DNA of 32,000 nucleotides from Candidatus Nitrosotenuis sp. (GTDB lineage: Archaea > Thermoproteota > Nitrososphaeria > Nitrososphaerales > Nitrosopumilaceae), in assembly GCA_049276655.1 (NCBI GenBank), contig JBASWV010000010.1, positions 61,757-93,756 of the forward strand. Direction: 5' to 3'. Shown piece by piece: positions 1 to 32,000 of this stretch. Below the pieces are notes generated by a model. It was not told the DNA's origin. It worked only from the letters and a program-made list of their open reading frames with translations, and searched no databases. The translations under genes were made by a program, and so were the position numbers. Positions within the stretch are counted from its first letter, which is position 1, and every line of letters begins with the position of its first letter.

Positions 1-2000
1 ACAGGCAGATGACAATCGTTCAGGCAAACGTAACACTACTCTTTGAAAAGGCAGGCCAAGAATATGTCGTAAACATGATAGACACGCCAGGACACATCGA
101 CTTTACCGGGCGTGTGACGCGAAGCCTCAGGGCAATCGATGGCGCAGTCGTGGTATCGGACTCTGTAGAGGGAATCATGACCCAGACGGAAACCGTCACA
201 AGGCAGGCACTGGAAGAAAGGGTAAGGCCGGTTTTGTACATCAACAAAATCGACCGACTCATAAAGGAGCTGAGGCTGACTCCTGAAAAAATGCAAGAAT
301 GGCTTGCAAACATTATCACTACATTTAACGGTTTAATTGATACCTATGCCGAGCCGGAATACCGGGACAAGTGGAAGGTCTCCATCCAGGACGGCTCTGT
401 ATCGTTTGGCTCTGCAAAAGACAGGTGGGGCTTTAACATAGATATCATGAAGGAAAAAGGAATCTCGTTTAAGGACATTTATGCGGCATACCAAGAAGGC
501 GCAAACGTCGACGATCTTGCAAAAAAGGCTCCGCTTGCAGAAGCAGTCCTTGGAATGGTGGTAAAGCACCATCCGCCACCACACGTTGCGCAAAAATACA
601 GGATTCCAAAAATCTGGAAGGGGGACCTGGAATCCGATATCGGAAAGGCGATTTTAAACTGCGACGACAACGGCCCCGCAGTCATGATGATTGTAAACAT
701 GGCAATGGATCCAGCAGCTGGGCCTGTGGCAATTGGAAGGCTGTTTTCCGGAACGCTAAAGGACGGACAATCTGTGTATCTGATTGATACAAAACGAGAA
801 GGCAAGATCCAGTCTGTCAACTTTTTCATGGGAAACCAAAGAGAGATGGTGGGCGAACTTGGTGCCGGCAACATTCCTGCATTGCTGGGACTTACCGAAG
901 CCAGGGCTGGGCAGACGCTTTCGTCGGTAAAAGATGTTGCAATTTTTGAAGGAATCAAGTATGTCTCAGAGCCGGTGGTGCAGATTGCAGTCGAGGCAAA
1001 ACATCCAAAGGACCTGCCAAAACTTGTAGAGGCGCTGCGAAGACTTACAATCGAGGACCCGAACCTGGTAGTGAAAATCAACGAGGAAAGCGGCGAGACA
1101 GTCATTGCCGGAATGGGTGTTTTGCACTTGGAAATTGCAACATCGCTAATTGGCGATGCCGGAGTCCAAATAGTTACATCTCCACCACTCATCAACTATC
1201 GTGAGACGATCCAGGGCGAATCCGACGTCGTCATGTCGAAATCGCCAAACAGGCACAACAAGATATTCATGAAGGTAGAGCCACTAGAGCCAGAAATTGC
1301 AGAGATGGTGCGCAACGGGCAACTCTCAGAGATGAAGGACAAAAAAGAAATGGCCACTATTTTGCGATCAAAAGGATGGGACTCTGATGTTGCAAAAAGC
1401 GTAATGAGGTTCGATCCACGCGGAAATGTCTTGATAAACGGCACCAAGGGTGTCCAGTTCATCCAGGAATCGTCAGACTCTATTCTGTCCGGGTTTGAAG
1501 AAGTTATGAAGGAAGGCCCGCTGGCAAAGGAACAGGTGCGAAACTGCAAGTTCACATTTACGCATTTTGTGCCACACGAGGACCCTGCACACAGGGGACT
1601 GTCTCAGCTCAGCCCAGCATCAAGACGTGCATGCATGGGTGCAATGCTAAAGGCGCAGCCAATTCTGCTAGAGCCGATGCTTGGAATCGAGGTTCGGGTG
1701 CCGCAAGACATGATAGGAAACGTCGCAACGGTTCTCTCAGGAAAGCGCGGAAAGGTACTTGACATGCAGCAAAAAGGCGTGACCAGCATCGTTATCGGTG
1801 AGATACCTGCATCTGAAACATTTGATCTGTCCGAGGAGATGAGGGGTCAGACCGCAGGAAAGGCAATGTGGAACACCCATTTCAAGGCATGGACTCCGAT
1901 GCCAAAGTCCATCCAGGCGACGCTTACTGCCGAGATTAGAAAGAGAAAGGGACTTGCGCCAGAGCCGCCAACAGCTGACGAATTTATCGACAAAGAGTAA
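1..2000 (+). CDS. fusA: Translation elongation factor 2 (aEF-2), 5'-truncated by the window edge
   Basis: The frame is open from the window start. It carries the GTPase G3 motif DTPGHIDF, the G4 motif NKIDR, and the domain IV motif HEDPAHRG, whose His (codon 1590-1592) is the diphthamide site. The G1/P-loop is absent, so the true start lies upstream and the ATG at 9 is internal. Confidence 0.95.
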   Translation, partial: RQMTIVQANVTLLFEKAGQEYVVNMIDTPGHIDFTGRVTRSLRAIDGAVVVSDSVEGIMTQTETVTRQALEERVRPVLYINKIDRLIKELRLTPEKMQEWLANIITTFNGLIDTYAEPEYRDKWKVSIQDGSVSFGSAKDRWGFNIDIMKEKGISFKDIYAAYQEGANVDDLAKKAPLAEAVLGMVVKHHPPPHVAQKYRIPKIWKGDLESDIGKAILNCDDNGPAVMMIVNMAMDPAAGPVAIGRLFSGTLKDGQSVYLIDTKREGKIQSVNFFMGNQREMVGELGAGNIPALLGLTEARAGQTLSSVKDVAIFEGIKYVSEPVVQIAVEAKHPKDLPKLVEALRRLTIEDPNLVVKINEESGETVIAGMGVLHLEIATSLIGDAGVQIVTSPPLINYRETIQGESDVVMSKSPNRHNKIFMKVEPLEPEIAEMVRNGQLSEMKDKKEMATILRSKGWDSDVAKSVMRFDPRGNVLINGTKGVQFIQESSDSILSGFEEVMKEGPLAKEQVRNCKFTFTHFVPHEDPAHRGLSQLSPASRRACMGAMLKAQPILLEPMLGIEVRVPQDMIGNVATVLSGKRGKVLDMQQKGVTSIVIGEIPASETFDLSEEMRGQTAGKAMWNTHFKAWTPMPKSIQATLTAEIRKRKGLAPEPPTADEFIDKE

Positions 2001-2127
2001 AAAATGCATAGCCCCCCGCTTGGGCACAAAAATCTGACACTTTTTAGTCATAACTAAAACAGGATTTGGATCGAGATGATCAATAATTACATAAGGTTAT
2101 CATCATACCGTTAATTCTATAAGACAA

Positions 2128-2496
2128 TTAAATTCCGCTCATCATAACTGATTTCAGTTTCAAAATTTCGGCAATTATGGCCGAATGATCCGCTTCGATT
2201 TCGGTTGTCATGTAAATTATGTGTTTATCATCAAGTGGTATTGTTATACGTTTTATCTTCTCATATTCTGCCAGTGCATATTTACCAGCACCTATAGAAC
2301 CGGAAAACTTTGTTCGTAGTTTCCATGCATCTATTGCATGTCTTATCGATTCGCGCTCTTCTGATGGTGTTAGATAGTTAGTTACTCCCTCACGCTGGCC
2401 TCCAAACATCAGTCTGCCTTCGATATCAATGATGGTAACAAATCTTATTTTGGAATCAAGATTCATTATGTTTTCGTAAATATTTTTGTAATCCAT
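2128..2496 (-). CDS. Small Roadblock/LC7-like protein, paralog A (function unknown)
   Basis: 122-aa ORF. The N-terminal pattern D-x-K-I-R-F-V-T-I-I-D-x-E-G-R-L resembles Roadblock/MglB-type folds. It is clearly paralogous to 3791-4156, sharing an identical AEYEKIKRITIPL block, and more distantly to 16719-17093. Confidence 0.7.
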   Translation of the reverse strand: MDYKNIYENIMNLDSKIRFVTIIDIEGRLMFGGQREGVTNYLTPSEERESIRHAIDAWKLRTKFSGSIGAGKYALAEYEKIKRITIPLDDKHIIYMTTEIEADHSAIIAEILKLKSVMMSGI

Positions 2497-2500
2497 ACCT

Positions 2501-2650
2501 TCACTCTCTGATTGGAATCAACTCACATTTGCATTTGTTTCGTTTACCACAATATGGGCATGTGCAGTTACAAAACAATAATGGAGTTTGACAGTCTGGA
2601 CATTTGGTGTAATCTGCAAAATCTTCCCCCATTTTCTGGACTCCACACAT
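2501..2650 (-). CDS. Cys-rich zinc-ribbon micro-protein (49 aa)
   Basis: Hand translation: MCGVQKMGEDFADYTKCPDCQTPLLFCNCTCPYCGKRNKCKCELIPIRE. It has 10 Cys, including CxxC pairs. Its stop lies 4 nt upstream of the start of 2128-2496 on the same strand, which suggests an operon. It is below the ORF-track size cutoff. Confidence 0.5.
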   Translation of the reverse strand: MCGVQKMGEDFADYTKCPDCQTPLLFCNCTCPYCGKRNKCKCELIPIRE

Positions 2651-2751
2651 TATCATTAATAAAGAAATTTAAGGTGATTTATTAGAAATTTAAATATTTG
2701 TTTACTTATTTCGCATTCTTATTTAAATATGATTGTAAATATTGGAAATTG
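2651..2751. promoter_or_regulatory. AT-rich divergent promoter region with TATA-like boxes
   Basis: About 100 nt of very AT-rich sequence lies between divergent ORFs. It contains several TTTAAAT/ATTTAAATAT-type elements suitable as archaeal TATA boxes. No transcription start site can be assigned from sequence alone. Confidence 0.35.
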
Positions 2752-2868
2752 ATGGAACAAGACGTATTCCGATGCGAATGCCCTCCTGGCGCTCCAACAT
2801 ATGAGGATGAGGAAGGTATGCTCATCTGTGTTTCATGTGGTGGTTGGGTTAACCCTCTGGCCACTTAG
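2752..2868 (+). CDS. Stand-alone TFIIB-type zinc-ribbon micro-ORF (38 aa)
   Basis: Hand translation: MEQDVFRCECPPGAPTYEDEEGMLICVSCGGWVNPLAT. The pattern CxC...E-E-G-M-L-I-C-x-x-C-G-x-x-V mirrors the ribbon of the downstream TFB (CISC...SGEIVCSNCGLV). It ends 18 nt before the TFB ATG. Confidence 0.4.
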   Translation: MEQDVFRCECPPGAPTYEDEEGMLICVSCGGWVNPLAT

Positions 2869-2886
2869 AGTAACATCTATTGCGAT

Positions 2887-3798
2887 ATGGTTTATGATGT
2901 ATTGAAAAAAAGTACGCGTGACTCTTACTGCATTTCATGTTCACCCGTTACGGATCTTGATAGTGGCGAAATCGTGTGTAGCAATTGTGGGCTGGTGATG
3001 GTTGAAAGACTAGAAAGTCAATATAGAGAATGGCGGCCATTTGATGATGATTATAGAAGATACAGAGTGGGCCAGCCCAGCTCATCAGCATTTTCCAACG
3101 CGAGACTTTTTACCAATATTGGAAATGAAAATTGGGACTTTTCAGGAAAACCATTCTCATTTATCACAAAAGGAACTATGAATCGCTTAAGACTGTTTGA
3201 TACTAGAAGCAAAAATCATACCTCATCGGATAGGAATTTTTATAAAATGTATTACGAATTTGAAAAACTAAAACATAAGCTCACTATTTCCGATTCTGTT
3301 ATAGAAAATGCTGTATATCTATTTAGGAAAGCCACAAATAAGAAGTTGACTCGTGGCCGAAATATGTTGCTGATAGCTGCTTCGTGTTTGTATGCTGCAT
3401 GCAGAGAAAGTGAGACACCAAGAACACTTTATGATATAGCCGACGCCATAAATGTAAAGAAAACTGATGTCAGTGCATACCTAAGATTGCTAATACATGA
3501 ATTAGAGTTGACATTGCCAACAGTGAATTTGTATCAATGCATTGTACGAGTTGCAAACAATATGGGTATTTCTGAAAAAATAAAACGCCACGCCCTTGAA
3601 ATAATCCAAAAAGCAGAGCAAATCAATATGACTGCGGGTAAAGAACCAATGGGGCTTGCCGCTGCCGCAATTTATTTGGCGGGAATGAATATGGGTGAGA
3701 ATTATTCCCAAAAAACATTATGTGAAATTTCAAAAATTACTAGTGTAACGCTCAGAAATAGAAGCAGGGAATTAAGACAAAAGATTCTGTTTAACTAA
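2887..3798 (+). CDS. tfb: Transcription initiation factor IIB (TFB) paralog
   Basis: 303 aa. It has an N-terminal Cx2C-x13-Cx2C zinc ribbon followed by two cyclin-like repeats (LIAASCLYAACRE... and MGLAAAAIYLAGM...), which is the typical TFB/TFIIB architecture. Confidence 0.93.
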   Translation: MVYDVLKKSTRDSYCISCSPVTDLDSGEIVCSNCGLVMVERLESQYREWRPFDDDYRRYRVGQPSSSAFSNARLFTNIGNENWDFSGKPFSFITKGTMNRLRLFDTRSKNHTSSDRNFYKMYYEFEKLKHKLTISDSVIENAVYLFRKATNKKLTRGRNMLLIAASCLYAACRESETPRTLYDIADAINVKKTDVSAYLRLLIHELELTLPTVNLYQCIVRVANNMGISEKIKRHALEIIQKAEQINMTAGKEPMGLAAAAIYLAGMNMGENYSQKTLCEISKITSVTLRNRSRELRQKILFN

Positions 3799-4156
3799 AT
3801 TTCTGAAGAAGATCTAGGACTTTGGAGATAATTAGGTTGTGATTCGCAGTAACCTCTGTAGAAATTAACAGTAATTCAGTTTGATTTAATGGGATCGTTA
3901 TACGTTTTATCTTTTCATATTCTGCCATAGAGTATTTTCCATGACCAATGAATGTTGCAAGCGTACTGCGATTTTCCCATCTCATAATGGTGTGTATTGC
4001 AGATTTTGTTAGCTCTTCTGGAGGTAATAATGGCTCTAAACCGTCACGCATTCCACCACATAATTTATGCCCGCTTTTATGGTAGATTGCGACGTATCTT
4101 ATTTTAGGATCAATTTCGAAAATCGTATCACATAGGTTTTCAGAATCAGAGATCAT
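3791..4156 (-). CDS. Small Roadblock/LC7-like protein, paralog B
   Basis: 121 aa with the same architecture as 2128-2496 (IRYVAIYHKSGHKL..., identical AEYEKIKRITIPL). It overlaps the TFB 3' end convergently by 8 nt. Confidence 0.7.
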   Translation of the reverse strand: MISDSENLCDTIFEIDPKIRYVAIYHKSGHKLCGGMRDGLEPLLPPEELTKSAIHTIMRWENRSTLATFIGHGKYSMAEYEKIKRITIPLNQTELLLISTEVTANHNLIISKVLDLLQKFS

Positions 4157-4452
4157 AGCACAAGTTTTTCTTTATTGATTACTTTACCTGTAATGTTGTC
4201 GATTTCCACGACCATGCTCAACGTATCAGTTTCTACAATGACAGTTGTTGTGTTGGTCTCATTCATTCTTACTATCGATGTAACTTCATAATGCTTGAGT
4301 TCGTCAATCTCTAATGCGTCTCTGACGATTCGTAGTGCATCATTATCATTTTGTACTTTTGTTTGCATTTTGGTTGATCTTAAAATCAGATATGCTATTA
4401 TGGTCACCATTATGTAATATCCAACCCAAACCGGAATTTCCGTAAAGTCCAT
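4153..4452 (-). CDS. Membrane-anchored small protein, PepSY-like ectodomain (tentative)
   Basis: 99 aa with an N-terminal TM helix (IPVWVGYYIMVTIIAYLIL). The C-terminal part ends in VEIDNITGKVI, reminiscent of PepSY. ATGA start/stop overlap with 3791-4156 suggests translational coupling. Confidence 0.55.
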   Translation of the reverse strand: MDFTEIPVWVGYYIMVTIIAYLILRSTKMQTKVQNDNDALRIVRDALEIDELKHYEVTSIVRMNETNTTTVIVETDTLSMVVEIDNITGKVINKEKLVL

Positions 4453-4589
4453 CGTTGTTTATACGTTGTAAACTTATTTAAGAGAAACAATTATTTTTAT
4501 TAAAATTCGTTTAATAATAACAAAATTACTTTATAAAAAATCAAACATACGACAAATTTACTTAATATATGATTAACGCGTAAGTAACT

Positions 4590-4826
4590 GTGATGCAAGA
4601 ATTTGATCTGTTAAATGAAAAGAAAGTAGAAAAATTGGCAAAAAACCAATCGGATGTAGAACGGATTTTACCAAGATTGACGACGTATGAGATTTCCTTA
4701 CTCATAGAGAAGATAGACACAATGATAATTTCTTCACATTCAAAGAAAACAACTCTGGATTTGATAATCTTGAAAGATATTGTATTGAGGGAAAGACACC
4801 TGAGAAAAACATTGGAGGTAAGCTAA
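4590..4826 (+). CDS. Hypothetical protein
   Basis: 78-aa ORF with GTG at 4590 and ATG at 4593. It is the first gene after an AT-rich divergent promoter region and sits 6 nt upstream of the next ORF. No recognisable motif. Confidence 0.45.
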   Translation: MMQEFDLLNEKKVEKLAKNQSDVERILPRLTTYEISLLIEKIDTMIISSHSKKTTLDLIILKDIVLRERHLRKTLEVS

Positions 4827-4832
4827 AATCTA

Positions 4833-5081
4833 ATGAAAACCGGTTCTTGTTTATTTTGTCTAAATCGTAAACGCATCAGTGCTGATAAAAAGCAATGGCT
4901 TATTCACTTATCATCGCATAGAGAGAACATGATAAAATATCTGGTTGAGCAGTACCCGAGTTGTGTGTTATGCGTAAACTCTGAACCATTTGTAAACAAA
5001 TTGAATTTTGAAAGACACGTTCGTTGGGGGCACGATAAAAGGGCCGTGATCGAATGGACCTTTCAGAACATGATAAAATAG
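4833..5081 (+). CDS. Small protein with two C2H2-like zinc-finger motifs
   Basis: 82 aa. The motifs are CLFC-x15-H-x3-H and CVLC-x14-H-x4-H. Its 3' end overlaps the endonuclease V reading frame. Confidence 0.55.
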   Translation: MKTGSCLFCLNRKRISADKKQWLIHLSSHRENMIKYLVEQYPSCVLCVNSEPFVNKLNFERHVRWGHDKRAVIEWTFQNMIK

Positions 5082-5740
5082 GCAATGATCCATTGGAAAT
5101 AACGCATTTTGCTCTTAAACCTGAACAAATGACTCAAGATCCTATGATGCTGCAAGAAAAACTTGCAAGTAGAATAATTACGACGGATTCCTTTGGTTCT
5201 ATAAAAAAAGTATGTGGCGTGGATGTTTCTTACAAAGATAATGTAGCGTCGACTTGCGCAGTAATAGTTGATAGAAAAACTCTACAAATGATAGAATCTG
5301 TAAACGCCAAAACTAAAGTAAACCAGCCGTACCAGCCAGGTCTTTTATTCTTAAGAGAAGCAGAACCAGCATTTTCTGCATTACACTTGTTACAAAATGA
5401 TTATGACCTTTTATTAGTGGATGGCAATGGTCAGCTTCATCCTAGAAAGTGTGGTCTTGCATGCCATCTTGGATTATCGCTAGACAAACCAACCATAGGC
5501 GTGGCCAAAAGCCTTCTCTGTGGTAAAATAAAGAATAACCGCGTCATACTCGATAGCAAAATAATGGGGGCAGTCATAAAAAACAGGAAAAATGTCTTTG
5601 TCAGCGTTGGCCACAAAATCGGTCTCCGAAGCGCAACAAAAATTGTGCAAGAATTAATAAAAAAAGATCAGTGGTTGCCAGAACCATTGCGGCTGGCAGA
5701 CCATTATTCAAAAACTTGGAAAAACAAGAATGTGGTGTGA
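5054..5740 (+). CDS. nfi: Endonuclease V (deoxyinosine 3' endonuclease)
   Basis: Carries the conserved blocks CGVDVSY, PYQPGLLFLREAEP, LLLVDGNGQLHPRKCGLACHLGL and PTIGVAKSLL. The start is uncertain: ATG at 5054 or ATG at 5129 (MTQDPMM...). Confidence 0.88.
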   Translation: MDLSEHDKIGNDPLEITHFALKPEQMTQDPMMLQEKLASRIITTDSFGSIKKVCGVDVSYKDNVASTCAVIVDRKTLQMIESVNAKTKVNQPYQPGLLFLREAEPAFSALHLLQNDYDLLLVDGNGQLHPRKCGLACHLGLSLDKPTIGVAKSLLCGKIKNNRVILDSKIMGAVIKNRKNVFVSVGHKIGLRSATKIVQELIKKDQWLPEPLRLADHYSKTWKNKNVV

Positions 5741-5799
5741 TAGTTAAAACATCTGATCTGTTGGAAAACGTTTAAGGTCATAACTGAAAATATGTCTCT

Positions 5800-6240
5800 G
5801 TGAACGTTTTCATTATTGCAATTATTGGAATTGCAATAACATCTGTGATTGTTTTTGGTATTTTCATGATCGGTGAAAACCCAACAATACAATTTCCAAA
5901 AGAACATTATGAAATCAAGATTATCGGACTAAAAGACAGCTATTTTGTTGGAGAGCCATATTCATTTTCTTATGTATTGTCGGGGTTTGGAACTCCATGC
6001 GGAAGTAAAATGATCACATTTCCAATAAACAAGACCCATGCTGGTATGGAAGGCTCAAGTGCTTCTTGTCTAAAATCATTCCCAACAAACTTTGTTTTGG
6101 ACGTCAAGGAAACTTATGGTACGACATATGGGCATATTGCATTGCAAGAGACTGGAAACTATACCGTAAGGATTCAATTTGAAAAAGGAGATAACGGCCC
6201 AACGGTCACGGAAAAAACTTTCATGGTAATTAATCCATGA
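5800..6240 (+). CDS. Membrane-anchored hypothetical protein
   Basis: 146 aa with a GTG start. It has an N-terminal TM helix (VFIIAIIGIAITSVIVFGIFMIG) followed by a beta-rich ectodomain. No known motif. Confidence 0.55.
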   Translation: MNVFIIAIIGIAITSVIVFGIFMIGENPTIQFPKEHYEIKIIGLKDSYFVGEPYSFSYVLSGFGTPCGSKMITFPINKTHAGMEGSSASCLKSFPTNFVLDVKETYGTTYGHIALQETGNYTVRIQFEKGDNGPTVTEKTFMVINP

Positions 6241-6277
6241 CACTTAGGTCATCAAAACCACTTTAGTGTAAAATTTC

Positions 6278-7009
6278 TCAAAGGCTACGGACGCCGTTCA
6301 TGTTGATGTTCTGTTTTACCATCCTCAATTTAATATCGGAAAATCCTTCTTCTTCGAACCATTCCCGAACTTCATGGGCTGAAAAACTCCAATTATATTT
6401 TGGATTAAATGCGTCAAACCAACCATGAATATCGCCACCAAGTTCCACAGCTTTTTTCCTACATAACTCGACTTTCTCATCAAATGATAGTTTTTCCCAA
6501 AAAGCATGTTTTTCCACACATGAGGGCCCTCTAAATCCATCATAAAATCGATCATTTTCTTTATTGTAAACCATAATGTGTAACATTCCGCCTTTTTTCA
6601 CCTGTGATGCCACTTTTGAAAATCCCATTCTAGTATCTTCTAGATGATGCAAAACTCCCCACGATAACACAAAATCGTATTCTTGTTTGGCTTCTAAATT
6701 CATTATATCATATACATATGCGTTAAGATTAACGGTTCTACATCTGTTAATTGCTTCCTCACTTATGTCAAAACTATCTACTCTGGCAGCCTTTAGCTGC
6801 TGCATGGCATACGTCCATCTACCTGGTCCACACCCGGCATCTAAGCAAATCCTACCTTTGATAAAAGAATCTCTTTCATACCATTTTTTAATGCCGGTTA
6901 ACTCCAGAAATTCTTCGACTCGTTTTCTATTGTATTCGTATTGGTTTTTGTTATAGGTCAGGTATTCCTTACCCATTACATTTTTCCATTGCTCATCAAA
7001 ATCGGCCAA
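6278..7009 (-). CDS. Class I SAM-dependent methyltransferase
   Basis: 243 aa. SAM-binding motif I is LDAGCGPGRW, the acidic post-I motif is VDSFDIS, and the downstream block is FVLSWGVLHHL. Confidence 0.85.
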   Translation of the reverse strand: MADFDEQWKNVMGKEYLTYNKNQYEYNRKRVEEFLELTGIKKWYERDSFIKGRICLDAGCGPGRWTYAMQQLKAARVDSFDISEEAINRCRTVNLNAYVYDIMNLEAKQEYDFVLSWGVLHHLEDTRMGFSKVASQVKKGGMLHIMVYNKENDRFYDGFRGPSCVEKHAFWEKLSFDEKVELCRKKAVELGGDIHGWFDAFNPKYNWSFSAHEVREWFEEEGFSDIKLRMVKQNINMNGVRSL

Positions 7010-7179
7010 TGATTGGTCGGTACTATGCCTTCTATAAATTACTTAATCATCACAAAATTCCAAATATCGAGCTTCGATGGTATGTACTCTAACCTACTTT
7101 TTTGGTTAAACCATCTGCAAAAATTTGGAAAACGAGTATACTCTACACTAACTGCTTGTCATGAGTCTCTGTTCACGCC

Positions 7180-7290
7180 CTATGGTGTGAACAGTGAGAC
7201 CGCAAAGCCTACTAGAAAGCCAATCACCGCTGCAGCCATGACAAACATTGCTATGGTGTCTGTCTTTCTGCGCCTTAACTGTATGCTCAT
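7180..7290 (-). CDS. Possible tail-anchored micro-protein (36 aa)
   Basis: Hand translation: MSIQLRRRKTDTIAMFVMAAAVIGFLVGFAVSLFTP, a basic N-terminus followed by one TM helix. Support comes only from the ORF and its hydrophobicity pattern. Confidence 0.25.
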   Translation of the reverse strand: MSIQLRRRKTDTIAMFVMAAAVIGFLVGFAVSLFTP

Positions 7291-7383
7291 ACTACAAGTA
7301 TGTTTTTTAAAAATATAATATTGATTTTCGTAATTCTAAAAATATTTTTAATACCAAATTTTGGCTAGTATACAAATTTTTAA

Positions 7384-7560
7384 TCAGCTATTTATTGCGA
7401 TTTCATTATGTTCAGTCGAGTCAGCAGGAATGCTTTGCACATTCTTAGTGTTCTCTCTATCAATCGATGCCTGCTGGACACTTTCACCAACAACAAAACC
7501 AAAAATTCCAAAGCCACCAAGTACTAAAATCCCAATTAACAAATAGATAATCTTTTTCAT
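7384..7560 (-). CDS. Small membrane-anchored or secreted protein
   Basis: The internal ATG at 7560 gives MKKIIYLLIGILVLGGFGIFGFVVG..., a signal or anchor-like N-terminus. The longer ORF extending to 7608 adds an implausible leader. Confidence 0.5.
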   Translation of the reverse strand: MKKIIYLLIGILVLGGFGIFGFVVGESVQQASIDRENTKNVQSIPADSTEHNEIAINS

Positions 7561-7705
7561 CGATCTGCCTGATGCGTACTGATATTTAATGCCTAACAAT
7601 ATTCTCAAAGATTAATCCAATCGTTATCTGACAGAGGCGCAATCCGATACAAAACCGCCATTTTCACTCGGAAAAAATAATATCGTCACAATAACAAATC
7701 AAACA

Positions 7706-8125
7706 ATGTCCCAAAAGGTCTGGCTCGGCAGAATCTACCTGCGAGAAGAAGGCGGCTACGAGATAATCCTCAGAGCGTTGCACCACTACAAAAAAAGGCT
7801 CAAAAACATAGGGCGATCCCCCGAGCTAAAAGATGCGCCAATGTTTGCACAGCTAGTCCAGCACGAGGCAGGCAAAACGGGGCCGCTAATCGATCCCATA
7901 ATAAACAAAATAAAGGCAGGCCTGCAAAACCCCGAATCGCTAGAATCACTCCGGGCAGACATTCCTATCTTTGAAAAAGCCCTAAACTGCTACCAGTCAG
8001 ACATTCAAAAATCCCAGGCGAGTCAGGGCTCTTTTTATTCCGATCTCATATCTGACAAGAACGTAGCGGCATCAGATCTTGCAAAAATCAAAGACGCGCT
8101 AGGAAAAATAAACCAGTTCTCGTAA
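7706..8125 (+). CDS. Hypothetical protein
   Basis: 139-aa ORF at the higher GC level of the flanking core sequence. It is predicted to be helical, with no recognisable motif. Confidence 0.6.
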   Translation: MSQKVWLGRIYLREEGGYEIILRALHHYKKRLKNIGRSPELKDAPMFAQLVQHEAGKTGPLIDPIINKIKAGLQNPESLESLRADIPIFEKALNCYQSDIQKSQASQGSFYSDLISDKNVAASDLAKIKDALGKINQFS

Positions 8126-8141
8126 AATCAAACACTAAATT

Positions 8142-8624
8142 ATGCTTGTCCTTGTGCGAATCCAGATGAAAAAATCAAACATCTACGCTCCGGGAAACAG
8201 GCGCAAAATCAACAAAAACTGGTTCACAAACGCAGTCCACATGAAGGAGATCTCGTCCACCATAAAATCAAAAGAGCAGAACATCTACCATGTTTATTTT
8301 GACAAAGGCGCAAAGACAAAACTCCATTCACACAACGGAAATCAAATCCTGATCATAACAAAAGGAAAAGGCAGTCTCGAGACATTCAAAAAACTCGGAC
8401 GTGACAAATCGACCTTTGGGATAAAAAGAACAAAGACGATCCAGCTAAGAAATGGCGATATCGCATACATCCCAAAAAATACACTGCACACCCATGGTTC
8501 TGCCAATCCAAGGCAGACGTTTTCACACATTGCAATAAACATTCTTCCAAGGAAAAACACCGAGTACAAGACCGTCTGGTACGAGTCCGATTTTAAGACC
8601 AAGACATCCGGAATCATAAGGTGA
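8142..8624 (+). CDS. Cupin-domain protein
   Basis: Cupin motif 1-like H-S-H-x-G-x-Q-I-L-I-I-x-x-G-x-G and motif 2-like G-D-I-A-Y-I-P-x-N-x-x-H-x-H-G. An alternative start is the ATG at 8166. Confidence 0.75.
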   Translation: MLVLVRIQMKKSNIYAPGNRRKINKNWFTNAVHMKEISSTIKSKEQNIYHVYFDKGAKTKLHSHNGNQILIITKGKGSLETFKKLGRDKSTFGIKRTKTIQLRNGDIAYIPKNTLHTHGSANPRQTFSHIAINILPRKNTEYKTVWYESDFKTKTSGIIR

Positions 8625-8660
8625 GCAGATCTTAAATCCGATCTCTGCATACAAAAACCG

Positions 8661-9071
8661 TTGAAGGCACTCGGGCTTTTTCTGTGCGCATTACTCGCGT
8701 TCACAATACTGGTAGATGTAACTTGGGCAGAGCCAAAAACCGGCCAACAAAAGACAAAGCACCAAGTCAAAAAGGACATAAAGGAAATTAAAAGCCCCGG
8801 CGAGGACAGGTCGGTAAAAATAACCTCGATAAAAAAATCAAGGACACTTTCCATCGTACATATAGTGGGACTCGAAGTCTGCGCCGGAAGAGAAAAGCTC
8901 TACTCCCCTGAGCTGGACCTAAAGTCAGACAGAGAATCTATAACCGTCAAGGTCTCGGGATTAATAATGCCAAAGATGTGCAAGAGCGCCGAGTTTTTCA
9001 TACGTGCAGGCGATCCGGATACAATCACGGCAAGTTTTTCAAAGCCCATCTACTATGTCCAAAGACAATGA
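8661..9071 (+). CDS. Secreted hypothetical protein
   Basis: TTG start and a signal-peptide-like N-terminus (KALGLFLCALLAFTILVDVTWA). ATGA overlap with the downstream nuclease gene. Confidence 0.5.
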   Translation: MKALGLFLCALLAFTILVDVTWAEPKTGQQKTKHQVKKDIKEIKSPGEDRSVKITSIKKSRTLSIVHIVGLEVCAGREKLYSPELDLKSDRESITVKVSGLIMPKMCKSAEFFIRAGDPDTITASFSKPIYYVQRQ

Positions 9072-9682
9072 AACTTGCAGCAATCTTGTTAGTATTGGTT
9101 CTGGCGCTTCCGCTTTTTGGTGTGGCCTCTGCGCATATTGACGGCTGCCACAGCAGGCACAGCTGTCCCTCTGATACTGGAAGCTACCAGTGCGGCGACA
9201 AGGGATATTGTGCAGAATGTTCCGACAACAACTACTGCAAGGCGCAAAAGCCGCTATCAAAAATCCAGATTGGCGCAGTCAAGGCCATGCCAAAAAAACA
9301 AACTGCAGAAACGCCTGGCTGTATCGGAAAGACGCTCTGCATAACCGGCAAGGTAAAAAGCATAATTGATGGCGACACACTAAAAATAGACACCTACAAG
9401 GTACGGCTCTCACTTGTAAACACCCCAGAAGCAGGGCAAAATGGATATGCGCAGGCGAAAAGCTTCACAAAACGCCTCTGTCCAGTAGGATCTGCCGTAA
9501 CAGTAGACCAGGACGACAAGCAGCCATTTGATAGATTCAAAAGGCTGGTGGGCAAAGTCTACTGCGCTGACAAACTGCTAAACTATGAATTGCTCTCAAA
9601 AAATCACGCCGTCATCTTACAAAAATACTGCAAGACAAGCGAGTTTTCCTCAGAATTCTGGGCGGCAAAATTCGGCTGCTGA
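9068..9682 (+). CDS. Secreted staphylococcal-nuclease-like (SNase/thermonuclease) protein with a Cys/His-rich N-terminal module
   Basis: The start was moved to the ATG at 9068 (MKLAAILLVLVLALPLFGVASA signal peptide). The SNase-like core is GKVKSIIDGDTLKIDTYKVRLSLVNTPE ... RLVGKVY. It is preceded by HIDGCHSRHSCPSDTGSYQCGDKGYCAECSDNNYC. Confidence 0.8.
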   Translation: MKLAAILLVLVLALPLFGVASAHIDGCHSRHSCPSDTGSYQCGDKGYCAECSDNNYCKAQKPLSKIQIGAVKAMPKKQTAETPGCIGKTLCITGKVKSIIDGDTLKIDTYKVRLSLVNTPEAGQNGYAQAKSFTKRLCPVGSAVTVDQDDKQPFDRFKRLVGKVYCADKLLNYELLSKNHAVILQKYCKTSEFSSEFWAAKFGC

Positions 9683-9698
9683 TTTTCTGATCAGAAAA
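9683..9698. terminator. Perfect 16-nt palindrome immediately after the nuclease stop codon
   Basis: TTTTCTGATCAGAAAA at 9683-9698 directly follows the TGA. It could be a hairpin or terminator, or a binding site. Confidence 0.3.
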
Positions 9699-9791
9699 AC
9701 CCACAATTAACCAAAACTCGTTAACCCAATTCACTAATAATTTAATCTAAGAGCTTATCAACAAGGAACCATCAGCTGACTTGGAACAACA

Positions 9792-12700
9792 ATGAAACGT
9801 ATTGCCCTGTCGGCGTTTTTCATAGCTTTTATTTTAGCATCTGTAAACTATGCAAGCGCGGCAACCATATCTGATCCACTGTCTGGCGTCACTGCGACTG
9901 CGGTTTCGCCTACCCAGGTAAACGTTTTTTGGTCGGCACCGCAAAACGACGGGGGCTCGCCAATCATAAACTACAAAATTGAATACAAAGTAGGCAGCGG
10001 CGCTTACACGGTTTTGGTGCAAAGTACCACCAATACATTTTATTCACATACAGGCCTTACGACAGGACAGTCATACTCTTACAAGGTATATGCGGTAAAC
10101 TCTATTGGCACAAGCGCGGCCTCATCCGAAGTTACTGCAACGCCTACATCGTCATCTGCTGGAACAAATCCTGGCATCCCAACTAATGTGGCCGCATACG
10201 CGACATCGCCTACCCAGATAAGCCTCTACTGGTCCGCCCCTGCAAACAACGGCGGTTACCAAATAACCGGATACCGAATCGACTACAAGGTCGGCTCAGG
10301 GACATACTCTACTTTGGTATCAAACACGCAGAGCACGACTATCAGCTACACCCACACAGGCCTGACGACAAACCAGTTCTATTTCTACCGCGTATATGCA
10401 ATCACACAATTTGGAACAAGCGAGCCGTCCGCCGAAGCATATGCGCAACCGCAATCAACATCTTCTCTTACGGTTCCTGGCGCCCCGACAAACCTTTCTG
10501 CGACTGCGACATCGCCTACCCAAATTAATCTCTCTTGGACTGCGCCATCAAACAACGGCGGTTCGCCTATCACTGGATACAAAATAGAATCCAAGTCCGG
10601 GACAGGCTCTTACACTACAATAGTCTCAAACACCGGCACCACATCAACCACATACTCACACGCCGGCCTTGTCACCGGCACCACATACACGTACAAAGTC
10701 TCCGCAATATCTTCTGCCGGAACAGGGGCAGCATCAAACGAGGCCTCTGCAACGCCGACATCTTCATCATCGCTTACCGTGCCTGGCGCACCGACAGGTC
10801 TTGTCGCAACACAGGCCTCGTCCACTCAGATAAGTCTCTCTTGGACTGCGCCATCAAACAACGGCGGTTCGCCTATCACTGGATACAAAATAGAGTACAA
10901 AATAGGCTCCGGCTCTTACACTACAATAGTCTCAAACACCGGCACCACATCAACCACATACTCACACACAGGACTGACGGCAGGCCAGGTCTACACGTAC
11001 CGCGTATCCGCAATAAACGCAATTGGAACCGGCTCTGCGTCGCCTGAGGCCACACCCGGCTCGTCATCGTCATCCAGTCCTCCTGGCGCCCCGACAGGCC
11101 TTACTGCTACTGCCGCATCGCCAACGCAGGTAAATCTCTCCTGGACCGCACCCTCTTCTGGAGGAGTTCCAACCGGCTATAAAATCGAGGCAAAAAAGGG
11201 CACTGGCGCATATGAGATAGTGGTTGCCAACACGCAAAGCACTGCGACCTCGTTTGCTCACACTGGTCTGACTACCGGCACCACCTACTACTATAGGGTC
11301 TCTGCGATAAACTCTGCCGGAACAAGCTCGCCAAGTGAGGCCTCTGCCACACCAAAGGAGACTACAAACCCGACGCTTACTGCGACCGCTGTATCCCCCA
11401 CATCGATTATGCTTTCATGGGTTCCGCCGTCGCAGACATACAAACAGTCCATCACCGGCTACAAAATTGAAGAGAAAGTAGCCCAAGACACATTCCAGAC
11501 TATAGTCGACAACACAAACTCTGCCGGAACGTCACATACCATCACAGGCCTTACCACAGGCCAGGCCCACACATATGTCGTTTCTGCATATTTCAGCTTG
11601 GGTGCCAGTCCAAGATCCAATGAGGCCTCTGCCACACCACTGACTACGTCGACGCCGCCCGCATCACAGCCGGCAATGACTGCCCCTGGCGCCCCGACAG
11701 GCCTTACTGCTACTGCCGCATCGCCAACGCAGGTAACCCTCTCCTGGTCTGCGCCATCAAGCACCGGCGGCTCTGCCATAACTGGATATAAAATCGAGGC
11801 CAAAAAAGGCACAGGCCCATACGAAACAGTAACGTCGAGCACGCAAAACTCTACTACAAAATACTCGCACACAAACCTTACCACTGATATAACCTACACA
11901 TATCGGATCTATGCGATAAACTCCGTCGGAATAAGCCAAGCATCGTCAGAGGCCTCGTCAACTCCAAAACTGTCTACGTCTCCGCCACCATCAACTGTAT
12001 CTCTGCCTGGCTCGCCGGCTCTTTCGGCCAATTTGGTCTCGCCAACGCAGATAAACCTCTCCTGGTCTGCGCCATCTACTGGCGGCACTCCGACAAGCTA
12101 CAAAATAGAGTACAAGGTAGGCGCGGGTCAATACCTGACACTTGCAAAAAGCACAACTGGCACAACATACTCGCATACCGGCCTGCTGGAAAACACATAC
12201 TCTTACAGGGTTTACGCGATAAACTCTGCCGGCACAGGCGCTCCATCAAACGAGGTGTCTCTGAAAACCGTACAAGACCAGCCAGAGCCGACGCCAAAAC
12301 CAGACGAGTCAAAATGCGGCCCAGGAACCGTCCTTAACTCACAAGGGGTATGCGTTCTTGCAGAATCCGAGCCGGAGCCAGAACCTGAACCGGAGCCAGA
12401 ACCAGAGCCGGAGCCGGCACCTGTGCAGACTGGTCCAAAAAAGACACACATTCCGGGATTTCCAGATCCGAACAAAGATCCTCAATACTATATCAACAGA
12501 TACAACTCTGAATCGGAATATCGCGCATGGTTTGACAGAAACTTTCCAGACCAGACAATCTACGAGATAGTCGGAGTGGCAGAGCCAGAGCCGCAGAAAA
12601 TAACCTGTGGCGAGGGAACCCGACTTGAGGGAGGCATCTGCGTACTAGATGAAACAAAGCAGCAGTTCGGAGGCTGCCTTGTGGCAACTGCCGCTTTTGG

Positions 12701-13040
12701 AACAGAGCTTGCGCCGCAGGTGCAGCAGCTCAGAGAGTTACGACAAAACACTCTGCTTGGAACAAGTTCCGGTACTGCGTTTATGGAAATGTTCAACGGA
12801 GTGTACTATTCGTTTTCGCCAACAATTGCAGATTGGGAAAGACAGAGTCCGGCATTCAAACAGGCAGTGAGAGCAACCATCACGCCGATGCTTTACACGC
12901 TTTCAATTCTTAATTATGTAGATATCGACTCTGAGCAGGAAATGCTCGGATATGGAATTGGAATAATCCTACTCAACTCGGGAATCTATCTTGGCATTCC
13001 GGCGGTATCTGTTTTGCTTATCCGAAAAGCCCTGAGATGA
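9792..13040 (+). CDS. Large secreted surface protein: signal peptide, 8 FN3 repeats, PE-rich linker, two Cys loops and a C-terminal Cys-initiated membrane-anchor module
   Basis: 1082 aa. The signal peptide is MKRIALSAFFIAFILASVNYASA. There are eight units of about 100 aa with the FN3 signature (SPTQ[IV]xLSW..P..(N)GGSPITGYKIEYK......Y.HTGLT.G..Y.YRV.A.N..G.). These are followed by (EP)7 and a C-terminal GGCLVATAAFGTELAPQVQ... module with a terminal TM helix. Confidence 0.9.
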   Translation: MKRIALSAFFIAFILASVNYASAATISDPLSGVTATAVSPTQVNVFWSAPQNDGGSPIINYKIEYKVGSGAYTVLVQSTTNTFYSHTGLTTGQSYSYKVYAVNSIGTSAASSEVTATPTSSSAGTNPGIPTNVAAYATSPTQISLYWSAPANNGGYQITGYRIDYKVGSGTYSTLVSNTQSTTISYTHTGLTTNQFYFYRVYAITQFGTSEPSAEAYAQPQSTSSLTVPGAPTNLSATATSPTQINLSWTAPSNNGGSPITGYKIESKSGTGSYTTIVSNTGTTSTTYSHAGLVTGTTYTYKVSAISSAGTGAASNEASATPTSSSSLTVPGAPTGLVATQASSTQISLSWTAPSNNGGSPITGYKIEYKIGSGSYTTIVSNTGTTSTTYSHTGLTAGQVYTYRVSAINAIGTGSASPEATPGSSSSSSPPGAPTGLTATAASPTQVNLSWTAPSSGGVPTGYKIEAKKGTGAYEIVVANTQSTATSFAHTGLTTGTTYYYRVSAINSAGTSSPSEASATPKETTNPTLTATAVSPTSIMLSWVPPSQTYKQSITGYKIEEKVAQDTFQTIVDNTNSAGTSHTITGLTTGQAHTYVVSAYFSLGASPRSNEASATPLTTSTPPASQPAMTAPGAPTGLTATAASPTQVTLSWSAPSSTGGSAITGYKIEAKKGTGPYETVTSSTQNSTTKYSHTNLTTDITYTYRIYAINSVGISQASSEASSTPKLSTSPPPSTVSLPGSPALSANLVSPTQINLSWSAPSTGGTPTSYKIEYKVGAGQYLTLAKSTTGTTYSHTGLLENTYSYRVYAINSAGTGAPSNEVSLKTVQDQPEPTPKPDESKCGPGTVLNSQGVCVLAESEPEPEPEPEPEPEPEPAPVQTGPKKTHIPGFPDPNKDPQYYINRYNSESEYRAWFDRNFPDQTIYEIVGVAEPEPQKITCGEGTRLEGGICVLDETKQQFGGCLVATAAFGTELAPQVQQLRELRQNTLLGTSSGTAFMEMFNGVYYSFSPTIADWERQSPAFKQAVRATITPMLYTLSILNYVDIDSEQEMLGYGIGIILLNSGIYLGIPAVSVLLIRKALR
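9861..12270 (+). repeat. Tandem array of 8 FN3-encoding units of about 300 bp, with homogenised tracts
   Basis: Exact nucleotide identities were read off the sequence. 10529-10588 equals 10835-10894 (60 nt) and 10605-10661 equals 10911-10967 (57 nt), both at a 306-nt offset. 11082-11133 equals 11685-11736 (52 nt) at a 603-nt offset. Confidence 0.85.
12369..12410 (+). repeat. (Glu-Pro)7 dipeptide repeat / GAR-CCN hexanucleotide microsatellite
   Basis: gagccggagccagaacctgaaccggagccagaaccagagccg encodes EPEPEPEPEPEPEP inside the FN3 protein. Confidence 0.9.
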
Positions 13041-13066
13041 TTTTTCCGTTTTGGAACCAAAAACAT

Positions 13067-13092
13067 CCTGCAAATGCAGGCATTGTTTTTTT
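13067..13092 (+). terminator. Hairpin plus T7 tract downstream of the FN3 gene
   Basis: CCTGC-AAAT-GCAGG hairpin at 13067-13080, followed by the T7 run at 13086-13092, about 27 nt after the stop codon. Oligo-T tracts are the usual archaeal termination signal. Confidence 0.4.
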
Positions 13093-13202
13093 ACCATGAC
13101 AGTTTAGAACCAGTGTGCTGCTGGCGCTAACGATTTTTGCCCTATTGCTCGCCTGTCCTTTCAAGTGTCGAGGGTTCGCTAAACAGCTTTACTGCCACCA
13201 CC

Positions 13203-13423
13203 ATGGCATCCAAGGCGGAGATCGATAAGGCCTGGACCTCTTTCTGGACTGCAAAAAATACCTAAACGACGCAGAGCTTGCCCAGGGCGACGCCGACTTG
13301 TTGTTCTATAACTCCTCCTACCGGGAATCTTTTTACAAGTCATCGCTGGACACCGCAAAAAAGGCCGAAGTAAAACTATTCCAGGTAAAGGCATATCTAA
13401 AAAAGGTAAAGGCCCTGCAATGA
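13203..13423 (+). pseudogene. Small helical protein gene apparently disrupted by a 1-nt frameshift
   Basis: The frame from ATG 13203 (MASKAEIDKAWTSFWTAKNT*) stops at 13263. A second frame, open from 13229 to TGA 13421-13423, encodes ..LDLFLDCKKYLNDAELAQGDADLLFYNSSYRESFYKSSLDTAKKAEVKLFQVKAYLKKVKALQ without a start codon. Adding one G at the GG run 13234-13235 joins them as ...IDKAWDLFLDCKKY.... Confidence 0.3.
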
Positions 13424-13563
13424 AATGCTCTGAGCTCAAAAAACTGGTTGAGGAATACAAACTGCTCAAGCGCAGGCCACACCATCACAACGCGCAGCAG
13501 CGACTAGGTGAAATAGAACGCAGGTACTATCATGAAACTGGCGAGTCACTGGCAGAACCATGA
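13420..13563 (+). CDS. Hypothetical micro-protein (47 aa)
   Basis: Hand translation: MKCSELKKLVEEYKLLKRRPHHHNAQQRLGEIERRYYHETGESLAEP. ATGA overlap with the preceding disrupted frame. Confidence 0.35.
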   Translation: MKCSELKKLVEEYKLLKRRPHHHNAQQRLGEIERRYYHETGESLAEP

Positions 13564-13611
13564 TAAAAATAATGACAACTTTCAAAAACCCCGTAAAGTC
13601 CCAACCAATAC

Positions 13612-14385
13612 ATGCGCACGTTTCATATCATCGGGCTTGCAATAATTGGAGTCGTCATACTCTACTACATATTCGGCGCGTTTGTGCTCCAACAACAAGC
13701 AGTAAACAAACAGTCGGTGTACGTGCACCTGCAGCAGGAATGGAAAAGCTATCCAAGAAACATCGTGTACGACATTACAAATGTCTGGTCGCAAACCGAC
13801 TCTGAACAGCTCAACACACAGGCAAGGCTGCAGATGACAAAGGAGACAAACGTCGATGAGCTGAGGTACATGCACGGAAAATCCTACATCCTAATCCAGC
13901 ACGACAACACGAACTGCCGCGACGCCTGGGAACCGCACTATGCAAGGTTTGGAGCAGACGTCATACGCCATCAAATAGAATACCTAAGCGGCCTGCAAAA
14001 AAGCCCAGACCCAAACATAACTCTGTACACGCCAATCAAAAGCAAGCAGGACGAAAAAGAACACGAATCGCAAATCAAGACAGGATACTCGCAGTTCATC
14101 CCAATATGCACGGAAAAGGAGATAACGTCATTTGATTATGCGGTAAGGATAAACGACAATACCGTTGGATTTGACGTCTATTTCGTGCCGTCCACCCAAG
14201 AACAGGAAAACTTTGATCAGGGCAGCGAAAAGTTCCAATACTATGACGGCTGCTTTGGCAAAAACTATGCGAGCTTTTCTGGAACATGCAACGATGTGGC
14301 CAAGGGATCTGGACTGCTGGTGATAGTACCTGATAATCTCAGCGTCCCGCTTACGAAATTCGACGTATGGCTGTACGAAAAATAA
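13612..14385 (+). CDS. Membrane-anchored hypothetical protein
   Basis: 257 aa with an N-terminal TM helix (FHIIGLAIIGVVILYYIFGAFVL) and a large extracytoplasmic domain. No recognised motif. Confidence 0.6.
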   Translation: MRTFHIIGLAIIGVVILYYIFGAFVLQQQAVNKQSVYVHLQQEWKSYPRNIVYDITNVWSQTDSEQLNTQARLQMTKETNVDELRYMHGKSYILIQHDNTNCRDAWEPHYARFGADVIRHQIEYLSGLQKSPDPNITLYTPIKSKQDEKEHESQIKTGYSQFIPICTEKEITSFDYAVRINDNTVGFDVYFVPSTQEQENFDQGSEKFQYYDGCFGKNYASFSGTCNDVAKGSGLLVIVPDNLSVPLTKFDVWLYEK

Positions 14386-14426
14386 TCTGGAAAATCGTTT
14401 TAATTTAGGAAATGCATAGCTAATCC

Positions 14427-14888
14427 ATGAAAGCCACCTTTGGCGCAGGCTGTTTTTGGTGCGTAGAAGACATATTTCAAAAGACAAAAGGCGTCACAAA
14501 CACGACGGTCGGATACAGCGGAGGCTGGATGGAAAACCCAACATATAAGGACGTCTGCACAGACACCACGGGACATGCAGAGGTGGTCCAAGTAGAGTAC
14601 GATCCGAAAACGATATCGTACGAGGATCTTCTTGACGTTTTTTGGAGCTCACACGACCCGACCCAGCTCAACAGGCAGGGCCCAGACGTCGGGGTGCAGT
14701 ACCGCTCGGCAATATTTTACCACGACTCTGAGCAAGAAAAAACAGCAATAGGATCAAAGGAAAGGCTGGAAAAATCAGGCAAGTTTGCAAGACCGATAGT
14801 AACTGAAATCAAGCCTGCACAGGAATTCTACAAGGCAGAAGACTATCACCAACAATATTACGCCAAGTGCGGAATTGCGCGATACTGA
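14427..14888 (+). CDS. msrA: Peptide-methionine (S)-S-oxide reductase MsrA
   Basis: Catalytic GAGCFWC motif at the N-terminus, plus the blocks [16 protein letters not shown] and [14 protein letters not shown]. Confidence 0.93.
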
Positions 14889-15093
14889 GGATGATTTCTT
14901 CGTTTATCTTTTATACAAAATGTTGCAAATGAACCCAGTAGATGGGATTAATGCCGGACCTGGCGAGAGAAACTCGCCAAACCCATCTGCCAAATAAAAA
15001 AGAAAAAAGCTAAATGTCAAAATTTTTTGCATGCATTTCCATTTTTGGTTCCGATTCACAGGTTTATAATTAAAAAACACTAATCAATCTTAG

Positions 15094-15216
15094 TTGAAAT
15101 GCAGAAACTGTGGCAAGGCATTTGTAAACAGGGCTTCGAATTATTGCTCAACAGGCTGTGCACTGGAATACATGGACAGGCACAAGCAAGAAGACGATGA
15201 TTTATCAATCCGATGA
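15094..15216 (+). CDS. TRASH/FCS-like zinc-binding micro-protein (40 aa, TTG start)
   Basis: Hand translation: (M)KCRNCGKAFVNRASNYCSTGCALEYMDRHKQEDDDLSIR, with the pattern Cx2C-x11-Cx3C. The TTG follows an in-frame TAG directly, and the ORF ends 12 nt before the next gene. Confidence 0.4.
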   Translation: MKCRNCGKAFVNRASNYCSTGCALEYMDRHKQEDDDLSIR

Positions 15217-15228
15217 TTAATTCCAAAT

Positions 15229-15612
15229 ATGATGTATCTGGTCGCAGCCATTGCGTTGTTGATGGCAGGCTATGCAGTTGTAGACTCGCCAGTACAGGTA
15301 GGTAGTTCTCCGGCAAAATCCGTCGAGATTGGAAAACAGATACAGATAGCAGCCGACTTGCAAAACAACCAAGACTTTGAGCAGGACTTTGCATACATTG
15401 TTCAGATCCAAGACGAAAACGGCGTAGCCGTCTCGCTTGCGTGGCTGACAGGCGTTCTGGAGCCGGCACAATCGTTTTCGCCTGCAATATCATGGATTCC
15501 AACCAAGGCCGGAAAATACGAGGCCACAATATTTGTCTGGGAAAGCATCAACAACCCGTCAGCACTATCTCCGACACTTTTACTAAAAATCAACGTCGGG
15601 CAGTCTGCATAG
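15229..15612 (+). CDS. Secreted or membrane-anchored hypothetical protein
   Basis: 127 aa with a hydrophobic N-terminus (MMYLVAAIALLMAGYAV) and a beta-rich remainder. Confidence 0.55.
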   Translation: MMYLVAAIALLMAGYAVVDSPVQVGSSPAKSVEIGKQIQIAADLQNNQDFEQDFAYIVQIQDENGVAVSLAWLTGVLEPAQSFSPAISWIPTKAGKYEATIFVWESINNPSALSPTLLLKINVGQSA

Positions 15613-15674
15613 TTTTTGCCGGGTTCTTCGCTGCAATCCCTATAGTTATTAACATACAAGTGGTGGCTACAAAA

Positions 15675-15957
15675 ATGGCAGAGCATGGCGACTTTAACCA
15701 TCTAAGAGACCAAGGCTTTTGTTGAAAAACTAATTACGTCTGGCAACGGTGATCTGGGACGACTACAATTCATACTGGAATCACTAAGACAGGGAAAGGC
15801 CCTGTACCGTTCTGACCACCAATACCTGAGTGCAAAGCTAGGTGAAAAGATAGACTACACAAGCATAAGAAAAGAAAGAGATGTCAAAAATAAAAAAGCT
15901 AAAACAAAAAAGAAAATCCATAGCAAAGGGCCTGGCAATCGGAAAAAATCCAGATAA
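15675..15957 (+). pseudogene. Small basic-tailed protein gene apparently frameshifted at a T4 run
   Basis: ATG 15675 gives MAEHGDFNHLRDQGFC* with its stop at 15723. The +1 frame continues without any start codon as FVEKLITSGNGDLGRLQFILESLRQGKALYRSDHQYLSAKLGEKIDYTSIRKERDVKNKKAKTKKKIHSKGPGNRKKSR*, ending at 15957. Removing one T from 15717-15720 fuses them. Confidence 0.3.
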
Positions 15958-15982
15958 AAAAGATAACGAGTTAGCTGAAAAG

Positions 15983-16594
15983 CTAGAATATTCTAATTGA
16001 GATCTCCTCACCGTTCCCTAGCGGAAGCGTGGCCGTGAGGACATTTGGCTTTTCTGCAATATGGTTTGAGTAGCTGCGCATAATTTTTCGGTATTTTTGT
16101 GGGTATAGAGCATTGTCAGTAGCAATTATGCCGCCGACCTTTGTCATGGGCAGGACAAGATCAAAGTATTTTTTTGCGTTTTCCTTGTCGGCATCAACTA
16201 GGACAAAATCAAAGACCGGCCTTTTTGGCATCTTTTTTAGAATCTCAAGTATCTGCCCCCGCTTTATCCGGATTATTCCAGATATGCCTGCACGCTCAAA
16301 GTTCCTAGAAGCCCTTGCTATTTTTGCCGGGTTTTTTTCAAGCGTAATGATCCGCGGGTTCCTGTGGCACGTGGCCACCGCGTCCGCAAGCCAAAGCGTG
16401 GAATACCCAACCGAGGTACCAAGCTCAAGTACGCGTTTTGCCTTTATCCCGAGCAAAAGCGCATGAAAAAACTCGCCAGTGTCCTTAGTTATTGCAAGCA
16501 TCCTCTGGTCCGGCTCGACTCTGACTTTACGTGACTTTTCAAGCCTTGATCGTCTTTCAAGCGCTGCTAGCACCGATCTTATTTTGGGTTTCAT
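15983..16594 (-). CDS. Class I SAM-dependent O-methyltransferase (caffeoyl-CoA OMT / YrrM-like family)
   Basis: 203 aa. Carries VLELGTSVGYSTLWLA (motif I), the block FDFVLVDADKENAKKYFDL and GGIIATDN, typical of family-3 O-methyltransferases. Confidence 0.85.
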   Translation of the reverse strand: MKPKIRSVLAALERRSRLEKSRKVRVEPDQRMLAITKDTGEFFHALLLGIKAKRVLELGTSVGYSTLWLADAVATCHRNPRIITLEKNPAKIARASRNFERAGISGIIRIKRGQILEILKKMPKRPVFDFVLVDADKENAKKYFDLVLPMTKVGGIIATDNALYPQKYRKIMRSYSNHIAEKPNVLTATLPLGNGEEISIRIF

Positions 16595-16718
16595 TGTATT
16601 TGATATCTGGTCATATGATTTAATTTTGTATGATCCAGTATTGCACGAACCGGAATCGTTTTGATCTCGAAGAACCAGCTAAACCAATTATATTTAGCTG
16701 GATTGGTGTTTCAGAAAA

Positions 16719-17093
16719 TTGAACTCGCACAACTCGCTCCTTAAAATAGTGGAGCAGATAATCTGCATCGATTCCGGGATGAGGTTTGCGGCAATAATCG
16801 ATCTTCGAGGAAACATCCTAGAGTCAATAATGAAAAAGGGCAAGACCTCGCTAAAAACGCAAAAAGAAGAAGAGCACTTTTGCAAGCAAATCGCACAGCG
16901 CAGGAAAATGCGAAGGGAGTTCGACAAAAGCCTCGGCAAGGTAAGGTATGTCCATGTAGAGCGGGAAAAGGTGACCCAGATAGTAGTGTATCCAAAAAGA
17001 AAGACCGTCTACTTTACAGTAGAACCGGAAATGAGCATTACAAAGAAAATGTCCATAATAACTAGAGTCAAAAAGCTAACGGCACACCTTTAG
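16719..17093 (+). CDS. Small Roadblock/LC7-like protein, divergent paralog C
   Basis: 124 aa. The N-terminal I-D-S-G-M-R-F-A-A-I-I-D-L-R-G-N-I and the central GKVRYVHVEREKV align by eye with paralogs A and B (IRFVTIIDIEGRL / GKYALAEYEKIK). Confidence 0.55.
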   Translation: MNSHNSLLKIVEQIICIDSGMRFAAIIDLRGNILESIMKKGKTSLKTQKEEEHFCKQIAQRRKMRREFDKSLGKVRYVHVEREKVTQIVVYPKRKTVYFTVEPEMSITKKMSIITRVKKLTAHL

Positions 17094-17125
17094 ATTTAAA
17101 ATACAGAATTTCCTAGCTTTTCCAT

Positions 17126-17398
17126 ATGAAGATTCTAGTCGACGAAATGGATGACGGCTGGGACGAGAGGCTTCGTGCCCTCGGGTACGACGCATACTCT
17201 GTGAAAAAACTCATAGCCGAGGGCAAAAAACTGCACACGGATTATTCTATCATCAACTATGCAAAGGAAAATGGCATGGTCCTAATTACGCGTGACACGG
17301 AAAGCGGCCAGGCGTGCAAGGAAAACGACATCCCGTGCATCCTTTTGGATAATTCAGAGATATTCAACATAATCGTTGAGAAACTAAAGAGGATCTAG
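17126..17398 (+). CDS. PIN-like / Mut7-C-type small nuclease-fold protein (DUF5615-like)
   Basis: 90 aa. The pattern MKILVDE...LRALGYDA..V.........D..I..YA.ENGMVLITRD matches by eye the acidic-residue pattern of DUF5615/Mut7-C PIN-like domains. Confidence 0.55.
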   Translation: MKILVDEMDDGWDERLRALGYDAYSVKKLIAEGKKLHTDYSIINYAKENGMVLITRDTESGQACKENDIPCILLDNSEIFNIIVEKLKRI

Positions 17399-17436
17399 CA
17401 GATAGGACTTTTATGTCAGGCACGCCGTAGTGTCAT

Positions 17437-17688
17437 ATGGATAGGTGCGATGTCAGGACGCGCGCATACAAGAACGGCAAGACCTTTGATCAGTGCGTGC
17501 AAATGGCAGAAGCGCTGAACCCGGAGTTCAAAAAAATCATTGCGCAAAACGGCAAGGTTCTGTGGTCTGAAATACTGCAAAAAGTAGATCACGACGAGCT
17601 GATCTACAAGCTTACCCTCAAGTATTTGAGGCGGGACGGATACGACATTGGTAACTGGCAGATACCCGAAGTAAAAAAATCCAGCTAG
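17437..17688 (+). CDS. Hypothetical protein
   Basis: 83-aa ORF with no recognised motif. It overlaps the next gene convergently by 4 nt. Confidence 0.5.
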   Translation: MDRCDVRTRAYKNGKTFDQCVQMAEALNPEFKKIIAQNGKVLWSEILQKVDHDELIYKLTLKYLRRDGYDIGNWQIPEVKKSS

Positions 17689-18494
17689 GGCTCGACTCTA
17701 CATCTCCAGCCGCTGCTTTTGATCTTTTTTGCCATGATTATTGGCGTAAAAACAAGCAATGGGATGGAAATTGCGATCAAAAGCGTCTGCAACTGAGTTA
17801 TTGCCAAAGTAAACGCGACAGCACCTGATGCGGAGACAATAAGCGTAAGAAATGTCCCGGCACATGTAGGGCACGCAATAAACAATCCTGTAGCTGCGGC
17901 GACGCTTCCCATGCCCGTCTTCCTCTTGAGGATCGTAAACGCGTTAGAAGCTATCGCGGCGTTTAGTCCAACCAAATACGAAACCGCAATTTGCAGGACC
18001 AGATTTATTGGAATTACCTGCAGGCCGACGTGTTCTGTTATGTAAAAGATGAACTTTGGGACGTATCCTATTTCGCCGCAGCAAGGAATAATCTGGGCGG
18101 ACGGAACCTGCACGTTATAATGATACGAAAAGGTGACATCTGGCTGGTAGACCAAAATCCCCGAAGTCAAGGCAAAAAAAACACCATATCCAATGCTAGT
18201 TGCGGCAAAAATTCTTCTTGACTTTTTGTTCCACGTTACCTGCGCAATCACTGAAAAATAATCGTCTTTTCCCGACTGAAACTTGTGCCTGTGGTACTGG
18301 TAAAGCCCGTACGATATTGCCCCTAGAGCAAGAACCATCATGACATAGAACGCGACTCCGAGCCTCTCTATGGGTGAAAGTGCAGACGGCGTAATTTCGG
18401 CATTGCCAAGTCTTGCGTATATCAGAAACAAAACCGCAATGCTCACAAACCCGACTGTAATAAGCGACTTGCCGTCACGTGATTGGACCATCAC
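17685..18494 (-). CDS. Polytopic membrane protein with conserved Cys pairs (CC and CPTC)
   Basis: 269 aa with at least 6 hydrophobic segments. It has IPCCGEIGY and an intramembrane FIACPTCAGTF motif. Function unknown. Confidence 0.7.
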   Translation of the reverse strand: MMVQSRDGKSLITVGFVSIAVLFLIYARLGNAEITPSALSPIERLGVAFYVMMVLALGAISYGLYQYHRHKFQSGKDDYFSVIAQVTWNKKSRRIFAATSIGYGVFFALTSGILVYQPDVTFSYHYNVQVPSAQIIPCCGEIGYVPKFIFYITEHVGLQVIPINLVLQIAVSYLVGLNAAIASNAFTILKRKTGMGSVAAATGLFIACPTCAGTFLTLIVSASGAVAFTLAITQLQTLLIAISIPLLVFTPIIMAKKIKSSGWRCRVEP

Positions 18495-18554
18495 GTTTAA
18501 GCCGAAAACAACTACATTAAATCTTTTAGAAAAAAGAAAAAACTTGTTCTACCG

Positions 18555-18746
18555 TTATGCACAGCAGAGAGATTTCTTAAAGTCCTCAACGTTTCTTGAG
18601 AATCTACATTCTTTACACACATGCCATGTTCTGGCTTTTAATATTTTCAAAGGCGCGTCATAGCCAACTGAATACATTTTTCCGCCGCATGCTGGACAGG
18701 GAAGTGGTATGTCAATTTTCATAATGTCATTTTGTGAGTTTTGCAT
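18555..18746 (-). CDS. Zinc-ribbon small protein
   Basis: 63 aa with CPACGGKMY...CKECRF (Cx2C-x25-Cx2C). Confidence 0.55.
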   Translation of the reverse strand: MQNSQNDIMKIDIPLPCPACGGKMYSVGYDAPLKILKARTWHVCKECRFSRNVEDFKKSLCCA

Positions 18747-18785
18747 TTAAGAACCGCGTAGGACTGATAAGTCGTCCATGTTTTT

Positions 18786-19265
18786 TTGCGCCGATCAGTG
18801 AAATCCCTTATAAGAAATAATGTGCATAGAAATGTATCCTTGGATATCAATCAAAAACAAGAGCCTGACTACTCCACCTCAAAAATAAGCTACGTCGGCT
18901 TTATTGATCCGTATGCCCTTGAAGGAATAATCGTCTTGCAGTCAGACGACAAAAAAGAATTCCACATGCGGGCATTTTCAGGCGAGGTAGCACGACACAT
19001 CAAAAGCTTCGTGGAGGGAAAGCGTGACTCACTGCCAACCATTTACAACATGATAGAGCAGCTCTGCGAGGAAAACGAGCTGTTTTTAGTCAAGGTCAAA
19101 GTTTATGAGAGCGGCAGCGTCCTTAGGGCGAATCTCTACTTTACCGGCAAAAAAGATATTGTACTTAGGAACTATCGCGCATCGGATGCAGTTGCACTTG
19201 CCGCATTTTACAACATACCAATTCTGGTAAGAAAGACACTACTAAAAGAAAAAGTCGAAGCCTAG
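18786..19265 (+). CDS. Bifunctional nuclease (BFN/DUF151) domain protein
   Basis: The core (IVLQSDDKKEFHMRAFSGEVARHI ... LYFTGKKDIVLRNYRASDAVALAAFYNIPILVRKTLL) matches the BFN-domain layout by eye. The start is uncertain: TTG at 18786, or internal GTG/TTG codons. Confidence 0.65.
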   Translation: MRRSVKSLIRNNVHRNVSLDINQKQEPDYSTSKISYVGFIDPYALEGIIVLQSDDKKEFHMRAFSGEVARHIKSFVEGKRDSLPTIYNMIEQLCEENELFLVKVKVYESGSVLRANLYFTGKKDIVLRNYRASDAVALAAFYNIPILVRKTLLKEKVEA

Positions 19266-20353
19266 CTAAGCACTTGGCCTAGCGCGCCTTGCTCATGGGC
19301 TCGTTTTAGCTCCATCGCAATCCTTCGCCCAACCCCAAAGGTCTCGCCGTACTGGTATTTGGTGTATGGCGACGTGGTGGCAACAATTGGATTTCCGGGG
19401 ACGCGCAACGAAACATCGTACACGACAAGCTCCAGATCCTTTGTTATGACGCTTTGAAGAGAAAACGGCCCTATTATTCCGGGCGGGTACACCTTTTTTA
19501 CTCCGGCCACGAACCTGTCACCAATATCGATGACCTTTTCTAGCAACGACTCGCGGATGCTGGCAGGCGTGTGTCCTACTTCGATGTTCTGAACGTCGAC
19601 GTTGATGTCCAGCTGCTGTTTTGCTGGAATGGCGTTGTAGTCGTGCAGATTTGTCTGCAGCCTCCTTTCAATTCCTACAAAGTCGACCTGCTCGGAAATC
19701 GGAGTGTGAAAATAATTAAAGTTCATGTATGTGCCAAGGACAAGCTCCTCGATGCTTGCCTTTTTTAGATCTTCCGCTCTGATTATTCCTTTTTTGATCC
19801 TTTCCTTGGATTTTTTGACATAGTCGTCATATGACGATGCGGTAAAAAACGCCCTTTCCAGCCTGCGGGCTTTTTCTTGCACCTTTACTATGACGGGCCT
19901 GTCTATCTTGGCTGGGTTCTTGAAGAGCTTGGGGTGCCTTACCCTGGATTTTTCTAAAAGGTAGTACTGGTTTTTTGCAAAGCTGCGCTCTTCTGCCTGA
20001 AACATCGAGCGGTTGCCAAATATTGGTACTCTGAACTTGTTTTCAATGGTGTCGTACCCAAGGTATGCCGTAAGCGCCCTGTGTGGAATTATTATGGTGT
20101 TGGTTTCTACAAACATTTTCTGCATTTTTGCCGACGCCATGTCTTTGAAATTATTTACCACAATTATCTCGTCTGCAATTCTTTTGAATCGCCTGTATGG
20201 TGTGTCCCTGCCTTTTTGGCAGATAACGACTGTCTGGAGTCCCTCATCTTTTGCGCCATCCATTATTTCAAGCGCAGAATGGCTGCCAAGTACACCAACC
20301 CTAAAACCCGTATATTTTTCCGCAATTTTCTGAATCTCTGCGCGCTTGATCAT
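19262..20353 (-). CDS. purP: 5-formaminoimidazole-4-carboxamide ribonucleotide (FAICAR) synthetase PurP
   Basis: The start was moved to the ATG at 20353 (MIKRAEIQKIAEKY...). GVLGSHSALEIMDGAKDEGLQTVVICQKGRDTPYRRF and the ATP-grasp-like remainder match archaeal PurP by recollection of the M. jannaschii enzyme. The TTG at 20389 adds 12 unlikely residues. Confidence 0.9.
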   Translation of the reverse strand: MIKRAEIQKIAEKYTGFRVGVLGSHSALEIMDGAKDEGLQTVVICQKGRDTPYRRFKRIADEIIVVNNFKDMASAKMQKMFVETNTIIIPHRALTAYLGYDTIENKFRVPIFGNRSMFQAEERSFAKNQYYLLEKSRVRHPKLFKNPAKIDRPVIVKVQEKARRLERAFFTASSYDDYVKKSKERIKKGIIRAEDLKKASIEELVLGTYMNFNYFHTPISEQVDFVGIERRLQTNLHDYNAIPAKQQLDINVDVQNIEVGHTPASIRESLLEKVIDIGDRFVAGVKKVYPPGIIGPFSLQSVITKDLELVVYDVSLRVPGNPIVATTSPYTKYQYGETFGVGRRIAMELKRAHEQGALGQVLS

Positions 20354-20424
20354 CTGCAATTTTGGTTGGAATGATGGTAATATATTCAATCATAGTTTTT
20401 GGAGCTGCCCAGGTTCGATAGAAA

Positions 20425-20530
20425 AATCGGCGGCGTGGCCGCAATCGCAGAACGCCGAGAGAACACCCCTCATTGCCACAACGCAGGTGCGTTGATGGAA
20501 CACCTAACGGTTCTGCTTGGCCACGCGTCC
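20425..20530. other. GC-rich, highly self-complementary intergenic island (candidate structured RNA or operator)
   Basis: Helix A is GCGTGGCC (20433-20440) paired with GGCCACGC (20519-20526). Helix B is GCAGAAC (20447-20453) paired with GTTCTGC (20510-20516). The hairpin is CAACGC-AGGT-GCGTTG (20479-20494), flanked by the direct repeat GAACACC (20461-20467 and 20498-20504). The strand cannot be determined. Confidence 0.3.
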
Positions 20531-20688
20531 TTATGCTTCAGAACTTATGTCCTTTGGCATCAATACCACTACGACCTCATTTTATATAAGTGGATCCTGG
20601 TTTTTTCTAAACAAATTCTAACAAGGTGATTGTGCAGTCTGCCAAACATTTTGTCAGATTAAAATAATCAGCATCCGCATATTTGGTA

Positions 20689-21249
20689 ATGAGACTGGTA
20701 GTCGGAATGACCGGAAGCACCGGCGTCATTTATGGTGTCAGGATGCTCGAGGTACTAAAAGAGCGCAAAGTTGAAACCCACCTGGTCATAACAGAGTGGG
20801 CAAAAAAATGCCTTGCAATGGAAACAAGCCGCACACTAGATGACGTAAAGCAACTTGCGACGAGCTATTCGGACGACTCTAACCTCGCAGCCGGAATATC
20901 CAGCGGTACATACCGAACCGACGGCATGATGGTGATTCCATGCTCGATGAAGACCCTGTCCAGCATAGCAAACGGATATGACGAGACCCTCGTGGCACGC
21001 GCAGCAGGTGTGACACTAAAAGAGTCCAGAAGACTAGTACTGGTGCCGCGGGAAACTCCACTCACTGCGATAAATCTGGAAAACATGCTAAAACTGGCAA
21101 GGCTTGGGGTGGTAATTCTTCCACCGGTTCCAGGATTTTACACAAAACCAAAATCGATTGACGAACTAATCGACCACACAGTCGGCAAGTGTCTGGACCA
21201 GTTTAACATTGAACATGATTTATACAAAAGATGGGGCACACAGCAGTAG
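20689..21249 (+). CDS. ubiX: Flavin prenyltransferase UbiX (prenyl-FMN synthase)
   Basis: MRLVVGMTGSTGVIYGVRMLEVL, the PCSMKTLSSIANGY block and LVPRETPL are typical of UbiX/Pad1. The start is taken at the ATG at 20689; a TTG lies at 20683. Confidence 0.92.
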   Translation: MRLVVGMTGSTGVIYGVRMLEVLKERKVETHLVITEWAKKCLAMETSRTLDDVKQLATSYSDDSNLAAGISSGTYRTDGMMVIPCSMKTLSSIANGYDETLVARAAGVTLKESRRLVLVPRETPLTAINLENMLKLARLGVVILPPVPGFYTKPKSIDELIDHTVGKCLDQFNIEHDLYKRWGTQQ

Positions 21250-21681
21250 TTGCCAAAAATCCACCTTGAAAAACTGATCAAGGCAGAACGACAAGCAGTC
21301 TTTGATGTCGTTGCAAACTATGAGAACTTTGAGAGGATTTTGCCGCAGTACTTCCCATCAGTCCGTATTCGCTCTGTGCGAGAAAACGTCGCAGTGGTAG
21401 AACAACACTTGCGGCTCGGAAAACGAGAGCTGGTAATGACTGCAAAACACATCACCAAATATCCAGAGCTCCACGAGGTCTTTGTCCTTGGGGGGGATGC
21501 AAAGGGCAGCCATATCACAGAAAGGTACGAAAAAGCACCAGAAGGCACAAGGTTGGTGGTGGATGCGGACATTCGGCTGGGTGGAATCTCGGTGATTGCC
21601 GGCATTCTGGCAAAGAAAAAGATAGCTGCAGATTTTAACAATGTACTTGACGAGTTTTCAAAAATTGTGGAGAAATCCTAG
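21250..21681 (+). CDS. SRPBCC (START / polyketide-cyclase-like) family protein
   Basis: 143 aa. The N-terminal I-x-A-x-x-x-x-V-F-D-V-V-A-N-Y-E-N-F-x-x-I-L-P pattern is typical of Polyketide_cyc2/CoxG-like SRPBCC proteins. Its TTG start directly abuts the ubiX stop. Confidence 0.65.
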   Translation: MPKIHLEKLIKAERQAVFDVVANYENFERILPQYFPSVRIRSVRENVAVVEQHLRLGKRELVMTAKHITKYPELHEVFVLGGDAKGSHITERYEKAPEGTRLVVDADIRLGGISVIAGILAKKKIAADFNNVLDEFSKIVEKS

Positions 21682-21872
21682 TCTTTTTTCTCTTTGAGGT
21701 CTTTGAATTCTTTTTCTGCCTCGAGCTTGCCTTTTTCGTACTCCATTCTGGATTTGCCCAATGTCTTTGCAAGCTCTGGGATCTTTTTTGCACCAAATAT
21801 CAGAATTGCTGCAATTACTATAATTAGGATCCATTCTTGCCCCGCAATAAAACCGGCGATGTTTTCTAACAT
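21678..21872 (-). CDS. tatA: Twin-arginine translocase subunit TatA/E
   Basis: 64 aa with one TM helix followed by FGAKKIPELAKTLGKS and an amphipathic helix. Confidence 0.85.
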   Translation of the reverse strand: MLENIAGFIAGQEWILIIVIAAILIFGAKKIPELAKTLGKSRMEYEKGKLEAEKEFKDLKEKKD

Positions 21873-21890
21873 AGGTTATTTCCTAATACG

Positions 21891-22694
21891 TCATGATTTG
21901 GATTTAAGTGTTTTAATCCTGCGTTCCCTCCGCTCCAAAATGATCATGCCTACAAGATACAGGCCGATCATGGGGCCTGAGATGAACCACATTGTGACTC
22001 CGCTTCCGTCCGGCGTCACAATCGCACCGATTACGACCAGAGCTACTATGGCATACCGGATGTTTCTTCTCCAAAACTTGACGTCGATTAGGCCTGAAAC
22101 GGTAGCTGCGTACATTATCAGCGGAAGCTGAAACGCCACACCAAAGGCAAGCAAAAACTGCAGCACAAATGTCACAAAGTCCATTATGTTTAGAAAAGTG
22201 ACAAGTCCTGAGGACTCGCCATACTGGTACAAAAAGTCAAGCATGAATGGTATAACGGTGACGTAGGAAAAGACTGCGCCTACCACAAAAAGCCCGAGTG
22301 CCGGAGCTGCAATTGAGCGGACTGCGTGCACCTCACCTTCTTTTAGTGCCGGTTTGATGAATGTAGTCAGCTCGCGAACGATTATTGGCATGGACAAAAC
22401 GACTCCGATAAGTGCCGCGACGTATACCTGGGCATAAAACGCCTGGCCTGGCGCTGTCTGGATTAGCTGCACGTTGCTTGGAACGAGCGTTTCTCTCATG
22501 TAGTTTGTAATTTGCGCAGCAAAGTTGTTGAACGGATCCGGCATCGGATAATACAAAGTAAGCCCGCTGTAAACAAACTGCTCCGCTCGGAACGTCAAAA
22601 TAAAAACGATGATTATTCCGGCAAAAACCACGATTCGCATGACGCGTCCTCTAAGCTCCGAGAGGTGCTCTAATATTCCCTGCAGTTCTGACAT
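21891..22694 (-). CDS. tatC: Twin-arginine translocase subunit TatC
   Basis: 267 aa and six TM segments. It has the N-terminal HLSELRGR motif and the TPDGSG-type (VTPDGSGVT) cytoplasmic loop motif. Confidence 0.92.
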   Translation of the reverse strand: MSELQGILEHLSELRGRVMRIVVFAGIIIVFILTFRAEQFVYSGLTLYYPMPDPFNNFAAQITNYMRETLVPSNVQLIQTAPGQAFYAQVYVAALIGVVLSMPIIVRELTTFIKPALKEGEVHAVRSIAAPALGLFVVGAVFSYVTVIPFMLDFLYQYGESSGLVTFLNIMDFVTFVLQFLLAFGVAFQLPLIMYAATVSGLIDVKFWRRNIRYAIVALVVIGAIVTPDGSGVTMWFISGPMIGLYLVGMIILERRERRIKTLKSKS

Positions 22695-22740
22695 TTGATT
22701 GTGATAGGTAATGAAACCCTATTTAGTTTACGAAAATTGT

Positions 22741-23208
22741 TTATTTGTTGCCAGGAATAGGGAGCAGCTTTGCGTCGGCAAGCCCTAATTTTTTGCGTTC
22801 TCCTTCTGAAATGTCCTTGAACTCTATTGAGATGACTGACTTTAGGCTGAATCTTGCCTCTAACTCTTTTGCGAGCTGGCCTACGTCCTTTCCGGCGTAG
22901 ATTTCCCTTGATCCTTGCAGGATGATCCGCTCGCCTTTTTCTTTCTCAACGCCGCCGAACTTGTCTTTGAGGAATTTTGTGACCTCGCCGACCTCGCTCC
23001 GCTTTACGTTATTGTAGTAAAACGAGATTCCCTTGATTGACTCATAGTCGTACGGCGTGCCGTTTTTGTACAAAAATACGCCGATAAAGACTGCCTGATC
23101 CTCTGGTGCCCTTATGCCCTTTATCTCCCAGTTTAGTACCTTGCTTGGATCGTAATCTGACTTGATTATCTCATCCGCTGTAATCTTCCAATATCTGTGT
23201 CGAGTCAC
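22741..23208 (-). CDS. Hypothetical protein
   Basis: 155-aa ORF with a TATA-like ATTATAAAT about 25-30 nt upstream of its ATG. No recognised motif. Confidence 0.6.
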   Translation of the reverse strand: MTRHRYWKITADEIIKSDYDPSKVLNWEIKGIRAPEDQAVFIGVFLYKNGTPYDYESIKGISFYYNNVKRSEVGEVTKFLKDKFGGVEKEKGERIILQGSREIYAGKDVGQLAKELEARFSLKSVISIEFKDISEGERKKLGLADAKLLPIPGNK

Positions 23209-23307
23209 TTTAGCTTCTGACTGGCGATGTATTATAAATTCGGTACGTTGTGATCTTTGCCGGCCCTCAAATTCAAGAATATATTACACCGAAAACAAGT
23301 GCAACTG

Positions 23308-23562
23308 ATGCCGGTCTTTGAGGTGCAGGTAATAATAGAAAACAAACCCGGAATGAACGATCCGGAGGGCCAGACCATCCTAAACGATCTTGTCCTCAAG
23401 GGAAGCTATTCGTCGGTAAAAAAAATTCGCTCTGCCAAGATGCTAAAATTCCAGATATCTGCGACAACAAAACAAAAAGCCCAAGACACAATCAAAAAAC
23501 TCTGCGACGATCTTCGAATCTACAATCCGATGGTGAGCAAAGTGACGTTTTCGGTAATCTAG
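23308..23562 (+). CDS. purS: Phosphoribosylformylglycinamidine synthase subunit PurS
   Basis: 84 aa from the ATG at 23308: MPVFEVQVIIENKPGMNDPEGQTILNDL...IYNPMVSKVTFSV, the PurS pattern. The longer ORF from 23257 adds an atypical 17-aa extension. Confidence 0.88.
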   Translation: MPVFEVQVIIENKPGMNDPEGQTILNDLVLKGSYSSVKKIRSAKMLKFQISATTKQKAQDTIKKLCDDLRIYNPMVSKVTFSVI

Positions 23563-23978
23563 TCTTCCTTTCCGATAGACCTTACGGTCTCGTCTATTAG
23601 GAGCTTGCTCCGCAGGTGTGCGGCAAGGTCAGTCTGCGTGACTACGCCTGCGAGTTTTTGGTCTTCTAGGACGATGAGTCTTCGGATTTTATTGTTGAGC
23701 ATCTTTTGTACTGCGTCCTCGATTGTAGTAGTCGGCTCCACCCACCTGAATTTTGGGGACATGATGTCCGATACCTTTAGGTCTGAGGCGATCTTGTTTG
23801 CTGCTACTACCTTTCTGACAAAGTCCGCCTCGGTTACTATGCCGATTGGGTTTTGACCTTCGGCCACCACTAAAAAGCTGATGTCTTTTTCCTGCAGTAG
23901 AGCCGCCGCCTCGAGGCAGGTCTTGTCTTTCGATATTGTGACTACGTGCTTGTTCATGATGTCCCTTATCTGACCCAT
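23559..23978 (-). CDS. CBS-domain pair protein
   Basis: The start was moved to the ATG at 23978 (MGQIRDIMNKHVVTI...). There are two CBS repeats (IRDIMNKHVVTI..., VSDIMSPKFRWV...) and no other domain. Its stop overlaps the purS stop at a CTAG. Confidence 0.85.
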   Translation of the reverse strand: MGQIRDIMNKHVVTISKDKTCLEAAALLQEKDISFLVVAEGQNPIGIVTEADFVRKVVAANKIASDLKVSDIMSPKFRWVEPTTTIEDAVQKMLNNKIRRLIVLEDQKLAGVVTQTDLAAHLRSKLLIDETVRSIGKED

Positions 23979-24074
23979 GTTTTGAATTGGCTTTTTTGTG
24001 GATAAAAAAGATTTGTGATGAATCAGATGTACATTTGAGCTTTGATTTAATAACGTCATTGCACAAATTTAGCT

Positions 24075-24755
24075 GTGAAGGTCGGCGTCATCGTATTTCC
24101 CGGGAGCAACTGCGATCGGGACATGTACCACGTCTTGCAAGACGTCTTTAAGCTCGACGTCAAGTACTACTGGCACGAAGACAAGCTTCCAAAAAACTTG
24201 GACGCAGTAGTCCTGCCAGGAGGATTTTCCTATGGTGACAGGCTAAGGGCCGGAGTCATTGCCGCACACAGCCCAGTCATTTCCGACGTCAAAAAAATGG
24301 CTGAAAAAGGAACGCCGGTTCTTGGCGTCTGTAACGGGTTTCAAATTCTAGTAGAGTCTGAGCTCCTGCCAGGGGTTTTGCTCAAAAACAACTCGCTTAG
24401 CTTCATGTGCAGGTGGACTGAACTAATAGTGGAGAACAACAAGACCCCCTTTACCCACATGTTTAAGCTAAAGCAAAGAATCCCGATTCCGATTGCAAAC
24501 GGCGAGGGCAGGTATTATGTGGACAAGGCCACGCTTGCCGATCTAAAGAAGAACAACCAAATCGTCTTCCGATACGGCGAAAACATCAATGACTCTGTTT
24601 TTGACATAGCCGGAATCTGCAACAAGGAAGGAAACGTAGTTGGCATGATGCCGCACCCAGAACGCGCAGTAGAGGCTGACATAAATCCAAATGACTGCAA
24701 GCCGTCCAACGTGATCTTCGAGTCCCTGATAGCTACCGTTGGTGCAAGAAGATGA
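24075..24755 (+). CDS. purQ: Phosphoribosylformylglycinamidine synthase, glutaminase subunit PurQ
   Basis: GTG start. It has MKVGVIVFPGSNCDRDM, the nucleophile elbow LGVCNGFQ and the C-terminal MMPHPER. Confidence 0.93.
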   Translation: MKVGVIVFPGSNCDRDMYHVLQDVFKLDVKYYWHEDKLPKNLDAVVLPGGFSYGDRLRAGVIAAHSPVISDVKKMAEKGTPVLGVCNGFQILVESELLPGVLLKNNSLSFMCRWTELIVENNKTPFTHMFKLKQRIPIPIANGEGRYYVDKATLADLKKNNQIVFRYGENINDSVFDIAGICNKEGNVVGMMPHPERAVEADINPNDCKPSNVIFESLIATVGARR

Positions 24756-26917
24756 GCCTGCAACAAGAAGAGATGGAGTATCTCTCACAGAAAATTGGAA
24801 GAAGGCCAAACGAGACAGAAGCACACATAGTGGCAGCGGAATGGTCAGAGCACTGCTCCTACAAGTCATCAAAAAAACACCTCAAAATGCTTCCAACGTC
24901 TGGGCCAAGGGTAATCCATGAAAAGGGATACGACTCTGGCGTGCTCGACGTTGGCGACGGCTATGTGGTGACTGTCCACATTGAGAGTCATAACCATCCG
25001 TCTGCAGTCGAGCCATATGGAGGGGCTGCTACCGGTGTGGGCGGGGTAATACGTGACATTTTATCCGCAGGCACAAGGCCGATTGCGATTCTTGACGGGC
25101 TGCGTTTTGGAGACATTGAAAAAGACTCACACGCAAGGTGGCTTTTCAAAAACGCCGTTACCGGCATAGCAGATTATGGGAACTGTCTTGGAATACCGAC
25201 GGTCGGCGGCGAGGTTGAGTTTGACAAATGTTATACTAATTACGCGCTTGTCGATGTGGCATCGATTGGTTTTGGAAAAAAAGAAAGACTGATCAAAAAC
25301 AACGCGCAGCCAGGAGACATCGTGGTTCTCATTGGTGGCTCCACTGGTCGCGACGGAATTGGCGGCTCGCAGTTTGCGTCTGATTCTCTGGAAACCGAAG
25401 ACCGCTCCGCGGTCCAGATCCCAGACCCGTTCATTGAAAAACTGATAATCGAGGCCACACTCGAGGCAAGAAACGAGGGTTGCATCAAGGCAATCAAAGA
25501 CCTCGGCGGCGGAGGGCTCTCATGTGCAGTATCAGAAACTGCAGACGCCTTGGGTGTGGGAGTCGAGCTTGACGTAAACCTCGTCCACACGCGCGAGCCA
25601 AACATGAATCCAACTGAAATCATGACCTCCGAGTCCCAGGAGCGAATGCTCGTAATTACCGATAATAAAAAACTCCCAAAAATACAGGCAATATGCAAAA
25701 AATTCCACGTAAGCTGTTCCGTAATTGGCAAGGTAACTGCCAATAAAATAATGACGGTTACAAACAAAAAATCGGTAGTTGCGTCAATGCCTGCAGAAGT
25801 CGTGGCAAACGCCCCGCTCCTTGACAGGCCAGCAAAAGAGCCGGCATACATAAAAGATCTACAAAAAAAGCCAGAGCCGGAGCCTGCAAAAGACCTCTCA
25901 AAGACATTGATGCGCCTGCTTGCAGACCCAAACATCGCAAGCAAGATCTGGGTTTACAGGCAGTATGATCACGAAGTCGGAATCAGAACGACTGTCAAGC
26001 CCGGATCGGATGCGGCAGTGCTGCGACTGGACAACGGAAAGCACCTGAGTGCAAAAATTGACGGAAACCCGAAGCACTGCTACCTCAACCCAAGACATGG
26101 GGCGATGGGGTGCTTTGAGGAGGCGTGCAGAAACGTCGTCTGCACCGGCGCAAAGCCAATCGGGATGGTCGACCACCTACAGTTTGGGAATCCAGAAGAC
26201 CCTGAGATATTTTGGACGTTTTTGGAATCGCTAAAGGGAATTACCGAGTTTTCCAAGTTCTTTAACATTCCATGCGTTGGCGGCAAGGTGAGCCTCTACA
26301 ACGAGACGCCACAAGGACCAATAAAGCCGACGCCGCTGATTGGAGTCCTTGGGCTGATTGACAAAAAACCACTCAAGCCGCAAAAAATCGAGCAGGGTGA
26401 TCTGCTGATAATGGTTGGAAAAACAAAGGACGAGCTAGGCGGCTCCGAATACTACGAATACATCCATGACTTTATCGGCGGAAAGGCCCCACAAGTAAAC
26501 CTGGAAGAGTCAAAGAAAAACATGGATGTGGTGCTCTCCCTGATACAAAACGAGCAGATAAGGGCCGCACACGACTGCTCAAAGGGGGGACTGGCAGTGG
26601 CCGCATGCGAGCTTGCCATTACTAGTAACATCGGCTGCACCATAACACTTGAGAATGTGCCAAGCGAGAGTTTGCCCATGGACAGGCTGTTGTTTTCTGA
26701 GAGCCATTCTAGGTACCTGCTGGTTGTAGAAAAACAAAAGCTCGACTCTGTGATAAAATATCTCGAAAAAAACAAAGTCGATTTTGGATTGATTGGCAAG
26801 TTCGGCTCAGACCAAATTACGTTTTCAGAGAACAAAAAACAGGTAGCAAAACTAAGGGTTGATAAGTCGCGTGACAAGTGGTTTAATTCACTAGGGGAGC
26901 TGGTGTTGCATGGTTAA
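24752..26917 (+). CDS. purL: Phosphoribosylformylglycinamidine synthase subunit PurL (FGAM synthase II)
   Basis: 721 aa with the blocks AAEWSEHCSYKSS, ESHNHPSAVEPYGGAATGVGG and DLGGGGLS. ATGA overlap with purQ. Confidence 0.95.
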   Translation: MSLQQEEMEYLSQKIGRRPNETEAHIVAAEWSEHCSYKSSKKHLKMLPTSGPRVIHEKGYDSGVLDVGDGYVVTVHIESHNHPSAVEPYGGAATGVGGVIRDILSAGTRPIAILDGLRFGDIEKDSHARWLFKNAVTGIADYGNCLGIPTVGGEVEFDKCYTNYALVDVASIGFGKKERLIKNNAQPGDIVVLIGGSTGRDGIGGSQFASDSLETEDRSAVQIPDPFIEKLIIEATLEARNEGCIKAIKDLGGGGLSCAVSETADALGVGVELDVNLVHTREPNMNPTEIMTSESQERMLVITDNKKLPKIQAICKKFHVSCSVIGKVTANKIMTVTNKKSVVASMPAEVVANAPLLDRPAKEPAYIKDLQKKPEPEPAKDLSKTLMRLLADPNIASKIWVYRQYDHEVGIRTTVKPGSDAAVLRLDNGKHLSAKIDGNPKHCYLNPRHGAMGCFEEACRNVVCTGAKPIGMVDHLQFGNPEDPEIFWTFLESLKGITEFSKFFNIPCVGGKVSLYNETPQGPIKPTPLIGVLGLIDKKPLKPQKIEQGDLLIMVGKTKDELGGSEYYEYIHDFIGGKAPQVNLEESKKNMDVVLSLIQNEQIRAAHDCSKGGLAVAACELAITSNIGCTITLENVPSESLPMDRLLFSESHSRYLLVVEKQKLDSVIKYLEKNKVDFGLIGKFGSDQITFSENKKQVAKLRVDKSRDKWFNSLGELVLHG

Positions 26918-28340
26918 GGAAAACTGCGGTGTTGTAGGAATCTACAGTAAAGACGGTCTCAATGTGATCCCGATGATAATAGATGCGCTACGTGCACTAC
27001 AGCACCGGGGGCAGGAGGCTTGGGGAATAGCAATTCCAAAAAAGGCACCACTGAAACGACTCGGGCTGGTGTCATCTTCGTCATCGGAGTTTCATAAAAT
27101 AACAGAAGAATACGCATCGCCTGCGGCAATCGGGCATGTTCGATATTCTACGGTTGGAAAAAGCAACTTGGACAATGCACAGCCGCTAAAGGTAAAGGAT
27201 CTTTGCATTGCGCACAACGGCACGATAGCAAACGTTGCCGAGCTTGCAAACATGGTCGGCGGGTGCACATTTACTCCGCAAAACTCCAGCGACACTCTGA
27301 TAGCTGCACAAAGGCTGGTGTCATTGATGTCTACAAACGGCAAGCTGGGAAGCGCACTTTCCATTTTGAAAAACGAGATGGCCGGCTCGTATTGTTTTAC
27401 TTTTGTATCTGACGACAACGCAGTGTATGCTGCCCGTGACCCACGAGGCTTTAGGCCGATGGTTCTGGGCTCAAAAGAAGACGCCGGCGTCACAATCGTC
27501 GCGTCGGAATCGTCAGCACTCAGCGCAGTTGGGGCAAAGCTCGTGCGCGATGTTCTGCCGGGTGAGCTCCTAAAGTTCAGCGCTTCTGGAATGGAGTCCG
27601 AAATGTTCTCAGAGCAAAAAAAACACGCTCACTGCTCGTTTGAGTTTACGTATTTTGCACACCCGACTAGCCGGATGGAGGGAACAAACATCTATGTGGC
27701 AAGAAAGAGAATCGGCCAGTTCCTTGCAAGAAAATTCCCGATAAAGGATGCAGATCTTGTGATACCTGTGCCTGACTCTGCAAGGCCTGCGGCGCTTGGG
27801 TATGCGCAAGAGCTTGGCCTGCAGTTTGATGAGGGGCTGCTCAAAGACAGATACAGCAAGAAGGGCCCCCTGCGAAGCTTCATCGAGCCGCACCAAAGCG
27901 ACAGAGTTGAGATAAACCGGTGGATAATACCGATTACCGAAATCATCAGCGGAAAACACATCGTAGTGATTGACGACAGCCTAGTTCGGGGGACCAGCTC
28001 AAAGGCAATAATCAAGGCACTGCGTCGTGCTGGCGCAAAAAAAATCAGCATGCTCGTAACGTACCCGCCAATCAAGTATCCGTGCTATGCGGGAATCGAC
28101 TTTCCATCACAGGACGAGCTTGCCACCGGTGCGATTTCAAATGGAACCGATGAGGAGATAATCGAAAAAATCAGAAACGACATAGGCGCAGACTTTTTGG
28201 GCTACAACGACTCTGAAAACCTTGCAAACGCGGTAGGCATTCCGCTGGACTCGATGTGTTTTACGTGCACGACTGGAGACTATACCACCCTTGGAATAAA
28301 GCCAACATTCAAAACACGTCAGGAAATGAAGGGCGAATAA
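26910..28340 (+). CDS. purF: Amidophosphoribosyltransferase PurF (apparently the [4Fe-4S] type)
   Basis: N-terminal nucleophile Cys after a short propeptide (MVKEN-CGVVGIY), the PRPP loop VVIDDSLVRGTS, and Cys ligand candidates (HCSFEF, PCYAGID, CFTC). It overlaps purL by 8 nt. Confidence 0.95.
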   Translation: MVKENCGVVGIYSKDGLNVIPMIIDALRALQHRGQEAWGIAIPKKAPLKRLGLVSSSSSEFHKITEEYASPAAIGHVRYSTVGKSNLDNAQPLKVKDLCIAHNGTIANVAELANMVGGCTFTPQNSSDTLIAAQRLVSLMSTNGKLGSALSILKNEMAGSYCFTFVSDDNAVYAARDPRGFRPMVLGSKEDAGVTIVASESSALSAVGAKLVRDVLPGELLKFSASGMESEMFSEQKKHAHCSFEFTYFAHPTSRMEGTNIYVARKRIGQFLARKFPIKDADLVIPVPDSARPAALGYAQELGLQFDEGLLKDRYSKKGPLRSFIEPHQSDRVEINRWIIPITEIISGKHIVVIDDSLVRGTSSKAIIKALRRAGAKKISMLVTYPPIKYPCYAGIDFPSQDELATGAISNGTDEEIIEKIRNDIGADFLGYNDSENLANAVGIPLDSMCFTCTTGDYTTLGIKPTFKTRQEMKGE

Positions 28341-28342
28341 GT

Positions 28343-28588
28343 ATGGAAATTGCGTACGTGCTTGTAAAGTGTGAAGTAGCCCACGAAATGGATGTTATGC
28401 GCGAGATTCTAAAAATTGATGGGGTTAAGGAAGCCCACGGAACCTATGGCATGTACGATATTTTTGTCAAAGTGGTTGGGGCAACTCACAAGGAAGTGTC
28501 TGATATCATAACCAAACAAATCAGGAAAACGCAACACGTAGTTTCGACAACGACCCTTTCCATAATTCCAGAACAGGGCGGCAAGTAA
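28343..28588 (+). CDS. Stand-alone Lrp/AsnC-type ligand-binding (RAM) domain protein, no HTH
   Basis: 81 aa from the ATG at 28343: MEIAYVLVKCEVAHEMDVMREILKIDGVKEAHGTYGMYDIFVKVV...STTTLSII, the beta-alpha-beta-beta-alpha-beta RAM pattern. It starts 2 nt after the purF stop. Confidence 0.75.
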   Translation: MEIAYVLVKCEVAHEMDVMREILKIDGVKEAHGTYGMYDIFVKVVGATHKEVSDIITKQIRKTQHVVSTTTLSIIPEQGGK

Positions 28589-28621
28589 GCTAATCTTAAT
28601 AGCCAGAATGACGCTATTTTC

Positions 28622-29011
28622 TTGATGGTAGCCTACAGGTTCTTCATAATTGGCGCAGTTGCCACCATAGTGGCAGTTGGGGCAATAATCGCACTGTCTT
28701 TGACAAAAGGCGCCATAGCCACACAGGAATACGCAGTCGACGTCGACCCCTTCAAAGACCCGCAGAACCTCTTTGTCACCGCACGCGTCATGGTGCAAAA
28801 CACCGGAAGCAAATCACTAACAAACGTAATCGTCAACTTTGGCGACGGCGACGTACTTTCCCTTGGTACGCTGGATCCCGGGCAAAAAGTAATCCTCTCG
28901 CCTCCTTCAGAAAACTCGTTTGTGCAAGTAAAGGTCACTGCTGATAACAGCGTCTCTGTCACAAAACCTTACAGGATTCCACCGAAGATGCCTGGAATGA
29001 TGGGATCTTAG
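28622..29011 (+). CDS. Membrane-anchored hypothetical protein
   Basis: 129 aa with TTG at 28622 and ATG at 28625. It has an N-terminal TM helix (FFIIGAVATIVAVGAIIALSL) and a beta-rich ectodomain. Confidence 0.5.
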   Translation: MMVAYRFFIIGAVATIVAVGAIIALSLTKGAIATQEYAVDVDPFKDPQNLFVTARVMVQNTGSKSLTNVIVNFGDGDVLSLGTLDPGQKVILSPPSENSFVQVKVTADNSVSVTKPYRIPPKMPGMMGS

Positions 29012-29214
29012 GTCAAAGACCTTTTGTCTTTTTTTGCAATTCGTACATCGTCGACATAAACGTGGTCATCAAAATCAAAGACCGTGTGCCATCTTTTGTC
29101 GTGGGGGAGCATCGTGTCTAGATCCTCGACATTTCTGGTAGTGGGGTACTTGTTTGTCAGGGCGCCCCACCGCATGTTTGGAATCTTTGGCATTATCTCG
29201 TTTATGTCGCGCAT
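29008..29214 (-). CDS. Hypothetical protein
   Basis: 68-aa ORF with no motif. It overlaps its neighbour convergently by 4 nt. Confidence 0.45.
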   Translation of the reverse strand: MRDINEIMPKIPNMRWGALTNKYPTTRNVEDLDTMLPHDKRWHTVFDFDDHVYVDDVRIAKKDKRSLT

Positions 29215-29273
29215 GCTATGATATCGAAAAATCTACTCATAAGGTTTTGTGTCGCAGTGTCAAAAATCTTTGA

Positions 29274-30803
29274 TTATCTCTTAAAGAGAGCCCTTGACTT
29301 TATCACGAGCATTGAGGGGATGACAAAGTAAATTCCCACATTTAGCAAGATGACGCCTATCCCGTATCCAAGCATCTCTGCCTCGGAGTCGATTCCGACA
29401 GGGTCCAGTATCAAAAGGGTGTAAAGAAGCGGAGTTATTGTGGTCTTTACGGCCTCTCTAAAAACTGGATTCTGCCTTTCCAGGTCGGCCACTGCAGGCG
29501 AAAATGAATAATACACAGAGTTAAACGCAGACATGAACGCCGCGCCCGACTCGGTGCCAAACACTGCATTGTTTCTTATCTCTCGCAATATCTGCACTTG
29601 TGCGGCCATCTCGGTTCCGTATGTCGCAGTGGCAATCAGACACCCGCCCTTTGAGTCCACCGATGTGGTACCATCAGCCGCCATTTCTTCGGCCATTGCC
29701 TTTGGAAGTATTCTGTATATTCTTTCTTCTGAAAGCGATACAATGTAGACTAGGCCGTCCGGCCCGACCTCGATGTCCGTGAGGCAGCCAAAGCCGGTTC
29801 CAAACAAAATTTCATCCATCGGCTCGTCCACGTTGAGCACCTTGTCTGCGAGCGCGGGCGAGGAAAAAACAAACTCGGTTCGACTAGGATCAAGCCTAAA
29901 CCTATACAGGTTACCGGTGTTGCAGTCACCAACAAAGACGCTGCCCTCGTAGTCCTTTAGCTTTTCTGACTTTACAAACGATATCGCAGTTGGCGCAACG
30001 GGTTTTTCCCAAGTAAACTCGGGGTCGCTGTAAACAAAGTTCCCATATTTTGGCAGCGCATCGATCTGGACCTGGCTTTGTGCAGGACCCATTATCTCAA
30101 TCCACCCACTGTTAAAGTTCTCAGGGACTAGGTTTATCTCGTCGTTGTCGTCGTCGCCATTTTCGGTGTCCCAGAGGTTTCCGGTAAAGGGATCCACCGC
30201 CAGCCCAAAACTGTTTCGAATCCCCATGGCATAGTACGGGCCTGGCGGGTCGACTCGCAGTATTACACTGGTGTCGTTTTTCCAATCGGTTTCTCTATTT
30301 TGCAGCCTCCCATAGTTGCCATTGTCGCCAATCACAGCATAGACTTGGCCGCCAAAGTTTGTCATTGCGCCGCCGTTGTGGTAATAATTGTCACTTGGGA
30401 GTGTTTTTAGTAAAACCGGGTCTACAAGTTCATCGCCGTTCCACGAATACTTGTAGATGCGATTTTCGATGGCATTTCCGCCGTCATTGTCAGCCGCAGT
30501 AAAATAGACATAAACTGTATTTCCTACAGATGTGATGCCAAGCATCCCACGTTCGCCGTCCTTTGCTACTGCAACGTCTAGGACAGGCCTGTCCTGTAAA
30601 ACTCCGTCACGTACGAGGCGCACCTGGCCGTTATAGCGCTGTAAAACCAAAATGTCGTCGCCAACAAAGGTCATCGATGTCGGGTTTTCAGGAATTTTGG
30701 GCACAAATACCTCGAGCACTAGACTCTCATCATTGATTTGCGTCTCTGCAAACGCCGGCACAAGGCCAAACGAGACTGCCACAATGAGGAGAAAAATCCG
30801 CAT
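29274..30803 (-). CDS. Secreted PQQ-dependent sugar (glucose/sorbosone) dehydrogenase-like beta-propeller fused to the C-terminal Cys-initiated anchor module
   Basis: The signal peptide is MRIFLLIVAVSFGLVPAFA. The SGDH-like blocks are ERGMLGITSV, GGQVYAVIGDNG and GIRNSFGLAVDPFTGNLWDTENG. The C-terminal GGCLIATATYGTEMAAQVQILREIR... plus TM helix is homologous to the C-terminus of 9792-13040. Confidence 0.8.
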   Translation of the reverse strand: MRIFLLIVAVSFGLVPAFAETQINDESLVLEVFVPKIPENPTSMTFVGDDILVLQRYNGQVRLVRDGVLQDRPVLDVAVAKDGERGMLGITSVGNTVYVYFTAADNDGGNAIENRIYKYSWNGDELVDPVLLKTLPSDNYYHNGGAMTNFGGQVYAVIGDNGNYGRLQNRETDWKNDTSVILRVDPPGPYYAMGIRNSFGLAVDPFTGNLWDTENGDDDNDEINLVPENFNSGWIEIMGPAQSQVQIDALPKYGNFVYSDPEFTWEKPVAPTAISFVKSEKLKDYEGSVFVGDCNTGNLYRFRLDPSRTEFVFSSPALADKVLNVDEPMDEILFGTGFGCLTDIEVGPDGLVYIVSLSEERIYRILPKAMAEEMAADGTTSVDSKGGCLIATATYGTEMAAQVQILREIRNNAVFGTESGAAFMSAFNSVYYSFSPAVADLERQNPVFREAVKTTITPLLYTLLILDPVGIDSEAEMLGYGIGVILLNVGIYFVIPSMLVIKSRALFKR

Positions 30804-30838
30804 TACCCAGTATCAACGCCCCTAGATTAAAAATCCAC

Positions 30839-30868
30839 TCACAATCGTTATAATCACAATCACGTTAT
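30839..30868 (+). promoter_or_regulatory. Imperfect direct repeat overlapping the TATA-like box upstream of purC
   Basis: TCACAATCGTTAT (30839-30851) and TCACAATCACGTTAT (30854-30868) flank or overlap TTATAA at 30848-30853, about 32-37 nt upstream of the purC TTG start at 30885. Confidence 0.3.
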
Positions 30869-30884
30869 CGAACTCTGAAAAGAC

Positions 30885-31709
30885 TTGAAGTTTGTCGGTT
30901 CTGGCAAGGTAAAAGACGTGCACGACCTTGAGGACGGGACACTTCTTTTCAAGTTCAGCGACAGGGTCTCGGCATATGATGTCAAGTTCCACGACCCGAT
31001 CCCAAACAAAGGCGAGGTCTTGTGCAAGTTTGCCGAGTTTTGGTTCAACAAACTCCCAATACAAAACCACTTTGTAAAGACCATCTCAAAAAACGAGATG
31101 GTCGTCAAAAAAATGCAGATGATCCCAGTAGAGTGTGTGGTAAGGGGATATTTCTACGGGAGCCTGATATCGCGCTGGAAGGCAGGACAAGTTACACTGC
31201 CTGACGGGACAAGGACTGAGATTGCGGCAAAGCTTCCAGTGCCAATCTTTGATCCGACGACCAAGGCCGAGCACGACGAGCCAATCGACAAAAACGTTGC
31301 CGTGTCCAGGGGGCTTGTGACTGAAAAAGAGTTTGCATGGCTTGAATCAAAATCAATTGAGATTTACAATCTGATGTCCGATATCGCAGGTACTGCTGGA
31401 TTCATACTTGCCGATCTAAAACTAGAGTTCGGAAAGCTAGACGGGCAGATGGTTCTTGGCGACTCTATCGGCCCAGACGAATACAGGATGTGGCCAAAGG
31501 ATGCGTACAGGGTGGGAAAAATCCAAGAATCATACGACAAGCAAATCCTCAGGGACTGGCTCACTGCAAACGGATATCAAAAACAGTTCGATGATGCACG
31601 AAGCCGCGGCGAAGAACCGATTGCACCATCCATCCCGCACGAAATAATTCAGAAAATGTCCGAGCGTTACGTAAGCTCTTACCAAAGAATCACCGGTAAG
31701 CCGCTCTAG
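30885..31709 (+). CDS. purC: Phosphoribosylaminoimidazole-succinocarboxamide (SAICAR) synthase PurC
   Basis: TTG start. It has GKVKDVHDL...LLFKFSDRVSAYDV, the block ADLKLEFG and the Y-D-K-Q-x-L-R-D-W motif, typical of PurC. Confidence 0.92.
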   Translation: MKFVGSGKVKDVHDLEDGTLLFKFSDRVSAYDVKFHDPIPNKGEVLCKFAEFWFNKLPIQNHFVKTISKNEMVVKKMQMIPVECVVRGYFYGSLISRWKAGQVTLPDGTRTEIAAKLPVPIFDPTTKAEHDEPIDKNVAVSRGLVTEKEFAWLESKSIEIYNLMSDIAGTAGFILADLKLEFGKLDGQMVLGDSIGPDEYRMWPKDAYRVGKIQESYDKQILRDWLTANGYQKQFDDARSRGEEPIAPSIPHEIIQKMSERYVSSYQRITGKPL

Positions 31710-32000
31710 GCCGGAAATCCTAGTCTCAACTCTAATTTCGATTTTTCAAATCCTTGTTTTTGCCGTTTTTGCACCTATCTAACACCCTGGGCCGCCGGGG
31801 CTGCCAAAATTTTAAAATTTTCAACAATACTGGTATTGCTACTAACTATCTTGGTGTGGTATCATAATCATTCCACCGCAGCTAAATTATTGATAGCGTA
31901 AAAGCTAAAATTCGGGCCGCTATCAAATTTGTCGGAACGCAAAAAAATTGATGCGATTAGACAAAAAAAAGTGATGTTAGGATCTTTTAGCTGATCGCAA

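Follow-up and report, generated by a model that had tools for sequence, protein, structure and literature searches.

Genes of the cassette and its surroundings

The window analysed here, a stretch of 32,000 nucleotides from Candidatus Nitrosotenuis sp., contains an accessory TFB gene, TFB-x, which lies between two opposite-strand genes for small proteins, DUFa and DUFb, in the company of several very short ORFs (Table 1). Our ORF listing found every ORF where an earlier, sequence-only reading of this DNA had placed it, and the three features on which that reading was built, namely a complete TFB gene, an 8-nt convergent overlap with DUFb and an ATGA coupling of TM99 to DUFb, are all real. Read from the sequence, TFB-x and DUFb, whose stop codons are at 3796-3798 and 3791-3793 (minus strand), share 8 nt, and the ATGA at 4153-4156 is common to TM99 and DUFb. 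Since all of the cassette genes are under purifying selection when compared with their orthologs, they are real genes.

Table 1. Positions of the cassette genes and associated features in the 32,000-nt window.
Feature	Position	Strand	Description
DUFa	2128-2496	-	122 aa; DUF6659 by homology, predicted Roadblock fold; divergent from TFB-x; second gene of the Cys-ORF/DUFa operon
Cys-rich micro-protein ORF	2501-2656 (or 2501-2650)	-	4 nt upstream of the DUFa start
Zn38	2753-2868	+	38-aa zinc-ribbon-like ORF, C-x-C...C-x2-C; 18 nt ahead of the TFB-x start
TFB-x	2887-3798	+	303 aa; complete but divergent accessory TFB/TFIIB paralog
DUFb	3791-4156	-	121 aa; DUF6659 by homology, predicted Roadblock fold; convergent with TFB-x
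TM99	4153-4452	-	99 aa; small membrane protein with a single TM helix; lies upstream of DUFb and is coupled to it by ATGA
orf78	4593-4826	+	short conserved ORF; points away from the TM99-DUFb operon
C2H2_82	4833-5081	+	82-aa C2H2-zinc-finger-like protein
Low-GC island	2001-7700	n/a	whole cassette, EndoV, SAM methyltransferase and small ORFs
Third DUF6659 paralog	16719-17093	+	13 kb from TFB-x; native GC

The GC3 of genes in the island is 0.30-0.42, against 0.38-0.64 (mostly at least 0.49) for the other genes of the window, and the island has sharp edges, one near 2000 and the other near 7650-7700; it has no tRNA and no flanking repeat. Among the sampled loci (numbered L001, L002 and so on), orf78, which has no family match and a dN/dS of about 0.4, was found beside the cassette in L001, L002, L003, L161, L162, L164 and L165. 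C2H2_82 is kept with the cassette in L001 and L161 at 79-83% identity, with a pN of 0.09-0.11 against a pS of 0.8-0.9, and its sole Pfam match is a weak one to C2H2 (E 0.013).

TFB-x has the architecture of a TFB/TFIIB protein, with an N-terminal four-cysteine zinc ribbon and two C-terminal cyclin repeats. The Pfam model PF00382 matched it with 119.8 bits in two stretches, which correspond to the two TFIIB cyclin repeats, and the ribbon is intact (C-x2-C...C-x2-C, with cysteines 15, 18, 31 and 34), with a Zn_Ribbon_TF score of 23.2 bits, under the threshold of 29 for that model. The protein is rare: nine other protein clusters share 58-72% identity with it, after which there is a gap down to 49% or less, so that TFB-x represents a distinct and very narrow clade. 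In TFB-x and in all six of its aligned orthologs, the HD.GL motif of the B-linker (..MHD.GL.T.I..) is replaced by (S/G)N.RLF (aligned form (S/G)N.RLFTNIG), while the canonical motif is kept in seven other aligned TFBs. The dN/dS of TFB-x is 0.09-0.15. Like the archaeal accessory TFBs of Sulfolobus (TFB2/TFB3) and Halobacterium (Tfbs), TFB-x is an extra, divergent factor with its ribbon and cyclin repeats intact, and it fits the expansion of TFBs in ammonia oxidizers (4-11 TFBs) and their condition-specific use (PMC7554672, PMC12448741, bioRxiv 10.64898/2026.09.06.749720). Unlike other accessory TFBs, it belongs to a very narrow clade with a clade-specific B-linker replacement and has a fixed neighbour of predicted Roadblock fold; no Roadblock-fold partner of other TFBs was described in the literature examined.

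DUF6659 membership and predicted fold

DUFa and DUFb share 42% identity over 113 aa (E 4e-30), which bears out the earlier claim that they are paralogs. Their homologs (E 1e-36 to 1e-72), from Nitrosotenuis, Nitrosarchaeum and Nitrosopumilus, match PF20364 or are named 'DUF6659 family protein'. DUFa and DUFb themselves score 23.8 and 25.7 bits with PF20364, slightly under its gathering threshold of 27, while the third copy of the window scores 40.7 bits with the same Pfam model (E 6e-12 with a local HMM) and 28 of the 37 aligned members of the family match. DUFa and DUFb are placed in Pfam DUF6659 by homology, at the edge of its model. DUF6659 is an uncharacterised family, found here almost only in ammonia-oxidizing archaea, and our profile search recovered 995 clusters at 50% identity. 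The literature searched mentions neither DUF6659 nor its Roadblock fold or its link to a TFB.

The sequence-only reading had proposed a Roadblock/LC7-like fold, and structure prediction confirmed it. The AF2 model of DUFa (pLDDT 93.4) has the topology alpha-beta-beta-alpha-beta-beta-beta-alpha (H3-11, E17-24, E29-34, H44-63, E74-77, E81-87, E92-99, H104-120), and when this model was compared with the PDB by Foldseek, all of the top 50 matches were Roadblock, MglB or LAMTOR structures, with E values down to 3e-7 and TM scores of 0.52-0.75, mostly 0.64-0.75. The predicted fold is therefore the alpha-beta-beta-alpha-beta-beta-beta(-alpha) fold of the Roadblock/LC7 proteins (9jue, 3kye, 7f8m, 1j3w, 3t12, 1veu), a set which includes MglB, archaeal Roadblock proteins, LAMTOR2/3 (MP1/p14) and Streptomyces CvnB. 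DUF6659 proteins have only 8-16% sequence identity with these proteins and no HMM-level match: PF03259 (Robl_LC7) matched neither DUFa nor DUFb at E<=1 and none of the 37 aligned members at E<=0.1, and comparison of the DUF6659 profile with PDB sequences gave only noise, with no match to a solved Roadblock protein.

Tandem DUF6659 gene pairs or triples are present at 26 of 81 sampled loci, tandem full-length pairs occur within single polypeptides, and a tandem pair forms the C-terminal module of TIR/trypsin-NACHT-pentapeptide proteins (NLR-like STAND NTPases). Such tandem placement at the C-terminus agrees, if indirectly, with a module for binding or sensing that works as a dimer, and the most likely role of DUF6659 proteins is that of dimeric adaptors or sensors. 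The family resembles NitrOD3, a domain of about 120 aa in Nitrososphaera response regulators, related to Roadblock/LC7 by HHpred (3KYE, probability 68%) and described as showing 'expansion in Thaumarchaea' (Galperin et al. 2018, PMC5847659); compared by this published description, the two are alike in size, in relation to Roadblock and in expansion. NitrOD3 (AIF83507 residues 1-142, PMC5847659) is, however, defined by its fusion to a REC receiver domain, while a scan of the 20 longer, multi-domain proteins among the 150 top-ranking DUF6659 representatives showed no such fusion.

Conservation of the junction and of the flanking genes

Comparison of the contexts of TFB-x orthologs showed that a DUFb gene is convergent at the 3' end of TFB-x in 10 of 10 cases, so that the synteny, which the sequence-only reading had proposed to check in related genomes, extends beyond this one. 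The overlap is an identical 8 nt in six contexts (the window, L001, L162, L165 and both P0129 contigs) and is longer in L002, L003 and L164. Synonymous divergence between the cassette orthologs is saturated and the outer flanks vary: the window has EF2/EndoV there, L001 has USP/leu genes and L161 has CPSase/methyltransferases. The junction also outlasted rearrangements on its inner side, namely the exchange of DUFc for DUFa and the loss of TM99. The dN/dS of DUFb, 0.04-0.05, indicates the strongest constraint among the cassette genes. Proteins of the DUFb type (at least 77% identity) were found only beside TFB-x, in a sample drawn from DUFa-ranked and TFB-x-ranked searches, which could miss a DUFb gene without TFB-x. 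Of the paralogs, DUFb alone keeps a strict tie to TFB-x.

The family as a whole behaves differently. The sample contains 116 DUF6659 genes in 81 loci, three of them in the window, where the location of the third paralog 13 kb away, in DNA of native GC, itself indicates a scattered family. When the 51 loci with adequate flanks were considered, 44 had no TFB within 2 kb; the seven that did collapse to about three types of arrangement, and of 80 loci with another TFB at their centre, none had an adjacent DUF6659 gene. The sequence-only reading had named a large family scattered with respect to TFB genes as evidence against its proposal. This applies in part: it describes DUF6659 overall (44/51 and 0/80) but not DUFb beside TFB-x (10/10). 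Two other cases of proximity between a TFB and a DUF6659 gene are inconsistently conserved, and for the TFB which lies beside the DUFa ortholog in L009, 60-68% orthologs occur elsewhere without a DUF6659 neighbour. The usual neighbours of DUF6659 genes are unrelated (glyoxalase, SDR, SufC, ALDH, histidine kinase and Amt). In L001, L161 and L167, DUF6659 genes adjoin genes for stand-alone Lrp/AsnC ligand-binding-domain proteins, and this is the domain type which NitrOD1 resembles.

On the upstream side, the symmetrical arrangement emphasised in the sequence-only reading is not a conserved unit. The divergent partner upstream of TFB-x in relatives is a different paralog, DUFc, and DUFa orthologs with 84% and 76% identity lie on contigs with no TFB nearby. 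The Cys ORF is kept upstream of DUFa orthologs in L001, L002, L003, L162, L165 and L166; L077 has it in divergent orientation to a DUF6659 gene, and in L166 and L167, DUFa and its Cys partner have no TFB nearby. DUFa and the Cys micro-protein are thus a separate two-gene module, also found without any TFB, which has moved to the divergent upstream position in the window and so produced the apparent symmetry. The 49-aa form of the micro-protein has nine cysteines rather than the ten counted earlier, with eight in the conserved core (C-x2-C-x6-C-x-C-x-C-x2-C-x5-C-x-C), and because its orthologs begin at MREDF, its start is likely at 2632, which gives 43 aa with 8 cysteines. It has a pN of 0.105 against a pS of 0.79 and no Pfam or PHROG match. 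Zn38, which has no Pfam match, has a homolog (61% identity, E 1e-8) that adjoins the DUFa ortholog in L167. The TATA-like TATTTAAATA about 25-33 nt before the ATG of Zn38 suggests that Zn38 is probably co-transcribed with TFB-x; in relatives, a conserved non-coding element or structured leader takes the place of Zn38 upstream of TFB-x.

On the other side of DUFb, TM99 belongs to a tiny family of five clusters. The gene is intact in the window, L001, L161, L164 and two P0129 contigs; at the other four of the ten loci (L002, L003, L162 and L165) it has decayed to an N-terminal remnant. Its AF2 model (pLDDT 73) has a TM helix at residues 5-25 followed by one helix and four strands. The PepSY-like character proposed from the sequence is topologically plausible but has no Pfam support, as neither TM99 nor two homologs matched any Pfam model at E<=1, and the PepSY-like Foldseek matches are all weak, with the C-terminal domain of YpeB (5boi) ranking 13th; the best match overall is itself weak (4exr, E 0.026, TM 0.49), with none at E<=0.001.

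Possible roles of DUFb and TM99

The locus, which comes from an ammonia-oxidizing archaeon of the Nitrosopumilaceae type, is an accessory-TFB cassette specific to its lineage, with a conserved core which consists of TFB-x and the convergent, stop-overlapping DUFb, usually co-translated with TM99. From gene order and constraint, we tentatively propose, with a probability of about 0.4, that DUFb may be a dedicated partner or regulator of TFB-x. A dimer containing DUFb, alone or paired with DUFa or DUFc, would bind TFB-x and so set its availability for pre-initiation complexes, and TM99, where present, would tether the complex to the membrane through its C-terminal domain, which the positive-inside rule places in the cytoplasm. 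Such control logic would be closer to that of a sigma/anti-sigma pair than to that of a GTPase switch. The predicted Roadblock fold, the rarity of the TFB-x clade, the tandem C-terminal use of DUF6659 and the condition-specific regulatory action of the accessory TFBs of ammonia oxidizers (PMC12448741, PMC7554672) count for this role of DUFb, while the abundance of DUF6659 genes, their mostly unrelated neighbours, the inconsistent conservation of the two other TFB-DUF6659 proximities and the dispensability of TM99 count against it. The convergent orientation of TFB-x and DUFb, which do not form an operon, is also weaker evidence for functional coupling, and, as the TFB-x clade is narrow, the adjacency may partly reflect a short time for rearrangement.

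The main rival to a partnership is co-inheritance without functional coupling, which we regard as possible rather than probable. TFB-x would have arisen, or been transferred, within a variable island rich in lineage-specific small genes; with DUF6659 genes so numerous in these genomes, adjacency would be easily gained and then, in a young clade, kept by descent. The multi-copy, scattered nature of DUF6659, the scarcity and few types of its arrangements with a TFB, its absence beside other TFBs, the occurrence of DUFa and the Cys ORF without a TFB, the L009 comparison and the position of the cassette inside the low-GC island all favour such an origin. It accounts less well for a junction retained in every context, six times with the identical overlap, despite saturated dS, changed flanks and inner rearrangement, for the position of DUFb as the most constrained cassette gene and for the restriction of DUFb-type proteins in the sample to the side of TFB-x. 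The island would also be compatible with a low-GC remnant of a mobile or defence element with a TFB of its own and numerous small zinc-finger proteins; its sharp composition, its many small Zn-binding ORFs, the match of TFB-x to the PHROG family phrog_20431 (E 1e-46) and the DUF6659 domain of TIR/NACHT proteins point that way. We consider this origin improbable, since there is no integrase, tRNA or flanking repeat, DUF6659 is absent from IMG/VR viral contigs, the other cassette proteins tested have no PHROG match, the DUF6659 paralogs and TM99 have no PADLOC match, a housekeeping-type EndoV lies inside the island and the L001 cassette has the composition of its genome.

Coupling could instead occur at the RNA level, with transcription of TM99-DUFb and of TFB-x interfering or forming a duplex, which would lead to reciprocal expression. 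Two genes that face each other and share their last nucleotides are bound to give transcripts with overlapping 3' ends, the stop-to-stop overlap is of 8 nt in six contexts and longer in three, there is no intergenic space for terminators, and the conserved structured leader upstream of TFB-x in relatives suggests control at this level. Short convergent overlaps are, however, common in compact archaeal genomes and not necessarily regulatory, and the constant identity of the convergent paralog would be left unexplained; we hold this mechanism to be unlikely, and it is compatible with coupling of the proteins. A classical MglB-type role, in which DUF6659 proteins would regulate a small Ras-like GTPase from another locus in the manner of a GAP or GEF and the adjacency to a TFB would be irrelevant, appears very improbable. 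In its favour, small GTPases are the targets or partners of the proteins nearest in structure (MglB, archaeal Roadblock and LAMTOR), Koonin and Aravind (2000, as cited in PMC4316618) linked the Roadblock superfamily to the regulation of NTPases, and DUF6659 is fused to STAND NTPases. Against it, Pfam scans of the larger ORFs of the window found no Ras-like GTPase, the sole GTPase being EF2 (9-2000), in agreement with the sequence-only reading that no GTPase partner is present, and an approximate P-loop/NKxD screen of all ORFs in the 81 loci with their 116 DUF6659 genes had a single match, an SRP54/FtsY-like protein at a distance of 8.3 kb. The GTPase partners of known Roadblock proteins (MglA, Rag and CvnD-type) thus have no counterpart in the DUF6659 neighbourhoods examined, the failure of sequence comparison to reach Robl_LC7 or any solved Roadblock protein counts in the same direction, and a 2014 survey reports MglA and Rup GTPases in Euryarchaeota, Crenarchaeota and one korarchaeote with Thaumarchaeota unmentioned (PMC4316618).

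If DUFb is indeed a partner of TFB-x, the pair would recall the bacterial ECF sigma factors and their membrane anti-sigma factors, in which the gene for an initiation factor lies beside that for a small partner co-translated with a single-pass membrane protein. The likeness is purely a functional analogy: there is no homology, the genes here converge instead of sharing a transcript, and four of the ten loci lack the membrane protein. Co-translation of DUFb with a membrane anchor also loosely recalls the membrane-tethered Ragulator, while, unlike in known Roadblock systems, the conserved neighbour of DUFb is a general transcription factor. By this analogy, a DUFb Roadblock dimer, tethered by TM99 where present, might conceivably be a dedicated anti-TFB factor that sequesters the specialised TFB and releases it on a signal, which we think rather doubtful. 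Were it true, archaea would have their first counterpart of sigma/anti-sigma control, and DUFb would be the first Roadblock-fold regulator of a general transcription factor rather than of an NTPase. Ammonia-oxidizing archaea may largely lack DNA-binding response-regulator outputs, and the expansion of DUF6659 in these organisms would, more broadly, provide signal adaptors in their place. The fixed presence of a gene of predicted Roadblock fold beside a rare TFB hints at an undescribed control of a basal transcription factor.

Cassette genes and the fold of the DUF6659 proteins

ORF calls bore out the gene positions of the sequence-only reading, and the junctions were read directly from the sequence (see table). 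The stops of TFB-x, the divergent accessory TFB of the window, and of DUFb, the DUF6659 paralog at its 3' end, overlap convergently, TM99 (a single-pass membrane protein gene) is joined to DUFb by an ATGA overlap, and the Cys-rich ORF lies 4 nt from DUFa, the upstream DUF6659 paralog. The proposed paralogy of DUFa and DUFb held (E 4e-30), while the 49-aa form of the Cys-rich ORF has 9 cysteines instead of 10 and the "PepSY-like" label of TM99 was not established. Orthologs of the Cys-rich ORF begin at MREDF, which leaves a conserved core of 43 aa and 8 Cys. A codon-level comparison of all cassette genes with an ortholog pair, micro-ORFs included and Zn38 excepted, showed purifying selection throughout; Zn38 has a homolog in another genome, L167 (61% identity, E 1e-8).

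Features of the window and of homologous loci (L-numbers) of related genomes
Feature	Sequence	Position	Strand	Remark
DUFa	window	2128-2496	-	122 aa, ORF call
Cys-rich ORF	window	2501-2656	-	ORF call
Zn38, Zn-ribbon-like ORF	window	2753-2868		38 aa, 18 nt upstream of TFB-x
TFB-x	window	2887-3798	+	303 aa, ORF call
TFB-x/DUFb overlap	window	3791-3798		8 nt
DUFb	window	3791-4156	-	121 aa, ORF call
TM99/DUFb overlap	window	4153-4156		ATGA
TM99	window	4153-4452	-	99 aa, ORF call
C2H2-like ORF	window	4833-5081		
Endonuclease V gene	window	5054-5740		
Low-GC island	window	2001-7700		
Fibronectin type III protein	window	9792-13040		1082 aa, eight repeats
Third DUF6659 gene	window	16719-17093		Pfam 40.7 bits, native GC
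PIN-like/DUF5615/Mut7-C ORF	window	17126-17398		90 aa
Lrp/AsnC-domain homolog	window	~28343-28585		43% identity
Lrp/AsnC-domain protein	L001	9421-9666		81 aa
Lrp/AsnC-domain protein	L161	5097-5342		81 aa
Lrp/AsnC-domain protein	L167	4861-5106		81 aa
Split TFB-x ortholog	L161	6001-6847		called 246 aa
Amt-DUF6659 and PII	L009	3993-6137		Nitrosopumilus MAG
Leader element	L001	8766-8849	-	
Leader element	L161	5905-5987		
Leader element	L162	1082-1176		
Leader element	L164	455-549		
Leader element	L165	1155-1247		

Over a 60-nt stretch (window 2236-2295 and 3890-3949) that encodes the invariant G.GKY..AEYEKIKRITIP motif, DUFa and DUFb are 82% identical, against 42% for the proteins overall; either strong constraint or gene conversion would account for this. 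Beyond TM99, a C2H2-like ORF and the start of the Endonuclease V gene share 28 nt, and an exact 16-nt direct repeat, AGAACATGATAAAATA, occurs in this region at 4924 and 5065.

Both DUFa and DUFb matched Pfam DUF6659 (PF20364) just under threshold, and their 712 homologs at E<=1e-3 come from Nitrosotenuis, Nitrosarchaeum and Nitrosopumilus and carry a DUF6659 annotation. An AlphaFold2 model from 37 sequences (pLDDT 93.4, pTM 0.86) had the element order alpha-beta-beta-alpha-beta-beta-beta-alpha. The best 50 Foldseek matches of this model in the PDB were all Roadblock/LC7 proteins (TM-scores 0.52-0.75, most 0.64-0.75), including Asgard and Streptomyces Roadblock, MglB, MglC, LAMTOR/MP1-p14 and dynein LC7, and the earlier call of a Roadblock-like fold was therefore right at the level of the predicted structure. 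DUF6659 proteins gave no Robl_LC7 Pfam match, and searching PDB sequences with a DUF6659 profile found nothing; judged from the model, the relationship is structural only. DUF6659 proteins share, as predicted, the fold of Roadblock/MglB/LAMTOR proteins but showed neither of two features of the superfamily, a sequence-profile match and GTPase partnership. DUF6659 was mentioned in no paper of the literature searched. A Roadblock-related domain, NitrOD3, is fused to receiver domains in Nitrososphaera, with an "expansion in Thaumarchaea" noted by its authors (Galperin et al. 2018, PMC5847659); the identity of DUF6659 with NitrOD3 was not established, and no REC fusion was found in the longer proteins scanned from the top 150 representatives.

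TFB-x and its constant neighbour DUFb

TFB-x has the four cysteines of the ribbon, and its two TFIIB cyclin repeats score 119.8 bits. The B-linker motif common to other TFBs, MHD.GL.T.I, has given way to (S/G)N.RLFTNIG throughout the TFB-x clade, and the C-terminal helix reads ..TSVTIRNRS.. where other TFBs have ..TEVTIRNRYK... The dN/dS of TFB-x, 0.09-0.15, indicates a functional protein. TFB-x is a genuine TFB paralog whose B-linker is specific to its clade, and it fits the TFB expansion known in ammonia-oxidizing archaea, which switch between TFBs with lifestyle (PMC7554672, PMC12448741). The clade is rare: in a search of 5.8 billion proteins, no more than nine further clusters reached 58-72% identity, with a gap below them down to 49% or less, and a metagenome scan for closer orthologs gave only TFBs at 42-49% identity among the matches listed.

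A DUFb ortholog was convergent at the 3' end of TFB-x in every readable ortholog context (the window, L001, L002, L003, L161, L162, L164, L165 and two P0129 contigs). These DUFb orthologs were 77-84% identical in the contexts with DNA sequence, the 8-nt overlap was identical in six contexts, and no DUFb-type protein occurred elsewhere in the sample. Synonymous sites between cassette orthologs were saturated (dS 0.8 to above 2), and DUFb was the most constrained cassette gene, with a dN/dS of 0.04-0.05. The outer flanks of the junction varied from genome to genome. Its inner neighbours changed as well: the upstream divergent partner is DUFa in the window and a third paralog, DUFc, in L001, L161, L162, L164 and L165, and only an N-terminal remnant of TM99 is left in L002, L003, L162 and L165. 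DUFa and its Cys-rich partner form an independent two-gene module, which recurs in L166 and L167 (84% and 76% identity) with no TFB in the 11.5 kb of sequence covered. Since this module occurs without a TFB and the upstream partner varies, the symmetry around the TFB that had been remarked upon results from two modules lying side by side; the one fixed pair is that of TFB-x and DUFb.

In L161, a metagenome contig, the TFB-x ortholog is frameshifted and split over two frames with about 22 codons missing, possibly a pseudogene or an assembly error; the DUFb and TM99 beside it are intact. Stand-alone Lrp/AsnC ligand-binding-domain proteins are found with DUFc beside TFB-x (L001, L161) and close to the DUFa ortholog of L167; the window has a homolog 24 kb away. 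NitrOD1 resembles this domain type (PMC5847659).

Directly upstream of the TFB-x orthologs of L001, L161, L162, L164 and L165 lies a conserved leader element of 83-95 nt, GGGTAGCA...GATTGCTGCCC. RNAalifold gave a closing stem of 13-16 bp and two hairpins (-30.8 kcal/mol), one of them with an insert of variable length that is itself a hairpin; double changes were found in only 2 pairs. A covariance model of the leader matched only these five loci in the 811 kb searched, and no known RNA family (Rfam) was found in the locus or its relatives, leader included. The element is absent from the window, which has the Zn38 ORF in its place.

Distribution of DUF6659 and its proximity to TFB genes

DUF6659 was seen here almost only in ammonia-oxidizing archaea. 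An exhaustive profile search (E<=1e-3) returned 995 clusters at 50% identity, and a scan of species-representative genomes gave 457 confirmed matches, the 80 loci kept being all Nitrososphaeria-type records. The neighbours of the 116 DUF6659 genes in 81 loci (two or three copies in 26 loci) were heterogeneous: glyoxalase, SDR, SufC, aldehyde dehydrogenase, histidine kinase, TRAM, peroxiredoxin, TPR, stand-alone AsnC-ligand domains and, in one case, an ammonium transporter with PII. In this last case (L009) the DUF6659 paralog lies 17 nt downstream of Amt on the same strand, and the adjoining PII gene is divergently transcribed. The third DUF6659 gene of the window is followed 32 nt later by a PIN-like/DUF5615/Mut7-C ORF, a different and possibly toxin-like partner. 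The Cys micro-protein was rejected as a universal partner: a Cys-rich ORF was upstream of only 10 of the 116 genes, and only four of these ORFs (window, L001, L002, L003) were homologs of that in the window.

DUF6659 occurs in two forms, as free small proteins and, at the C-terminus of NLR-like STAND proteins, as a tandem pair (TIR-NACHT-pentapeptide-2xDUF6659, trypsin-NACHT-pentapeptide-2x and DUF4062-...-2x). Shorter pentapeptide proteins also end in two full-length domains in tandem; together with the NLR-like ones, the proteins of this kind were P0278, P0256, P0243, P0244, P0336, P0262, P0250, P0261 and P0246. A Nitrososphaeraceae MAG is the source of one fusion, P0249. Because the tandem pair mimics a Roadblock dimer, the domain may well be a module for binding or sensing that works as a dimer, and its deployment both free and with NLR-like NTPases suggests that it serves generally as an adaptor or sensor.

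The expected synteny of TFB and Roadblock-like genes was retained in relatives for the TFB-x/DUFb pair and did not extend to DUF6659 loci in general. Of 51 loci flanked by 2 kb or more on each side, 44 had no TFB within 2 kb; the other seven showed about three arrangement types. With 4-11 TFBs per genome in ammonia oxidizers (PMC7554672), chance proximity was estimated at a few percent, and the enrichment is thus marginal when shared ancestry is allowed for. In 80 loci built around other TFBs (sharing 42-49% identity with that of the window), DUF6659 was never adjacent, and in six it lay 1.5-5 kb away. The DUFa ortholog followed by a TFB in L009 was discarded as independent support, since 60-68% orthologs of that TFB occur in six other loci without DUF6659. 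The L011-type arrangement, in which an orphan TFB lies about 1.5 kb from two DUF6659 genes in tandem, was weak: that TFB is present in five loci and missing from four others that share the DUF pair.

A possible control of TFB-x by DUFb

The fold, the paralogy, the strict adjacency of TFB-x and DUFb, the constraint and the missing GTPase partner are results of the analysis; our main reading goes beyond them, and we give it a probability of about 40%. DUF6659 proteins would work as dimers, a DUFb-containing dimer would bind TFB-x and control its availability, and TM99, where present, would tether the complex to the membrane. Since TM99 has an acidic N-flank (MDFTEIP) and a basic C-flank (RSTKMQTK), the positive-inside rule predicts a cytoplasmic C-terminal domain. 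The closest functional analogy, and only an analogy, is an ECF sigma factor with its membrane anti-sigma; that DUFb itself acts as an anti-TFB is unlikely. No Roadblock-fold partner of a TFB was described in the literature searched.

The main rival, co-inheritance without coupling, is a serious possibility, if short of probable: the DUF6659 family is simply abundant. RNA-level interference from the convergent overlap, compatible with either explanation, seems improbable. That DUF6659 proteins act in the classical MglB-like way with a GTPase encoded far off is very hard to credit; Pfam scans of the larger window ORFs found no Ras-like GTPase, and an approximate motif screen found none near the 116 DUF6659 genes of the 81 loci.

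A mobile or defence island is also improbable. The cassette lies in a sharp low-GC island, with edges directly past the EF2 stop and at ~7650-7700 and with a GC3 of 0.30-0.42 in genes 2128 to 7318 versus 0.38-0.64 (mostly 0.49 or above) in the other window genes. Its composition resembles that of L001, a low-GC Nitrosotenuis contig, and so suggests that it was acquired from a donor of that kind. A viral or defence origin has little support: no tRNA or flanking or direct repeats were found at the borders, there were no IMG/VR matches, the cassette proteins tested had no PHROGs match, TFB excepted, and PADLOC gave none for the DUF6659 paralogs and TM99. A fibronectin type III protein that may be of surface or adhesin type is encoded where the GC content of the window is highest.

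The observation of the sequence-only reading was confirmed and its interpretation partly supported. Accessory TFBs and the thaumarchaeal expansion of Roadblock-like proteins were already known; a fixed gene pair of a TFB and a Roadblock-fold protein, with a testable prediction, is new, and the uncharacterised family DUF6659 now has a predicted fold assigned. TFB-x with its constant Roadblock-fold protein is a testable candidate for the post-translational control of an archaeal basal transcription factor; if the two genes are only co-inherited, this is a useful yet ordinary annotation.

Follow-up and report, generated by a model that had tools for sequence, protein, structure and literature searches.

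The window analysed here, a stretch of 32,000 nucleotides from a Candidatus Nitrosotenuis MAG, contains two genes for secreted proteins that end in the same C-terminal module. The first gene (9792..13040, forward strand), identified from the open reading frame list and its translation, encodes an FN3-repeat protein of 1082 amino acids in which Pfam fn3 is matched in eight stretches (E 1.6e-104). The protein begins with a Sec-type signal peptide, MKRIALSAFFIAFILASVNYASA (9792..9860), with an n-region, an h-region and an A-S-A site, after which the mature chain would start with A. Ahead of the module there is a stalk or linker (12300..12668) consisting of two CGxGTxLxxGxCV hairpin motifs and a (PE)n run, and the stalk motif DPQYYINRYNSESEYRAWFDRNFPDQTIYEIVG lies within it at 12477-12575. 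Such pre-module stalk motifs are also present in the homologs P0006, P0060, P0099, P0230, P0254 and L099. Copy 1 of the module, 123 amino acids in length (12669..13037, from translation and BLASTP), is made up of four parts. The CFI-box core (12675..12890, protein residues 962-1033) runs from an invariant Cys to ..TITPM and matches positions 1-68 of the 69 in the NCBIfam model NF041770. Next come the last part of helix 4 and an acidic loop that is conserved, LYTLSILNYVDIDSEQE (12891..12941), lying where the AlphaFold2 (AF2) model places helices H61-84 and H89-122 and containing the nearly invariant D87, S88 and E89. A transmembrane helix, MLGYGIGIILLNSGIYLGIPAVSVLLI (12942..13022), is supported by hydropathy and carries the family-invariant residues G96, N103, Y107 and P111, and the protein ends in a basic tail, RKALR (13023..13037), predicted to be cytoplasmic.

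The second gene (29274..30803, reverse strand) encodes a secreted PQQ-type glucose/sorbosone dehydrogenase of 509 amino acids (Pfam PF07995, E 8.8e-32), which an exact look-up finds to be identical to NCBI MFY9300917.1 from Candidatus Nitrosotenuis sp. Its Sec-type signal peptide, MRIFLLIVAVSFGLVPAFA (30747..30803, reverse strand), is read from the translation and would be cleaved ahead of E. For both proteins the cleavage points were placed by the -3/-1 rule. Copy 2 of the module (29277..29648, reverse strand, from translation and BLASTP) is 124 amino acids long and has the same layout, with the CFI-box core at 29427..29642 (protein residues 388-459), the transmembrane helix MLGYGIGVILLNVGIYFVIPSMLVI at 29301..29375 (hydropathy and translation) and the basic tail KSRALFKR at 29277..29300.

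BLASTP alignment of the 123-residue C-terminal tails of the two proteins gives 78/123 identities (63%), 77% positives and no gaps (E 3e-59); at the level of the amino acid sequence this similarity is far above chance. The initial annotation had described such a gapless module, shared by two secreted proteins with unrelated cargo domains, and our analysis agrees on each count. Translation of nt 12669-13040 (forward) and 29274-29648 (reverse) reproduces the sequences it quoted, both proteins carry Sec-type signal peptides, and the N-terminal cargo parts give trivial BLASTP matches only (best E 0.01), one being eight FN3 repeats and the other a PF07995 GSDH domain. Each module has a single segment of transmembrane strength, at module residues 92-118, where the Kyte-Doolittle value in a 19-residue window reaches up to 2.0-2.3, with RKALR or KSRALFKR directly behind it. 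A lone hydrophobic segment followed by a K/R tail fits the positive-inside rule. Six-frame tblastn and a motif scan found no third copy in the window, which thus holds two copies only.

The presence of both copies in one window could be taken to mean a one-off domain swap, or a recent gene conversion between two genes of one genome, without wider meaning; nothing else speaks in favour of this, and we give it practically no credence. DNA identity between the two modules is 61%, with 81% at second and 34% at third codon positions, the latter being near saturation. Because of this difference between codon positions, the two modules are old paralogs under purifying selection and not the product of a recent swap or conversion. 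Each of them is also nearer to modules of other genomes than to its neighbour, and concerted evolution of the copies was rejected for the same reason. Homologs elsewhere are numerous: 2,258 were found by word index and at least 575 module sites were confirmed in species-representative genomes, while a profile search gives about 1,500 strong representative clusters (1,544 at E ≤ 1e-30, the match strength of the Nitrosopumilaceae form) and about 19,000 clusters at 50% identity (19,462 at E ≤ 1e-3). Confinement of the module to these two proteins, considered initially as a way in which its significance might fail, is therefore false, and the swap or conversion is refuted.

A family of the 'CFIATAAYG type', which the initial annotation had mentioned, does exist. 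NCBIfam model NF041770 scores 68.4 bits on the FN3 protein and 64.8 bits on the dehydrogenase, and 73.0 and 68.2 bits on the respective modules alone, against a curated cutoff of 40 bits. By these profile matches the two tails belong to the curated CFI-box-CTERM domain family, and each has the extended form that typifies Nitrosopumilaceae. The module is thus already known to NCBI, which curates the domain and applies its name in automatic annotation; in NCBI and UniRef the name CFI-box-CTERM stands on homologs that are 70-73% identical. No Pfam model covers the module and PADLOC has none for the CFI-box. Our literature search found no publication on the CFI-box domain or the CFIATAAYGS motif, in line with the initial statement that the biochemistry of the module is uncharacterised, and a search for C-terminal membrane anchors of Nitrosopumilus plastocyanins gave nothing.

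The two boxes in the window read CLVATAAFG and CLIATATYG, fitting C-[FL]-[IV]-A-T-A-A-[YF]-G, and in a mixed alignment of 109 sequences C3, A6, T7, A8 and G11 are invariant. Both modules share with the NF041770 family the invariant Cys followed by [LF]-[IV]-A-T-A-[AT]-[FY]-G, as well as the columns LR..R(D/N), G..F, YY.(F)SP..A and ..P.., which are common to the modules and to bacterial and haloarchaeal members. However, the model spans module residues 3-74 only. Beyond it, the Nitrosopumilaceae form has an extra four-residue insert, the conserved acidic loop, and an additional transmembrane helix, conserved in sequence at G96, N103, Y107 and P111, with its basic tail; helix and tail account for the 49-50 residues between the end of the CFI-box and the stop codon in both window copies. 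A hydrophobic helix follows the box in only 25/120 sampled members of the wider family. The net charge of the box is also reversed, being acidic in the Nitrosopumilaceae form (median -6) and basic in the wider family (median +5).

Conservation within the Nitrosopumilaceae form, with its layout of a Cys-initiated box of ~70 residues, a conserved transmembrane helix and a basic tail, extends over the whole module. In 76 sequences 26/123 positions are invariant, including the four helix residues named above, and the same invariant pattern is found in 98 full-length proteins. Median pairwise identity is 68% among 89 modules taken from different cargos and genera. The module ends within ~10 residues of the C-terminus nearly always among the best 150 representatives, and the last eight residues of 147 homologs contain a mean of 3.2 K/R. 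The Cys, whose conservation had been proposed from the two window copies, is invariant in 76/76 and 98/98 thaumarchaeal sequences and in 120/120 of the wider family, and it is the only Cys of the module in 145/147 proteins.

The expectation that the module would be found on many unrelated cargos with signal peptides is borne out. In Nitrosopumilaceae the cargos are dozens of unrelated exported proteins, with many paralogous cargos per genome; the types are extracytoplasmic (cupredoxins, cyclophilin, PsbP-like proteins, metallopeptidases, FN3 and GSDH) and the module follows low-complexity stalks. Nitrosopumilaceae members have a signal peptide wherever the N-terminus is intact. Three thaumarchaeal candidates without one were checked on their contigs: P0251 is a truncated gene call, with a larger open frame that runs upstream to a signal peptide; P0214 is also truncated, with an in-frame stop after 81 more residues and no signal peptide seen; and the contig of P0191 is 988 bp long, with 2.4x coverage. 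The concern raised initially, that the module might occur on proteins lacking signal peptides, thus holds for the wider family and not for Nitrosopumilaceae proteins with intact N-termini. In the wider family the box occurs on proteins with neither signal peptide nor transmembrane helix, fused to zinc ribbons, HNH or Mrr+WYL domains, and members with TPR domains also lack a signal peptide. On viral contigs the thaumarchaeal module has no relative, and the wider family gives only nine matches.

AF2 prediction from the mixed alignment gives an all-helical fold (pLDDT 89.4, pTM 0.73) with helices at module residues 4-10, 16-27, 33-59, 61-84 and 89-122; with thaumarchaeal sequences alone the quality of the prediction is modest (pLDDT 67). 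The Cys occupies module residue 3, the transmembrane helix starts from residue 92, and residues 4-84 form four predicted helices with pLDDT of ~90. Because these helices are predicted with confidence, the 88 residues ahead of the transmembrane helix probably form a folded domain and not a short motif. A Foldseek search of the PDB with the module model found no match (best E 8.5). Matches to de novo TIM barrels in a PDB sequence search were spurious.

As the initial annotation had stated, no processing enzyme is in view: the window encodes no sortase-like enzyme, rhomboid or CPBP protease. It also encodes no PEFG-CTERM protein, and Rfam and tRNA scans of it were empty. Clustering of neighbour genes over 80 loci revealed no universal partner, only the syntenic neighbours of two ortholog groups. 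The recurrent neighbours in these loci are PEFG-CTERM cupredoxins, CopCD-like proteins, a Znu-type ABC transporter, a rhomboid and housekeeping genes. PEFG-CTERM proteins are encoded beside CFI-box proteins in 32/81 loci. The rhomboid gene lies 2-3 kb from one CFI-box ortholog group, in 11 loci; these belong to one syntenic neighbourhood and are effectively a single observation.

Taken as a whole, the evidence moderately favours the module being a type-I membrane anchor that is retained and has a folded juxtamembrane domain; we infer both its topology and its retention as opposed to cleavage. The N-terminal signal peptide would route the protein through Sec, and the C-terminal helix would act as a stop-transfer anchor, so that the cargo would lie outside the membrane and the basic tail on its inner side. 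The Cys-initiated box of ~70 residues would fold as four short helices, followed by the acidic loop, the transmembrane helix with its Gly, Asn, Tyr and Pro residues and the Lys/Arg tail, so that a folded, acidic juxtamembrane domain would sit on the outer face of the membrane. From there a flexible stalk rich in Pro, Glu and Gly would hold the cargo in the pseudo-periplasm, the module being kept on the mature protein. Conservation of the entire module, together with near-saturation at third codon positions, is more in keeping with a lasting function of the domain than with a transient signal. Some points sit uneasily with a plain anchor. An invariant Cys, usually after Gly, would have no role in it, and the helix-destabilising Gly, Asn and Pro inside the helix would also suit a substrate of an intramembrane protease, with the rhomboid gene near one ortholog group. 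The '-CTERM' in the NCBI name, which implies that a sorting signal was in the curator's mind, also counts against a retained anchor, as does the core box on apparently cytoplasmic proteins.

It is possible, if unlikely, that the module is instead a cleavable sorting signal, in which an enzyme would modify the invariant Cys after export, for example with a lipid, and the Cys-distal part or the transmembrane helix alone would then be removed. This would parallel what has been proposed for MYXO-CTERM and CGP-CTERM with myxosortases and for GlyGly-CTERM with rhombosortase, and the Cys-containing sorting signals described by Haft, with Cys modification followed by cleavage, provide a precedent. The absolute conservation of the Cys, the position of the helix and basic tail at the extreme C-terminus, the many paralogous cargos per genome, the conserved Gly, Asn and Pro of the helix and the rhomboid gene in 11 loci are all consistent with it. 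However, the Cys is ~88 residues ahead of the helix with a confidently folded domain between them, which departs from the tripartite rule, and conservation over all 123 residues is unlike that of known signals. Proteins without signal peptide or transmembrane helix carry the core box too, the window holds no candidate enzyme, and the rhomboid link counts once.

The same tight, cargo-independent conservation suggests that the module may also dock to something shared, be it the module itself, the surface of the membrane or some partner in common; this is proposed because the whole module is so well conserved across unrelated cargos. It is rather improbable that docking is the main role, with box and helix binding a putative shared partner (another module copy, a complex in the membrane or the S-layer from below), with anchoring as a secondary role and the Cys serving as an intermolecular disulfide or metal site. 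GxG and GxxxG-like spacing in the helix (GYGIG, GIYLG) would suit such a role, as would the core box in cytoplasmic fusions, where a self-association domain would make sense, and a single Cys in nearly all of the 147 proteins leaves no possibility of an internal disulfide. Nevertheless, the AF2 model is a compact monomer, predicted at good confidence, and a disulfide cannot account for the invariant Cys in cytoplasmic-type members.

The Gly or poly-Gly that usually directly precedes the invariant Cys, with Phe or Leu after it, bears a superficial likeness to the GG/CF site of hedgehog and to intein N-termini. A self-processing domain might use an N-to-S acyl shift at such a Gly-Cys junction, releasing the cargo or transferring it to another nucleophile. 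We consider this highly improbable for the CFI-box, which has neither the beta-rich fold nor the Thr-x-x-His block of Hint (hedgehog/intein) domains: the AF2 fold is all-alpha, no His is invariant in the 76-, 98- or 109-sequence alignments, no such block is conserved, and in the wider family several residues other than Gly stand ahead of the Cys (Q, S, E, N, D, P, Y). A bacterial-type lipoprotein, in which the Cys of [LVI][ASTVI][GAS]C comes directly after the h-region of the N-terminal signal peptide, was also rejected; the Cys is 960 and 387 residues from the N-terminus in the two proteins and follows acidic, Pro-rich or Gly-rich linkers.

Since the core box is present on apparently cytoplasmic proteins, its basic function is not the anchoring of exported proteins as such. 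One speculative and doubtful extension is that the CFI-box is a new Cys-dependent domain for membrane attachment or processing, a folded unit of ~70 residues that would work on either face of the membrane and whose invariant Gly-Cys a partner, or the domain itself, would lipidate, cross-link or cleave. If this were true, it would be the main device by which ammonia-oxidising archaea position enzymes of the pseudo-periplasm, copper proteins among them, at the membrane. In these organisms the module is carried by cupredoxins, cyclophilins, peptidases and a PQQ dehydrogenase, and distinguishing between anchoring, sorting and docking of these proteins would help to map the pseudo-periplasmic proteome around ammonia oxidation. 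The family is large, with an absolutely conserved Cys, a confident predicted fold without a solved relative and no published function. The discovery is modest, because the domain is already curated; what is added here is the Nitrosopumilaceae-specific extension, the charge reversal relative to the wider family, the departure from the layout of tripartite sorting signals and the core box on cytoplasmic-type proteins.

The initial annotation had likened the module to PGF-CTERM and PEFG-CTERM sorting signals, a comparison that fails on the defining tripartite layout. Like the thaumarchaeal PEFG-CTERM, and like PGF-CTERM and PEP-CTERM with their archaeosortases and exosortases, the module is C-terminal and ends in a transmembrane helix with an Arg/Lys cluster, and, as these signals do, it occurs in the same organisms on many surface proteins that have signal peptides. 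However, these signals total 20-35 residues with a short signature motif that abuts the helix and no folded domain, whereas the module is a five-helix fold whose Cys is far from its transmembrane segment; the module is unrelated to them in sequence, and nothing implicates an archaeosortase. The signals described by Haft are likewise short (20-40 residues) with the Cys just ahead of the helix, whereas the Cys of the CFI-box opens a separate folded domain that also occurs without any helix; no CPBP/Rce1-like protease is present in the window or among the recurrent neighbours. GlyGly-CTERM with rhombosortase shares a glycine-rich motif and, for one CFI-box ortholog group, a nearby gene of the rhomboid family, but it is a short tripartite signal, and the rhomboid near the CFI-box is confined to one conserved neighbourhood and is absent from the window. 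In inferred topology and role, with a C-terminal helix holding an exported protein, the module matches plain transmembrane anchors of archaeal surface proteins, such as those of the SlaB type, the only anchors mentioned in the S-layer paper (PMC11153153). Generic anchors of this kind are conserved in composition only, whereas copies of the module from unrelated cargos and different genera have 52-100% identity, and an invariant Cys-initiated domain is part of it.

The tail shared by the FN3 protein and the PQQ-type dehydrogenase, consisting of a Cys-initiated CFI-box, an acidic loop, a transmembrane helix and a basic tail, is a 123-residue module. Translation of nt 12669-13040 (+) and 29274-29648 (-) reproduces both tail sequences quoted in the initial annotation, and the two align by BLASTP without gaps over 123 residues, at 63% identity and 77% positives (E 3e-59). 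Outside the module, BLASTP finds nothing significant common to the two proteins, in agreement with the earlier view that their cargo parts are unrelated. The first carrier is an ORF of 1082 aa (9792-13040, +) with eight Pfam fn3 repeats, while the second, of 509 aa (29274-30803, -), contains a PF07995 glucose/sorbosone dehydrogenase domain and is a 100% match to NCBI MFY9300917.1, a 'PQQ-dependent sugar dehydrogenase' from a Candidatus Nitrosotenuis sp. MAG. Sec-type signal peptides are present on both carriers as had been noted, with predicted ends at ASA|A in the FN3 protein and AFA|E in the dehydrogenase. Six-frame tblastn and a motif scan reveal no third copy of the module in the window.

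The stalk of the FN3 protein preceding the module (12300-12668, +) contains two CGxGTxLxxGxCV Cys hairpins, a (PE)n run and the motif DPxxYxxRYxxExxYxxWFxxNFPxxTIYxxxG. Such pre-module elements recur in several homologs with other cargos (P0006, P0060, P0099, P0230, P0254 and L099). Two small secreted-protein genes lie directly upstream of the FN3 gene (8978-9682, + and 8661-9071, +); one product, rich in Cys, combines a signal peptide with a staphylococcal-nuclease-like domain, and the other, of 136 aa, has a signal peptide and no assigned family. Elsewhere, the gene content is archaeal: the window encodes TFIIB, aEF-2, a PurP-type DUF1246/DUF1297 protein, TatC and purine biosynthesis genes. 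No Pfam or NCBIfam family matches a 269-aa protein (17685-18494, -), which has about seven hydrophobic segments and two Cys motifs, PCCGE and CPTCAG, and could be a membrane thiol/metal protein. The G+C content of positions 2001-8000, which include a TFIIB paralog, two DUF6659 genes, endonuclease V and a methyltransferase, is 33-40% versus 45-54% in the rest of the window, and this region could be an acquired or fast-evolving island. Positions 15080-15725 carry multiple overlapping ORFs on both strands without a family match; Rfam at gathering thresholds and a tRNA scan gave no hits there.

At the DNA level the two copies of the module are 61% identical. Because identity is 81% at second codon positions versus 34% at third positions, and only 26 of the 78 identical residues use the same codon, a recent swap between the copies is ruled out; they are old paralogs whose similarity is held by purifying selection. 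Concerted evolution is likewise ruled out, since each copy is nearer to modules of other genomes than to its window neighbour. Pairwise identity across 89 modules has a median of 68% and a minimum of 52%.

The initial annotation pointed to a CFIATAAYG-type family, and this family exists. Both tails pass the curated cutoff (40 bits) of the NCBIfam model NF041770, 'CFI_box_CTERM', with 68.4 bits for the FN3 protein and 64.8 bits for the dehydrogenase; its 69 positions cover module residues 3 (the Cys) to 74. No Pfam model matches the module region of either carrier. Homologs with 70-73% identity from Nitrosotenuis, Nitrosarchaeum and other Nitrosopumilaceae already bear the NCBI/UniRef name 'CFI-box-CTERM domain-containing protein'. 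The family is therefore known and curated, and within it the two tails are typical of the Nitrosopumilaceae form. Its function is uncharacterised, as our literature search found no paper mentioning it.

A word-indexed protein search returned 2,258 module homologs, and a profile built from 76 modules matched 1,544 (E<=1e-30), 5,034 (E<=1e-10) or 19,462 (E<=1e-3) of 1.84 billion cluster representatives. In nearly all of the top 150 matches, from proteins of 154-806 residues, the module is C-terminal. Species-representative genomes contain at least 575 confirmed sites; the best 80 of these all fall in ammonia-oxidising archaea, with several sites per genome, and nearly all are labelled Nitrosopumilaceae (Nitrosotenuis, Nitrosarchaeum, Nitrosopumilus, Nitrosopelagicus). 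At 80 loci examined, 0-13 residues separate the end of the module from the stop codon, and complete module-bearing genes begin with a signal peptide. Three representatives apparently lack one, but on their contigs two of them prove to be truncated calls within larger open frames; one frame extends upstream as far as a signal peptide, and the other is interrupted by an in-frame stop before any signal peptide is seen. The contig of the third is only 988 bp long and of low coverage. Extracytoplasmic in type, the cargos vary widely, with 46 Pfam families among 98 proteins, including plastocyanin/azurin, PsbP-like, DUF4344 and M10 metallopeptidases, cyclophilin, TPR, NHL, pentapeptide repeats and CBM96. 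The module has a single Cys in 145 of 147 proteins, whose last eight residues contain on average 3.2 Lys/Arg. Among 76 sequences 26 of the 123 positions are invariant, including C3, A6, T7 and A8 in the box and G96, N103, Y107 and P111 within the transmembrane helix, and the pattern is the same in 98 full-length proteins.

Confinement to signal-peptide proteins, as expected of an export signal, does not extend to the wider family. Plasmid tblastn revealed NF041770 members in Acinetobacter lwoffii (5-kb plasmids), Haloquadratum walsbyi (plasmid PL47), Ralstonia (megaplasmids) and Paracoccus. All four proteins examined score above the curated cutoff (45-84 bits), and a convincing signal peptide is missing from each. 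In Acinetobacter the protein has no hydrophobic helix at its end, in Haloquadratum the box is combined with an Mrr-like nuclease and a WYL domain, and in Ralstonia it is internal (residues 97-166 of 337). A second profile, made from these four, retrieved 120 short proteins of varied bacterial and archaeal origin (e.g. CPR bacteria, Woesearchaeota and Geobacteraceae). All of them have the Cys, often after a poly-Gly run, and a hydrophobic helix follows the box in only 25; in several, zinc ribbons are found at the N-terminus and a signal peptide is lacking. Viral contigs encode one protein that combines HNH and box, and also secreted Ig-like proteins in which the box is followed by a helix and basic tail. 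The box is basic in the wider set (median net charge +5) versus acidic in Nitrosopumilaceae (median -6). The core box is thus a general folded domain on exported and apparently cytoplasmic proteins alike; on its own it does not amount to an export-dependent sorting signal, an outcome that the initial annotation had named as refuting its reading.

Stand-alone short CFI-box genes lie in the vicinity of CRISPR-Cas on two of four inspected contigs, a tiny sample. A type I cas cluster (9559-16252) lies near the gene at 8001-8252 of a Thaumarchaeota MAG contig (L086), and a CRISPR array (~1-1400) is directly upstream of that at 1751-2170 of a Deltaproteobacteria MAG contig (L103). Further signal-peptide-less members are Mrr+WYL or HNH fusions or reside on 5-kb plasmids, and this class may be linked to mobile elements or defence islands.

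AF2 prediction from thaumarchaeal sequences alone reached a pLDDT of 67, and adding 83 wider-family sequences raised it to 89.4 (pTM 0.73). The resulting model is made up of five helices (residues 4-10, 16-27, 33-59, 61-84 and 89-122) without any strand. Hedgehog- or intein-like self-processing at Gly|Cys is very unlikely because of this all-alpha fold and the lack of any conserved His in the module alignments. What remains of interest is an unmatched but confidently predicted fold with an invariant Cys, in a very large family of no known function.

We somewhat favour a retained type-I membrane anchor. The signal peptide seen in the sequence would direct Sec export, and the C-terminal helix would then halt transfer, leaving by the positive-inside rule the K/R tail in the cytoplasm and the box outside. 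The module would be retained, as suggested by conservation across 123 residues, including specific helix residues, and by the lack of a tripartite layout, and would form a folded acidic juxtamembrane domain with a flexible stalk bearing the cargo. More speculatively, the Gly-rich, Asn/Tyr/Pro-containing helix and the box might contact a shared element, be it the module itself, the membrane surface or a partner; that docking or oligomerisation is the primary role seems unlikely.

The shared module and the family named in the initial annotation hold, and its interpretation is partly supported; the analogy with PGF- and PEFG-CTERM sorting signals is not, given boxes on apparently cytoplasmic proteins and a mismatched layout. 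Cys-containing C-terminal sorting signals are 20-40 residues long and are partnered by CPBP-family proteases. The module resembles them in its C-terminal helix and basic tail, but lacks their tripartite layout because its Cys motif lies ~88 residues upstream of the helix, inside a folded domain. The window also encodes no sortase-like enzyme, rhomboid or CPBP protease, and a processed sorting signal is possible but doubtful. At 11 loci one ortholog group, of ~270-aa CFI-box proteins, has a rhomboid gene 2-3 kb away, a weak lead from a single conserved neighbourhood. That neighbourhood, found in many Nitrosopumilaceae (L012, L027, L040, L075, L076, e.g. 6052-6934, and other loci), includes PEFG-CTERM cupredoxins, a large CopC/CopD-like and beta-propeller membrane protein, a Znu-type ABC transporter and the rhomboid protease, and looks like a metal-handling surface-protein cluster. 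PEFG-CTERM proteins are encoded adjacent to CFI-box proteins at 32 of 81 loci, and therefore the recognised thaumarchaeal sorting signal and the CFI-box module are coexisting but distinct devices.
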